Shown here: positions 1 to 64,000 of the stretch, piece by piece | Layout: every line of letters starts with the position of its first letter | Numbering within the stretch: the first letter of the stretch is position 1 | From: Pristiophorus japonicus | Lineage: Eukaryota | NCBI RefSeq assembly: GCF_044704955.1 | Contig: NC_091987.1 | Span: 68,944,001 to 69,008,000, forward strand | Direction of reading: 5' to 3' | Length of the DNA stretch: 64,000 nt | Translations under genes and position numbers: made by a program | The notes under the pieces: model-generated | What the model was told of the DNA's origin: nothing | The model's database searches: none | The model's input: the letters and a program-made list of their open reading frames with translations, nothing else

Positions 1-355
1 TTGCATACTGGAAGGATCCATTGGTGTAGAAATTGAGTGCGATGGTGACCTTGCATGCCACTGAGAGAGCTGTCCTCACCCTGGTCTGAGGCTTGAGGTC
101 TGGTTGCAGACGATGGCAGAGCTCTGTGACCATGTCCTTGCTGAAGTGCAGCCTTCGAACACACTGCTCATCAGTGAAATTGATGTAGGCGAAATGCTAC
201 CGGAATACTCTGGGAGGGTAAAGTCTCTTGTTGCCAGGCCTGTTGCGCTTTCTCTCTCTGGCCACATCTTGCTGTCCTTCTACCTGTCTTTCTCCCTCTC
301 TCTCCCTGCCTTTCTCCTTGTCTTGCTCTCTCTCTTTCTCCTTGTCTTGCTCTTT
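1..355 (-). mobile_element. Fossil PIF/Harbinger transposase (HARBI1-like N-terminal region), running off the window start
   Basis: Minus-strand translation RLYPPRVFR*HFAYINFTDEQCVRRLHFSKDMVTELCHRLQPDLKPQTRVRTALSVACKVTIALNFYTNGSFQ; one in-frame stop. Confidence 0.8.
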
Positions 356-2859
356 TCAGGAAATAGTGGGGGCCTGTAAAAAGGGAACAGCAATAACCAT
401 GGGTGATTTTAACCTCCATATTGATTGGACAAATCAAATTGGTCAGGGTAGCCTTGAGGAAGAGTTCATCGAGTGCATAAGGGACGGAACCAACCAGGGG
501 GCAGGCTATCTTAGATCTGGTCCTGTGTAATGAGACAGGATGGATAAACAATCTCCTAGTAAAGGATCCCCTTGGAATGATTGATCATAGCATGATTGAA
601 TTTCAAGTTCAGATGGAGGGTGAAAAAGTAGGATCTCAAACCAGCGTACTAAGCTTAAATAAAGGAGACTACAAAGATATGAGGGCTGACTTGGGTAAAA
701 TGGACTGGGAAAATCGATTGAAGTGTAGGACGGTTAATGAACAGTGGTGTACGTTTAAGGAGATATTTCACACCTCTAAAGAAAAATATATTTCAGTGAG
801 GAGGAAAGGGTGTAAAAGAAAAGAGAGCCATCCGTGGCTAACTGAAGAAATAAAGGAAGGTATCCAATTAAAAACAATGGCATATAAAGTGGCCAAAACT
901 AGTGGGAGGACAGAAGATTGGGAAGCTTTTAAATGCCAGCAAAGAATGACTAAAATAATGATTAAGAAAGGGAAGATGGACTATGAAAGTAAACTAGCAC
1001 GATATATTAAAAACAGACAGCAAGTGTTCCTATCGGTATATAAAAAGGAAAAGAGTGGCTAAAGTAAATGTTGGTCCGTTAGAGGACGAGAGCGGGGAAT
1101 TGGTAATGGGGAACATGGAGATGGCAGAAACTCTGAAAAAATATTTTGTATCAGTCTTTACGGTGGAAGACACAAACAATATCCCAACAGTGGATAGTCA
1201 AGGGGCTATAGGGGGGAGAAACTTAACACAATCACAATCACTAAGAAGGTGGTACTCAGTAAGATAATGGGACTAAAGGCAGATAAATCCCCTGGACCTG
1301 ATGGCTTGCATCATAGGGTCATAAGAGAAGTAGCGGCAGGGATAGTGGATGCATTGGTTGTAATTTACCAAAATTCCCTGGATTCTGGGGAGGTCCCTGC
1401 AGATTGGAAAACTGCAAATGTAACGCCCCTATTTATAAAAAAAAAAAAGGAGGCAGACAAAAAGCAGGAAACTAGAGACCAGTTAGCCTAACATCTGTGG
1501 TTGGGAAAATGTTGGAGTCCATTATTAAAGAAGCAGTTGCAGGACATTTAGAAAAACATAATTCAGTCAGGCAGAGTCAGCATGGATTTATGAAAGGGAA
1601 ATCATGTTTGACAAATTTGCTGGAATTCTTTGAGGATATAACGAACAGGGTGGATAAAGGAGGACCAGTGGATGTGGTGTATTTGGACTTCCAGAAGACA
1701 TTTGACAAGGTGCCACATAAAAGGTTACTGCACAAGATAAAAGTTCATGGGGTAGGGGGTAATATATTAGCATGGATAGAGGATTGGCTAACTAACAGAA
1801 AACAGAGTGTCGGGATAAATGGTTAATTCTCGGGTTGGCAATCAATAATTAGTGGAGTGCTGCAGGGATCAGTGCTGGGACCCCAACTATTTACAATCTA
1901 TATTAACGATTTAGATGAAGGGACTGAGTGTAACATAGCCAAGTTTGCTGACGATACAAAGATGGGAGGAAAAGCGATGTGTGAGGAGGACACACAAAAT
2001 CTGCAAAAGGATATAGACAGGCTAAGTGAGTGGGCAAAAATTTGGCAGATGGAGAAGAATGTTGGAAAGTGTGAGGTTATGCATTTTAGCAGAAAGAATC
2101 AAAGAGCAAGTTATTATTTAAATGGAGAAAAATTGCAAAGTGCTGCAGTGCAGCGGGACCTGGGGGTACTTGTGCATAAAACACAAAAGATTAGTATGCA
2201 GGTAAGGCAAGTGATCTGGAAGCCAATGGAATCTGGTCTTTATTGTAATGGGGATGGAGTATAAAAGCAAGGAAGTCTTGCTACAGTTATACAGGGTATT
2301 GGTGAGGCCACACCTGGAATACTGAGTACAGTTTTGGTTTCTATATTTAAGAAAGGATATACTTGCTTTGGAGGCAGTTCAGAGAAGGTTCACTAGGTTG
2401 ATTCCGGAGATGAGGGGGCTGACTTATGAGGAAAGGTTGAGGAGGTTAGACCTCTACTCATTGGAATTCAGAAGAATGAGAGGTGATCTTATCGAAATGT
2501 ATAAGATTATGAGGGGGCTTGACAAGGTGGATGCAGAGAGGATGTTTCCACTGATGGGGGAGACCAGAACTAGGGGGCATAATCTTAGAATAAGGGGCCG
2601 CCCATTTAAAACTGAGATGAGGAGGAATTTCTTCTGAGGGTTGTAAATCTGTGGAACTCGCTGCCTCAGAGCTGTGGAAACTGGGTCATTGAATAAATTT
2701 AAGACAGAGATAGACAGTTTCTTAACTGATAAGGGAATAAGGGGTTATGGGGAGCAGGCAGGGAAGTGGACCTGAGTCCATGATCGTATTAAATGACGGA
2801 GCAGGCACGAGGGGCCGTATGGCCTACTCCTGCTCCTATTTCTTATGTTCTTATGTTCT
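356..2859 (+). mobile_element. CR1-clade LINE, 5'-truncated, frameshifted ORF2 (APE end + RT)
   Basis: [43 protein letters not shown] motifs; (TTCTTATG)n tail. Confidence 0.93.
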
Positions 2860-2864
2860 ATTTC

Positions 2865-2940
2865 TCCCTTTTACTGCTGTAAAGCGCCTTGGAACATTTT
2901 ACTACATTAAAGGCGCTATATAAGTAAAAGTTGTTGTCTT
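2865..2940 (+). mobile_element. SINE/L2-type 3' tail fragment
   Basis: ctgtaaagcgccttggaacattttactacattaaaggcgctatataagtaaaagttgttg; related tails at ~35200-35250 (-) and ~41700-41760. Confidence 0.5.
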
Positions 2941-3113
2941 GCGACCTCTCTGCCTTTGTCCACCTAAGTAATCTCCGATGGTGACGTCGGAGCAGGAGGT
3001 CAAGCGCCAACACAACCCCCATGAAATGAGAAAAATGTTGGCGAGTCAAATCTGCTCTGAATTAAACAAAGCAATGATTAAGAGCCAGAACAGTCCTCGA
3101 GGTCGAAACCACT
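2941..3113 (-). mobile_element. Probable 5' part and start of the same Harbinger transposase, separated by LINE/SINE insertions
   Basis: ATG at 3022: MGVVLALDLLLRRHHRRLLRWTKAERS, wedged between two CR1 tails. Confidence 0.45.
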
Positions 3114-3114
3114 A

Positions 3115-5605
3115 AACATAAGAACATAAGAATTAAGAACAGGAGTAGGCCATCTAGCCCCTCGAGCCTGCTCCGCCATTCAACAAGATCATGGCTGATC
3201 TGGCCGTGGACTCAGTTCCGACTTACCCGCCCGCTCCCCATAACCCTTAATTCCCTTATTGGTTAAAAATCTATCTATCTGTGATTTGAATACATTCAAT
3301 GAGCTAGCCTCAACTGCTTCCTTGGGCAGAGAATTACACAGATTCACAACCCTCTGGGAGAAGAAATTCCTTCTCAACTCGGTTTTAAATTGTCTCCCCC
3401 GTATTTTGAGGCTGTGCCCCCTAGTTCTAGTCTCCCCGACCAGTGGAAACAACCTCTCTGCCTCTATCTTATCTATCCCTTTCATTATTTTAAATGTTTC
3501 TATAAGATCACCCCTCATCTTTCTGAACTCCAACGAGTAAAGACCCAGTCTACTCAATCTATCATCATAAGGTAACCCCCTCATCTCCGGAATCAGCTGC
3601 GTGAATCATCTCTGTACCCCCTCCAAAGCTCGTATATCCTTCCTTAAGTAAGGTAACCAAAACTGCACACAGTACTCCAAGTGCGGCCTCACCAATACCC
3701 TGTACAGTTGCAGCAGGACCTCCCTGCTTTTGTACTCCATCCCTCTCGCAATGAAGGCCAACATTCCATTTGCCTTCCTGATTACCTGCTGCACCTGTAA
3801 ACTTTGGGATTCATGCACAAGGACCCCCAGGTCCCTCTGCACCGCAGCATGTTGTAATTTCTCCCCATTCAAATAATATTCCCTTTTACTGTTTTTTTCC
3901 CCAAGGTGGATGACCTCACATTTTCCGACATTGTATTCCATCTGCCAAACCTTAGCCCATTCGCTTAACCTATCTAAATCTCTTTGCAGCCTCTCTGTGT
4001 CCTCTACACAACCCGCTTTTCCACTAATCTTTGTGTCATCTGCAAATTTTGTTACACTACACTCTGTCCCCTCTTCCAGGTCATCTATGTATATTGTAAA
4101 CAGTTGTGGTCCCAGCACCGATCCCTGTGGCACACCACTAACTACCGATTTCCAATCCAAAAAGAACCCATTTATCCCGACACTCTGCTTTCTGTTAGCC
4201 AGCCAATTCTCTATCCATGCTAATACATTTCCTCTGACTCCGCGTACCTTTATCTTGTGTGGCACCTTATCGAATGCCTTTTGGAAATCTAAATACACCA
4301 CATCCATCGGTACACCTCTATCCACCATGCTCGTTATATCCTCAAAGAATTCCAGTAAATTAGTTGAACATGATTTCCCCTTCATGAATCCATGTTGCGT
4401 CTGCTTGATTGCGCTATTCCTATCTAGATGTCCCGCTATTTCTTCCTTAATGATAGCTTCAAGCATTTTCCCCACTACAGATGTTAAACTAACCGGCCTA
4501 TAGTTACCTGCCTTTTGTCTGCCCCCTTTTTTAAAGAGCCGTTATATTAGCTGCTTTCCAATCCGATGGTACCTCCCCAGAGTCCAGAGAATTTTGGTAG
4601 ATTATAACGAATGCATCTGCTATAACTTCCGCCATCTCTTTTAATACCCTGGGATGCATTTCATCAGGACCAGGGGACTTGTCTACCTTGAGTCTCATTA
4701 GCCTGTCCAGTACTTACCCCCCTGGTGATAGTGATTATCTCAAGGTCCTCCCTTCTCACATTCCCGTGACCAGCAATTTTTGGCATGGTTTTTGTGTCTT
4801 CCACTGTGAAGACCGAAGCAAAATAATTGTTTAAGGTCTCAGCCATTTCCACATTTCCCATTATTAAATCCCCCTTCTCATCTTCTAAGGGACCAACATT
4901 TACTTTAGTCACTCTTTTCCGTTTTATATATCGGTAAAAGCTTTTACTGTCTGTTTTTATGTTTTGCGCAAGTTTACTTTCATAATCTATCTTTCCTTTC
5001 TTTATTGCTTTCTTAGTCATTCTTTGCTGTCGTTTAAAATTTTCCCAATCCTCTAGTTTCCCACTAACCTTGGCCACCTTATACGCATTGGTTTTTAATT
5101 TGATACTCTCCTTTATTTTCTTGGTTATCCACGGCTGGTTATCCCTTCTCTTACCGCCCTCTTTTTCACTGGAATATATTTTTGTTGAGCACTATGAAAG
5201 AGCTTCTTAAAAGTCCTCCACTGTTCCTCAATTGTGTCACCGTTTAGTCTGTGTTTCCAGTCTACTTTAGCCAACTCTGCCCTCATCCCACTGTAGTCCC
5301 CTTTGTTTAAGCATAGTACACTCGTTGAGACACTACTTCCTCACCCTCAATCTGTATTACAAATTCAACCATACTGTGATCACTCATTCCAAGAGGATCT
5401 TTTACTAGGAGATCGTTTATTATTCCTGTCTCATTACACAGGACCAGATCTAAGATAGCTTGCTCCCTTGTAGGTTCTGTAACATACTGTTCTAAGAAAC
5501 AATCCCGTATGCATTCTATGAATTCCTCTTCAAGGCTACCCTGTGCGATTTGATTTGACCAATCAATATGTAGGTTAAAATCCCCCATGGTTACTGCCGT
5601 TCCTT
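3115..5605 (-). mobile_element. CR1-clade LINE, 5'-truncated
   Basis: ORFs 3189..3584, 3606..4475, 4664..5077 and 5307..5666 encode RT/APE pieces; tail at ~3115. Confidence 0.93.
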
Positions 5606-5630
5606 TAACCATGGGGGATTTTAACCTACA

Positions 5631-5988
5631 ATCATTGCAACAGGCACTCTGCCTATCTGTCAGCAAGCTCTAAATAATGTTGGCTGACAGAAAATTGTTT
5701 GCCAAGATGGCGCCTTTAAATAACGCTTCTCCAGCCGACTCCCATCTGCAACTCGACAGGTGAAGCTGTCGTCAGCACCAGGCGGTAACTGAGGGGGAGA
5801 GGCCGAATTTATGTTGGGAGGAGATAACGAGGCAGTGCGCAAGGCGATAACATTATCATCGCCAGGCGCACTTGAGCGGGGCGAGCCCCTATACAAAAAA
5901 CGAGGCCAATTTCGCTGGAGGTGATCGCCCGGCCGAAAACAGGTTTGTTAGCGACCTCAAGAGCTGCTAATGGCACCAATTTCGGCCT
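5631..5988 (-). mobile_element. GC-rich Harbinger-type terminal segment ending in a TIR-like motif
   Basis: Ends ...CCAATTTCGGCCT, resembling the GG(G/C)xxGAAATT termini of MITEs in this window. Confidence 0.45.
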
Positions 5989-6576
5989 GGAAGAATCTTA
6001 ATACAAAATAATGGCTCTCCCTTGGCATTGCTTATGGCAACTCAAATGATGCACTCTTTAATAATGACAGGAACATCATACCACATAGTACACAAAATAT
6101 TTTTACTGCTAAGGTGGATCTGTGTTTATGTTGACATATACCTTTAAGGTCGCCAAGTCTAATTGCTTTGAATAAGCAGTCTAAGATTACTCTGTTTAAT
6201 GGTCTGATTAAGAACTTTGCAGATTGGAATGTGCTCGTCACTTTCAGATTGCAGCTGAGAAGCATCCAGCATTTTAAGATTGTTTTGCATCTGAGAGAAA
6301 GTATGATATGTGTCCACTAATGTACTGTTTTTAATATTATACATAAGACATATATAGGGTTATAAAATATGTTTGACTAAGATAACCAAGGTTTAGACTT
6401 CTGTCAATCCAGGGGTGTTCTAATTTTGAAAACAGAATAAGATTGCACTCAATTCCTCTTGGAAGCAAGTAAGATAGAAATAATTGTTGGAGTTGGGGGT
6501 ATTTGTGGATGAATGTGGAGCTGTTAGGCCCTTTAGGTTGCTATGTTATTGCCTGTATTAAACTTGTGAACAAAGG

Positions 6577-6658
6577 AATAGAAACATAGAAACTAGGTGC
6601 AGGAGTAGGCCATTCAGCCCTTCAAGCCTGCACCACCATTCAATAAGATCATGGCTGT
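6577..6658 (-). mobile_element. CR1 3'-tail fragment
   Basis: atagaaacatagaaactaggtgcaggagtaggccattc, like the tails at 18225 and 51281. Confidence 0.75.
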
Positions 6659-7073
6659 CATACAATTGCTTAACAATAATATCTCGCACTCAGTCTCTCG
6701 ATCCAGAAGTCAGTACCATCTGCAGAATGACAGTAAATTGCAAGTTCAAATCCTATAAGTGTTTGCTATTTAATTTCCCTATTGTGATTAGATATTATTT
6801 AGCTATCAGTAATAAATATATATGTAAGCATTCCATTTGGATTAACATAGAAGAAATCGAGGAACAACAACTGATGATGTATTTTTTGGCCTACTATTCA
6901 TGTATACCCTAGGAGGAGGGGATGATATCCAGAATACCTATAACTAATAATCTTTGTGGTAAATGAAAGTTTTCTGGATTGGAATCAGATGTCTGTCCAT
7001 CTTTAGTAATAACCTAATTAGGAAAATGAAGAGTATAAATTTAAAATATTGACACTTTTAAAACTTTTTTTAG

Positions 7074-7187
7074 CGGATGACATGGGTTTGGGGAAAACTC
7101 TAACGATGATTGCACTCATCTTAGCACAACGGTGCAAGGGGAAGAATGAAAAAGAGAAAAAGCTCGAGGAGTGGATCTCAAAAACTG
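7074..7187 (+). CDS. TTF2: TTF2 exon (motif [18 protein letters not shown]...WISKT)
   Basis: ttttag|CG...ACTG|gtaag; phase 1/1. Confidence 0.93.
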
Positions 7188-10100
7188 GTAAGAAGTGAAG
7201 ATAATTACAATAATTTAAATAACAGGGGAACAAAACATGCACTGTGGATTACCAGCTTTTTGCTGACTCGAGTCCTGGGAAGGGGCTTCTGACCGAGTTG
7301 AGAGTGCTGCTAATTGAAGCAAGGTGATATTTGCCTCGGTGACAGCACTCTCGCCTTTAAGTCAGAAGACGTGGGTTCAAGCCCCACACCTGAGTTTTGA
7401 GTAATTACCACAAAAACAAGGGACCCAGCACTGGGCCCTGTGGAACCCCACTGGGTACAGCCTTCCAATCACAAAACACCCATCAACCATTACCCTTTGC
7501 TTCCTGCCTCTTGAGCCAATTTTGGATCCAACTTGCCACTTTGCCCTGGATCCCATAGGCTTTTACTTTCATTATCAGTCTGCCATGTGGGACCTTATCA
7601 AAAGCCTTGCTAAAATCCATATACACTACATCATACGCACTGCCCTCATCGACACTCCTTGTTACCTCCTCGAAAAATTCAATCAAGTTAGTCAGACACG
7701 ACCTTCCCTTAACAAATCCACACTGACTGTCCTTGATTAATCCATGTCTCTCCAAATGAAGATTTATCCTGTCCCTCAGGATTTTTTCCAATAATTTTCC
7801 CACCACTGTGGTTAGGCTGACTGGACTGTAATTACTCGGTCTATCCCTTTCTCCCTTTTTAAACAAACATGCAACATTAGCAGTCTTCCAGCCTCTGGCA
7901 CCACACCTGTAGCCAGAGAGGATTGGAAAATGATGGTCAGAGCCTCTGCTATTTCCTCCTTTGCTTCTCTTAGCAGCCTGGGATACATTTCATCCGGGCC
8001 TGGAGATTTATCCACTTCAAAGGTGCTAAGCCCCTTAACACTTCCTCTCTCACTTTGTTTATCTCGTCTAATATTTGACACTCCTCCTCCCTGATTGCAA
8101 AGTCTGTATCGCCCCTCTTGTGAAAATAGATGCAAAGTATTCATTCATAATCATACCCACATCTTCTGCCTCCACACACACATTTTCTTTGTGGTCTCTA
8201 ATAGGCCCCACTCTTTCTCTAGTTATCCTCTTGCTCTTAATGTATTTATAAAACATATTTGGGTTTTCTCTGATTATACTTGCCAACATTCTTTCACGCT
8301 CTCTTTTTTCTTCTTCCATGATATCTTTTTTAATTGCATCCCTGCACTTTTTATACTTCTCTCTGCAGTATTGACTTCTCCATATCTATCATAAGCTTCC
8401 CTTTTCCTAGATAAAAAATCTTGTTAAAATTACAGCTCTCATCGAACTATTAAACATCTACCAGTATTTAACCTTTTTTTTTAAATTACGTGCATACAGA
8501 ATATAATAGAGGGCCAACTTATTTCATGGAACAAAATTATTCAAATAGTTTAAAAAAAGAACTACAACCATTCTTCTCCCTGGGAGATATCATCCATCAT
8601 CATAATTGGTTCCTCGAACAAGGATGACTTGCTTCCACAAGAGTTCACTCAATGTTCCACCTCACCTCCAGTCGAGGGGGTGGAAGATGCCTGTGCGTGG
8701 ATTTTTTTAACGTGTGGTGGCCGTTGCACACCAGCCACCACACGGGTTTGACAGAGCCACAGGAAAGATGTGATTGCACTGGAAAGGGTGCAGAGGAGAT
8801 TTACAAGAATGCTGCTTGGATTGGAGAATTTTGGCTATGCGGAAAGATTGGAGATGCTGGGTCTGTTTTCTTTGGAACAGAGGAGGCTGAGGGGAGACCT
8901 GATTGAGGTGTATAAAATTATGAGGGACCTGGATAGAATCGATAGGAAGGTCCTGTTTCCCTTGGCAGAGGGGTCAACAACCAGCGGGCATAGATTGAAA
9001 GTAATTGGGGGGAGGTTTAGAGGAGATATGAGGGGAAATGTCTTCACCCAGAGGGTGGTGGGAGTCTGGAACGTCGGTGTTCTCGCTCAGGCCAACATCC
9101 CCAGCATCGAAGCATTGACAACGCTCGATCAGCTCCAATGGACGAGCCACATCGTCCGCATGCCCGATACTAGATTCCCAAAACAAGTGCTCTACACAGA
9201 GCTCCGACACGGGATGCGAGTCCCAGGTGGGCAGAGGAAATGCTTTAACAACACCCTCAAAGCCTCCTTGGAAAAAGTGTAACATTCCCACTGACACCTG
9301 GGAATCCCTGGCCCAAGACCGCTCAAAGTGGAGGAGAAGCATCCGTGAAGGCGCCGAACACCTTGAGTCTCTTCGCCGGGAGCAAGCGGAAGCGGAGTGC
9401 ACAACATCCCAAGCACCCCCCCACCCATCTGTCCCTTCAACCACCATCTGCACTACCTGTGACAGAGACTGTAGGTCCCGCATTGGACTCATCAATCACC
9501 TGAGAACTCATATTGGTGTGGAAACAAGTCATCCTCGACTCCGAGGGACTGCGTAAGAAAAAGGTGGTCCAGGTCTGGAACTCACTGCCTGAAAGGGTGG
9601 TGGAGGCAGAAGCCCTCACCACATTTAAAAAATACTTGGATGTTCACAAAGTGCCGTAACCTACAGGGCTACGGACCAAGAGCTGGAAAGTGGGATTAGG
9701 CTGGATAGCTCTTGGTCGGCTGACGCGGACACGATGGGCCGAAATGGCTTCCTTCTGTGCTGTATATTTCTATGATTAGGAAATTACATAAAATAATTTT
9801 CTGATTTGATTTTGGGGGTATTTTTAGTGAATACATTAATTAGTGGTTGAACTGGTCTGGTTTAGCTGCATCTAAAAAGTTAACTTTTGCAACCACATTT
9901 CTTTCAACACTTGCTATTGCTCAAGAGTGGTTGGCTTAAACCACTGATCACAGCTTGGCTTTATTGAAGAGATTTGGCTGTATATTGTGTTTGTTAGAAT
10001 GTCTTACAAAGCTGGTGATACTGGGGAGCAATGTGGTTTAAGACACAATTCATTTTTCTTGCATTTGCAATTTAGAAATACAAGTCTGTCTTAAAGGGTA

Positions 10101-13100
10101 TACTTTGCAATTTACAACATTTTACATAAAACATGCATGTATTAGATAAGGTACCACAAAATAATTTGATGGGTTGCTTTCCGTGTTGTGATTTGACTAA
10201 ACTACAATAGTTAAACAATTCTATAACTACCATTTACAGAAATACTACTGTAGGGACTACATTGTTTTGCTAGTGTACAGATTGTCCAGAAGGAGTCCAT
10301 GACAAGTATTGGTAGAAATGCAGAGTGAAGCTTTGCCCATTGCAGCATGGTGTTGGCATGAGATCCAGCTAAACCAAGATTGTTTCTGTCACTGCTGTCT
10401 GTTCATAGCTTAATATTACATTCTAATGCCCTCAATTCCAACAGATAGCACTTTTGTGATCTCCTGTGGGACACTCATCATTTGTCCAGCATCTCTAATC
10501 CACCATTGGGAGATGGAAATCAAGCGGCACGTCAGTGCAAGGAAACTAAGTATATACATATACCACGGCCCAAAGAGAGAGACGTCAGCAAAGGCGTGAG
10601 TACCTGTAGCACTATGGTGTTCCTACTCTGAAAATACAATGCCATTTACAGCTCTGAATATAAAATATTTTCAGCATTCTATATACAATATTATACTTAA
10701 TGCAATATATGGAAGACATTTCTATAATCTAAAGTGTGTTCACCCCTTTTGTTAGAGTTGCTATAAATATAGTTGCTGATCAATCTTTCTAGATTGGTAT
10801 GCTAATGAATCACTAAATTCGTTATTTGATATTATTAACGTTAGCACAAGATTAGGAGTTCAATTTTCCCCGGTGATTTGCGGCGTTTTTTTTGGCGCGC
10901 GCCACTTTTTTTGGCCTAAAATAAAAAAATCAAAGTTTCCCCAAAGATTGTGTGCCAGCGTAACTCTGTTACGATTTTTTTAGGTTAAGTTTTTTTGTGT
11001 CATAGGGCCGTAACCTGCCACCCGCGCCAATTCTGGCCATTTAAGCAAGTTTGGCCAGCTCCGATTTACTCCAATTTTTCTTAGGATGGCGTATGTGGCC
11101 TCTGTGGAAATACCTTCTGGGCAGTTAAGAAAATCGCCGCAGGTAGGTAAATCAGCACAGCAGATGCCGTTTCAGAGCCTGGACAGCAACAGCAGAGGGG
11201 AGGGGGATGGATCGGGGGGGGGGGGGGGGGGAGGCCTTTCGGCCAGAGCTAGGAGCGGGGACTGCAAGGGAGGGAGGCTGTTCGGCCTGGGATAGGAGCG
11301 GGGACCGGCACTGGGAGAGGGGGGTAAGAGATAGACTTTTGTCATTCTCACTAATAATTTAATTGTGGTCAGTTGCTGCAATGTGTAAGGTACTTGTGCA
11401 AGTTGCTGTGAGCTGGCTGTATGTTTCACTTTCCAGCCTCAGCCGCAGTGTGTCCCTGGTTACCGTGGCAACCCAATCTTTTTGGCGCTGATCTTAGGCC
11501 CACCCCCAAAACTAAACGACAGGCTAGGCGGTGCCAAAATGAAGAAATCAAAAGGGGAAACTTGGATGATTTGTTTTTGGTGTACTTGGGCCCCCAAAAA
11601 CCAGGCATGACTCTTCAAGTACGCCAAAAAACAGCTTTGAGGAAAATTGAGCCCTATATTTGTAAACTTGAGGCTGACCAAACAGCTTAGGCTGCACATA
11701 CAGGTTTCCTAATGTGTCACATCATGAAAGAGTATAATGTAGGTTATATGTCACAGCATCGTCCATGGAGTTTCTGCTCTTGGATGCTGTTTGATGAAGG
11801 CAAGTGCCCCCCACTCCATCCCTTAGATCAAAGAACAATTAATAAGCAAGTCAATCTGTGGTCACCAGAAACCAGTTTAGTAGCAGCATTGGAAGAGGAC
11901 TGGCACCAGGGCACTTTGCCCCATCAGTCAGGGCACAGAGCCCAGCAGGGCATCCAAATGAACGGGAAGGACTGTCTCACATAGCTGGAGGAAGTTGACC
12001 TTTAAACTAAAAATATCGTTAAGTAATATTTTATAGAATCATCGAAATTTACAGCATGTTAGGAGGAAATTTCGGCCCATCGTGTTCATGTCAGCCACAG
12101 GAAGCTATCCAGCCTAATCCCACTTTTCAGCTCTTGGTCCGTAGACCTGCAAGTTACAGCACGTCATGTGCACATCAAATACTTTTTATATTCGGTGAGG
12201 GTTTCTGCCTCTACCACCTTTCAGGCAGTGAGTTCCAGACCCCCACCACCCTCTGGGTGAATAAATTTCCCCATAAATATCCACTAAACCTTCTCCCAAT
12301 TACTTGAAATTTATGCTCCCTGGTTGTTGACCCCTCTGCTAAGGGAAATAGGCCCTTTCTATTCATTATATCTAAGCCCCTCATAATTTTATACATCTCA
12401 ATGAGGTCTCCCCTCAGCCTCCTCTGTTCCAAGGAAAACAAACCCAGCCTATCCAATCTGTCCTCATAGCTAAGATTCTCCACTCCTGGCAACATCCTCG
12501 TAAATCTCCTCTGTACCCTCTCCAGTGCAATCACATCCTTCCTGTAATGCGGTGACCAGAACTGCACACAGTACTCTAGCTGTGGCCTAACTAGTGTTTT
12601 ATACAGTTCAAGCATAACCTCCCCCTGCTCTTGTATTCTATGCCTCGGTAATAAAGACAAACATTCCGTATGCCTTCTTAACCACCTTATCTACCTGGCC
12701 TGCTACCTTCAGGGATTTGTGGACATGCTCTCCAAGGTCCCTTTGTTCCTCTACACTTCTCAGTGTCCTATCATTTAATGTGTATTCCCTTTTCTTGTTA
12801 GCCCTCCCCAAATGCATTACCTCACACTTCTCCAGGTTGAATTCCATTTGCCACTGTTTTGCCCACCTGACCAGTTGATTGATATCTTCCTGCAGTCTAC
12901 AGCTTTCTTCTTCATTATCAACCACAGAGCCGATTTTAGTATCATCTGCAGACTTTTATATTCAAGTCTAGATCATTGATGTATACCACAAAAAGCAAGG
13001 GACCTAGTGCTGAGCCCTGCAGAATCCCACTGGAAACAGCCTTCGAGTCACAAAAACATCCATCAACCATTACCCTTTGCTTCTTGCATTTGAGCCTATT

Positions 13101-16100
13101 TTGGATCCAACTTGCCACTTTGCCTTGGATCCCATGGGCTTTTGCTTTTGTGACCCGACTGCTATGTGGGACCATATCAAAAGCCTTGCTGAAATCCATA
13201 TACAGTACATCAAACGCGCTACCCTCATCGACTCTTTGTTACCTCCTCAAAAAATTCAATTAAGTTAGTCAGACGCGACCTTCCCTTAACAAATCCGTGC
13301 TGACTGTCCCTGATTAATCCATGTCTTTCTAAATGAAGATTTGTCCTGTCCTTCAGAATTCTTTCCAATAATTTTCTCACCGCCGAGGTGAGGCTGACTG
13401 GCCTGTAATTACTCGGTCTGTCCCTTAAACAAAGGTACCATATTGACTGTAATCTAAGATATTAAAACATTTTCTTATAGGCTGTCAGAATTTGATGTTG
13501 TTGTTACGACATATAGCCTCGTTGCAAAGGAGATCCCAGTGAAGAAGGAAAGTCGACAGTGTGCAGCTCAAGATGAGGAGGCGAATGTAAGTGGAGAATT
13601 TTGTGCAGTGATCCCACTTGTAGATTTGAGTAGTATGAAATGCCTTGGCATCTTCCACTGCTTTTATGAGTACCCTGCAGTTGCTACTTGTTGGAATGGT
13701 CACCCAACTAAGAAATACCGGATTATCACTTCAGAATAATTCTGAACACCTGTAGTATTTTGACAGTGGGATAGCTCACGAACTATTTTTTGGAATGAGT
13801 GGATCAGGCAGATTATCAGTGTGCTTTCTAATTGGGTAGAAGCAACTTCTATGCTATCAAAAGAGACAGTGAAATTATGATTTTTGCTTCCATCTCAGAA
13901 AATCCATTGATAAGGATAAGGTGAGAGTAAACAGTTATGTACTTCATCTTTTCAATCCAACCATGTTCCAATAAAAAACACACTTTTTTGTTCATACGCT
14001 GTTTTCAGGTCTTGGCAAAGGCAAAGTCTGCACATTCTCCTCTGTTGAAGTTAGCATGGGCTCGGATCATCCTGGATGAAGCTCACAACATTAAAAACCC
14101 CCAAGTACAAACATCAATGGCAGTGTGTAAACTCCAAGCTAAAACACGCTGGGCAGTCACAGGAACGCCCATTCAGAACAACCTTCTGGATATGTACTCC
14201 TTGCTCAAGTAAGAAGTCAGACTAGCTTAAACTTCATTATTAAATTGTGTTCTTCGGACACTTACCTGTATTATCCCCATTAATGATTGGAGCATTTAAG
14301 AAGTTATCCTAAAGTTGTTTCCATCTTCTTGATCTTGTTTCCCTCCTTTTTAAAAAAAAAAACAAATCTTCAGAATTGTTTTAGATATTGTTCCCAAGTT
14401 ATGTTGTTGAGACAAGTTAATTCTAGTTAATTATGGCTAATTCTAAATTCTCATAACTCTGCTTTCTAACCTTTCCCTATTTGTTCAGGTTCCTTCACTG
14501 TTCCCCATTCGATGAGTTCAAGCTTTGGAAGAATCAAGTGGATAATGGTACAAAGAAGGGTGGCGAACGCCTTAATATTATCACCAAAGGCCTTCTGTTA
14601 CGGAGAATGAAGGACCAGCTTGACACCAGTGGCAAACCTCTGGTATATCTGTTTCTATATTTCAATTCTGACAAAAAAAAATCACTCTTTATATTGCAAG
14701 TTTAGCATTGCTCGCAAGTGATTTGGGCTTTGCACCAATGCCCAACTGCAGTATAAAGCTGACTTTGGAGCCAAACCTGACTCTATGAAGTGGGTTCTGT
14801 GTCAAACCTGTTCAAGACGTGCTCGCTTTGTAAGCCCACCTAATCTCAATTTAAATATTTAAAGTGTATGGATTCTCCCCTTTTAGACATTTAAATTTTT
14901 AGCTGTTGCGAAAGGGCTCTGTTTCTGCCTGTATCCAAATATGCACACAATTCTTTCCTGAGAAAATAAGCGAGAGCCGGAGGGTCCAATTTTCCACATG
15001 GCCGATTTTTGACACAATTGGTACATTTTAGTGGCCAACTGTGCCAAAAAAAAGTTGCAAGTTTCGCCAGAATAAACTTTCATTTTGGAGCGGCGCAGAT
15101 TGTCCTTAAGCTCTGTGGGTGGAGCTTAAGGTCAGTGCCGAAAAACTGAGGTTACTAGGGTAAAGAGGGACGCTGAATTTATCCTGTAATGTCATTGCTA
15201 ATTTTTCTCTCCCCAGAATTTCTAGTTTCATAACAGGTGTAAGCATTCCAAGAGCTTAATTTTTAAAAATTGATTTGTCTCTTTGTAAACTCAACCATGA
15301 CCTCGTGATACCCCCCCCGCCCCCGGTGCCTGCCGCTTCTATCCCGGGCCGAAAGGCCCCCCAGCCCCTGATTTTCTTAAGGTAAGGTTTTTCGGAACGG
15401 TGCACTGCGCCGTTTTTGAAAAAATCCTACATGACCAGAAATGGCGCAGCTGGCACCCCCAGTGACGTCAAAAAATCGGGAACTAAAACGATCAGCAGTA
15501 AGTAGTTTAGGATGGTGCAGAAACTTTGGCGAAACTTGCAGATTTTAGTCCGCTCCAAAAAAAAGGCGCAGAATGATGGTGAAAATTCAACCCTTGAATG
15601 TGGACTAACTTTTGTCTGACTGGACCTAGTCTCAAATGGTAGCTGCGGTTTATATAGGATAAAAGATGGTAATTTATCAAAGCTGTTCTAAAGATGAACA
15701 ACTTTAATCATTCTCTGATATTTTTGGTCCTAAAAATCAAATCATTCTTGCTGAACTTGTAATAATGGAACTATGGGTTTGCAGAACACAAACCGTAACA
15801 AATTCAATGTTTTTGCTGGAGGAGGGGATCTTAGTGAAGCTATAGTTTGCCAGTTATTCTTGTGGCGAAAAGTCCTTTTCTTTGTTTCAATGGTGAGGCC
15901 ACACCTGGAGTATTGTGTACAGTTTTGGTCTCCTAACTTGAGGAAGGACATTCTTGCTATTGAGGCAGTGCAGCGAAGGTTCACCAGACTGATTCCCGGG
16001 ATGGCGGGACTGACATATCAAGAAAGACTGGATCAACTGGGCTTGTATTCACTGGAGTTCAGAAGAATGAGAGGGGATCTCATAGAAACATTTAAAATTC

Positions 16101-19100
16101 TGACAGGTTTAGACAGGTTAGATGCAGCAAGAATGTTCCCAATGTTGGGGAAGTCCAGAACCAGGGGTCACAGTCTAAGGATAAAGGGTAAGCCATTTAG
16201 GACCGAGATGAGGAGAAACTTCTTCACCCAGAGAGTGGTGAACCTGTGGAATTCTCTACCACAGAAAGTTGTTGAGGCCAATTCACTAAATATATTCAAA
16301 AAGCAGTTAGATGCAGTCCTTACTATTAGGGGGATCAAGGCGAGAAAGCAGGAATGGGGTACTGAAGTTGCATGTTCAGCCATGAACTCATTGAATGGCA
16401 GTGCAGACTCGAAGAGCCGAATGGCCTACTCCTGCACCTATTTTCGATGCTTCTATGATTTACAGGTATAATCGTAAGAAAAAAGAAGTGATACGACATG
16501 GGTTTAAATTATTGGGCCGTGTGTAGAAGTATCAGAATGTGATGGACAGAAAATGTTGTTCTTGATCTCTCACTCTGCTTGGTACCATTCCTTTTCCAAT
16601 TTACTCAGTTCCTGATCCCAGTTATTATGGAGACCAGGGAAAATAATGTTGTCAACTGGCCATGTTCATGTGATTTTTAGTGCCTGTCTAAGTAAGAGCA
16701 GCATTGATGGAGGCTTGGGAATAGGATGCCACACTGTGCTCTCAGTCACAGGAAATGCATCATCAGTAAGAGTAGAAAAAGCAGGAAAAAGTGAAGGGCC
16801 TTTGAAAATTAACTTTAAGGCTCTGTTCGTGGACAACTACATGTTCTGATTCTTAGTCAGAGATAGACAGCTTGTTAGGTTTAGGGTTATAATACGATAA
16901 AAATCTCTTCCTCTTACTATTGAAATTGTGTAGTTAGGACTGCTGCTCCGTGGTCTGTGCTTCCTGTCAATCACAGTAGAGCTGGAACCCAGGAGCAGCA
17001 GTAGAATTTTGGGGTGTGAACTTTGAGTTTCCAGGTTAACATCTTCACCTCAGTGATCATAAGTACCCTTTTAATGGCGTAGTAAATCTTAATTACTGTC
17101 AACCTCTCTGCAACCGAAAATTATCTTTTACAAGTGTGCAGTCTCATTCTTTCAGCTTTTAATTATTGTATTTTTGAGATTTAAAAAAAAATTAAATATC
17201 TTTATTTTTACTTTTTCTCCCTGTCTTTTATCTCTCTCATAATCCAATCTTTCTTTCCCTCTCCTTGAGCTCCATTTTCCCCAAAGCCGTTTTTTGTCGT
17301 ATTTGAAGAGTTACGTCCGTTTTTTTTGGGCCCAACTATGGCAAAAAAAAACATCCAACTTTCCCAGCTTGAATTGTTGATTTTGGCGCTGCCTAGCCTG
17401 TCCTTTAGCTTTGGGGGTGGAGCCCAAGATGTGCGCCAAAAAATTGGGTTGCCAGGGTAACGAGGGACACACTGCGGGCTGAGGCTGGAAAGTGAAACAT
17501 ACAACACATCTGGCCAGCTCACAGCAACCTGCACAAGCACCTTGCACAGTGTAGCAGCTTACCAGCATTAAATTATTAGTGTTTATGCCAAAAGTCTGTC
17601 CCCCGCAACCCCCCTGGAGTCGGTGCCGCTGCTCGCCCTAGCCAAAAGGCCTCCCTTCTCCCGGTTGCCGCTGCTCGCCCTGGCCGAAAGGCTTCCCTCC
17701 CCTCCCAGTGCCGGGTGCCGCTCCTAATTCTGGCCGAAAGGCCCCCACCCCTCTCTTCTCTCCCCCTCACTCTCCCTCTCTACTGCTGCTGCTATCCGGG
17801 CCTTGGAGCTGCATCTGCTATGCTGATTCTCTTGCCTGCGCCGATTTTGTTCACTGCCCAGAAGGTTTTTCCAGAGTGGTCACATACACCGTCCTAAGAA
17901 AAATTGGAGTAAATCGGAGCTGGCCAAACTTTCTTAAATGATAAGAATTGGCATGAGCGGCAGGTTACACCCTCAACGAGGTTTAAAAAAAAAATCGTAG
18001 CCTAAAAAAAATCACGCTAGCTTAGAAACTTTGGGGAAACTTGGAGATTTGAATTTACTCCCCAAAAAAATGGTGCACGCCAAAAAAACAGCGCAGATAA
18101 TTGGGGAAAATTGAGCCCAATATTTTACTTTCTGTATCTGATTTGACATTGAATTCACTATTCTGACTTACACTTCCTGGTTCAACTCTGCTGCTATTAA
18201 AATCTCTTCAATCTGATTGGTTAATAGAAAACATAGACATAGAAAATAGGTGCAGGAGCAGGCCATTCAGCCCTTCTAGCCTGCACCGCCATTCAATGAG
18301 TTCATGGCTGAACATGAAACTTCAGTACCCCCTTCCTGCTTTCTCGCCATAACCCTTGATCCCCCGAGTAGTAAGGACTTCATCTAACTCCCTTTTGAAT
18401 ATATTTAGTGAATTGGCCTCAACTACTTTCTGTGGTAGAGAATTCCACAGGTTCACCACTCTCTGGGTGAAGAAGTTTCTCCTCATCTCGGTCCTAAATG
18501 GCTTACCCCTTATCCTCAGACTGTGACCCCTGGTTCTGGACTTCCCCAACATTGGGAACATTCTTTCTGCATCTAACCTGTCTAAACCCGTCAGAATTTT
18601 AAACGTTTCTATGAGGTCCCCTCTCATTCTTCTGAACTCCAGTGAATACAAGCCCAATTGATCCAATCTTTCTTGATAGGTCAGTCCCGCCATCCCGGGA
18701 ATCAGTCTGGTGAACCTTCGCTGCACTCCCTCAATAGCAAGAATGTCCTTCCTCAAGTTAGGAGACCAAAACTGTACACAATACTCCAGGTGTGGCCTCA
18801 CCAAGGCCCTGTACAACTGTAGCAACACCTCCCTGCCCCTGTATTCAAATCCCCTCGCTATGAAGGCCAACATGCCATTTGCTTTCTTAACCGCCTGCTG
18901 TACCTGCATGCCAACCTTCAATGACTGATGTACCATGACACCCAGGTCTCGTTGCACCTTCCCTTTTCCTAATCTGTCACCATTCAGATAATAGTCTGTC
19001 TCTCTGTTTTTACCACCAAAGTGGATAACCTCACATTTATCCACATTATACTTCATCTGCCATGCATTTGCCCACTCACCTAACCTATCCAAGTCACTCT

Positions 19101-22100
19101 GCAGCCTAATAGCATCCTCCTCGCAGCTCACACTGCCACCCAACTTAGTATCATCCGCAAATTTGGAGATACTGCATTTAATCCCCTCGTCTAAATCATT
19201 AATGTACAATGTAAACAGCTGGGGCCCCAGCACAGAACCTTGCGGCACTCCACTAGTCACTGCCTGCCATTCTGAAAAGTACCCGTTTACTCCTACTCTT
19301 TGCTTCCTGTCTGACAACCAGTTCTCAATCCACGTCAGCACACTACCCCCAATCCCATGTGCTTTAACTTTGCACATTAATCTCTTGTGTGGGACCTTGT
19401 CGAAAGCCTTCTGAAAGTCCAAATATACCACATCAACTGGTTCTCCTTTGTCCACTTTACTGGAAACATCCTCAAAAAATTCCAGAAGATTTGTCAAGCA
19501 TGATTTCCCTTTCACAAATCCATGCTGACTTGGACCTATCATGTCACCATTTTCCAGATGCACTGCTATGACATCCTTAATAATTGATTCCATCATTTTA
19601 CCCACTACTGAGGTCAGGCTGACCGGTCTATAATTCCCTGTTTTCTCTCTCCCTCCTTTTTTAAAAAGTGGGGTTACATTGGCTACCCTCCACTCCATAG
19701 GAACTGATCCAGAGTCAATGGAATGTTGGAAAATGACTGTCAATGCATCCGCTATTTCCAAGGCCACCTCCTTAAGTACTCTAGGATGCAGGCCATCAGG
19801 CCCTGGGGATTTATCTGCCTTCAATCCCATCAATTTCCCCAACACAATTTCCCGACTAATAAAGATTTCCCTCAGTTCCTCTTCCTTACTAGACCCTCTG
19901 ACCCCTTTTATATCCGGAAGGTTGTTTGTATCCTCCTTAGTGAATACCGAACCAAAGTACTTGTTCAATTGATCCGCCATTTCTTTGTTCCCCGTTATGA
20001 CTTCCCCTGATTCTGACTGCAGGGGACCTACGTTTGTCTTCACCAACCTTTTTCTCTTTACATACCTATAGAAACTTTTGCAATCCGCCTTAATGTTCCC
20101 TGCAAGCTTCTTCTCGTACTCCATTTTCCCTGTCCTAATCAAACCCTTTGTCCTCCTCTGCTGAGTTCTAAATTTCTCCCAGTCCCCAGGTTCGCTGCTA
20201 TTTCTGGCCAATTTGTATGCCACTTCCTTGGCTTTAATACTATCCCTGATTTCCCTAGATAGCCACGGTTGAGCCACCTTCCCCTTTTTATTTTTACGCC
20301 AGACAGGAATGTACAATTGTTGTACTTCATCCATGCGGTCTCTAAATGTCTGCCATTGCCCATCCACAGTCAACCTCCTAAGTATCATTCGCCAATCTAT
20401 CCTAGCCAATTCTCGCCTCATACCTTCAAAGTTACCCTTCTTTAAGTTCTGGACCATGGTCTCTGAATTTACTGTTTCATTCTCCATCCTAATGCAGAAT
20501 TCCACCATATTATGGTCACTCTTCCCCAAGGGGCCTCGCACAATGAGATTGCTAATTAATCCTCTCTCATTACACAACACCCAGTCTAAGATGGCCTCCC
20601 CCCTAGTTGGTTCCTCAACATATTGGTCTAGAAAACCATCCCTTATGCACTCCAGGAAATCCTCCTCCACCGTATTGCTTCCAGTTTGGCTAGCCCAATC
20701 TATGTGCATATTAAAGTCACCCATTATAACTGCTACACCTTTATTGCATGCACCCCTAATTTCCTGTTTGATGCCCTCCCCAACATCCCTATTACTGTTT
20801 GGAGGTCTGTACACAACTCCTACTAACGTTTTTTGCCCTTTGGTGTTCTGCAGCTCTACCCATATAGATTCCACATCATCCAAGCTAATGTCTTTCCTAA
20901 CTATTGCATTAATCTCCTCTTTAACCAGCAATGCTACCCCACCTCCTTTTCCTTTTATTCTATCCTTCCTGAATGTTGAATACCCCTGAATGTTGAGTTC
21001 CCAGCCCTGATCATCCTGGAGCCACGTCTCCGTAATCCCAATCACATCATATTTGTTAACATCTATTTGCACAATTAATTCATCCACCTTATTGCGGATA
21101 CTCCTTGCATTAAGACACAAAGCCTTCAGGCTTGTTTTATTAACACCCTTTGTCCTTTTAGAATTTTGCTGTACAGTGGCCCTTTTTGTTCTTTGCCTTG
21201 GGTTTCTCTGCCCTACACTTTTCCTCATCTCCTTTCTGTCTTTTGCTTTTGGCTCCTTTTTGTTTCCCTCTGTCTCCCTGCATTGGTTCCCATCCCCCTG
21301 CCATATTAGTTTAAATCCTCCCCAACAGCACTAGCAAACACTCCCCCGAGGACATTGGTTCCAGTCCTGCCCAGGTGCAGACCGTCCGGTTTGTACTGGT
21401 CCCACCTCCCCCAGAACCGGTCCCAATGCCCCAGGAATTTGAATCCCTCCCTGCTGCACCACTGCTCAAGCCACGTATTCATCTGCGCTATCCTGCGATT
21501 CCTACTCTGACTATCACGTGGCACTGGTAGCAATCCCGAGATTACTACTTTTGAGGTCCTACTTTTTAATTTAGCTCCTAGCTCCTTAAATTCGTTTCGT
21601 AGGACCTCATCCCTTTTTTTGCCTATGTCGTTGGTACCAATGTGCACCACGACAACTGGCTGTTCTCCCTCCCATTTCAGAATGTCCTGCACCCGCTCCG
21701 AGACATCCTTGACCCTTGCACCAGGGAGGCAACATACCATCCTGGAGTCTCGGTTGCGGCCGCAGAAACGCCTATCTATTCCCCTCACAATTGAATCCCC
21801 TATCACTATCGCTCTCCCACTCTTTTTCTTGCCCTCCTGTGCAGCAGAGCCAGCCACGGTGCCATGAACTTGGCTGCTGCTGCCCTCCCCTGATGAGTCA
21901 TTCCCCTCAACAGTACCCAAAGCGGTGTATCTGTTTTGCAGGGGGATGACCGCAGGGGACCCCTGCACTACCTTCCTTGCTCTACTCTTCCTGCTGGTCT
22001 TCCATTCCCTATCTGGCTGTGGACCCTTTCCCTGCGGTAAGACCAACTCACTACACGTGATACTCACGTCATTCTCAGCATCGTGGATGCTCCAGAGTGA

Positions 22101-25100
22101 ATCCACCCTCAGCTCCAATTCCGTAACGCGGACCGTCAGGAGCTGGAGGCGGATACACTTCCCGCACACATAGTCGTCAGGGACACCGGAAGCGTCCCTG
22201 AGTTCCCACATGGTACAGGAGGAGCATAACACCCGACCGAGCTCTCCTGCCATGTCTTAACCCTTAGATACACTTAAACTGGTAATAACAATGTTAAAAG
22301 TTACTGACCAATATAAGAAGAAAAAGAAAAACTACTCACCAATCACCAGCCAATCACTTACCCCCTAGGCTGTGACGTCACCTTTGTTTTTTTGCCTTCT
22401 CCCTGTAGCTGCACCGGTACGCCTCTCGCCGACCCCGGACTCGCGCTGCTCCGAGCTCCCGCTGGCCTTTATAGGCCTCTCGCCGACCCCGGACTCGCGC
22501 TGCTCCGAGCTCCCGCCTCCTCGACTGACTGCTCCGAGCTCCCGCTGGCCTTTATAGGCCTCTCGCCGACCCCGGACTCGCGCTGCTCCGAGCTCCCGCC
22601 TCCTCGACTGACTGCTCCGAGCTCCCGCTGGCCTTTATAGGCCTCTCGCTGACCCCGGACTCGCGCTGCTCCGAGCTCCCGCCTCCTCGACTGACTGCTC
22701 CGAGCTCCCGCTGGCCTTTATAGGCCTCTCGCCGACCCCGGACTCGCGCTGCTCCGAGCTCCCGCCTCCTCGACTGACTGCTCCGAGCTCCCGCTGGCCT
22801 TTATAGGCCTCTCGCCGACCCCGGACTCGCGCTGCTCCGAGCTCCCGCCTCCTCGAGATACAAAGTTGCTTGCCCTGTTCACACAGGTCCCAGCTGTCCT
22901 GTTGAGGGCACCATACTGCTTTGGATGTCCCACTGACCGCAACTTACCATGCAAAACCCCATAGAAAGTCTATGGGCTTGGGAAAGTCGTAACAAACGTT
23001 TGCCGCTCGCAGCAAAATCTAGACCAATGTATTCGATATATAGACGTGTCTAAAGACATTGGAGTATTTTAAGCTGCAGGCCAATAAAAATGATTAACAA
23101 CGTGTTTTCTTCTTATTTATTAGGTAATTGCTTCCTGAGCGACCAGGTATAGCCTAGGGTTGTATATGTTACGGCTTTATATTTAAATTTAATAAGGAGT
23201 TTCACCTTTTGTGCTCCATCATGCAGAAACTAGTGCAAGATTCTTTATTAAATGCAAGTATTGTGCTTCCTTTAGTGAAAATGATACCTTGTACTTACAG
23301 TAAACATCATATATTTGTAATATCATTATAGAGGAATCAGCTGATTGTTTCACCAAAACTTAGTTTTGAAACCTTATCATCAGCATAGGCGGTCCCTTGT
23401 ATTGAGGATGACTTTCTTCCACACCAAAAATGGATGCATTCAGAGGTGTTTCAATGAAGGACCAAATATGCAGGTCCTGAACTACATCGTGAAGGGTGGA
23501 AGATGCTTGTGCGTGGATTTTTTTAACACGTGGTGGCCATTGCACACCAGCCACCCTCATCAGACAGTGATGCCATGGAAAAAATATTTATGAAAATATA
23601 GTATTATTGTGAACCTCATGGTCTTTTTTTGTAACAAAATTGCTCAGGCATGTGTTTTGTTTTTGCAGGTTGCCCTGCCACAGCGATTTAACTGTTCTCA
23701 TCGCCTAAAATTGTCAGAGGACGAGGAAGCTGTTTACAATGTCTTGTTTGCTTGTTCCAGGTATATTTGAGGAATTGTGTGCTCTGAGATACAAGACACC
23801 ATCACTGCTTCCAACTATGGAATGTATTTTGGATAATCCTGGCCATTACCAGTACCGATTTGGTGTATCCCTCCTACGAAAAGGATGATAGTGTCCAATA
23901 TTGGCGGTGGGGGGGGGGGGGGGGGGGTGTGTAAGGTCACCAAAACGACAAATGTTAACTTTGTCACGATGAAATCGAGCACAGGTGACCTAATATATTT
24001 CAACACAATTGTATTGTTCAATTGTGTATTTGTAATCTAAAGTAAAAAGGTTTTTTCATGAGGATGAGTGGACCTGGGATTGAGGTGACTCAAATCTCCG
24101 GCAGATGGAACCTGAAGTACTATTGCAGACTGCACCACCTCTTTCTTAGCTCTCTGCACTTTCGGCACGTGCAGACACCAGAGTGGGAGAGTTGGGATGT
24201 GCAGCCATTCTGAGAAGCAGCACCCTGGTTTGTGCACATACAAGTTACCCCTCTGCTGCTGGGAATTGCTTCACCGAGGCACTGATTGGTGTGACAGCAG
24301 ACGTAATTGCACCAAAGCGATCAGTGGACCTGCTTCATGGTTCATTCTAGCTGATCACCCAGAGATCCTGGAACCAAGGATGTGAACTGTAAACAAATTA
24401 AAAAGATGGGTGATTTTTCCCCTTTTTTAGGTATTGTAGGAGGTATTAAAATAATCTTCAAATAAAAGTTGTATTCCATATAACAAACTGGTACTCGGTT
24501 GCCACTTGGATAAACCTGTGGCTATTATATCTGATACTAGTTTTTCAGACATGTTTATCTGGAAGCCCATTTTTCAACAGGACATAACCTATGTGCATAA
24601 ATATACATATATGCTGTTAATTATTTACATTCTTTAAATTATTCCATACAAAAAATGTGATTGTTTACATTTTTAAAACATATCAGGATAAAACAGGTTA
24701 GATGTGGTACATTTTCAATTGTCGTGTTTTATTAAATCCAGTGCTGTAAATTTCACTGCAGTGGGGTGAGAGATTTTCCTTTTAGCCTCAATTAGCCTCA
24801 CCACTGAACAGTCCACTAAAATGTCTGTTCTGCTCCACTGAACTAGAATCAATTGATGAAATGTTTTGTCAGTCTCAGCAAAAGTTAACATTATTCTCCA
24901 CTGACCATCTCTTAAAGAGACATGCAGCCCTCTGATTTTTCCTGGATGCAGTTTGTTCATTTATCCATCGTTTGCGGAACCATTTAATTACCTATTCTCT
25001 CCATAGGTCAACCTTGCAGTCATATCTGAAGAGACACGAGGGCAAGGATTATAAATCTGCTTCATCACAGGGTGCTGATAACCCCTTCAACAGAGGTAAA

Positions 25101-28100
25101 AACGCAAATTAAGTATGACCCTCTCATTAGAGATGAAAAAAAAACAGCACATGCTATTAATTTGCAGTAAAAATGGAAAATGCTAGAAATACACGGCAGA
25201 TAGGTCAGAGTCCAAGGACCTGCGCCTGAAAATTAGCTTAACTTTTCCCTTTGCAAACACTAGACTTTGCTGTATATTTCTGGCACATTGTCTTTTTATT
25301 TGACTTTGTCACAGAATCATAGAATGATACGGCACAGAAGGAGGCCGTTTAGGCCATCTTGCTTGTGCTGGCCTTTTGTAAGAGTTATTCAATTAGTCCC
25401 ATTCCCCTGCAATTTCCCCATAGCCCTGCATAGTTTTTCCCTTCACGTATTTATGAAATTCCCTTTTGAAAGTTATTATTGAATCTGCTTCTACCACCCA
25501 TTCAGGCAATACATTCCAGATCATAACAACTCGCTGTGTAAAAAAAAAAAAAAAAAAATTATTTGCATCTCGTCTCTGGTTCTTTTGCCAATTACCTTAA
25601 ATCTGTGTCTTCTGTTTACAGACCCGTCTGCCACTGAAAACCGTTTCTCCTTATTTACTCTATCAAACCCCTTCATGATTATGAATACCTTATTAAATCT
25701 CCCCTTAACCTTTTATGCTCCGAAGAGAACAATCCCAGCTACTCTAGTCTCTCCATGTAACTTAAGTCCCTCATCCCTGGTACCATTCAAGTAAATCTCT
25801 GCGCTCTCTCCAAGGCCTTGATGTTCTTCATAAAGTGTGGTGACCAGAATTGGGCACAATACTCTAGCTATGCCCGAGCAAGTAATTCATAAAGGTTTAG
25901 CATAACTTCTTTGCTTTTGTACTTTATGGGCCCAAATTTGATCAAAGCCAAGTGCTGCCCATAAAGACCGCTAAGATCCTGATGGTACTTTGGGCGGAAG
26001 TTTGGTGAAAAAAATGGAAGAAAAAAATGCCCGGTGGAAAAACTGGACATTACACGGCGATTCGGGGCAGTAGAGGGCGGTAGGTCCGATTCTGAGCGAC
26101 AAATGCAATCCTCGACAAAGTAACGCCGAGGCTGGAGTTGGGCCCAGGGAGGGGGGGATGGGGGGGAGGGGGGAACGCAAAAAAAAAATGTTCCTCAAAT
26201 AAAAATCAAAACATGACAAAACTTTCAGAGGACCCTTTCAAACAAAATCACTGCAAAAGAATTAAAGCGACACATCTCACTAACCTTTTCTTGTAGGTCT
26301 TCATACTTACTGTCCAGGTAAGACCTGCTTCCACGCAGCGGTCTTTTCTCCTGCAGGAGCGGAGGACCGCTCAGATGGATCTCGGACGGGAGGACTTTTT
26401 TCGGTGTTGCATGCCAGCGGACACTCCCCAGCGGTCCTTTCAAACCGCCGGCGTGAGGGCCTCGCCAAACTCGCACGGAGGGGAGGGCGCCAAAAAAATA
26501 GGGAGACCGCCGAGCAGCCAGCGGTAGGGTGATCAATTTCGGGTCCCATGTCTCTATAAAGCCAAGGATCTCGTATGCTTTTTTAACTCCCTTCTCAACA
26601 TATCCAGCCACCTTCAAAGACTTGTGTACGTACACCCCTGATCTCACTGTTCCTGCACCCCCTTTAAAATTATAGCTTTTTGTTTATATTGCGCCTCATT
26701 CTTCCCACCAAAATGCATCTCTTCACACTTCTCTGCGTTAAATTGCATCTGCCATATGTCTGCCCAGTTCGCCAGTCTGTACGTCCTCCTAAAGTCTGTT
26801 ACTAGCCTCCTCACTGTTAATGTGTTTCTCAGTTTTGTGTCATCTGCAAACTTGAAATGATGTCCTGTTTACTTTTTCATGAGATTGTGTTGATGAAAAA
26901 GTCTTTATTGTGCTTCTATGGAACTGTGTCTTAAGTTTAGCTCTTGGTGTGTTTTGGGTTGATGAGAAATTATTAAAATTTATTTAGAAATAATTTTGAT
27001 CTTGACTTGTATGATCTTTTAAGGAGATTATGTAGAAATAGAAACATAAAAACATAGAAACATAGAAAATAGGTGCAGGAGTAGGCCATTCGGCCCTTCT
27101 AGCCTGCACCGCCATTCAATGAGTTCATGGTTGAACATGCAACTTCAGTACCCCATTCCTGCTTTCTCGCCATACCCCTTGATCCCCCTAGTAGTAAGGA
27201 CTTCATCGAACTCCTTTTTGAATATATTTAGTGAATTGGCCTCAACAACTTTCTGTGGTAGAGAATTCCACAGGTTCACCACTCTCTGGGTGAAGAAGTT
27301 TCTCCTCATCTCGGTCCTAAATGGCTTACCCCTTATCCTTAGACTGTGACCCCTGGTTCTGGACTTCCCCAACATTGGGAACATTCTTCCTGCATCTAAC
27401 CTGTCTAAACCCATCTGAATTTTAAACGTTTCTATAGGTCCCCTCTCATTCTTCTGAACTCCAGTGAATACAAGCCCAGTTGATCCAGTCTTTCTTGATA
27501 GGTCAGTCCCGCCATCCCGAGAATCAGTCTGGTGAACCTTCGCTGCACTCCCTCAATAGCAAGAATGTCCTTCCTCAGGTTAGGAGACCAAAACTGTACA
27601 CAATACTCCAGGTGTGGCCTCGCCAAGGCCCTGTACAACTGTAGCAACACCTCCCTGCCCCTGTACTCAAATCCCCTCGCTATGAAGGCCAACATGCCAT
27701 TTGCTTTCTTAACTGCCTGCTGTACCTGCATGCCAACCTTGAATGACTGATGTACCATGACACCCAGGTCTCGTTGCACCTCCCCTTTTCCTAATCTGTC
27801 ACCATTCAAATAATAGTCTGTCTCTCTGTTTTTACCACCAAAGTGGATAACCTCACATTTATCCACATTATACTTCATCTGCCATGCATTTGCCCACTCA
27901 CCTAACCTATCCAAGTCGCTCTGCAGCCTCATAGAGCCTCCTCGCAGCTCTCACTGCCACCCAACTTAGTGTCATCCGCAAATTTGGAGATACTACATTT
28001 AATCCCCTCGTCTAAATCATTAATGTACAATGTAAACAGCTGGGACCCCAGCACAAAACCTTGCGGTACCCCACTAGTCACTGCCTGCCATTCTGAAAAG

Positions 28101-31100
28101 TCCCCATTTACTCCTACTCTTTGCTTCCTGTCTGACAACCAGTTCTCAATCTATGTCAGCACACTACCCCCAATCCCATGTGCTTTAACTTTGCACATTA
28201 ATCTCTTGTGTGGGACCTTGTCGAAAGCCTTCTGAAAGTCCAAATATACCACATCAACTGGTTCTCCCTTGTCCACTCTACTGGAAACATCCTCAAAAAA
28301 TTCCACAAGATTTGTCAAGCATGATTTCCCTTTCACAAATCCATGCTGACTTGGACCTATCATGTCACCTCTTTCCAAATGCGCTGCTATGACATCCTTA
28401 ATAATTGATTCCATCATTTTACCCACTACCGATGTCAGGCTGACTGGTCTATAATTCCCTGTTTTCTCTCTCCCTCCTTTTTTTAAAAAGTGGGGTTACA
28501 TTGGCTACCCTCCACTCGATAGGAACTGATCCAGAGTCAATGGAATGTTGGAAAATGACTGTCAATGCATCCGCTATTTCCAAGGCCACCTCCTTAAGTA
28601 CTCTGGGATGCAGTCCATCAGGCCCTGGGGATTTATCGGCCTTCAATCCCATCAATTTCCCCAACACAATTTCCCGACTAATAAGGATTTCCCTCAGTTC
28701 CTCCTCCTTACTAGACCCTCTGACCCCTTTTACATCCGGAAGGTTGTTTGTGTCCTCCTTAGTGAATACCGAACCAAAGTCCTTGTTCAATTGGTCCGCC
28801 ATTTCTTTGTTCCCAGTTATGACTTCCCCTGATTCTGACTGCAGGGGACCTACGTTTGTCTTTACTAACCTTTTTCTCTTTACATATCTATAGAAACTTT
28901 TGCAATCCGCCTTAATGTTCCCTGCAAGCTTCTTCTCGTACTCCATTTTCCCTGCCCTAATCAAACCCTTTGTCCTCCTCTGCTGAGTTCTAAATTTCTC
29001 CCAGTCCCCGGGTTCGCTGCTATTTCTGGCCAATTTGTATGCCACTTCCTTGGCTTTAATACTATCACTGATTTCCCTTGATAGCCACGGTTGAGCCACC
29101 TTCCCTTTTTTATTTTTACGCCAGACAGGAATGTACAATTGTTGTAGTTCATCCATTCGGTCTCTAAATGTCTGCCATTGCCCATCCACAGTCAACCCCT
29201 TAAGTATCATTCGCCAATCTATCCTAACCAATTCACGCCTCATACCTTCAAAGTTAGCCTTCTTTAAGTTTTGGACCATGGTCTCTGAATTAACTGTTTC
29301 ATTCTCCATCCTAATGCAGAATTCCACCATATTATGGTCACTCTTCCCCAAGGGGCCTCGCACAACGAGATTGCTAATTAATCCCCTCTCATTACACAAC
29401 ACCCAGTCTAAAATGGCCTCCCCCCTAGTTGGTTCTTCGACATATTGGTCTAGAAAACCATCCCTTATGCATTCCAGGAAATCCTCCTCCACCGTATTGC
29501 TTCCAGTTTGGCTAGCCCAATCTATGTGCATATTAAAGTCACCCATTATAACTGCTGCACCTTTATTGCATGCACTCCTAATTTCCTGTTTGATGCCCTC
29601 CCCAACATCACTACTACTGTTTGGAGGTCTGTACACAACTTCCACTAACGTTTTTTGCCCTTTGATGTTCTGCAGCTCTACCCATATAGATTCCACATCA
29701 TCCAAGCTAATGTCCTTCCTAACTATTGCATTAATCTCCTCCTTAACCAGCAATGCTACCCCACCTCCTTTTCCTTTTATTCTATCCTTCCTGAATGTTG
29801 AATACCCCTGGATGTTGAGTTCCCAGCCCTGATCATCCTGGAGCCACGTCTCTGTAATCCCAATCACATCATATTTGTTAACATTTATTTGCACAGTTAA
29901 TTCATCCACCTTATTACGGATGCTCCTTGCATTAAGACACAAAGCCTTGAGGCTTGTTTTTTTAACACCCTTTGTCCTTTTAGAATTTTGCTGTACAGTG
30001 GCCCTTTTTGTTCTTCGCCTTGGGTTTCTCTGCCCTCCACTTTTCCTCATCTCCTTTCTGTCTTTTGCTTTTGTCTCCTTTTTGTTTCCTTCTGTCTCCC
30101 GGCATTGGTTCCCATCCCCCTGCCATATTAGTTTCACTCCTCCCCAACAGCACTAGCAAACACTCCCCCTAGGACATTGGTTCCAGTCCTGCCCAGGTGC
30201 AGACCGTCCGGTTTGTACTGGTCCCACCTCCCCCAGAACCGGTTCCAATGCCCCAGGAATTTGAATCCCTCCCTGCTGCACCAAAACAATAGTCATGTGA
30301 CTGATCATCCACTTTGAAAGATTTTAGTTATGATTTTAAATTGTGTGAATTTTTCTGGATATTATTACTGGATAATGGAATATTTACTACTTGCCAACTA
30401 TTGTTCGTATTCATTACTGCTAGGTCAGGTTTAGGACACCATATACTACTCTGTCTAATATTGCCACTTTAAGAAATTCAATCCCTTATTTTTGCCACGG
30501 TAATTTTTTTTCTGCTTTCAATGCTAGCCATTTTTGTTATGGATGCTGAATGACACAATCAATTTGTGCCAAATTACAAGCAGTTTTGTACTTTAGACCT
30601 CCGACTTCTCGAAACTGAGTTAAGATCGCCCATCTTTTTTTACATGGGCCGCTTATAGCTAGCAAAAAGAGGAAATGTCAGTCGGGTAGATTCAAGTCCA
30701 AGTCCCAGAGGTGAAAGTGGTGTGGTGAACTACTACACTACTGCTTTATAACATAGATGTTCTTTATTAAGGAACAGCCTGCTGGAAAGACATACCGTGC
30801 ACAGTCTGTCAGAAAAGAACTTCTCAGAAGGCCTATTGGCCAGCCATTATTAAGTTGAGCAAGGATCAGTATTACTTCATTCAAGATGCTTATTTTGAGT
30901 CTTCAAGCTTAACTTAATTTATTTTTTGGTTTTTTTTGCATTCTTTATCCCTTTTGCCTAACGTTCACGGTCTAATGTGTGAAACAAACAATGGACTGAA
31001 ATTTAATGAGGAAGGCAGGTTGGGGGTGCGGGGAGCTCCGAGGCAGTCGGGAAACCCGGGAGAATGGGTTTCCCGTAGGCCCTGCTGGATTTAATGGCAG

Positions 31101-34100
31101 GGCATGAATGGGAAGCCGCTGTTACCTAACTGCAGCCAGCCAGCTGGACAGGCTGGCTGGCTCAGAATGGGTAGGCCTGCAGCACGAGGCCACCGAGAGG
31201 AGAGAGGGATCGCGTAGGGGCCGGGAAGAAGGTCGGGGTGGGCGGTGGTGGCCGTGTAGAAGATCGGGGGGGCAGGAGCAGATAGAAGATTGGGGGGTGG
31301 CCAATAGAGGGTCTGAAGGGATCGGCAGCCGGAGGAGCAGCTTTGAAAGTGGATAAGTCCCCAGGCCCAGATAAAATGCATCCCAGGTTCTTGAGCGAAG
31401 GAAGAGAGGAAATAACAGAGGCTTTGACCATCATTTTCCAGTCCTCTTTGGATTCAGGCATGGTACCGGAGGACTGCTAATGTGGTATTCTTGTTTCAGA
31501 AGGGAGAATGGGGACGGCTGAGTAATTACAGGTCTGGTAGCCCAATCTCAGTGTGAGAAAATTATTGGAAAAGGTCCTGAAGGACCGAATAAATCTAAAT
31601 TTAGAAAGGCAATGATTAATCAGGGACAGTCAGCACGGATTTGTTAAGAGAAGGTCATGTCTGACTAACCTGATTGAATTTTTCAAGGAGGTAACCAGGA
31701 GGGTCGATGAGGGTAGTGCAAATGATGCAGTGTATATGGACTTTAGCAAAGCTTTTGATAAGGTCCCACATGGCAGACTGGTCACGAAGGTAAGAGCCCA
31801 TGGGATCCAGGGCAAAGTGACAAGTTGGATCCAAAATTGGCTTAGAGGTAGGAAACAAAAGGTAATGGTCGATGGATGTTTTTGTGACTGAAAGGCTGTT
31901 TTCAGTGGGGTTCCACAGGGCTCAGTACTGGTTCCCTTGCTTTTTGTGATCTAGATTTGAATATAGGGGGTATGATTAAAAAGTTTGCAGATAACACTAA
32001 AATTGGCTGTGTGGTTATTAATGAAGAGGAAAGTCATAGACTGCAGGAGCATATCAATCTACTGGTCAGGAGGGCAGAACAGTGGCAAATGGAATTTAAT
32101 TCGTAGAAGTGTGAGGTAATGCACGGGGAGGGTTAATAAGGAAAGGTTTTACACATTAAACGGTAGGCCACTTAAAAGTGTAGATGAACAAAGGGACCTT
32201 GGAGTGCTTGTCCACAGATCCCTGAAAGTAGCAGGCCAGTGGATAAGGTGGTTAAGAAGGCATATGGAATGCTTGCCTTTATTGGCCGAGGCATAAATAC
32301 GAGAGCAGGAAGGTTATGCTTAAATTGTATAATACACTGGTTAGGCCACAGCTGGAATACTGCGTGCAATTCTGGTTGCCGTATTATAGGAAGGATGTGA
32401 TTGCACTGGAGAGGATGCAGAGGAGATTTATTAGAATGCTGCCTGGAATAGAGAATCTTAGCTATGAGGACAGATTGGATCGGCTGGATTTGTTTTCCTT
32501 GGAACAGAGGAGGCTGAGGGGAGACCTTATTGAGGTGTATAATATTTTGAGGGGCATGGATATAGTGGATAGCAAGGGCCTATTTCCCTTGGTGGAGGGG
32601 TCAATTACGAGGGGGCATAAGTTTAAGGTGGTTGATGGAAGGTTCAGAGGGGATTTGAGGGGAAGCTTCTTCATGCAGAGGCTTGTGGGGGTCTGGAACT
32701 CGTTGCCAGGAAGGGTGATGGAGGCAGAAACCCTCACCACATTTAAAAGGTGCTTGGATGTGCACTTAAAGTGCCGTAACCTGCAGGGTTACGGACCTAG
32801 AGCTGGTAAGTGGGATTAGACTGGATAACCTCTTGTTGGCTGGCACAGACACAATGGTAAGTACATCATAGAATCTGATACGACCAGAGTGATCTCCTGG
32901 ACTAGTTTCGATCGCCTGGATGGGTCGGAGAGGAATTTTCCCAGATTTTTTTCCCCAATTGGCCTGGGTTTTTATCTTTTTTTTGCCTTCCCCAGGAGAT
33001 CGCATGACTCCGGGTGGGGTGGAGTGTAAAATGTTGCAATACATGGGGTATCGCATTTGTGTGGGGCAGACTGGTTGGGCGGATGCTCTTTACCTGTCTA
33101 CCATTGTTCATTGTTCATAGGTTTATATGTAGCCTTCAGGGCTACTGAACGAGGGCCCTGTGACTCTTTGTCGGCCGTCGCGGACATGATGGCCTCCTTC
33201 TGCGCTGTAAATTTCTATGTTTCTATGGGGAGGGCCGAAGGAGCGGGGGGATGTGAGAGGACTCGTGGAGTGATCAGACGCCTGGCGATGATCGAAGGTC
33301 TCATGACGGGGCCGTCTCCAACCGAGGGGGTGGATTAGGCAAGGACACGATGGACCGAAGTGGCCTCCTTCTGTGCTATAAATTTCTATGCTGTAAATTT
33401 CTATGACCCTAGATTTAGAAGGTAAGTGTAAAGGCACTTATCTCCTGGATGCAACAGTCGTTGCCTTGCATTAGCTGGTGGGTTTGACGGGGTGTGCAAA
33501 ACCCGACCAGCTAAAGTTAAATTTAAAACGGAGGTTAAAGCAGAGGCTTTCAGCCGGAAGTGGACGGGTTGAAGGTGGGTCCAGGTTAAGATTTTAACAC
33601 TTTAATTGCATATGTGCCATTGTAGGATTCCTATTGTGTATAATATTCAGTCTTTTATTTAAAAAGTTGGCATATTTTGCATTTTGTTTTCTCTGCTTTC
33701 ATTCAGTAGCTCGAGAGTTTGGCATTGAGTCTGTCAGTGGTGGTCCTTCCTCTTCCCAGAAGGCTTCTCACACTTCAAGCACTGTCCACATCTTATCCTT
33801 GCTGCTCAGGCTTCGACAGTGCTGTTGTCACCTCTCTCTGCTGAAGACGGTAAGAAATGATTGTCCCCCATGTGCATTGAGAACCACATAAAAGACAAAA
33901 GAATGTGCAAATGAACAAATACCACCTTTTAAAATTATAAATATTCACAGCACAAGCATTTCTGAGGCTAGACTGCAAAAAAACTCATTGAAGTTTGTAA
34001 CTTTGTGACCGGGGTGCAAATGGAGGAATCGTAATGAAGTTTAGGCTTTACTTTGTTGGAAACATCAGCTTTGTCCCTTACTTGCAGAGCTCTTGTGGAA

Positions 34101-37100
34101 GACGTGAATATTGTCCCACATGGTAATTGGATCTTAATGTAATACATGGCTGAAGACTGGACTCCGGACTGCATTGATCCAATGAACATCCTTTTTATGA
34201 CGGCATTAGGATGGTTAAAAGATGATCCTTTTCCCATCAGTACAAAGAGCCAGAGAGCAGGGAATTAAAACTGGCTATCTTCTGCCAACACTCAGGTTTA
34301 CATAGCAGGAGAGAAAAGATCACAAAAGCAAATACAGATGGTGGAGGCCATTCAGTCCATCTAGCTTATCTCTTCCACAAAAGAAATCTGCAATTGCATC
34401 GACCAATTTATTTTGGTATGTTACTGTTTTTTAAAATGATGTTTGTCTTGAATTATAGGCTCTCAGTCATACAGAGATGGAATCTGAAGGCATCACCCTC
34501 TCACTGGAGGAGCAGCTGAATGCATTATCATTGTCAGAGGTCACAACCTCTGACACCAAGTCAATCGTTACCCTGAATGGTACCAGCTTCAAAGCAAACC
34601 TGTTTGAAAAGACCAGGAAGAGCACTAAGGTATGTTCGGATGTTTCAGAGCATTAAATTGTGAAATTATTTCATTCCAAATGGAATTTGAGTAAAATTTA
34701 CAATTTTTATTAAGACTTTGTTTTGTTCATGAGCACAGCAAAACAATTGTACATCTTTGGCTTTGGGATGTTTTCTACGTTAATAGCACTGTACATGTTG
34801 TTGTGTCATCACATTCTCAGTGTCCCAAAGTGCCTCACATTCAATGAACTGCACTTGAAGTGTAATCACTGCTATGCAGAGGATCGTGGCAGCCTATTTG
34901 CCCACAGCAGTATTCCTCAAAATGAGATGAATCACCAGATAATCTGTTTAGTGATGTGTTGTTTGAGGAAGGGATATCGGACAAGATACTGGGATTACTC
35001 GCTGCTCTTCGAATAAAGCGAGTCCTTGAATCCACCCAACATTGCACAAGCAATCCTCAAGTATTCATGTGGACCATGTTAAATTTAGATATCAATTACA
35101 TTTATTATGTATGATAAATCAATCCAAATTGAGATTTAAATGGTGGGTAAACACTGTTGAAGTTTGAATAACTTTGCAAAAGATTGCAAGAGAATAATTA
35201 CACAACAACTTGTATTTATATACTGCCTTAATGTAGAAAAACATTCCAAGGTGTAAGCAAAAATAGATTGAGCCAAAGGACAGAAAAGGGTAGGCTTGGA
35301 GGAGGTGACGAGGCAGAGATGGCACCCAGATGACTGAAGGAACATTCCCCAGTGGTAGGGAGGAGGAGGATGTACAAGAGGTTGGAGTCAAAGGAATGTG
35401 GAATTATAAAGCTGAAGAAGGTTACACTGATGGAGAGGGGTGAGGCCATGGAGGGATTCAAATGCAAGGATGGGATGAGAATTTTAAATTTGAGGGGTTG
35501 GGTCACCCATGTAGATCAGCGAGGATGATGGTAGGCTAGCGGGATTTCACGTGGGACAGGATACAGGCATCCGAGTGTAGGGTGAGCTGAAATTTCTGAA
35601 GGATGGAAGGTGGGAGGCTGGCCAGGAGATCATTGGGGTAATTGAGTCGAGGTGAAAAAGGCATGTATGTATGAGGGATTAGGCGAAAGAGGAGCTGGGG
35701 TTGGGATGGAGGTGGATGCTGTTAGAGGTGAGAGTAAGTGGTCTTTGTGATGGAGAGAAGATGGGACTAGAAATTCAGCTCGGAGTCGAACACATTGCTG
35801 AGGTTGCAGTCTGGTTCAGCCTGTGATGGTCGTCAAGGAATGGGAGAGAGTCTGTGGCAAGGGTATGGGGTTAGTGGTGGGTGCCAGTTTTTAGCTGAAG
35901 GAAATTTTGGCTCATCCAAGAGTGAATGCTGGACAAGTGGAGCAGTTGAGAGGTGGTGGGATAAGTTTTATGGAAGATGACTCATGTCTGCAGCTGATGG
36001 CATCAAGGAGCAGCATGTACACAAAAAGGAATAGGGGGCCAAGGATACACCTGGAGGTAATGGTGCAGGGGTGGGAAGAGAAACCATTGCTAGAAATGCT
36101 CTGGCTACAGATATTAAATAAGGAACAATTTATTCTGTGCTTGTTGTAAGCTCAAACATAAATCTTTAAAGGATACATAGTTAATAAATTACTTCAGTCC
36201 ATAAAATAAAGAATTAATGACTTGCTGAAGTTGCCAGCTATGGACCAAAAATGTTTTGGTTGAATAATCCTCTCTTTACATTCTGTTCCTTTTGTTGCCA
36301 GATCTCTGCACTATTAGAGGAACTAAATGCAATAAGAAGTAGCCCAGAACCACAGAAAAGGTACATTTCCAAGAAGGTTTCATTTTTCAGGAAATCTGTT
36401 ATTAGATGGGAAGATGTTTTCTTCAGGTACAATGAAATCTGTCCTTCTTTGTATTTTCTATAAAGCACTGGCTGTGGAAACATTACTGAGTGTAGAGAAG
36501 CTGAAATTACGCACTGTAATTTGCGTTATTGGCCCTGAAATTCCGGTCGGAGGCTTCTTTCGGATGAATGCCTCCGACCCGAGAATTTTTACGAAATTAC
36601 CTGGCGATCCCGGAGGAGCTTACGATTCCAGTGGGGAGGCCTTCTCTTCGTGCTCCCGTCCTCCAGGTTTGAACACAGAAATCAGGTACAGTATTCTCAT
36701 TAATAGCAATGAGAACTCCATTATCTACAAGTTCTCATTGCTATTAATGGAAACAAAACAAACACACTAAACACAACATAAAAAATAAAAAACACACCTC
36801 ACATCATTACAATTAATTGAAATTAAAGTTAATGTGCTAGAAAAAAGATATATTTTTCCGATTTAAAAAAAAAAAAAAGTTTTGTAATTAGGGTTTAAAA
36901 TAAACTTGCCTTAGTGGGCAGGGTTTTTAACATAAAAATGTGTTTTAAAATTTTATTTTTATACGTTTTAAAACTCTTACACTGGTAAAAGTAGGCTATG
37001 TGCCTACTTTTACCAGGCGCAAGAGTTTTAAGAACATTCGCTGGGCAAGAGATGGGCAAATATTGCAATCTTGCCCATGTGAATGTACTTGCTGCCGAGA

Positions 37101-40100
37101 TGCGTGCTATCTGTCAAGCCAGAACTTGACAGATTGGAAAAGCTGGTTTTCCGGCGCATGTGCATCCGAAAACTGACTTTTGCGATGCCTTCCCAGGTCC
37201 GTACGGACCCAGGGGCCGGAATTTCAGTGCCATTAAATAGGGACTAATGCCTGCCAGTGATCTGCGGAGCTGAATTGCTGTAAAATGAAGGGTCAGCTCA
37301 TTTGAATATCTACTAATGGTTCTTGTGTAAAATCCCCAACTATGCTGGTGTTTTTTGGAAATTAGAGTGCAGTTTTTAAAAAGCCATGTCTGGCTAAAAA
37401 CAGCAGGCCAAGGGGAGTAGCAGGTAAGTAGGAAAGTGCTTGGCTCCCTGAGTTCATTGTAAGGTAGCTATATTGGATGGGGGAAAGGAAGAGAAGGGGA
37501 GCCCTCACCCTCTACAAGAAGCATGCCATGGAGATGCTGGGGATGCACCCTGCCCTACCGCTGAGATGATGAGGTTGGTAGTACAGTGTTAGCACCAGAT
37601 TACTGGTTGTACACCTACACAGTGAATTTTTCCCACTTTTCAGTAATGTCTCCACTAGAAGCAAAGACGGCCAAAAAGAAACAAAAGTAGGGCACACAAT
37701 GTCACTGAGATGGACCTTCAAACCCTCCTATTCAGCAAAGAATAGAGAAACTTCTGAGTCTCCATGGGAGGAGAAAAATTTGTCTTGTCATGTCGCCATC
37801 ATCATGGGCAGCCCCTCGAAATCGAGGAAGACTTGCTTCCACTCTAAAAATGAGTCCTTAGGTGGCTGAACAGTCCAATATGAGAGTCACGGGTGGGACA
37901 GACAGTCGTTGTGGAAAAGGGTGGGTGGGACTGGTTTGCCGCACGCTCTTTCCGCTGCCTGCACTTCATTTCTGTATGTTCTCAGCGATGAGACTCGAGG
38001 TGCTCAGCGCACTCCCGGATTTACTTCCTCCACTTTGACCCTGGTTTTTGGCCAGGGACTCCCAGGTGTCAGTGGGGATGTTGCACTTTATCAGGGAGGC
38101 TTTGAGGGTGTCCTTGTAACGTTTCCTCTGCCCACCTTTGCCTCGTTTGCCGTGAAGGAGTTCGGAGTAGAACGCTTGCTTTGGGAGTCTCGTGATTGGC
38201 AAGCGAACAGTGTGGCCTGCCCAGCGGAGCTGATCAAGTGTGGTCAGTGCTTCAATGCTGGGGATGTTGGCCTGGTCGAGGATGCTAATGTTGGTGCGTC
38301 TGTCCTCCCAGGGGATTTGCAAGATCTTGCGGAGACATTGTTGGTGGTATTTCTCCAGCGATTTGAGGTGTCTACTGTACATGGTCCATGTCTCTGAACC
38401 ATGCAGGATGGCGGGTATTACTACAGCCCTGTAGACCATGAGCTTGGTGGCAGATTTGAGGACCTGGTCTTCAAATAATCTTTTCCTCAGGCGGCCGAAG
38501 GTTGCACAGGCGCACTGGAGGCGGTGTTGAATCTCGTTATCAATGTCTGCCTTGTTGATAAGAGGCTCCCAAGATATGGGTAATGGTCCACATTGTCCAG
38601 GGCTGCGCCGTGGATCTTAATGACTGGGGGGAAGTACTGTGCGGCGGGGCAGGTTGTTGGAGGATCTTTGTCTTACGGATGTTTAGCGTAAGGCCCATGC
38701 TTTCGTATGCCTTAGTAAATACGTTGACTCTATGTGCGCAGATGCAGGCATCGTTCATGTACTGTAGCTCGATGACAGAGGTTGGGGTGGTCTAGGACCT
38801 GGCCTGGAGATGACGAAGGTTGAATAGGTTCCCACTGGTTCTGTAGTTTAATTCCACTCCAGCTTGTTGACTGTGAGGTGGAGCATGGCAGTGAGGAAGA
38901 TAGAGAAGAGGGTTGGGGCGATTACGCAGCCCTGTTTGACCCCGGTCCGGATGTGGATTGGGTCTGTAATGGATCAGTTGGTAAGGATCATGGTCTGCAT
39001 GTTGTCGTGGAGCAGGAGGAGGATGGTCACTAACTATGGAGGCATCCGAAACTGAGCTCCATAGACCCTTGCGGTTGACAGTGCCAAAGGCCTTTGTAAA
39101 GTCGAAGAAGGCCATGTATAAGAGCTGGTATTGTTCTCTGCATTTTTCCTGCAGCTGTCGCGCTGTAAAAATCATGTCCGTTGTGCCCCGCAGGGGACGA
39201 AATCCGCACTGTGACTCTGGGCGAAGCTCCTCAGCCACAGGGCGAAGACGGTTGAGGGGGACTCTAGCGATGACTTTCCCAGTGGCTGGTAACGGAGATT
39301 CCTCTGTAGTTGCCGCAGTCGGACTTGTCCCCTTTTGTAAAGATGGTCACGATCACTGCATCTCTGAGATCTCCCAGCATGCTCTCCTCCCTCCAGATGA
39401 GAGAGATGAGGTCATGTATTCACGCCAACAGTGCCTCTCCGCCATACTTCAGTGCCTCAGTAGGGATTCCATCCACTCCCGTAGCCTTGTTGTTCTTGAG
39501 CTGTCTTATGACTTTTTCTACCTCGTGCAGTGTTGGGGTCTCGCTGAGGTGGTGGCGGGTAGCATGCTACGGCAGAGTCTCGATTGAGGAGATCTTCGAA
39601 GTGCTCCTTCCAGCGGGCCCTGACTGCCTCAGTGTCCTTGATGAGTGTTTCCCCATTTTTGGCCAGCAGTGATGAAGAATCCTCGCACATCATGGCTGTC
39701 GGCCAGCTGCTATATCTCCTACGCTTTCTCCATTCACCATCTGTTCTTTAGGTCCCAAGTTTTTTGTTGGACCTCGGCCTTAAGCCATCTGTAATGCTGC
39801 CTTCCTGCTTCTGAGTTGGGTTGTTGATTAAGGCTCAGAAATGCCCTACACTTGTGATCTATTAGCTCTTGGATCTCCTGGTCATTCTCATCAAACTAGT
39901 CCTGGTGTTTCCTGGTTGAGTGACCGAGCGTCTCTTCGCAGGCACTGGTTATGGAAGCCTGGAGGGCAGACAAAGTGCTGTGGTAATCAAGGCATGCCAG
40001 ATTAGCTGTGAGGCGCTGACTGTACAGAGCTCTCTTAGCTGGATCTTTGAGTGCCCCGGCATTGACTTTTTTGCAGCACTGCTTCTGCTGCCCTCGCCGT

Positions 40101-43100
40101 TTTGGGGCTATGTTGATGTCAATGATGGATCGGATCAGGCGGAAGTCCGTCCAGCAGTCGTCAACTCCTGTCATGGCGCAGGTGATGCGCACATCCTTGC
40201 GATCCCTGGCTCAGACGATGACACTTTTGTCATGTGGAGAGAGGCCAACTCTCTTGCCCCCAGAACTGCAGGCCAATGCTGCATTAAATTCAATGGCCTG
40301 ATGAGGGCAGACAAGGTAACACACTGGCTGCTCTCTTTCTTCCTTTGGTAGCAGCGCACCCTTCAGGCGCAGCTTTCTACACTCTTCTTTCTCTTTAAAC
40401 CCAAGGGGGTTATACTTATTCATTCTTGGCTTGTACTCCCATTTCCTGTAGATCCAATGCAGCAATAGGGTCTGATGATGAAGAACAGAAAAGAATGGAA
40501 ATCATCTTTGTGGACTGTGAGGATGACTATCCTGAGGGGGATAATAATGATGGAGAGGATGTGAAGGTCAAGCTCGGCAAAAAAGCACATCAGTTACCTG
40601 ACGTGTGCGTAGCCAATATTACACAAATTCCCCCGTGCCAGCCTGAAATGCCGGGTGCCATAAATGTTGAGTGCAGTTGTGACTTTCACCCCAGCAAACA
40701 GTTGTCAGGGCAGATGACCATGCCTGCAGGTCCTTCATGCAGCTTTCCTATTGCCTCTTTGATGACATGCAGCGTTCAATACATATACCCTCTCTAAGGT
40801 CTTCTCGGGACCTGCATTTCATGTATATACTTTTGGGGATGGAGGGGAGGGTAATATTTTGTGGCCTCGCTCTCCTTTCCTCCATCCTCTCTCCTCCCTC
40901 CTGTGGAAGGAGAGGGGGGCAAAATATCATGGTGTCGTACATTCCCACAGACAGTGAGGAGCAATCCAAGGCTGAAAGCGGGAAAAAAATCATTCAAACG
41001 TAATTCCCAGCTGCAGTAATTGCGACTCAAACTTTCAGCTGTCCTCGGGCTCAAAAGCTCCTTACTTTCACCAGTACCAGCTGATCCTAGCAGCAGCTGC
41101 GCCTTATAAAATTTGTTATGGGGATTTGGGTGGTGCTAGAAAGGCCACATTATTGCTCATCCCTATTTTTCCTGGTGGTGGTGGGACTTCTGGAACTGCT
41201 GCAATCCTTGTGGCAGTGGTGCTCCCACAAAGTGCGAAAGAGGGAATTCCCAGATATTGATATTGAGTGAAGATTTAGGAACAATGATACAAGTCAAGTC
41301 AGGATGGTGTATCAATTGGAAGGGAGCTTGGAAATGATGGCGTTTCCAAGTTCTTGTCCTTCTCGGTGATGGAAGGTGCTCTTGAAGTAATCTTGGTGAG
41401 TTGCTGCAATACATCCTGTAGATTATAAATAGTGCAGCCATATTGTGCTGGTAGTGAACAGGCCGGATTTTGAGTCCAGCAGTAAGGGGCAGCAATCGAA
41501 CAAACTGCCTTAACCTGGATAATGTTGAGTATCTTCCTGTTGTTGCCACACACATACAGGCATGTTTATCATATCCCTGACTTGAGCTTTGTAAAATGGT
41601 GAATAGACTTTGAATTATGGGGATGCACTACCCATCATTGCAAATTGACTGTTGTGTTTGCCTACATTGCAGGAGTGACAATAATTCACAGCCAATTAAT
41701 TCGCTGTAAAGTGCTTTGGGATATCCTGAGGTCATGAAAAGGTGCTATATAAATACTCTTTTCTCATTCAAATTCACTCACCAATATTTTTCATGCCTGT
41801 TTGATTGTGGTGGAATTAGTATCTGAATTAGACCTCTATGTATGTAACAGTTCCACATTATCTTGTGGTCTCTTACTTTCCCAGTCTCAATAGTTTCTTA
41901 ATGTACAAATAAATTGAATGTTGAGGCTGAATTTACCATTTTGTTGCATGAAACTATTATTGGTCATTTCTCTCTCAGTGTAATAATTTCTCAGTGGACC
42001 AGCATGCTGCACGTGGTGGCAGGTCACTTGGATCAAATCAGCCTTACCTATGTTACTCTGGACGGCTCTGTGACTCCTAAACATCGTATGGATCTCGTAG
42101 AGGAATTTAACACTGACCCTAAAGGACCTCAGGTACCAACTGGCTGCTCTTTTGGGTTTTCTTGTGGGAAAAGAACCACTGATCCAGAATACTAAGGGAG
42201 CTTTGTTTTATTTCCAATTATCTTAGTTGAAGGTGCTAATGTGTGATCAGGTACAGTTGTTGGCATCCTTCTAGTACTGTACAAATTTGTGAACTTTGAG
42301 CGAGGTTAGGCTGTGCTTAACTTTGGTGCATACACTTTCCCCTTACCCCTCGGGAAAATAGCCCTGTAACACTTCCAGTCTAACCTTGTATATGAGGAAT
42401 GGATGTTTGGATGAGGTACTAGAACGCTGCTGGTACCCATGGGACCATATTCCAGCATGTGTCACCATCTTTGAGAGGTGGAAAGAAAATTGGACAAAAA
42501 TAAATTCTATCGTGGTTTGCATGCGGTGGTTTATATATCGGGTATTTCAACAATGGTGCCCATTACTAAAAATGTAATACAAGTTCATTGCATGTTGGGA
42601 AATCTATGGATATAGTCAAATCTACTTGGTTAAATCACTGTTTGTATGCGCTCTGTTTATTTAAATATGGGGGTCCTTTATTTAAACCTGTGTGGTATCA
42701 GTAATGTGTAGTTTCTAAGACTTGATTATCTTGGGCATGCTTTCTTTCTAAATACTTACTCTTTTATCACAGGTCATGTTGGTCTCTCTGTGTGCTGGGG
42801 GTGTGGGTTTGAATCTCATTGGAGGCAACCATCTTTTCCTGTTAGATATGCACTGGTAAGATTAAGAATCAACACTAATGCAGATAGTTACAGCATGTAT
42901 TAAAATGCGATATTGGAAGAAAGGATACCTATTCCTTGCTGGACTGTGCGTGTGGATAGTTTTACAATGTTGCCTATAAACAACTACCTGATTTCAAACA
43001 TTTCAATTATCAATGTATTAAATCATGTTAATACCACACTGTAATGTATGCTCACAGGTTTGTAGAGCTGTTGAGTTCGGAGTCACGTGATGTTCACAAG

Positions 43101-46100
43101 ACTCAATAAAACCCCAGCCAGTTGGGTTCGGGGGATCCACGATGAAGCAGGTGGTTGTGAGCCTGGTGGATGAACTGGTTGTTCATCCACCAGGCTCATT
43201 GTTAAACCTTTTGTTAAACCTGTTGTGATTGTTAAACCTTTTGCTAATAAACCAACTAGTTCTTAATAGCAATGTGTTGCTGTTAATTCTTAAGCAAAGA
43301 ACCCATGAAGTAAATACATTACACACATCACATTGGAGTTCAGAAGAATGAGAGATGATCTTATTGAAACATATAAGATAATGAGGGGTCTCGACAAAGT
43401 GGATGCAGAGAGGATATTTCCACTCATAGGGGAAACTAAAACTTGGGGACATAGTCTCAGAATAAGAGGTCGCCCATTTAAAACTGAGATGAGGAGGAAT
43501 TTCTTCTCTGAGGGTTGTAAATCTATAGAATTCTCTGCCCCGGAGAGCTGTGGAGGCTGGATCATTGAATATATTTAAGGCGGAGATAGACAGATTTTTG
43601 AGCAATAAGGGAGTAAAGGATTATGGGGAGTGGGCAGAGAAGTGGAGCTGAGTCCATGATCAGATAAGCCATGATCTTATTGAATGGCGGAGCAGGCTCG
43701 AGGGGCCAAATGGCCTACTCCTGTTCCTATTTCTTATGTTCTCCCGCTCTCCCTCTTGCTTCTCCTGCCCCTCTCCTGCTTCCCCTAACCAAAGCTCAGC
43801 TGTGTTGGGGCAGTCTCAGCCAGGGACCATTTCAGACAAGCTAGGTCTAATTAACCAAATTCAGATAATCTTATTAGCATAACTGAGTCACCAATTTATA
43901 TAGCGTTTAATGTCTTGATAATGTGGATTATTCATAAAACCAACACTAATGCAATGGTGTATGCTGCTAATGTATTTTATGCATCTTATAATCCAAACTC
44001 CTTTGCATTTTATTTGTCTCGAGGTAGCACCTACATGATATTTGCAGGAGGTGTTCACAAATTTGCTAGTTTGTCAAAAAAGTCTGAAAGTTTAAAAAAA
44101 ATGTTTGTCTTGACAAATCTAAAACTGTTTTGGTATTAAAATTAATGAAGTAGTATTAATTATTTAATTCCTTCAGTAAATTTCCTTATGTACTTTAGAC
44201 AGGTCAAATTCATGAATGCACCCAATTGTGTTTTCAGGAACCCAGCACTGGAGGAACAGGCATCTGATCGAATTTACCGGGTGGGACAGCGCAAAAATGT
44301 CACTGTGCACAGGTAACTGAGAAGACATCAAACTAGGAATCCTATATTCCCTTTCTGAAGGAGTGAAAATGAATGGGAAGGATAAATGAAAATCATTCAT
44401 TTTAATTTTGCATAACACTGATGCATTTGAAAATGAAATTCAATACTAATTATGTTCAAACATACAGCAGCAATGCATTTGAATGAAGCACCTATTGTTC
44501 ATGAATCTGTCCTATTGTATATTGCAAACCGCTTCACAAATCGAGAGACAGACACCTGGCAGCCACTTCCATGACTACTCCATACTTCTAAACTTTCTCC
44601 TTGTCGCAATTTCTCCTCAGTTTATTGAGCTGCTACAGTTTCTACATTTACTGCTTAGAATTTAAACTTTAAAATCTACATATATGCTCTTTGTGCAAAG
44701 TTATTTGTAAATATAATTCTTATTATATTCACTTTAGTTTTAGAATAGTGGGAGGAAAGTGACAGCCAGATAAATCAGGTGTAGGATAAAGAGCAACTGA
44801 GAGGGAGAATGGCAGCCGTCAGGACAGCAGAAACTTTGAGAATTCAGTTTGATACTTCAGGTACAATAAAAACAGAGTTGATGGAAGACTTTAATTTTCA
44901 TATAGATTGGGAAGAGCAGAGTATCTCTAGTGACTTTTTTTGGAATGCACTCAAGATAGTTTTCTGGAGCAATATGTTCTAGCACCAACAAGAGGGCTTG
45001 TCTTTACTAGATTTAGTAATGAACCAGGCTTAGTTAATAATCTAACGGTAAGGGAAAATTTTACAACAGTGATCATAATATGATTGCCACTTTAACAGTT
45101 TCCAGTTTCCTGGCCCCAACCGTCTCCTTTTCACCATGAACGTCCAATCCCTCTACACTTCCATCCCCCACCAGGACGGCCTGAGGGCGCTCCGCTTCTT
45201 CCTCGAGCAGAGGCACAACCAGTCCCCATCCATCACCACCCTCCTCCGCCTGGCTGAACTCGTTCTCACATTGAACAACTTATCCTTTAACTCCACTCAC
45301 TTCCTCTAAATTAAAGGAGTTGCTATGGGAACCCGCATGGGTCATAGCTATGCCTACCTTTTCGTGGAATATGTGAAACATTCTTTGTTCCAGTCCGACT
45401 CTGGTTCCCTCCCTCACCTCTTTTTCCGGTACATTGATGACTGTATCGGTGTCATTTCCTGCTCTCGCCCTGAACTAGAAAATGTCATTCACTTTGCATC
45501 CAATTTCCACCCTTCCCTCACCTTCACATGGCCCATCTCCGACTCTTCCCTTTCCTCCCTCGACCTCTCTGTCTCCATTTCTGGGGATAGACTATTGACA
45601 AACATTCACTATAAACCCACTGACTCCCACAGCTACCTGGACTACACTTCCTCCCACCCAGCATCCTGTAAGGATCCATTCCATTCTCCCAGTTTATTTG
45701 TCTCCATTGCATCTGCTCTGACGACACCACCTTCCACACCAGTGCATCTGTCATGTCTTCCTTTTTCCCCAACCGAGGATTCCCCTCCGCCGTGGTTAAC
45801 ATGGCCCTCGACTGTGTCCGTTCTATTTCCCGCACCTTTGCTCTCACCCTTTCCCCTCCCTCTCAGAACCATGACTGGGTTCCCCTTGTCCTCCTCTTTC
45901 ACCCCACCATCCACATTCAATGGATCATCCTATAAGAACATAAGAATTAGGAACAGGAGTAGGCCATCTAGCCCCTCGAGCCTGCTCCGCCATTCAACAA
46001 GACCATGGGGACTCCGCTCCACTTATCCTCCATTTCTGCCACCTCCAGCGTGATCCCACCACCAATCATGTCTTCCCCTCCCCTCCCCTCCCCCCTCAGC

Positions 46101-49100
46101 GTTCCGAAGGGACTGCTCCCTCTGCGACACCCTGGTCCATTCCACAGTCGCCCCCAGCAGCCCCTCCCCTTCCCACGGCACCTTCCCGTGCAAGTGCAGG
46201 AGATGCAACACCTGCCCTTTTACCTCCTCCCTTCCACTGTCCAGGACCCCAAACACTCCTTCCAGGTGAATCAGCGATTTACTTGTACTTCTTTCAATTT
46301 AATATACTGTATTCGCTGCTCACGGTGTGGTCTCCTCTTCATTAGAAGACCAAACGCAGATTGGGTGACCGCTTTACGGAACATCTCCGTTCAGTCTGCA
46401 AGTGTGACCCTGAGCTTCTGGTCGCTTGTCACTTTAGTTCTCTACTCCACTCCCACTCTCATATCTCCGTCCCCAGCATCCTACACGGTTCCAATGAAGC
46501 TCAGCACAAGCTCGAGGAACAGCACCTCATCTTTCGTTTAGGCACTTTACAGCCCTCTAGACACAACATCGAGTTTAACAATTTCAACCATAACCCCTGC
46601 CCATATTTTGCTCCCTTTCCTCCTTTTTTTAAACCCCCCTCACCGATCTTATGTATTTTTTTCTCTCTGTTTCCCATGGCAGCTGGTAATTATTCTGAAT
46701 CATCATCATCATAGGCAGTCCCTCGGAATCGAGGAAGACTTGTTTCTGCTCTTAAAATGAGTTCTTAGGTGGCTGAACAGTCCAATTCGAGAACCACAGT
46801 CCCTGTCACAGGTGGGACAGATAGTTGTTGAGGGTAAGGGAGGGTGGGACAGATTTGCTGTACACTCTTTCCGCTGCCTGCGCTTGATTTCTGTATGCTC
46901 TCGGCGATGAGACTCGCGGTGCTCTGCACCCTCCTGGATGCACTTCCTCCACTTAGGGCGGTCTTTGGCCAGGGACTCCCAGGTGTCGGTGGGGATGTTG
47001 CACTTTATCAGGGAGGCTTTGAGGGTGTCCTTATAACGTTTCCTCTGCCCACCTTTGGCTCGTTTGCCGTGAAGGAGTTCCGAGTAGAGCGGTTGCTTTG
47101 GGCGTCTTGTGTCTGGCATGCAGACAATGTGGCCTGCCCAGCGGAGCTGATCAAGTGTGGTCAGTGCTTGAATGCTGGGGATGTTGGCCTGGTCGAGGAC
47201 GTTAATGTTGGTGCGTCTGTCCTCCCAGGGGATTTGTAGGATCTTGCGGAGACATCGTGGTGGTATTTCTCCAGCGACTTGAGGTGTCTACTGTACATGG
47301 TACATGTCTCTGAGCCATACAGGAGGTGGGTATTACTACAGCCTTGTAGACCATGAGCTTGTTGGTAGATTTGAGGACCTGGTCTTCGAACACTCTTTTC
47401 CTCAGGCGGCCGAAGGCTGCACTGGCGCACTGGAGGCGGTGTTGAATCTCGTCATCGATGTCTGCTCTTGATGATAAGAGGCTCCCGAGATATGGGAAAT
47501 GGTCCACGGTGTCCAGGGCCTCGCCTGAAACGTCCTGAAACGTTAACTCTGCTTCTCCCTCCACAGATGCTGTCTGACCCGTTGAGATTTCCAGCATTTA
47601 CTGTTTTTATTTCAGATTCCAGCATCCGCAGTATTTTGCTTTTGTATATTATGATCAATGTCAGTTCAGCCATGATCTTATTGAATGTCAGAGCAGGCTC
47701 GAGGGGCCAAATGGCCTACTCCTGCTCCTATTTCTTATGTTCTTGGGTTTGAAAAGGAGAAACGTAACGCAGTTAAGATCTAGATTTTAGTATGGCTAAC
47801 TTTAATGGGATGAGACAGAGACTGATGACAACAAACTAGTCAAATCTGTTAGTAGGTAAAACTACAGATGAACAGTGGGAGATATTCAAAAATTAATTTA
47901 TCTTAATACACGACCAATATATAAGGGGCAAGAGCTCTACATACCAGATAAACGCCCATGGTCGACAAAAGATGTGAGGGATAACATACGACTAAAGAAA
48001 AGAGCATATAAAAGTGCAAAGAATAGTTTGATCCAGGGGACTGGGAGAGATGCAAAGAACAGGAAAGGAAAACATAAAAAGATAGTAAGAACTACAAAAA
48101 GGAATACAAAAAGAAACTTGCAAAGGATATCACAAAGGATAGCACAAAGATTCTGCAATTATATTAGAAGAAAAAGGTAATATGAGCCTTTCAAATACAT
48201 TTGCGGGTAATATTGCAAATGAAAATGAGGAAATGGCAAATTGTTGAATAATTACTTTTTGTCATTATTCACAGTAGAGGAAGAGGATAATATACCTGAC
48301 ATTCTAGGGAAATTAATAATGAATCAAGGACTGGAACTCACTAAAGTTAAAGTAGGCTAGAGAACAGTATTAGAAAAATGATTGCACTAAAGACTGACAA
48401 ATCCCCCGGACCTGATGGTTTCCACCCCAGGGTTTTACTGGGGCTCCTTGTTACCACACTCGGTCAAAGGCTATCTTGATGTCAAGGGCAGTCACTCTCA
48501 CCTCAGTTCTTTTGTCCATGATTGAACTAAGGCTGTAACGAGGCATGGAGCTGAGTGGTCCTGACAGAACCCAAACTGAGCATCGGTAAGCAGGTTATTG
48601 GTTAATGTTGCTTGATAGCACTATTGACGACACCTTCCATCACTTTGCTGATGATTGAGAGTAAGCTGCTGGGGCAGTAATTGGCCGAATTGGATTTGTC
48701 CTGCTTTTTGTGGACAGGACCTGGGCAATTTTCCACTTTGTCAGGTAGATACCAGTTTTGATACCGATCCGAGAACAGCTTGGCGCGATACACAGCTAGT
48801 TCTAGAGTGCAAGTCTTCAGTACTACAGCTTGGATGTTGTCTGGGCCAATAGCCTTTGCTGCATCCAGTGCGCTCAGCCATTTCTTGATATCACGTAGCG
48901 TGAATCAATTTGGCTGAAGATTGGAATCTGTGATGTTAGGGACCTTAGGAAGAGGCCAAGAAGCATCATCTACTCTGTACTTCTGGCTGAAGATGGTTAT
49001 GATCGCTTCAGCCTTGTCTTTTGTACTCGAGTGCTGGGCTCCCTCGCCATTGAGGATGGGAATGCTTATCCTCCTTCCATTAGTTGTTTAATTGTTCAGT

Positions 49101-52100
49101 CCTGCCACATCTAATGGTGAAGAGCTTTGATCTGATCTGTTATTTATGGGATCGCTTGGCTCTGCCTAGCATGCTGCTTCTGCTATTTAGCTCTGTGTTG
49201 TAGCTTTCATCAGGTTGGCACCTCATTTTCAGCAATGCCTGGCATGCTCTTCTACACGCCTCATTGAACCAGAGTTGGTCACCTAGCTTGATGGTAATGG
49301 TAGAGTAAGGAATATGCCGGGCCATGAGATTACAAATTGTGGTGCAATACAATTCTGCTGCTGCTGCTGATGGCCCACAGCGCCTCATGGATGCCCAGTT
49401 TTGAGCTGATAGATCTGTTCTGAGTCTATCCCATTTAGCACGGTGGTAATGCCACACAACACAATGAAGAGTGTCCTCGGTGTGAACTTGGAGCTTCATC
49501 TCCACATGGACTGGGTGATGGTCACTCCTCCCAACACTGTCATGTACAGTTGTATCTGCGACAAGTAGATTGATGAGGACAAGGTCAAGTTTTTCCTTCG
49601 TTCATCTCCTGCCGCAAGCCCATTCTGGCAGCTATGTCCTTCAGGACTTGGTCAGTTGTGATGCTACTGAGTCACACTTTGTGATGGACACTGAAATAAC
49701 CCATCCAGAGTATATTCTATGCCCTTGCTACCACAGTGCTTCTTCCAAGTGGTGTTTAACATGATTCATCAGCTGAGAGAGGGCGTTTCGTGGTAATCAG
49801 CAAGGTTTCCTTACCCATGTTTGGCAAGGTGCCATGAAACTTCATGGGGTCCAGAATCAATGTTGAGAACTCCCAAGGCCACTCCCTCCCGACCGTATAC
49901 CATTGTGTCACCACCTCGGGTGGGTCTGTCCTGCCGGTGGGACAGGACATTCCCAGGGATGGTGATGGAGAAGTCTGGGACTTTGGCTGAAAGGTATGAT
50001 TCTGTGAGTATGACTATGTGAGGCTGTTGTGTGACTAGACTTTGGGACAACTTTCCCAATTTTGACACAAGTCCCCAGATGTTGGTGAGGAGGATTTTGC
50101 AGGGTTCGCTGGGCTCGGTGTGCCGTTGTCATGTCCGAATCAGAGGTCGATGCTGGGTGGTCCGACCGGTTTTATTCTTACTGTAGTTTTTGTAATGGTT
50201 TGTTACAACTGAGTGGCTTGCTAGACCATTTCAGAGGGCAGTTAAGAGTCAATCACATTGCTATGGGTCTGGTGTTGTATATAGGCCAGACCAGGTAAGG
50301 AGGCAGATTTCCTTCCCTAAAGTACATTAGTGAACCAGTTGGGGGTTTTACAACAATCCAATAGCTTCATCGGTCACCATCACTGATGGTAGCTTTTTAT
50401 TCCAGATTTTTTTTTCAATTAGCTGAAATCAAATTCACAAACCGCCGTGGTGCGAGTTGAACTCACGATTCTGGATTATTATTCCAATCCCCTGGATTAC
50501 TATTCCTGTAACATAACCACGATGCTACTGTACCCTAACCAGAATATTACCAGGGCTCCGAGGGTTAAATTATGAGGAGAGATTAGGTAAATTAGGCTTG
50601 TATTCCCTGGAATAATAGAAAGTTAAGGGGTAATTTGATTTGAGGTTTGTAGGATTTTGAAAGGAATCGATGGGGTCGATAGAGAGAAACTTTTTAAGCT
50701 GGTGGAGGAGTCTAGGACAAGTGGACATAACCTTAAAAGCAGAATCAGGCTATTCAGGAGAGAGGTTAGGAAACAGGGCTTCACAGAAATGGTGGTAGAA
50801 GTGTAGAACTCTCTCCCACAAAAAACAGTAGATGCTAGCTCAATTAATAATTTTAAATCTGAGATATATAGATTTTTGCAAGCCAAGAGTATTCAGGGAT
50901 ATGGAGCCAAGGCAGGTAAATGGAATAGGATACAGATCAGGCATGGTCTCATTGAATGGTGTAACAGGCTCGAAGGGCTGAATGGCCTACTCCAGTTCCT
51001 ATGTAAATCATTCTCTCTTGGATCAGTGAGTGCCACAGTTTTAAAGCACTTTAGTATCTGCATTCTCAGCTTTTTTGAAAAAGTTAATTTGAACACGTGT
51101 CTACATCAAGGTCCCAGGCCTTGTTGAAAAGGACAAAGTGTGTTTCAGGCCAGGCTTATAATCTGCAGACCCTGAAAATATAGCATTCTATCTGGGTCAA
51201 AGTGTCCCTTGAATCGTTATCAATTTTCACCAGTTTCAGATGGATCCGATTGTTTATTGCAGCTGAAGTTAGAACGTGTTACATAGAAACATAGAAAATA
51301 GGTGCAGGAGTAGGCCATTCGGCCCTTCTAGCCTGCACCGCCATTCAATGAGTTCATGGCTGAACATTCAACTTCAGTACCCCATTCCTGCTTTCTCGCC
51401 ATACCCCTTGATCCCCCTAGCAGTAAGGACCTCATCTAACTCCTTTTTGAATATATTTAGTGAATTGGCCTCAACAACTTTCTGTGGTAGAGAATTCCAC
51501 AGGTTCACCACTCTCTGGGTGAAGAAGTTCCTCCGCATCTCGGTCCTAAATGGCTTACCCCTTATCCTTAGACTGTGACCCCTGGTTCTGGACTTCCCCA
51601 ACATTGGGAACATTCTTCCTGCATCTAACCTGTCTAACCCCGTCAGAATTTTATATGTTTCTATGAGGTCCCCTCTCATTCTTCTGAACTCCAGTGAATA
51701 CAAGCCCAGTTGATCCAGTCTTTCTTGATAGGTCAGTCCCGCCATCCCGGGAATCAGTCTGGTGAACCTTCGCTGCACTCCCTCAATAGCAAGAATGTCC
51801 TTCCTCAGGTTAGGAGACCAAAACTGTACACAATACTCCAGGTGTGGCCTCACCAATGCCCTGTACAACTGTAGCAACACCTCCCTGCCCCTGTACTCAA
51901 ATCCCCTTGCTATGAAGGCCAACATGCCATTTGCTTTCTTAACCGCCTGCTGCACCTGCATGCCAACCTTCAATGACTGATGTACCATGACACCCAGGTC
52001 TCTTTGCACCTCCCCTTTTCCTAATCTGTCACCATTCAGATAATAGTCTGTCTCTCTGTTTTTACCACCAAAGTGGATAACCTCACATTTATCCACATTA

Positions 52101-52952
52101 TACTTCATCTGCCATGCATTTGCCCATTCACCTAACCTATCCAAGTCGCTCTGCAGCCTCACAGCATCCTCCTCGCAGCTCACACTGCCACCCAACTTAG
52201 TGTCATCCGCAAACTTGGAGATACTACACTCAATCCCCTCATCTAAATCATTAATGTACAGTGTAAACAGCTGGGGCCCCAGCACAGAACCCTGCGGTAC
52301 CCCACTAGTCACTGCCTGCCATTCTGAAAAGTACCCATTTACTCCTACTCTTTGCTTCCTGTCTGACAACCAGTTCTCAATCCATGTCAGTACACTACCC
52401 CCAATCCCATGTGCTCTAACTTTGCACATCAATCTCTTGTGTGGGACCTTGTCGAACGCCTTCTGAAAGTCCAAATATACCACATCAACTGGTTCTCCCT
52501 TATCCACTCTACTGGAAACATCCTCAAAAAATTCCAGAAGATTTGTCAAGCATGATTTCCCTTTCACAAATCCATGCTGACTTGGACCTATCATGTCACC
52601 TCTTTCCAAATGCACTGCTATGACATCCTTAATAATTGATTCCATCATTTTACCCACTACCGATGTCAATCTCAACAATTCGTGAATAATACATTGCTGT
52701 CAAAATGCCTAATACATGAAATTTTGTGGCAAATTAGATTTCACTATAAAAGGTTATGCTGCAATCAGTAATGGTAATATTTTTTAAACAAATGTATGTT
52801 TTACTAGGTTTGTTTGTGAGGGAACTATTGAGGACAAAATCTTTGAACTTCAGGAGAAGAAAAAGGAACTAGCAAAGAAGGTGCTGTCAGGAACTGGAGG
52901 ATCCTTTACCAAACTTACACTGGCTGATCTTCGAATTCTATTTGGTGTGTGA
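7074..52952 (+). CDS. TTF2: TTF2, 3' 14 coding exons: join(7074-7187,10445-10595,13481-13586,14009-14208,14489-14642,23669-23760,25007-25095,33707-33849,34459-34629,36302-36360,41979-42132,42773-42855,44238-44312,52808-52952); 5' exons lie upstream of the window
   Basis: Manually spliced 1736-nt open frame with consistent phases. SNF2 motifs [68 protein letters not shown]-terminus [13 protein letters not shown] matches the recalled vertebrate TTF2 end. Confidence 0.95.
7330..7405 (+). mobile_element. tRNA-derived SINE head fragment
   Basis: A-box-like region plus B-box GGTTCAAGCCC. Confidence 0.5.
7413..8410 (-). mobile_element. Internal fragment of a second CR1 family (RT N-terminal half)
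   Basis: ORFs 7483..7866, 7812..8144, 8068..8319 ([26 protein letters not shown]). Confidence 0.88.
8760..9778 (+). mobile_element. CR1 3' end interrupted by an RTE insertion
   Basis: [11 protein letters not shown]...[13 protein letters not shown]; resumes at ~9562 and ends in a ttctatga tail. Confidence 0.85.
9072..9561 (+). mobile_element. RTE-clade LINE 3' fragment
   Basis: [16 protein letters not shown]...RMPDTR...GGQRK; C-terminal CxxC...HLRTH. Confidence 0.85.
10445..10595 (+). CDS. TTF2: TTF2 exon (motif Ia, [14 protein letters not shown]...YHGP)
   Basis: acag|AT...GC|gtgag; phase 1/2. Confidence 0.93.
10856..11654 (+). mobile_element. Non-autonomous DNA transposon (MITE), probably Harbinger-type
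   Basis: TIRs GAGTTCAATTTTCC / GGAAAATTGAGCCC; homologous inverted copy at 17267-18118. Confidence 0.75.
12031..13440 (-). mobile_element. CR1 (second family) 3' portion, RT
   Basis: ORFs 12211..12660, 12638..12925, 12942..13199. Confidence 0.9.
13481..13586 (+). CDS. TTF2: TTF2 exon ([19 protein letters not shown])
   Basis: tatag|G...AAT|gtaag; phase 2/0. Confidence 0.92.
14009..14208 (+). CDS. TTF2: TTF2 exon (motifs [15 protein letters not shown]...[11 protein letters not shown])
   Basis: ttcag|GTC...AA|gtaag; phase 0/2; within ORF 13937..14212. Confidence 0.95.
14489..14642 (+). CDS. TTF2: TTF2 exon ([14 protein letters not shown]...LLLRRMK...GKPL)
   Basis: ttcag|G...CTG|gtata; phase 2/0. 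Confidence 0.94.
14982..15593. mobile_element. MITE related to the 10856 family
   Basis: Imperfect TIRs GGGTCCAATTTTCCAC / GTGAAAATTCAACCC. Confidence 0.55.
15890..16460 (+). mobile_element. CR1 3' fragment of the young subfamily
   Basis: [19 protein letters not shown]..., near-identical to the end of ORF 18322..21228. Confidence 0.9.
17267..18118 (-). mobile_element. MITE, inverted copy of the 10856-11654 family
   Basis: TIRs GAGCTCCATTTTCCCC / GGGGAAAATTGAGCCC; both subterminal regions are reverse complements of the 10856 copy. Confidence 0.78.
18322..21228 (-). CDS. CR1 ORF2p: APE endonuclease + reverse transcriptase
   Basis: LNARSI, GITETW, YRPP, MGDFN, SDH; RT motifs [23 protein letters not shown]; no stops. 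Confidence 0.95.
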   Translation of the reverse strand: MRKSVGQRNPRQRTKRATVQQNSKRTKGVNKTSLKALCLNARSIRNKVDELIVQIDVNKYDVIGITETWLQDDQGWELNIQGYSTFRKDRIKGKGGGVALLVKEEINAIVRKDISLDDVESIWVELQNTKGQKTLVGVVYRPPNSNRDVGEGIKQEIRGACNKGVAVIMGDFNMHIDWASQTGSNTVEEDFLECIRDGFLDQYVEEPTRGEAILDWVLCNERGLISNLIVRGPLGKSDHNMVEFCIRMENETVNSETMVQNLKKGNFEGMRRELARIDWRMILRRLTVDGQWQTFRDRMDEVQQLYIPVWRKNKKGKVAQPWLSREIRDSIKAKEVAYKLARNSSEPGDWEKFRTQQRRTKGLIRTGKMEYEKKLAGNIKADCKSFYRYVKRKRLVKTNVGPLQSESGEVITGNKEMADQLNKYFGSVFTKEDTNNLPDIKGVRGSSKEEELREIFISREIVLGKLMGLKADKSPGPDGLHPRVLKEVALEIADALTVIFQHSIDSGSVPMEWRVANVTPLFKKGGREKTGNYRPVSLTSVVGKMMESIIKDVIAVHLENGDMIGPSQHGFVKGKSCLTNLLEFFEDVSSKVDKGEPVDVVYLDFQKAFDKVPHKRLMCKVKAHGIGGSVLTWIENWLSDRKQRVGVNGYFSEWQAVTSGVPQGSVLGPQLFTLYINDLDEGIKCSISKFADDTKLGGSVSCEEDAIRLQSDLDRLGEWANAWQMKYNVDKCEVIHFGGKNRETDYYLNGDRLGKGKVQRDLGVMVHQSLKVGMQVQQAVKKANGMLAFIARGFEYRGREVLLQLYRALVRPHLEYCVQFWSPNLRKDILAIEGVQRRFTRLIPGMAGLTYQERLDQLGLYSLEFRRMRGDLIETFKILTGLDRLDAERMFPMLGKSRTRGHSLRIRGKPFRTEMRRNFFTQRVVNLWNSLPQKVVEANSLNIFKRELDEVLTTRGIKGYGEKAGRGY
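21306..22253 (-). CDS. CR1 ORF1p: CxxC..CxxC zinc finger/leucine zipper + SGNH (GDSL) esterase
   Basis: CSSC...CGKC, coiled-coil heptads, IGDSIVR, HIGTNDI, DGLHL. Confidence 0.92.
   Translation of the reverse strand: MAGELGRVLCSSCTMWELRDASGVPDDYVCGKCIRLQLLTVRVTELELRVDSLWSIHDAENDVSITCSELVLPQGKGPQPDREWKTSRKSRARKVVQGSPAVIPLQNRYTALGTVEGNDSSGEGSSSQVHGTVAGSAAQEGKKKSGRAIVIGDSIVRGIDRRFCGRNRDSRMVCCLPGARVKDVSERVQDILKWEGEQPVVVVHIGTNDIGKKRDEVLRNEFKELGAKLKSRTSKVVISGLLPVPRDSQSRNRRIAQMNTWLEQWCSREGFKFLGHWDRFWGRWDQYKPDGLHLGRTGTNVLGGVFASAVGEDLN
22421..22856. repeat. Tandem array of ~5 GC-rich 83-bp monomers at the LINE 5' end
   Basis: GGCCTTTATAGGCC recurs at 22464, 22547, 22630, 22713 and 22796 (period 83), near-perfect identity. 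Confidence 0.95.
23669..23760 (+). CDS. TTF2: TTF2 exon (VALPQR...[14 protein letters not shown])
   Basis: tgcag|GTT...AG|gtata; phase 0/2. Confidence 0.92.
25007..25095 (+). CDS. TTF2: TTF2 exon ([12 protein letters not shown]...DNPFNR)
   Basis: catag|G...G|gtaaa; phase 2/1. Confidence 0.9.
25310..26870 (-). mobile_element. Degenerate CR1 3' fragment interrupted by a MITE
   Basis: CR1 3'UTR/RT sequence on both sides of 25928-26547. Confidence 0.75.
25928..26547. mobile_element. MITE inserted in CR1
   Basis: TIRs GGGCCCAAATTTGATC / GATCAATTTCGGGTCCC. Confidence 0.65.
27033..30283 (-). mobile_element. Young CR1 copy, 5'-truncated within ORF1, ORF2 disrupted
   Basis: ORFs 28449..30137, 28151..28426, 27432..27932, near-identical to the full-length copy. 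Confidence 0.95.
31341..33230 (+). mobile_element. CR1 (second family) RT + 3' end with composite tail, nested in a GC-rich repeat (~30993-33600)
   Basis: [17 protein letters not shown] 32316..32819; tttctatg tails at ~33210 and ~33380. Confidence 0.85.
33707..33849 (+). CDS. TTF2: TTF2 exon (VAREFG...[21 protein letters not shown])
   Basis: ttcag|TA...ACG|gtaag; phase 1/0; tandem CAGTAG acceptor. Confidence 0.92.
34459..34629 (+). CDS. TTF2: TTF2 exon ([20 protein letters not shown]...KSTK)
   Basis: tatag|GCT...AAG|gtatg; phase 0/0. Confidence 0.92.
34800..36110 (-). mobile_element. Old SINE fragment followed by a degenerate L2-like LINE 3' region
   Basis: L2-type tail (taaggcagtatataaatacaagttg on -) and purine-rich degenerate RT-like sequence. 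Confidence 0.5.
36302..36360 (+). CDS. TTF2: TTF2 exon ([19 protein letters not shown])
   Basis: gccag|ATC...AG|gtaca; phase 0/2. Confidence 0.9.
36531..37231. mobile_element. MITE with 16-bp TIRs and 3-bp TSD (ATT), Harbinger-like
   Basis: att|GGCCCTGAAATTCCGG ... CCGGAATTTCAGTGCC|att. Confidence 0.8.
37798..40220 (-). mobile_element. RTE-clade LINE, 5'-truncated and frameshifted
   Basis: [43 protein letters not shown]; (GAT)n tail. Confidence 0.9.
40220..40900 (-). mobile_element. Second, more degenerate Harbinger transposase relic
   Basis: Frameshifted pieces [11 protein letters not shown] / [12 protein letters not shown] / FQAGTGNLCNI / [11 protein letters not shown]; the first two match the relic at 1-355. 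Confidence 0.55.
41979..42132 (+). CDS. TTF2: TTF2 exon (motif [13 protein letters not shown]...DGSV...FNTDPKGPQ)
   Basis: ctcag|T...CAG|gtacc; phase 2/0. Confidence 0.94.
42773..42855 (+). CDS. TTF2: TTF2 exon (motif [29 protein letters not shown])
   Basis: cacag|GTC...TG|gtaag; phase 0/2. Confidence 0.94.
43040..43323 (+). mobile_element. Solo LTR (284 bp)
   Basis: TGTAATGTAT...ATACATTACA inverted termini, internal AATAAA, flanks CACAC/CACAT. Confidence 0.7.
43330..43742 (+). mobile_element. CR1 3' fragment
   Basis: [17 protein letters not shown]..., cttatgttc tail. Confidence 0.88.
44238..44312 (+). CDS. TTF2: TTF2 exon (motif [19 protein letters not shown])
   Basis: ttcag|G...AG|gtaac; phase 2/2. 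Confidence 0.94.
45090..46600 (+). mobile_element. Penelope-like retroelement relic (RT + GIY-YIG), with a small CR1 tail inserted at ~45931-46020
   Basis: [26 protein letters not shown]; [12 protein letters not shown]; RFTEHLRSV. Confidence 0.82.
46700..47522 (-). mobile_element. RTE-clade LINE 3' fragment
   Basis: [30 protein letters not shown]...HLRTH; (GAT)n tail. Confidence 0.88.
47770..48437 (+). mobile_element. Old CR1 ORF2 fragment, probably continuing the relic at ~44790-45085
   Basis: Degenerate ANFNGMR...PW...KSPGPDG.HPRVL. Confidence 0.55.
48440..50530 (-). mobile_element. Degenerate APE-RT non-LTR element of a third family (5' half); related pieces at ~62060-62345 and ~63700-63850
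   Basis: [47 protein letters not shown]. Confidence 0.75.
50540..51005 (+). mobile_element. Old CR1 3' fragment
   Basis: LNYEERL...LYSLE; CR1-type 3'UTR. Confidence 0.75.
51281..52668 (-). mobile_element. Young CR1, 5'-truncated, open RT frame (434 aa)
   Basis: ORF 51374..52678, near-identical to the ORF2 C-terminal half at 18322. Confidence 0.95.
52808..52952 (+). CDS. TTF2: TTF2 terminal coding exon ([11 protein letters not shown]...[10 protein letters not shown])
   Basis: actag|G...GTG TGA; stop at 52950-52952. Confidence 0.94.
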
Positions 52953-53484
52953 GTCTCCAAGGAAAAACAGTCCTGAAAACTAATTGTCGAACATTCCAAC
53001 AAATTTTGTCGAGAGATTCTGTGTGTCCTTAAACTATAGAAAGGGGACCAGTTCAAACTTCCGGATGTCCTAAACATTTATGTCAAACATAATATGGATG
53101 TTAGTGTGTTAATATGATGGCTTTCAAAAACTTTATAAGTTCATAGGTCATTTATATATTTGGTGTGCGAGTTTTTTTGTTTCAAGAATGAAATACACAG
53201 GTACTTCAGCCCAGTCTGAAGCCAGATATTGTCTAAATGACTTGGGAAAATACAACCGAGGTAAGGAACTGAAATAATTTGTTTGGATCTTAGTCTGGCA
53301 AAAAGGGAGTGTTTTTTGTAAACACAAGGCTTCTTCATTTTTAACAGAGGTAGGAAAACAACTCCCCATGAAAATGAAGATTTACTTTATCAATGTAAAT
53401 ATGATTTCAGTTAAGTCAGACCGTTGCTTTCTTAACTTGGCATTTGTCATTTTTTATAACTGAATGTACAAAAGAATATTCATC

Positions 53485-53490
53485 ATTAAA
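53485..53490 (+). terminator. Candidate TTF2 polyadenylation signal (ATTAAA)
   Basis: ATTAAA about 530 nt after the stop, with TGTA just upstream and T-rich sequence downstream; not verified. Confidence 0.4.
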
Positions 53491-53774
53491 GTAAATTATT
53501 TTGACTCCTTTCTGCAGAATATTTTGGAAAAGACAGTTCTTTAATCAATCGGGCATTGGGAAAGAATGTGTGAATCATACAATGGATTAATGCACTGTCC
53601 CTGAGGTGGGTGAGTTTGAATCCAGCTCAGATTGCAATGGAAATCCCCCTTGCTGTTGTAAGGGCTCTTTGTGAAAGTAGTTTAGGCAGACTTGACGCAG
53701 TGGTTAGTGATTGTGGATGCATTGCCCAAAACCGCCAACAATTCGGCACAAAGTGAAACTAAATTATCAGTCTT

Positions 53775-55340
53775 AACATAAGAACATAAGAAATAGGAGC
53801 AGGAGTAGGCCATTCAGCCCCTCGAACCTGCTCTGCCATTCAATAAGATCAAGGCTGATCTTCTACCTCAGCTCCACTTTCTTGCACTGTCCCCATAACC
53901 CTGGATTCTCTTAATATCCAAAAATCTATCGATCTCTGCCTTGAATATACTCAACGACTGAGCTTCCACAGCCCTCTGGGGTAGAGAATTCCAAAGATTC
54001 ACCACCCTCTGTGAAGAAATTTCTCCTCATCGAAGTCCTAAATAGCTGACCCCTTATTCTGAGACTGTGACCCCTGGCTCTAGACTCTCCAGGCAGAGGA
54101 AACATCCTCCCTGCATCTACCCTGTCAAGCCCTGTAAGAATTTTGTATGTTTCATTGAGACCTTCTAAACTAGAGAATATAGGCCTAGTCTACTCAATCT
54201 GTCCTCATAGGACAATCCCCCCATCCCAGGAATCAGTCTGGTGAACCTCCCTCCATGGCAAATATTTCCTTCATTAACTAAGGAGACCAAAACCGTACAC
54301 AATATGGTCTCACCAGGGCCCTATATAATTGCAGTAAGATGTCTTTTACTCTTATACTCAAATCCTCTTGTAATAAATGCCAACATAACATTTACTTTCT
54401 TAATTGCTTGCTGTACCTGCCTGTTAACTGTGATTCATGTACAAGGTCCCTCTGAACACCAACATTTCCCAATCTCTCACCATTTAAAAAATACTCTTGC
54501 TTTTCTATTTTTCCTACCAAAGTGGATAACTTCACATTTCCCCACATAATATTCCATTTGCCATGTTCTTGCCCACTCACTTAGCCTGTCTATATTCCCT
54601 TGAAGCCTCTTTGCATCCTCCTCACAACTTACATTCCCACCTAGCTTTGTATCATCAGCAAACTTGGCTATATTACATTTGGTCCCCTCATCCAAATCAT
54701 TGATATAGATTGTGACTAGCTGGGGCCCAAGCACCGAACCTCGTGGTACCCCACTAATTACAGTCTGCCAACCCGAAAATGACCCGTTAATTCCTACTTT
54801 GTTTTCTGTCATTTAACCAATTCTCAATCCATGCTAGTATATTACCCCCATCCCATGAGCCCTAATTTTTTTTATAACCTCTTGTGTGGCACCTTATCGA
54901 ATGCCTTCTGAAAATCCAAATACACCACATCCACTGGTTTCCCCTTATCTATTGTGTTAGTTACAACCTCAAAAAACTGGAAGAGATTTGTCAAACATGA
55001 TTTCCCTTTCATAAATCCGTGTTGACTCTGCCCAATCCTATTATTCTTTTCTAAGTGCCCTGTTACTATGTCCTTAATAGATTCTAGCATTTTCCCTACG
55101 ACTGATGTCAGGCTAACTGGTCTGTAGTTCCCCGTTTTCTCTCTCCCTCCTTTCTTAAATAGTGGGGTTACATTAGCTACTTTCCAATCTGCGGGAACTG
55201 TTCTAGAATCTATTGAATTTTGGAACCAATGCATCCACTATCTCTATAGCCAACTCTTTCAAAACCCTAGGATGTAGGCCATCAGGTCCAGAGGATTTAT
55301 CGGTTTTCAGTCCCATTAATTTCTCCAGTAGTATTTTTTA
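53775..55340 (-). mobile_element. CR1 3' portion (RT), intergenic
   Basis: ORFs 54477..54812 and 54872..55234; (CATAAGAA)n tail. Confidence 0.9.
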
Positions 55341-56007
55341 TACTAATACTAATATCTTGATGGATAGCTGGTTAAGCTAGGTTCAAGGCACATTGTTGGA
55401 GCAAAGCAGAGGGAGGTTTATTTTAAACCTGCAATCTGAGAATGTTTCAGGGTGACATGGGATGGCTTAAATAAGGAAAAGTGTTCTATTCCACAGAACT
55501 AGCCCCCTTTCATCATATAAGCACAAGCGATTGGCAAAATGTAACTTTAATTAAAAATAATTGTGATTTGATCCAACCTTCGTTCTGTGGACCTCCATCT
55601 GAGTAATGGGAGCTTGATTTATATTCTATTTAAAAATGAAATGTATCATTGTGCTTCATTGCCATTGCCTACAGGGAATGAAATGGACAGGTATATATAT
55701 TTTTTTAATCTCTAGTTTATAGCTGTGATAAAATCTTAAAATTCATTATTCAAGTACAATCCAGAGAAATTCCAACTGTTAAGTCTTTCATTTGTTTAAA
55801 CTAGTACTTTTCAAACAGTTCTGTGTGGCAAATCATGCAAATATTCCACAGGACCATCAGTCCTGACTTATAAAAAGGTATTTGCTACCCAAAGGAAACA
55901 GATGCTGTCATGGTGGAAAAGATTTTTATTAGTATACAGCAAAATAAACATAAGTCAACAACTAGAGAGAGTCAATGAGCTTTGTGGTATCCCAGTTTAA
56001 AAACATG

Positions 56008-56532
56008 GGGGACGAAATTGCCCTGTGCCCCGATTGTGGGTGATAACCTGCTGAGGCCGAGACTTCCGCCGTGGATGTCCCGTTCCGGCTGCTGAATTAG
56101 GCTTACCGCCCCGCTCCACTTCCTTTAGGGGTGGTTCCAGCGGCGCTAACGGGGTGAGTTGTTCAACTCCACGTGAATACTGCACGTAGCGCTGACCTGC
56201 TTCAACGCCCCTCTTTGTCGCTTAAAGGGGAAGGCCTTTGCGCGCACTCCAAGGCCTCTGATGACCGCTGCTGGACCATCAGGGCAGCGTGGTGCCGGGA
56301 ACGGAGTGTTGGGCTGCACGATGGCTGCCCCGACCACGTGAGGGGAGTCGACCTGAAGTTGAACCAAGAGTTGGCAGAACATTAAAGATGGTGGCATGGG
56401 ACGATGGCGACCTCCCACAGCGTCTTCAGAAACTCATAGGCAATTTCCCAGGAGTCAGTAGCGCCCCCCCAGGGTGAAAAGTGCCTCCCGGAGGAGCTAA
56501 TAGGCCTCTCAAAAAGGGGCAATTTTGCCCCC
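56008..56532. mobile_element. MITE with 16-bp TIRs and 3-bp TSD (ATG), Harbinger-like
   Basis: atg|GGGGACGAAATTGCCC ... GGGCAATTTTGCCCCC|atg. Confidence 0.8.
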
Positions 56533-56890
56533 ATGGTTTCAGCATCATGTAATAGGTTGAATTTGTTGAAGTGCAGAATTATTTTTTGCTGACAGATTTA
56601 CTCTTAATAGCTGGTATTATGTAACCTGTTGCAATGTTCTCCATTTTATTGAATCCATAATACATGCATTTCCTGCAAGTTGACAGTTATCAGTGTTTAT
56701 GGACAAAAATTATTTCATCTGTTTGCAGTGTATACAGATTCTAAATAAATCTACTGGAATCGGTCTATTATTTAATGGCTTGCAAAGTGAAACCTAAAGC
56801 ATATTCAATTTTTATGAAGTAAGGAAATAATCATTATAAACAATTAACATCAAAACAAAATTAGTAACAAAAAGTCCATCCATGTCATTA

Positions 56891-56896
56891 TTTATT
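56891..56896 (-). terminator. Polyadenylation signal AATAAA of the VJ-C1 gene
   Basis: AATAAA on - followed by a T/GT-rich downstream element (acttttTGTTactaattttGTTTTgatGTT). Confidence 0.65.
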
Positions 56897-56912
56897 CAGA
56901 CCTTCCGAAACT

Positions 56913-56934
56913 CTACCTTCCAGAAGGACAGGAG
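56913..56934 (-). CDS. Short cytoplasmic exon (C)SCPSGR*
   Basis: ttgcag|C after a 99-nt intron, TAG at 56915-56913; an upstream aag acceptor would give a longer tail. Confidence 0.6.
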
Positions 56935-59900
56935 CTGCAATGGCACAAGAGCTTTTGAGAAATGAAATAGGACATATTAGAATTATGCTAATGTTTATTA
57001 CACATAAGCATGCTAAATAAATGTAGATCTTACCATTTACTTAGGAATCTGATGCAGATCACTACCATCAGTAACAAACTCATTCCCACACAGACAGTGA
57101 GGTAGCGTATCATTACTGGATCAAAACAGCCATCTGTAAATAGAGTACATAGGGTGAGGTCACCCTTCTGTGCTAATAGTTTGATAACCTGTTAATGCAC
57201 TCCTAAGAAATTATGTTGCTCCTTTATTTTTTAACTAAGGTATTTTAACTGGGTTAACACATTTATCAAAATAACAAATCCAGATCTGTCATAGATACCG
57301 TCAGGGCCGTCTCTTTCCCCTAAGTGATCTGAGGATCTTCTAATGGAGATGACTTATGCTACTCTAGATATTGTATAATAGCATAACCCATGTTGTAACA
57401 ATAGTCTCTGCTCGTGATCTGAACTTGCTTTTTCTTTTACGTGTGCTTCTTTAATCTTCTCCAAGCGAATGAAGCAAACATGGTGAGGCAAGGTCAGATA
57501 TGAATCGTAAAGCTGCTTTATGACATAGTAGGGAAAACAACAGATATGCTTTGATTCACTTAATTAAATCAGTTCAACTTATCTTCACGTATTAATACAA
57601 AATAAAACTACGCTTCCCCACATCAACAGTCTGTCTTACTGACTTTTTAAACAAAATGCCTTCCAACTATCCTCCAGCATTTCTAAACTCTCCGTCAGCG
57701 AAAACTCTTGCAGCTTTCTGTTTGAAAACCTGACTGACTGCCAGTGTCTCTGTCTCTGCTTTTATCTCCCTTTGTTGACAGAGATCAAAAATGGACAAAC
57801 TGTTTCAATGCGACACACTCCAACAGAGACAATTAGACACTATAGCTTGCAGGTTTTCAGCGTCTCAATCATCAACCAATCAATCTGACTGGCTGTATAT
57901 GATTTACTTCTCCTAACAATCAAGTGTAGGAAGATGAAAAACTTAAGATACTGGTCCAAAAAATATCAGTTGAACTGATTAAAATTTTATAGTATAAATT
58001 ACATTAATCTGGCAATTCTGTATTAACTAAAATCCTGTGATTCAGCATATTACTGCAAGTCATTATACCGAAACAGGCATTTGAAAAGTTCATAATTGTG
58101 TTTTTAGTTTGTCTTATTATAGATTAACAGCATATTTGTGTTGTTTCAGTTTGTAGATATGCAGTTAACTTGTGATTTTAAATGGAGAACCAATTGCCTT
58201 CCATGTATATGTGTCTGTATGGTTACCTATTAATACAGCATTAAATGATTTTCAATTGATTGATTTATGTACAAATCAAATACTGAATGAAATCTACCAA
58301 CATGTTACTTCAGAGCCCATTTCTCTTGCTGCCTGGCTGTCTATCCAACTCTCCATTTGCTTAGTCTTTTGTCTGGACTGTTGACCATCTCTTGGGTCAG
58401 TCCCAGTTACTGATTAGCTATCGCTGTGACCATGTTTCTGTCTGGTTCTCCCAATGCATGTTTATCAATGTCACTATTTGTCTATCTGGTAACTCATTTA
58501 TCTTCACTGCGACACTTGTGTCCTTATTAATTATAAATGTACAATATTAGAATCACATGTATATTCTAATTAGTTCTGCCCTTTGGTTATATTTATAAGA
58601 AACAAAACATTGTATTATATATAACAAAATCAGTGTAAAAGAAACTTGTTTTTAATTATAAGGAGTTATCCTATTTTATCATGTGATATATGCTGCAGTG
58701 TAATTTAATTAAGTAACACTTATGTCTTCAAAACTATTACATTAATATTCACATTAATTAGTTTAAAATTAGAAAGTCATTTTATGTTATACTCTAAATA
58801 GACTTACAGGTAGTACTTTAGTGTATTTGAGGGACTGAGTTAAACGTTAATTATTACCTGGGAGGACTTTTATGGTGAGTTTTGCTTGATTGGATATTAT
58901 GCAAGTATTAGTTGGAACTGATCTTGCTAGAAATGCTATAACTGTCCTTTAAACAGAATATGTAAAGCACAGTAGTAATATTTTATGAATGCAATTTGAT
59001 GCAAAGGAAGACGGTGCACACGGATTGGAGTCAATTGTTCTTTTGATGGGCATTTTCGAGCAAAGCAATAGAAAATTCCCATCAAAAGGTATGTTTATCT
59101 CTCGTTAGGGGCCGTTTAAAATACCCTGTTCCATGTGTAGTACCACGCTGTACTTTACTGATATACAGTGAAGTATGTATCAGATACTGACCACACATGG
59201 CTTATCAAAATAATGATAGCCCCACACTTGAAATTCAGACGGTAAAACTTGGGACATTTCACAAATAGGCATTGTTTAGCAAACCAACTTTATCTTTTCA
59301 TAGATCCAGTCAAATACTTGGAGGGCAAATGTTATCTGATAAAGATCGACCTGAAATACATTTTAACAAAGTCACAGTATCTCTTATATAAATACCCCGA
59401 GTATCCGCTCGCTAATAGGAATAGCCGTTAAAAATTGTCACCTTCCTACAGACCCCATTATTGTACAGACAACTCGACCTGATCTACTCTCACTACAGTA
59501 ACCCTTCCCTGAATCGAACGGTAGCACACGATGACTTTTTTAAATCTCTCAAAGTGTGTGTATCAATTTTACCATCTGTGCGTGACCCGAATACTAATGT
59601 GCCTTTTCCACTCATGCATAAAACATTCATGTTTGGCATTCCACTGGTTGGATGTGGAGTAACTGGGAGCAACGAGCTGTGGGATTTATTCCCTCTGTGA
59701 ACAACTTACCTCCGCTGTCACTGAAACTTTTCCTCACTGACCCTTTGACTGTAAGGTGTTGAACCTGGCAGGTGATGGCGGTTCCCGGGTCCCAGCGAGT
59801 GTCTGTAATCCGCAGCCGGGAGCTCAGGTTGTAGGTGCCGTCACTGTTTACTTTCAGGGAGCCCGGTTCTGTTTGATAGGAGACATCTCCCGCGACAATC

Positions 59901-61201
59901 CAAGAAATGTTCACATCGCTCGGAAAAAATCCTGCAGCCACACAAATCAGAGACTGAATTCCAACAACTTCATTCTCGGGATCCGCAGAGAGATAGACGT
60001 CAGGTTTCGCTAAATAAACACAAATTAAATCAATCTGAGTTACAGCAAACATTTATAGAGAGCAACTGTGGATTAAACTTGTGCATATTTGACACTAAAT
60101 GGGAAATTGCAGAATCAATTTGATGTGATTTGTATGTTGATACATAATCTAAAGATACATATAATAAAATATAACGTACCCGAACGAAATACGAGCCAGA
60201 ATAATATCCCGTGATTTTACAATAAATTTCGTTTGAGCACAAATTCCCTTTGTTTTTCTTTAGACCAATATTAAGAAAATTTAAATAAATGACAATGCTT
60301 GTTTCACATAATCAGTGTCGCTATTTGCAATTCGCTTGTTATATAAATAATATTCCTGTTACTATAGAATCTTACAGCACAGAAGGAGGCCTGTCTCGGC
60401 TCTGTGACAGAGCTATCCAAAAGTCCCACAACCCTGCTCTTTCCTGCATTTTTTCCTTTTAAAGTATTTATCCAGTATTGGTATCAGCATTCTATAGTTT
60501 CGTCTTTTGGATATTTTTCTTCAAACGAAGGTTTTAAAAATTATATGAAAGTCCTGCTGTTAAAATAATATTGTGGAATTAAAGTTAAACGCTGGTGTAT
60601 TCAGCCCAGTCCCCAGGGCACCGAGCATGTCAGTCCCAGATTAGATCTGTGTATGGAGCTATTTCTGATTCCTTTGCCCTATACATTGAACTATTTCAGT
60701 TTTGGTTAATCTAATTACCTTGGATGTTCAGTTCTGTTCCCTCTCCTATAACCTGTTTCCAGGACTGAGGCTCATCTCTCAGAACCAGGCAGTGGTAAGT
60801 GTCCGAATCGTCCATAATCACTTCCCAAATAACAAGAGAACCCCCCGATACAGATACAGACACACGAGGGCTGTTATTGAGGAAATTCGTAGTTGCGATG
60901 TCTCTGATGTCAGGGTTGTCTCTTGTCCTGTACCAGTAATATCTCACCAACTCCACCAGCTCCTCTCCGGGTAACAGGGTGCAGTTGATCCGAGCAGTCT
61001 GTCCTCTCGGGAGGGACAGAGCTAGAGGAGACTGGATCACTTTCAGACCGACAGCAGGCCCTGGGACATAAAATTACAGGTAGGAACATGGCATTCAAAT
61101 GATCGGAGTAACAACTAGAATAAATCTCATCTGGGGAAAAATGAATACTTACCAAAGACAAGGAGCCACAGTTTGAGAACACTGTGTCTGAATGGGCCCA
61201 T
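56913..61201 (-). CDS. Non-rearranging antigen-receptor-like IgSF gene (L-VJ-C1-TM-cyt, ~270 aa): complement(join(61153-61201,60719-61060,59710-60009,57034-57133,56913-56934))
   Basis: Five exons, all GT-AG, phases 1/1/1/2, 813 nt open including the stop; V-set and C1-set consensus residues, hydrophobic TM, and AATAAA just after the stop. Confidence 0.88.
57034..57133 (-). CDS. Stalk/transmembrane exon DGCFDPVMIRYLTVCVGMSLLLMVVICIRFLSK
   Basis: tacag|AT...AAATG|gtaag; phase 1 matches the C1 exon; ~22-residue hydrophobic run. Confidence 0.82.
59710..60009 (-). CDS. C1-set Ig constant-domain exon
   Basis: tttag|CG...GGAG|gtaag; KPDVYL...LICVAAGFFPSDVNISW...NSDGTYNLSSRLRI...WDPGTAITCQVQH. Confidence 0.93.
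60719..61060 (-). CDS. V-set Ig exon with germline-joined J-like G strand
   Basis: cccag|GG...CAAG|gtaat; VIQSP...ARINC...YYWYR...DDSDTYHC...IGEGTELNIQ. Confidence 0.93.
61153..61201 (-). CDS. Leader exon MGPFRHSVLKLWLLVF(G) of the VJ-C1 gene
   Basis: ATG at 61201-61199, 49 nt, TTTG|gtaagt donor, 92-nt phase-1 intron; leader completed by GPAVG in the next exon. Confidence 0.85.
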
Positions 61202-61224
61202 ATTGCTGAAGAAATCACCGCCTC

Positions 61225-61350
61225 ACCGATTGGTGAGATCTGTTGGCTGTTCGAAAGTTAAGATCGCTGGGAGATTATTGCGGTTGTAGCACACAGTGCG
61301 TCACATCACACTGGCTGCTGGTTGCATACACCTAAGGTGCAGGTGACCTG
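61225..61350 (-). promoter_or_regulatory. Putative proximal promoter of the VJ-C1 gene
   Basis: RUNX-type TGCGGT 61279-61284, CRE-like TGACGCA 61297-61303 (-), E-box CAGGTG 61340-61345; short motifs only. Confidence 0.3.
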
Positions 61351-63859
61351 GGTCCCAGCTAAATATGGGACTCCCACCCTTCACTGCTGAATTAGTTTAC
61401 TTTAAGCATAGCATATTGTGATATAATTTACTTTATTATCAATGCAATGTGTAAACATTCTGGGCCTATTTCTTTATGGATTTTATTACATACTTGTGTT
61501 ATAATGGATGGGGGTACTGTTGGGGTTGGAGCAGCCGCCCCCCCCCCCCCAACCCAAAGCCTCCACGCCCATGTTCTTGATGGCCATGGCCTCAAGAATT
61601 CTTACTCCGGCTCTGTATCCAGTCTCCTTCAGCTCTATTCCCCTCTGTCAGACCAACAGCAGGCATTGTAAAATTTAAATTACGTTATTAAAAGATAAGG
61701 GAAGCTGAAAACTGCGCAGAACTGCAGTAAATAGTTTTTTTTCAAATGAACATGAAAGCTGACCAAAGACCATGAAGTGGAATTGAAGAATCTAGGTCCA
61801 GGCCTCCTCTCCTGACCTAGTTGCTGATCAGAGACAATCAACTTGAAATTGAAGTTTACTGAAGTGGTCAAGTACATCACCTCACAATACTGCAAACTCG
61901 TTCCAAAAGCATGCCGACAAGTTCAGTAATTTAGTTAAATGCAGGAAAAGAATATTTTTATTTTTAGATGAACAGTCATTTGCTCAAGTGGGCAAGAAAG
62001 CCACTTTGATTGTTGTTATTGATGGTCGGGATATAGGCATGACTGGCAAGGCTGGCATTTCTAGTCTGTGGGACAGCTCTCCCAATTTTGGCACAAGTCC
62101 CCAGATGTTTGTGAGGAGGACTTTGCAGGGTCAACTGGGCTGGGTGTGCTTTTGTTGTGTTCAAAACAGATGCCTAAGTCAATGCCAGGTGGTCATTGAG
62201 TTTTTTGTAGCGGTTCAATACAACCGAGTGGCTAGCTAGGCCATTTCAGAGGGCAGTTAAGAGTCAATCACATTGCTGTGTGTCTGGAGTCACACGCAGG
62301 CCAGACTGGGTAAGGAGATCAGGTTTCCTTCTCTGAATGAGATTAGTCACATTTTTTCTTCGTAAAGCAATAATTTTGTTTAATTACCATTTCTGATTGC
62401 AGCATAACCCTTTGAACCAAAGGTTGTGGCATAGTGGTATACAGTCAGGAAGGAGTGACAGGGAGTTGTCAACATTGACTCTGGACTGTAAGCGGGCGGG
62501 GGGGGGGGGTGAATTGGGAGTTTGTGTTCTCTATGAGGGGGTCGGGTTCCCTTTTGACCAACTTGAGCGGTTCGAATCACTACCACTCCCTTGGGTTCTG
62601 TACTCTGGATTTATTTGGGGGGTGTGACAAAAGTGCAGAGGACACTGGTTTGATGCAAAGAGCTATGGTTTTATTGCAGTGAAGGTAACACAGACTTATT
62701 ACTCTAGTAAGAAAATACACGGCCAAACTTACAATCACTCTAATAAAGGACAGTACAAGGAAAGGTACAAGGTCAAACTTAAAATCACAAATCACTCGAA
62801 TAAAGAACCATGCACTACACATTCAAAGGGGGTTGCAGTAAAATTATACATCCCACCTACCAACACCTAATTTTAGCTAGGCTAGATTCCAGGGCAGGCA
62901 GGGGACTTATGCTTACCAATCCTTTTGATAGTTAATGGTAGATCATGATGTTCTTCCTTCCTTCAGGACTTCAAGACTTCGAGGCTGGAGAAGTTAGTTT
63001 ATAACTGTCATGTTGGTTTCTCTCCTTGTCTTGATGAGGTAGTGGCAGCCTTGTAGCTACCTAGCAACCACCTCTCTCCCTAACTCCTGTTGAAAACAGT
63101 GGCCAGTTATACGATTTCAGTGTTCTAATCTGAGCGCCAAATCTCTTCAAAATCCTTTGTATAATTTTGGTGGGCTTGGTTCTTTGTAATATTTTGTCGG
63201 GCTCGTTAAAAGTTGATATGTCTTGGGTGGATTGATGTTCGAAAACTGTTTCTTGATGGAAATATTAGTTTGGTAATTGCAATGTCCTTTTGTGCTTGGT
63301 CTTTTGCATACAGGCTGGATTGGGCCTCTGCGTGATGTATATGCTGAAATGGTTGTCCAGACCCATGTTGATGGGGAGCTACCTCTGGGTGATTTTCTGA
63401 TGTTAATGTCTCTTGTGGAGAAGGATTTTCAAATACTCAATCTTCTAGACAGGTTAACTCAGTTCTCACACCCAGGTAGCTTTACTTAATTAGACTGTCT
63501 CTTGCTAGCTCCGTAGGTCCGCCCACAGCCTTGAGTTTGTCTTTTAAAATCCAAAATTCTATTAAAGTTTGTAGTTTCTTCCATAAGCACTTTAGAGTTC
63601 CAAATTTTTCGGTAGATAGTTCCAAATTAAATTTCCTTTCAAATGAACCCAAACACTGGGGGGTGGGGGGTTTCTTGTGAATTTTGCATTCCTTCAGCAC
63701 CCCATGAAGTTTCATGGCATCAGGTCGAATATGGGCAAGGAAACCTCCTGCTGATTACCACCTCCCACCCTGACTGAGCTGATGATAAGGTACTCCTCCA
63801 TGTTAAACACCACTTTGCAGAAGCACTGAGGCAAGGGCACAAAATATACTTGTCCATTG

Positions 63860-63960
63860 ACTCCATGTGTCCATAAATTTTAGAAATTGGAACTACTGGA
63901 TGTCCTAAACATTTATGTCATACATAATATGATATTAGCATGTAACTACAACGGCTTACA
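63860..63960 (+). repeat. Diverged direct copy of TTF2 3'UTR sequence (~53016-53125)
   Basis: 23-nt exact match GGATGTCCTAAACATTTATGTCA (53063-53085 = 63898-63920) with colinear similarity on both sides. Confidence 0.8.
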
Positions 63961-64000
63961 TGGGCAACTTTAATCTACATATAGATTGGGCTAACCAAAC

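Follow-up and report, generated by a model that had tools for sequence, protein, structure and literature searches.

A conserved slippery heptamer at the ORF1/ORF2 junction of CR1 retrotransposons points to a probable programmed −1 frameshift

Sequence comparison indicates that a recoding signal at the ORF1/ORF2 junction of CR1 retrotransposons is real and conserved, and that it quite probably acts as a programmed −1 frameshift whose slippery site, K_UUA_AAC (K = U or G), abuts the stop codon of ORF1, and which would give a 1310-aa ORF1-ORF2 fusion. The junction combines a slippery heptamer, a stop codon adjacent to it, ORF2 in the −1 register, an open linker, synonymous-site conservation and a G-run at +11, and it has no conserved ATG; from these parts we infer tandem slippage of tRNA-Leu and tRNA-Asn, a fusion protein and a stimulatory role for the G-run. 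The starting point was an intact esterase-type CR1 LINE with both ORFs open on the minus strand of the window, i.e., the whole 64-kb stretch of DNA analysed here, whose numbering is used throughout. According to the portion consulted of a 2026 survey (PMC13343379), CR1 is the dominant retrotransposon of most vertebrates, and the mode of ORF2 translation is settled for only a few LINEs.

Anatomy and relatives of the element

At the 5' end of the element, read along the minus strand, the UTR consists of an array (22446..22856) in which an 83-bp monomer with a TATAAA is repeated five times almost without change. ORF1 (21306..22253) encodes 315 aa, with Cys pairs in the N-terminal part, an SGNH esterase in the C-terminal part (PF13472, E 4e-14) and the ending ...GEDLN-stop. 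The intact ORF2 (18322..21309, −1 frame) consists of the linker, an APE endonuclease and a reverse transcriptase (RT), with domain matches to PF03372, PF14529 and PF00078 (Exo_endo_phos, RVT_1). The 3' UTR (18223..18321, end approximate), as read from the sequence, contains the inverted pair GGTGCAGG/CCTGCACC together with short repeats of the TTTCTATG type, i.e., the element ends in a hairpin and a short tandem repeat tail without poly(A); a target-site duplication was not recognised. The membership features of an esterase-type vertebrate CR1 LINE (SGNH ORF1, APE and RT in ORF2, hairpin/short-repeat 3' tail) are thus present, and near-identical junctions occur in CR1-labelled rows in the portion consulted of the PMC13343379 supplement. 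Protein searches found ORF1 homologs in sharks, rays and chimaera, the closest named ones being from sharks and rays.

Some database entries are worth recording. A protein labelled as a Pseudomonas aeruginosa SGNH hydrolase (P0007) is a shark-type CR1 ORF1 (62% identity) and probably reflects contamination. Three others (P0121, P0038, P0061; one of them carries the name "hydroxyacid oxidase 2") continue past the esterase, by way of (G/D)FKL, into sequence of the ORF2 frame, as copies or gene models in which the −1 frame was entered upstream. Among the 11 matches to longer homologs, the sole shark/ray join of esterase and endonuclease, P0121, is a gene model and offers no evidence for a natural fusion. 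Other long open frames in the window, both on the minus strand (51374-52699, 441 aa; 3606-4541, 311 aa), are possibly LINE fragments.

The heptamer, the stop codon and the −1 register

As the initial annotation had read it, ORF1 ends GAT TTA AAC TAA on the minus strand, which places U_UUA_AAC in the ORF1 frame (21309..21315) directly before the stop (21306..21308; TAA here, TAG or TGA in relatives). Within ORF1, in-frame heptamers of the slippery type occur at two positions only, 21318 and 21315, right at its end; this placement and the synonymous-site conservation described below go beyond what chance would give. The second of the two heptamers, G_GAU_UUA (21318-21312, minus strand), overlaps U_UUA_AAC from one codon upstream and requires the GAT codon, and hence belongs to the young GAT subfamily. 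The −1 frame also proved open, as had been proposed: it spans 21330-18322, and 995 codons lead from the shift site through endonuclease and RT, so that simple arithmetic on the coordinates (315+995) predicts a fusion of 1310 aa. Between the shift site and the NARS motif of the endonuclease lies a linker of 66 codons (21112..21309, minus strand), which holds the sole in-frame ATG ahead of that motif (21226..21228, codon 28 from the shift), an ATG that is not conserved in other subfamilies. Three of the features by which a frameshift site is recognised, an in-frame X_XXY_YYZ, a downstream −1 ORF open from the heptamer and conservation of the heptamer beyond protein need, are found here.

The heptamer had been named as the coronavirus slippery site, and U_UUA_AAC is indeed so listed in passages of PMC5009743 and PMC3542737 (coronaviruses, IBV). 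These passages also place it among the most shifty heptamers on mammalian ribosomes and list GUU as a tolerated XXX variant of equine arteritis virus; the variant of arterivirus type is thus G_UUA_AAC. In the mechanism that we propose, most ribosomes would terminate at UAA and release the 315-aa ORF1p, and a fraction would slip one base back, the Leu- and Asn-tRNAs leaving UUA AAC to pair anew with UUU AAA (or GUU AAA). The slipped ribosomes would then read on through the linker, the endonuclease and the RT, yielding a minority 1310-aa product that resembles gag-pol.

Conservation within the family and across lineages

This is a large, young family, with 135,748 candidates in the 5.9-Gb genome and identity over 100 aa in all 150 that were scored. 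Looking for the heptamer and the open linker throughout the family, the check suggested in the initial annotation, gave a favourable outcome, as the heptamer is present in all 30 young copies (28 of them open to the endonuclease NARS motif) and in all 15 lineages described below, with the linker open in most. A random sample of 120 evenly spaced 10-kb stretches (1.2 Mb), searched with a profile omitting the last eight ORF1 residues, contained 19 junctions, ten with G_TTA_AAC, seven with T_TTA_AAC, one with AAT and one offset by an indel, i.e., an exact K_TTA_AAC in 17/19. At genome scale, 98% of 31,231 exact matches in one flank context have G (24,965) or U (5,645, as T) at the first heptamer base, and A or C accounts for the other 621.

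A second, 5'-truncated copy in the window had been put forward as a caveat, and it does read GAG TGA AAC TAA (30139-30128, minus strand; junction G TGA AAC TAA at 30128..30137). Its force as a counter-example is lost, as genome counts identify it as a rare point mutant (TGA for TTA, 101 matches) of the G_UUA_AAC subfamily (24,965 matches). A TGA subfamily that would contradict heptamer conservation was ruled out by the same counts (0.4% of matches).

Protein-guided searches yielded further shark families and metagenome contigs. Altogether 164 junction matches were obtained, of which 149 were kept after leaving out nine non-CR1 or deleted loci and out-of-register copies, and these were reduced to 15 lineages (seven shark, seven bird-type and one distant), the terminal residues being absent from the profile. 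This set excludes shark clusters of fewer than three copies, as well as two copies that have an indel close by, and includes two additional bird-type copies. The seven metagenome lineages called bird-type are presumed to be so from their likeness to avian CR1 proteins.

The terminal Leu is encoded by TTA and the Asn by AAC in 15/15 lineages (zero parsimony changes on the tree), a result to be read with the caution that the lineages are related and that one two-fold His codon is likewise invariant (11/11 His-coding lineages). Over the same lineages, each third base in the 23 codons upstream undergoes 2-7 changes (mean 4.35, none zero), and the codon of another invariant Leu (in DGLHL) changes seven times, five different codons being used for it among the 149 kept matches. 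The residue before the terminal Leu also changes seven times, its third base being U or G only, and the ORF1 stop alternates between TAA and TAG. At the protein level, LN is the ending of 46 out of 48 homologs with a complete C-terminus, and L2-type catfish esterases have other endings, so LN is probably no requirement of the fold.

TTAAAC plus stop stands at the junction, judged by eye, in 17 of the 26 places seen in consensus rows of the PMC13343379 supplement, all preceded by T, a count that was motif-searched and is hence circular and without denominator. The abbreviations of these rows, in which the motif is T_TTA_AAC_TRR, read as alligator, crocodile, bearded dragon, coelacanth, bullfrog, bowfin, halosaur, chimaera, stingray, sawfish, catshark and dogfish. 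Synonymous variants of TTAAAC plus stop gave no CR1 junction among the 24 of 73 places seen in the same supplement. Among contigs of other organisms, which reveal neither frame nor strand, positions 21315 (T to G) and 21316 vary and no variant is listed at 21314-21306, in a comparison where one variant table is conservative and misses flanking variants shown by the other. The sequencing runs listed as carrying the sequence included none of RNA, an outcome that says nothing about expression.

The heptamer is absent from 9/19 non-shark loci that reach the ORF1 end, namely from a bird-type copy that has lost the junction, from two loci of bacterial genomes and from six distant esterase-like frames, in five of which the endonuclease motif was not found downstream. 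A distant relative on a metagenome contig (L031:674-830, 37% identity) keeps G_UUA_AAC_UAG, the G-run and an open −1 linker of 48 codons. Searches of viral contigs confirmed none of 78 candidates, and those of genome contigs gave seven weak matches, none with a usable CR1 junction.

The G-run and candidate stimulators

Past the heptamer, from +11 to +20, lies a conserved G-run, GGGGG-NN-GGG (21289..21298, minus strand), and across 21 junction sequences G reaches 90-100% at +11..+15 and 81-90% at +18..+20. Its Gly codons are GGG in the sequences listed for that comparison, which suggests selection on the G-run at the RNA level. The G-run is likely the core of a 3' stimulator. The idea of a G-quadruplex, raised by the initial annotation on the basis of four G-tracts, survives only in part: the tracts are present in the window copy and score high (G4Hunter 1.40, top 0.5% of windows within the element), but their loops (2, 10 and 7) miss the canonical 1-7 pattern, and the four-tract set is not conserved. 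A canonical set occurs at 0/21 junctions and a relaxed one at 6/21, all from the window's own group, and a conserved four-tract quadruplex was accordingly rejected; a two-tier quadruplex may be conceivable. A local hairpin 5-9 nt downstream was ruled out as well, none of eight sequences having a significant fold (z −1.1 to +0.5 in 8/8, pseudoknots being outside the fold model).

A scan of the element for partners of the G-run brought up a ~20-bp candidate duplex (11 contiguous and nine further pairs) with a site 630 nt upstream. The putative upstream arm lies within ORF1 (21938..21960, minus strand, codons for SPAVIPLQ) and the downstream arm at 21272..21301 (minus strand), its first paired base at +8, and the resulting 7-nt spacer falls inside the range of 5-9 nt given for shift sites in a passage of PMC3542737. 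The duplex has an energy of −36.8 kcal/mol vs −23 to −29.7 in 15 shuffled elements. With a 30-nt query it reaches −38.0 kcal/mol, a value attained by 0/150 synonymously recoded ORF1s (mean −25.4, sd 2.9) and, among 51 ORF2 30-mers, by one, i.e., the query's own position. The ensemble probability of the duplex is 0.28-0.32, and the whole-element fold lacks it.

Comparative data on the duplex are mixed. The ORF1 arm is the best site in 8/43 copies, all of the GAT/GAG/GGG group, and ranks 1-8 among about 21 ORF1 sites in 12 lineages. A cognate-versus-swapped covariation test gave p = 0.32 with ten lineages and p = 0.04 with a five-lineage subset (control site in the same test, 0.84 and 0.59). At a fixed register, itself derived from the window element's own family, 9.9 of 13 pairs form vs 5.4-7.9 when it is slid, with no pairing excess in the bird-type and D lineages. 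Changes in the arms are mostly one-sided, from G-C to G-U, and bird-type lineages have a core of only 5-7 pairs, which Pro-Leu codons could give by chance. Taken together, the upstream duplex is strong in the window element's family and shows no significant covariation, and its role as the partner of the G-run must be considered speculative. It is, to our mind, doubtful that the esterase-endonuclease-RT fusion of CR1 would arise by an ancient −1 frameshift stimulated by this particular duplex between the G-run and ORF1. If it did, the paused ribosome would sit within an mRNA loop, and trailing ribosomes would melt the upstream arm, tuning the ORF1:ORF2 ratio by ribosome density. The upstream arm (21938-21968, minus strand) is also able to form a local hairpin of its own (−15.9 kcal/mol), which might serve as a switch in competition with the duplex.

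Pairing of the G-run with the 3' tail of the element found no support, as the best post-ORF2 sites in 14 copies with both junction and ORF2 end are inconsistent and often lie in flanking DNA. In two of the 14 the tail hairpin itself comes out as this best site (at ranks 3 and 7); for the window copy, rank 6 of 114 is the highest that any site beyond ORF2 attains.

The linker and alternative routes to ORF2

Between heptamer and endonuclease motif, the −1 frame runs without a stop in 7/10 shark cluster majorities and in 7/9 single non-shark copies, over linkers of 37-88 codons in which the other two frames have 1-11 stops each; the probability of whole-linker openness by chance is 0.004-0.22 per lineage. 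The three shark majorities that are not open represent 3-4 old copies each and have A-run indels, and the two non-shark exceptions comprise one copy that is cut off and one that matched an early motif though in another comparison it reads open to the endonuclease. The position of the first Met differs among linkers (28, 18, 42, 27, 21, 3, 2), and the AGT family has no Met at all in a linker of 55 codons (probability of being open, 0.013), i.e., we found no conserved start codon near the ORF1 stop, the Met being variable in position or absent. The AGT subfamily (L354, L356, L357, L363) also has a 3' UTR of ~400 nt vs roughly 100 nt in its relatives.

The main competitor of the frameshift is termination followed by reinitiation in the manner of L1 and SART1, whereby ribosomes would stop at the ORF1 end and restart on an ORF2 AUG or near-cognate codon, the motif being a termination or tethering signal. 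The window copy possesses an in-frame ATG (21228), and five of the nine non-shark copies have an in-frame Met at position 2-3, just behind the stop, as do some shark copies. L057 (2092-2102), L273 and L298, all of which keep the heptamer, show a UAAUG whose AUG is in frame with ORF2, and the distance of 0-2 nt between stop and in-frame ATG in several lineages would suit reinitiation. In L1, moreover, any sense codon can replace the first ORF2 ATG (passage in PMC1965478). However, reinitiation leaves unexplained the invariance of TTA AAC, the restriction of the first base to U or G and the linkers that are open upstream of the first Met or are Met-less, and the TAG lineages have GCT, GGT or GAT at the stop, i.e., non-initiators; we consider it improbable. 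It is less probable still that both routes operate, with an ancestral frameshift to which some lineages added reinitiation at a nearby AUG, or from which they switched to it. Such a history would account for a conserved heptamer alongside lineage-specific ATGs adjoining the stop, yet ATG positions look random within the 37-88-codon linkers and every lineage keeps the heptamer.

The least probable explanation in our estimate is that the motif has some other RNA or DNA role (splice/branch site, poly(A) signal, protein binding, transcriptional slippage) and that the source of ORF2 is a separate RNA or an edited one. We take AACUAAU to be branch-point-like and UUUAAA to resemble a weak poly(A) signal, which would speak for such a role. 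The motif is, however, followed by a purine-rich G-run and not by a polypyrimidine tract, it is locked to the codon frame of ORF1 and the −1 register of ORF2, and no recurrent joint or insertion was seen at the site in the contigs compared (contigs only, their RNA status guessed). A −1 frameshift at the heptamer is the reading that we prefer.

Implications and comparison with known systems

A description of frameshifting in CR1 was not found in literature searches on CR1, LINEs, frameshifting and TRE5-A, and older CR1 work (Haas 1997, Kajikawa 1997, 2012) may bear on both mechanism and novelty. "Frameshift" and "overlap" are absent from the main texts, as far as consulted, of PMC13343379 and PMC4120745, and "frameshift" from the consulted part of PMC3905857; the chicken genome report, in the portion consulted, speaks of frameshifting in connection with ALV-E but not with CR1. 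New here are the explanation of the TGA copy, the genome-scale U-or-G rule, the unbiased sample, the rejection of the four-tract quadruplex and the lead on an upstream duplex. If the frameshift is true, the CR1 RT would be joined covalently, and in a fixed proportion, to the esterase ORF1 that binds membranes, as in retroviral gag-pol. Annotated CR1 ORF2 starts would then be wrong and "intact" copies would have to be judged from the heptamer, and CR1 retrotransposition assays would require the native junction. It would also mean that a shift site of nidovirus type exists in a cellular, cross-vertebrate setting, open to a simple reporter test.

Among other LINEs, SART1 couples the translation of its ORF2 through UAAUG, and the zebrafish element ZfL2-1 reportedly (Kajikawa's study of 2012) relies on stop-codon suppression, which would give a fusion. 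ZfL2-1 shares an esterase ORF1 with the window CR1. No slippery heptamer is known to be invoked for L1, SART1 or ZfL2-1, whereas in CR1 the frame of ORF2 is −1 and begins with the heptamer. Human L1, SART1 and ZfL2-1 share with CR1 a bicistronic LINE RNA whose ORF2 depends on ORF1 translation. In L1 the restart is AUG-independent (PMC1965478, in part). The earlier statement that the LINEs studied translate ORF2 by reinitiation or coupling does not extend to Dictyostelium TRE5-A and TRE3-A, whose ORF2 is stated to need a −1 frameshift (PMC5911963, Fig. 1 legend). These are APE-RT non-LTR elements like CR1, from another clade and with another ORF1, and the likeness drawn here concerns the stated mechanism. 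The window element itself is a member of the canonical vertebrate CR1 (type IVB, subgroup 7; passages in PMC4120745 and PMC13343379), with its esterase ORF1, APE-RT ORF2 and 3' hairpin/short repeats.

The closest parallel is the ORF1a/ORF1b junction of nidoviruses, which, according to passages in PMC5009743 and PMC3542737, likewise has U_UUA_AAC with a tolerated G_UU variant, a −1 shift into the polymerase frame and a conserved 3' element at about 7-10 nt. Unlike a nidovirus, CR1 is a cellular retrotransposon in which no local pseudoknot or hairpin was found, and the best partner of its G-run lies upstream. A distant strand that pairs immediately 3' of the shift site, as in our candidate, is known from the long-range stimulator of barley yellow dwarf virus (passage in PMC3542737), and antisense-induced frameshifting uses a separate strand 3' of the shift site, there for a +1 shift (PMC1616946, in part). 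In contrast to both of these cases, the candidate partner in CR1 would be located 5', inside the ORF that has just been translated.

What the first reader, a model, noticed from the sequence alone, without database searches (positions are those of the whole stretch)
56891..61201. Non-rearranging, germline-joined VJ-C1 antigen-receptor-like gene next to TTF2
Seen: a complete spliceable gene (leader / V+J-like strand in one exon / C1 / stalk-TM / short tail / AATAAA) encoding ~270 aa. The V exon runs from DDSDTYHC through a 13-residue CDR3-like loop (LVLRDEPQSWKQV) into IGEGTELNIQ|gt, a J-type GxGT strand ending in a phase-1 donor, with no RSS or D/J segments. Established: V(J)+C1 pairing is the architecture of TCR chains and Ig light chains, and C1 domains are largely confined to Ig/TCR/MHC/B2M/tapasin/SIRP; non-rearranging VJ-C1 genes (the PRARP/VJC1 type, and shark UrIg) have been proposed as relics of the pre-RAG receptor. 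Inference: this is a TCR-chain-shaped invariant receptor in a cartilaginous fish, either an orthologue of such relics or an undescribed lineage.
Basis: partly seen in the sequence, partly recalled or inferred. Interest (0 to 1): 0.92.

Follow-up and report, generated by a model that had tools for sequence, protein, structure and literature searches.

The report
Shark SIRP-like activating receptor gene
This is a real, intact shark gene for a small non-rearranging immune receptor (an antibody-like V domain, one C1 domain and a membrane anchor carrying an arginine); it belongs to a receptor family found in every shark and ray checked, so it is interesting for immune evolution but not a unique relic.

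Summary
On the minus strand, five GT-AG exons encode 270 aa: a leader, a single V exon ending in a J-type GxGT strand, a C1-set exon, a stalk/transmembrane exon and a 7-aa tail. No RSS is present.

The gene is not an orphan. The V exon's only strong matches among 1.84 billion proteins are V-C1-TM proteins from 13 shark and ray species (55-76% identity). NCBI names them inconsistently as SIRP-like, TCR-beta-like or Ig-kappa-like.

The family has two forms. Long forms have an uncharged TM and 2-4 ITIM/ITSM tyrosine motifs. Short forms have a conserved TM arginine and a motif-free tail. The window's TM exon matches only the short forms of rays.

My best reading is the activating-type partner of a SIRP-like paired-receptor family. 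The closest V-C1 alignment inspected among solved structures is human SIRP-alpha d1-d2. Paddlefish and bichir carry collinear homologues at 32% identity.

Orthology to SIRP, PRARP or B7-H6 could not be resolved. The neighbour's identity as TTF2 is unverified; it is an SNF2-family gene.

First readers of this scan noted similar VJ-C1-TM genes on other pieces of the same genome (unchecked).

The parts
61153..61201 (-). Exon 1: start codon and signal peptide (MGPFRHSVLKLWLLVF + 1 nt), donor gtaagt, phase 1
   Evidence: Sequence read. Splice check. tblastn match to the leader of sawfish P0002. Near-identical to the Heptranchias P0056 leader MGPFRNIVLKLWFLVL.
60719..61060 (-). Exon 2: complete V-set domain with the J-like strand in the same exon (non-rearranging VJ)
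   Evidence: Pfam V-set E 1.2e-9. phmmer E 2.3e-33 to catshark P0001. 72% identical to Heptranchias. No RSS.
60750..60788 (-). CDR3-like loop LVLRDEPQSWKQV, the 13 residues between Cys90 and the J-like strand
   Evidence: Translation. The loop is conserved across species (consensus LRxxPRPWK), so it is an invariant surface and not a diversified one.
60720..60749 (-). J-like G strand IGEGTELNIQ (GxGT motif), followed by a phase-1 donor
   Evidence: It aligns with the SIRP-alpha segment GAGTELSVRAKP in the profile alignment.
59710..60009 (-). Exon 3: C1-set Ig domain (LICVAAGFFPSDVNISW ... YNLSSRLRI ... TCQVQH)
   Evidence: Pfam C1-set E 2.3e-16. C1 hallmarks FFP, 13 residues from Cys to Trp, and xVxH, as defined in PMC2785349. 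AlphaFold model pLDDT 85.7 with 7 strands. VIA-align Z 13.8, rmsd 1.9 A over 92 residues, to the MHC-II beta2 C1 domain; B7-H6, IgG CH3 and UrIg2 are tied within 1 Z. 76% identical to Heptranchias.
57034..57133 (-). Exon 4: stalk (DGC) plus transmembrane helix VMIRYLTVCVGMSLLLMVVICI plus RFLSK
   Evidence: Translation. Kyte-Doolittle 19-residue means up to 2.4. tblastn of sawfish short form P0040 residues 234-256 lands exactly here, E 0.002, 57% identity. blastp matches only short forms P0040, P0052 and P0053.
57105..57107 (-). Codon of the transmembrane arginine, conserved in all short forms
   Evidence: Alignment by eye of the window TM with P0040 (PVIVRHF..), P0052 (PFILRAV..) and P0053 (PFISRTV..).
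57126..57128 (-). Stalk cysteine codon, a possible interchain disulfide
   Evidence: It is not conserved in the ray short forms (DNYLIP, DDYLIP).
56913..56934 (-). Exon 5 (tentative): last 7 residues CSCPSGR and the TAG stop
   Evidence: Canonical ag acceptor and correct phase. No homology support. Read-through of the exon-4 donor gives an alternative stop after ...FLSKW.
56891..56896 (-). AATAAA polyadenylation signal; a second one lies at 56994-56999
   Evidence: Pattern scan.

Best explanation
The locus is an intact, non-rearranging gene for a 270-aa type I membrane protein: signal peptide, VJ-type V domain, one C1-set domain, short stalk, transmembrane helix with an arginine in its outer third, and a motif-free tail of about 10 residues.

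It is the short-tailed, 'activating-type' member of a SIRP-like paired-receptor family that all examined sharks and rays share. More distant collinear relatives exist in paddlefish and bichir.

Shown:
- the domain identities and the gene structure;
- membership in the family;
- the split of the family into long forms (uncharged TM, 2-4 ITIM/ITSM tyrosines) and short forms (Arg-TM, no motif);
- homology of the window's TM exon to the ray short forms;
- lineage-wise co-evolution of the short-form and long-form ectodomains.

Inferred:
- The invariant V domain binds a conserved self or pathogen ligand that the inhibitory partner also recognises.
- The TM arginine recruits an Asp-bearing ITAM adaptor (of the FcR-gamma, DAP12 or CD3-zeta type), so ligand binding activates Syk/ZAP70-type signalling, while the long partners recruit SHP phosphatases.
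- The window-specific stalk cysteine may make a disulfide-linked dimer.
For: Gene and domains:
- Pfam gives V-set 1.2e-9 and C1-set 2.3e-16.
- All splice sites are canonical with consistent phases, giving 813 nt.
- The C1 model has pLDDT 85.7 and a C1-set fold at Z 13.8.

Family:
- phmmer of the V exon against 1.84 billion representatives gives only 8 hits at E<=1e-10. The top four (2.3e-33 to 2.8e-18) are V-C1-TM proteins of catshark, sawfish, stingray and numbfish.
- Further members bring the count to 13 elasmobranch species.

Paired forms:
- Long forms carry LHYASV, TEYAVL, VHYSTV and TIYASL-type motifs. Short forms P0040, P0052 and P0053 carry none.
- Short forms share the TM pattern P-x-I-x-R...VG.SLLLL.VI with the window.
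- The window's TM exon is hit by P0040 at E 0.002 and only by short forms.
- The sawfish short and long genes have identical C1 domains and near-identical V domains. The V and C1 trees follow the shark/ray split, not the short/long split.
- tblastn finds no long-type TM or tail exon in the window.

SIRP likeness:
- The family profile aligns contiguously to human SIRP-alpha d1-d2 at 68.6 bits, E 4e-18, including GTELSVRAKP against GTELNIQAKP.
- NCBI names most members SIRP-beta-1-like or SIRP-alpha-like.

Definitions used:
- Paired receptors are an ITIM form plus a short-tailed form with Arg or Lys in the TM that binds an ITAM adaptor (PMC3533184).
- SIRP-alpha/beta are an example (PMC12975943).
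Against: - No transcript evidence: no RNA run was listed.
- The inhibitory partner is not in this window.
- The adaptor is unknown. A 2014 survey found no FcR-gamma homologue in the shark assemblies then available (PMC4016189).
- SIRPs have two C1 domains and a TM lysine; this gene has one C1 and an arginine.
- The V exon alone scores best with Ig kappa VL, VNAR and TCR V-alpha, and no SIRP V is among its 60 best PDB hits.
- The C1 fold is equally close to MHC-II beta2, B7-H6, IgG CH3 and UrIg2, so 'SIRP-like' describes design and best V-C1 alignment, not proven orthology.
- The stalk cysteine is not conserved in the ray short forms.
Confidence: 0.7

Rival explanations
1. The gene is a surviving descendant of the pre-RAG antigen-receptor precursor. 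It would be a TCR-chain-like invariant receptor, orthologous to the PRARP type or a sister of UrIg, that pairs through its C1 domain and stalk cysteine and signals like a TCR chain through a basic TM residue.
For: - It has a single-exon VJ with a canonical GxGT strand followed by a true C1-set domain.
- It has a stalk Cys and a TM Arg.
- UrIg2 V-C1 is the second-best contiguous match, at 63.3 bits.
- Bony-vertebrate relatives found here fit what I recall of the PRARP description (VJ plus ITIM, absent from mammals). These are paddlefish V-C1-TM-ITIM and frog V-TM-ITIM.
- PRARP and UrIg are cited as such relics in PMC10751288.
Against: - The family shows the ITIM versus Arg-TM paired design of innate receptors.
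- The stalk Cys is absent from the ray short forms.
- There is only one basic TM residue, and I saw no TCR-like TM motif.
- The CDR3-like loop is conserved, not diversified.
- UrIg and UrIg2 carry many C1 domains (PMC12227049).
- No PRARP sequence could be obtained, so orthology is untested.
- 'Relic' status cannot be shown from one locus.
Confidence: 0.15
2. It belongs to the B7-H6 / tapasin-related V-C1 group. On this reading it is a cell-surface ligand or chaperone-like molecule, not a receptor.
For: - The B7-H6 C domain is among the top structural matches, with the highest identity of the tied set (Z 13.6-13.7, 29-33% identity).
- NCBI names the paddlefish homologue 'NCR3LG1-like / tapasin-related'.
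- The Atlas lists NCR3LG1 and tapasin-related clusters among the nearest, at 0.95.
- The C1 exon also hits CD80-like C2-set at 3.5e-6.
Against: - A canonical GxGT J strand is typical of SIRP and antigen-receptor V domains.
- An Arg-TM short-tailed form paired with ITIM-tailed forms is a receptor design (PMC3533184).
- The structural Z values are tied within 1 across MHC-II, IgG CH3, B7-H6 and UrIg2, so they do not discriminate.
- The Atlas scores are leads only.
Confidence: 0.06
3. It is an unexpressed or decaying duplicate: an intact-looking gene copy with no function.
For: - No RNA run could be listed.
- The window is crowded with CR1-type retrotransposons.
- The last exon has no homology support.
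- The V branch is somewhat long in the tree, at 0.29 against a median of 0.11.
Against: - All five exons are open with consensus splice sites.
- Every Ig hallmark residue is kept: Cys26, Trp42, DxxxYxC, GxGT, FFP and xVxH.
- The TM arginine and TM pattern are conserved with rays.
- The C1 folds confidently.
Confidence: 0.07
4. It is an ordinary germline-joined shark IgL or TCR cluster gene.
For: - Sharks do have germline-joined Ig clusters.
- The V exon's best PDB hits are Ig kappa VL, VNAR and TCR V-alpha.
- Some family members are auto-named 'Ig kappa-like' or 'TCR beta-like'.
Against: - Those PDB matches are weak (27.9 bits or less).
- No Ig or TCR appears among the 38 significant hits in 1.84 billion proteins.
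- The protein has a TM anchor and ITIM-tailed paralogues, and its loop is conserved across species.
- No RSS, J or D segments are nearby.
Confidence: 0.02

Closest known systems
SIRP family (SIRP-alpha inhibitory, SIRP-beta activating; mammals, birds, reptiles)
   Same: - An N-terminal V-set domain with a J-like GxGT strand runs straight into a C1-set domain. The junction is GTELNIQAKP here and GTELSVRAKP in SIRP-alpha.
- SIRP-alpha d1-d2 is the best contiguous V-C1 alignment inspected among solved structures (68.6 bits).
- The family has ITIM-tailed members with up to four tyrosine motifs, and short-tailed members with a basic TM residue and near-identical ectodomains.
   Different: - One C1 domain instead of two. 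Some rays have two through a recent tandem copy.
- The TM residue is Arg near the outer face, not the Lys of SIRP-beta.
- The V exon alone is not closest to a SIRP V.
- The neighbour is an SNF2/TTF2-like gene, which from my own knowledge is not the setting of the human SIRP cluster.
- CD47 binding is unknown and orthology is unproven.
[quoted passage not shown] 2019, cited in PMC10751288)
   Same: Both are non-rearranging single-exon VJ domains on a membrane protein. The long paralogues carry ITIMs. Relatives found here occur in ray-finned fish and frogs but not in mammals.
   Different: No PRARP sequence or paper text was available, so nothing could be compared directly. My recollection of the PRARP architecture is from memory only. 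The window's gene itself has no ITIM.
UrIg / UrIg2 (non-rearranging shark Ig-like genes; PMC12227049, PDB 9dmx)
   Same: Both are elasmobranch, with a non-rearranging VJ exon followed by true C1 domains. UrIg2 V-C1 aligns at 63.3 bits, and its C domains are structural matches (Z 12.9).
   Different: UrIg2 has a VJ plus nine C1-type domains and forms Fc-like homodimers. This gene has one C1, an Arg-TM and a short tail, and it belongs to a paired-receptor family.
TCR chains / Ig light chains
   Same: The V(J)+C1 order and exon layout match, and both have a basic residue in the TM. The window also has a membrane-proximal cysteine.
   Different: - No RSS and no separate J.
- The CDR3-like loop is conserved.
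- Sequence similarity is only weak.
- ITIM-tailed paralogues exist.
- The stalk Cys is not conserved in the family.
B7-H6 (NCR3LG1) and tapasin-related proteins
   Same: Both have V + C1 + TM architecture. The B7-H6 C domain is among the top structural matches at 29-33% identity. The paddlefish homologue is auto-named after them.
   Different: Those proteins are ligands or chaperones, without Arg-TM activating counterparts. The canonical GxGT J strand and the paired design point to a receptor.

Membership tests
C1-set Ig domain | (F/Y)(F/Y/H)P at the start of the BC loop, exactly 13 residues between the strand-B Cys and the strand-C Trp, and xVxH after the strand-F Cys (PMC2785349) | tested here: met
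   CVAAGFFPSDVNISW has 13 residues between C and W and contains FFP. TCQVQH gives QVQH. Pfam C1-set E 2.3e-16.
C1-set Ig domain | Seven-strand C1 fold matching solved C1 domains | tested here: met
   AlphaFold pLDDT 85.7 with 7 strands. VIA-align Z 13.8, rmsd 1.9 A over 92 residues, to MHC-II beta2; B7-H6, IgG CH3 and UrIg2 are tied.
Non-rearranging VJ gene | V domain and J-type GxGT strand encoded in one exon, with no RSS | tested here: met
   One open exon, 61060..60719, ends in IGEGTELNIQ|gt. No heptamer plus nonamer at 12 or 23 bp spacing in 56-62 kb.
Paired immune receptors (functional class, PMC3533184) | Closely similar ectodomains shared by inhibitory and activating members | tested here: met
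   Sawfish short P0040 and long P0039 have identical C1 domains and differ by one residue in V. Short and long forms cluster by lineage.
Paired immune receptors (functional class, PMC3533184) | Inhibitory members carry ITIMs; activating members have a short tail and Arg or Lys in the TM | tested here: met
   Long forms carry 2-4 [SIVLT]xYxx[ILV] motifs and short forms none. The window and P0040, P0052 and P0053 share the TM Arg.
Paired immune receptors (functional class, PMC3533184) | Activating member associates with an ITAM adaptor | not testable with these tools
   This needs co-expression and co-IP. The adaptor repertoire of sharks was not examined here. A 2014 survey found no FcR-gamma in sharks.
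Paired immune receptors (functional class, PMC3533184) | Members lie in a small gene cluster | not tested
Unchecked scan notes report ITIM-tailed VJ-C1 genes on other pieces of this genome.
SIRP family | V-set domain followed by two C1-set domains | tested here: not met
   This gene has only one C1 exon, and most members have one C1. Two rays have a recent tandem C1 copy.
SIRP family | Sequence closest to SIRPs rather than to other V-C1 proteins | tested here: inconclusive
   The profile gives SIRP-alpha d1-d2 68.6 bits, against UrIg2 63.3 and Ig V-C about 44. Only the five top alignments could be inspected, the V exon alone prefers VL, VNAR and V-alpha, and no named reference set was available for a tree.
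SIRP family | Binds CD47; the beta form pairs with DAP12 through a TM lysine | not testable with these tools
   The residue here is Arg, not Lys. The ligand and adaptor need experiments.
Rearranging antigen receptors (TCR / IgL) | V segment flanked by an RSS, with separate J (and D) segments | tested here: not met
   One search finds no RSS. V and J are contiguous in one exon.
PRARP | Orthology to chicken PRARP1/2 and their fish, amphibian and reptile homologues | not testable with these tools
   The paper (PubMed 30770416) is not held and no PRARP sequence could be fetched.
UrIg / UrIg2 | VJ followed by an array of three or more C1 domains forming Fc-like dimers | tested here: not met
   The gene has a single C1 exon followed by a TM exon. 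UrIg2 architecture is from PMC12227049.

The most novel reading that the evidence does not exclude
This family would be the cartilaginous-fish branch of an ancient gnathostome VJ-C1 receptor lineage that includes the paddlefish, bichir and frog relatives and perhaps PRARP and SIRP. That lineage would descend directly from the pre-RAG antigen-receptor precursor. The Arg-TM, stalk-Cys short form would preserve the ancestral way in which a VJ-C1 chain coupled to ITAM modules before TCR and BCR existed. If the SNF2 neighbour really is TTF2, the gene would also sit in an MHC-paralogous (human 1p13-like) neighbourhood.
Probability: 0.12. Interest if true: 0.8.

Novelty: new member of a known kind. 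Interest (0 to 1): 0.5.

Why it matters
Few proteins outside the antigen-recognition system carry C1-set domains, and V(J)-C1 chains that never rearrange are the main candidates for what the RAG transposon invaded.

This locus shows that sharks and rays keep a whole family of such chains. The family is organised as inhibitory (ITIM) and activating-type (Arg-TM) partners, like mammalian SIRP-alpha/beta. Collinear relatives exist in basal ray-finned fish.

That would push a SIRP-like paired VJ-C1 design back to the base of jawed vertebrates. It also gives comparative immunologists concrete genes to place in trees with SIRP, PRARP, UrIg, B7-H6 and the antigen receptors.

I found no paper describing the family in the library searched. 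Public annotation gives it five mutually inconsistent automatic names.

The individual gene in this window is one ordinary member of that family.

Tried and rejected
- RNA evidence: the look-up of sequencing runs listed no run, so read laying was never used.
No neighbourhood comparison and no dN/dS were possible.
- Reference trees: all three homologous-protein searches returned only family members. These were whole P0040, the family profile, and the P0040 C1 region at E<=10. No named TCR, IgL, SIRP, PRARP or B7-H6 set was available. PDB u-numbers are not accepted as sequences. The trees therefore hold only family members plus paddlefish, bichir, two frog proteins and one skink SIRP-like protein. 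All other hits were left out.
- AlphaFold of full-length sawfish P0040 with 11 sequences gave pLDDT 51.5 and was not used for fold search.
- Complex prediction on two copies of the window's C1 exon gave no verdict (score 0.00). It is evidence neither for nor against dimerisation.
- The Atlas searches gave only undiscriminating leads at 0.94-0.96: SIRP-beta-like, NCR3LG1, tapasin-related and Ig-kappa-like.
- Literature searches for PRARP, VJ-C1 and SIRP in elasmobranchs found no description of this family. Three papers looked up by id were not held.
- TTF2 identity of the neighbour: only SNF2-family membership could be shown.
- The joined 270-aa model was never sent to any search or fold.
- Rejected: an ordinary germline-joined IgL/TCR gene, and UrIg orthology.

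Full report
OBSERVATION

The stretch 56891-61201 holds a five-exon gene on the minus strand.
- Exon 1 (61201..61153) encodes MGPFRHSVLKLWLLVF and ends in a phase-1 gtaagt donor.
- Exon 2 (61060..60719, 342 nt) is one open exon. It runs from the mature N-terminus through ...DDSDTYHC, the 13-residue loop LVLRDEPQSWKQV and the J-type strand IGEGTELNIQ into a phase-1 donor.
- Exon 3 (60009..59710, 300 nt) encodes a C domain.
- Exon 4 (57133..57034) encodes DGCFDPVMIRYLTVCVGMSLLLMVVICIRFLSK.
- Exon 5 (56934..56913), which is tentative, adds CSCPSGR and a stop. AATAAA follows at 56896..56891.

The coding total is 813 nt, or 270 aa. All introns are GT-AG. The stretch contains no N. A scan for heptamer plus nonamer at 12 or 23 bp spacing found no RSS.

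Pfam calls exon 2 V-set (E 1.2e-9) and exon 3 C1-set (E 2.3e-16). Exon 3 carries the three C1 hallmarks listed by Hatherley et al. (PMC2785349). These are FFP, exactly 13 residues between the B-strand Cys and the C-strand Trp, and QVQH after the F-strand Cys.

An AlphaFold model of exon 3 is confident (pLDDT 85.7, seven strands). It superposes on solved C1 domains at Z 13-13.8. MHC-II beta2, B7-H6, IgG CH3 and UrIg2 are all tied.

The joined 270-aa model was never sent to a search or a fold. Every search used single exons by reference.

IT IS NOT AN ORPHAN

phmmer of the V exon against 1.84 billion representative proteins gave only 38 hits at E<=0.001. The top four (E 2.3e-33 to 2.8e-18, 50-65% identity) are V-C1-TM proteins of Scyliorhinus canicula, Pristis pectinata, Hypanus sabinus and Narcine bancroftii.

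Searches seeded from these found members in 13 elasmobranch species, seven sharks and six batoids. NCBI's pipeline names them 'SIRP beta-1-like', 'tyrosine-protein phosphatase non-receptor type substrate 1-like', 'T cell receptor beta chain-like', 'Ig heavy chain Mem5-like' or 'Ig kappa light chain-like'. In other words, the family is uncharacterised.

The window's V and C1 are closest to Heptranchias perlo (72% and 76%) and Heterodontus (69% and 75%). No rearranging Ig or TCR V domain appears among the significant hits whose names I looked up.

TWO FORMS

Long forms (about 350-480 aa) have an uncharged TM (FSKYYYFSLLSLILIVPFCLWII). Their tail carries two to four ITIM/ITSM-type motifs, such as LHYASV, TEYAVL, VHYSTV and TIYASL.

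Short forms are sawfish P0040 and the rays P0052 and P0053, at 260-270 aa. They have no tyrosine motif and a different TM, P-[VF]-I-x-R-x-x-I-x-V-G-x-S-L-L-L-L-x-V-I, with a conserved arginine.

Sawfish P0040 residues 234-256 hit the window exactly at the predicted TM exon (57119..57051, 57% identity, E 0.002). The window's TM peptide matches only the three short forms. No long-type TM or tail exon exists anywhere in the 64 kb. The window's gene is therefore a dedicated short form, and it is the only shark Arg-TM member seen here.

In sawfish the short and long genes have identical C1 domains and differ by one residue in V. In ML trees of V and C1, rows group by lineage (sharks versus batoids, species by species) and never by short versus long. 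Ectodomains that co-evolve while the signalling ends differ is the textbook pattern of paired receptors (PMC3533184).

WHAT IT RESEMBLES

A profile of the family searched against all PDB sequences gives these scores among the five alignments that could be inspected.
- Human SIRP-alpha d1-d2: 68.6 bits, E 4e-18, contiguous across V, the J strand and C1. GTELSVRAKP aligns with GTELNIQAKP, GFSPRDITLKW with GFFPRDLNISW, and CEVAHVTL with CLVQHVTL.
- Shark UrIg2 V-C1: 63.3 bits.
- Ig V-C or CH3: about 44-45 bits.

SIRP-alpha/beta are the classic V-C1 paired receptors. Alpha has a four-tyrosine inhibitory tail. Beta has a six-residue tail and a basic TM residue that binds DAP12 (PMC12975943).

The likeness is of design and best alignment, not proven orthology.
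- SIRPs have two C1 domains and a TM lysine.
- The V exon alone scores best with Ig kappa VL, VNAR and TCR V-alpha (27.9 bits or less).
- The C1 fold does not discriminate among C1 subfamilies.
- No named reference set could be fetched for a tree.

OLDER RELATIVES

Paddlefish P0028 is auto-named 'NCR3LG1-like / tapasin-related'. It is 32% identical to the Heptranchias long form, collinearly through V, J, C1 and the TM (GGFPKYYYYFSLLSLILVAPFCLWIIK against GGVPQHYYYFLIVGLIVFVPVLIWILK), and it has ITIM-like tail motifs.

Bichir P0035 is similar. Frog P0021 is a V-TM protein with three such motifs. A skink SIRP-like protein, P0023, is 30% identical. P0029 is a long form recorded only under a UniParc identifier; its species is unknown to me.

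The lineage therefore predates the split of cartilaginous and bony fishes. These bony-vertebrate relatives may be the PRARP family of Fu et al. 2019, which is cited in PMC10751288. That paper is not held and no PRARP sequence was available, so this stays untested.

MECHANISM

Shown: a signal peptide, an invariant VJ domain whose CDR3-like loop is conserved between species (consensus LRxxPRPWK), one C1 domain, a hydrophobic TM (Kyte-Doolittle up to 2.4) with an arginine four residues into the helix, and a tail without motifs.

Inferred from the established rule for paired receptors (PMC3533184): the arginine recruits an Asp-bearing ITAM adaptor, and the receptor activates leukocytes on binding the same or a related ligand as its ITIM-tailed partner. 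From my own knowledge, an arginine near the outer face of the TM is more typical of FcR-gamma-coupled receptors than of DAP12-coupled ones. However, a 2014 survey found no FcR-gamma in the shark assemblies of that time (PMC4016189). The adaptor is therefore open.

The stalk cysteine could make a disulfide-linked dimer, but it is missing from the ray short forms. A test fold of two C1 copies gave no verdict.

WHAT COULD NOT BE DONE

- No RNA run was listed, so expression and the junctions are unverified.
- The neighbour on the plus strand is an SNF2-family helicase gene, with exons at 13937-14212 and 41914-42195 (Pfam SNF2-rel 4.9e-20). That it is TTF2 is plausible but not shown.
- First readers of this scan noted several other VJ-C1-TM genes on other pieces of the same genome. 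These include one with a 'SIRP-alpha-style four-tyrosine tail' and another 'Arg-TM' gene. Those notes are unchecked leads.

VERDICT

It overstated uniqueness and TCR likeness.

The gene is a new member of a known kind, a SIRP-like paired VJ-C1 receptor. Its family is widespread in elasmobranchs, and I found no description of it in the literature searched. Interest is moderate (0.5). It would be high only if the family proves to be a direct pre-RAG lineage, which I put at about 0.12.

Noticed in passing
window 18322-22253 (minus strand): An apparently intact CR1-type LINE: ORF2 of 968 aa (endonuclease plus reverse transcriptase) at 18322-21228, and an upstream ORF1 of 315 aa at 21306-22253. Many truncated copies fill much of the window, for example 28449-30137, 51374-52678 and 3606-4475.
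   Followed up: no
window 13937-14212 and 41914-42195 (plus strand): Exons of an SNF2-family helicase gene (Pfam SNF2-rel 4.9e-20; weak Helicase_C). It lies tail-to-tail with the receptor gene.
   Followed up: partly
P0040 versus P0039 (Pristis pectinata proteins): The sawfish short (Arg-TM) and long (ITIM) genes have different leaders but identical C1 domains and a single difference in V. This suggests very recent duplication or gene conversion between the partners.
   Followed up: partly
P0041 (Hypanus sabinus), P0065 (Mobula birostris): Ray long forms carry two nearly identical tandem C1 domains, giving a V-C1-C1 layout like SIRP by a recent internal duplication.
   Followed up: no
P0054 (Heterodontus), P0055 (Heptranchias): Annotated isoforms skip the TM exon and join the C1 directly to the ITIM tail (…SHSG|DSSIH…). 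They may be soluble forms or mis-spliced predictions.
   Followed up: no
P0059 (Hemiscyllium, 237 aa), P0061 (Cetorhinus, 216 aa): These are second family genes in sharks whose annotated C-termini stop just after C1. They may be short-form genes whose Arg-TM exon the annotation pipeline missed.
   Followed up: no
P0021 (Engystomops), P0006 (Phyllobates): Frog relatives of the V domain lack a C1 domain. P0021 is V-TM with three ITIM-like motifs and a TM start (HYFLYGLF) recalling the shark long forms.
   Followed up: no
window 61170-61186 (minus strand, inside exon 1): A lone CACAGTG heptamer lies within the leader exon, with no nonamer at 12 or 23 bp. I take it for chance.
   Followed up: yes
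window 61537-61552: A run of about 14 C residues lies just upstream of the gene, about 340 bp 5' of the start codon on the gene's strand.
   Followed up: no
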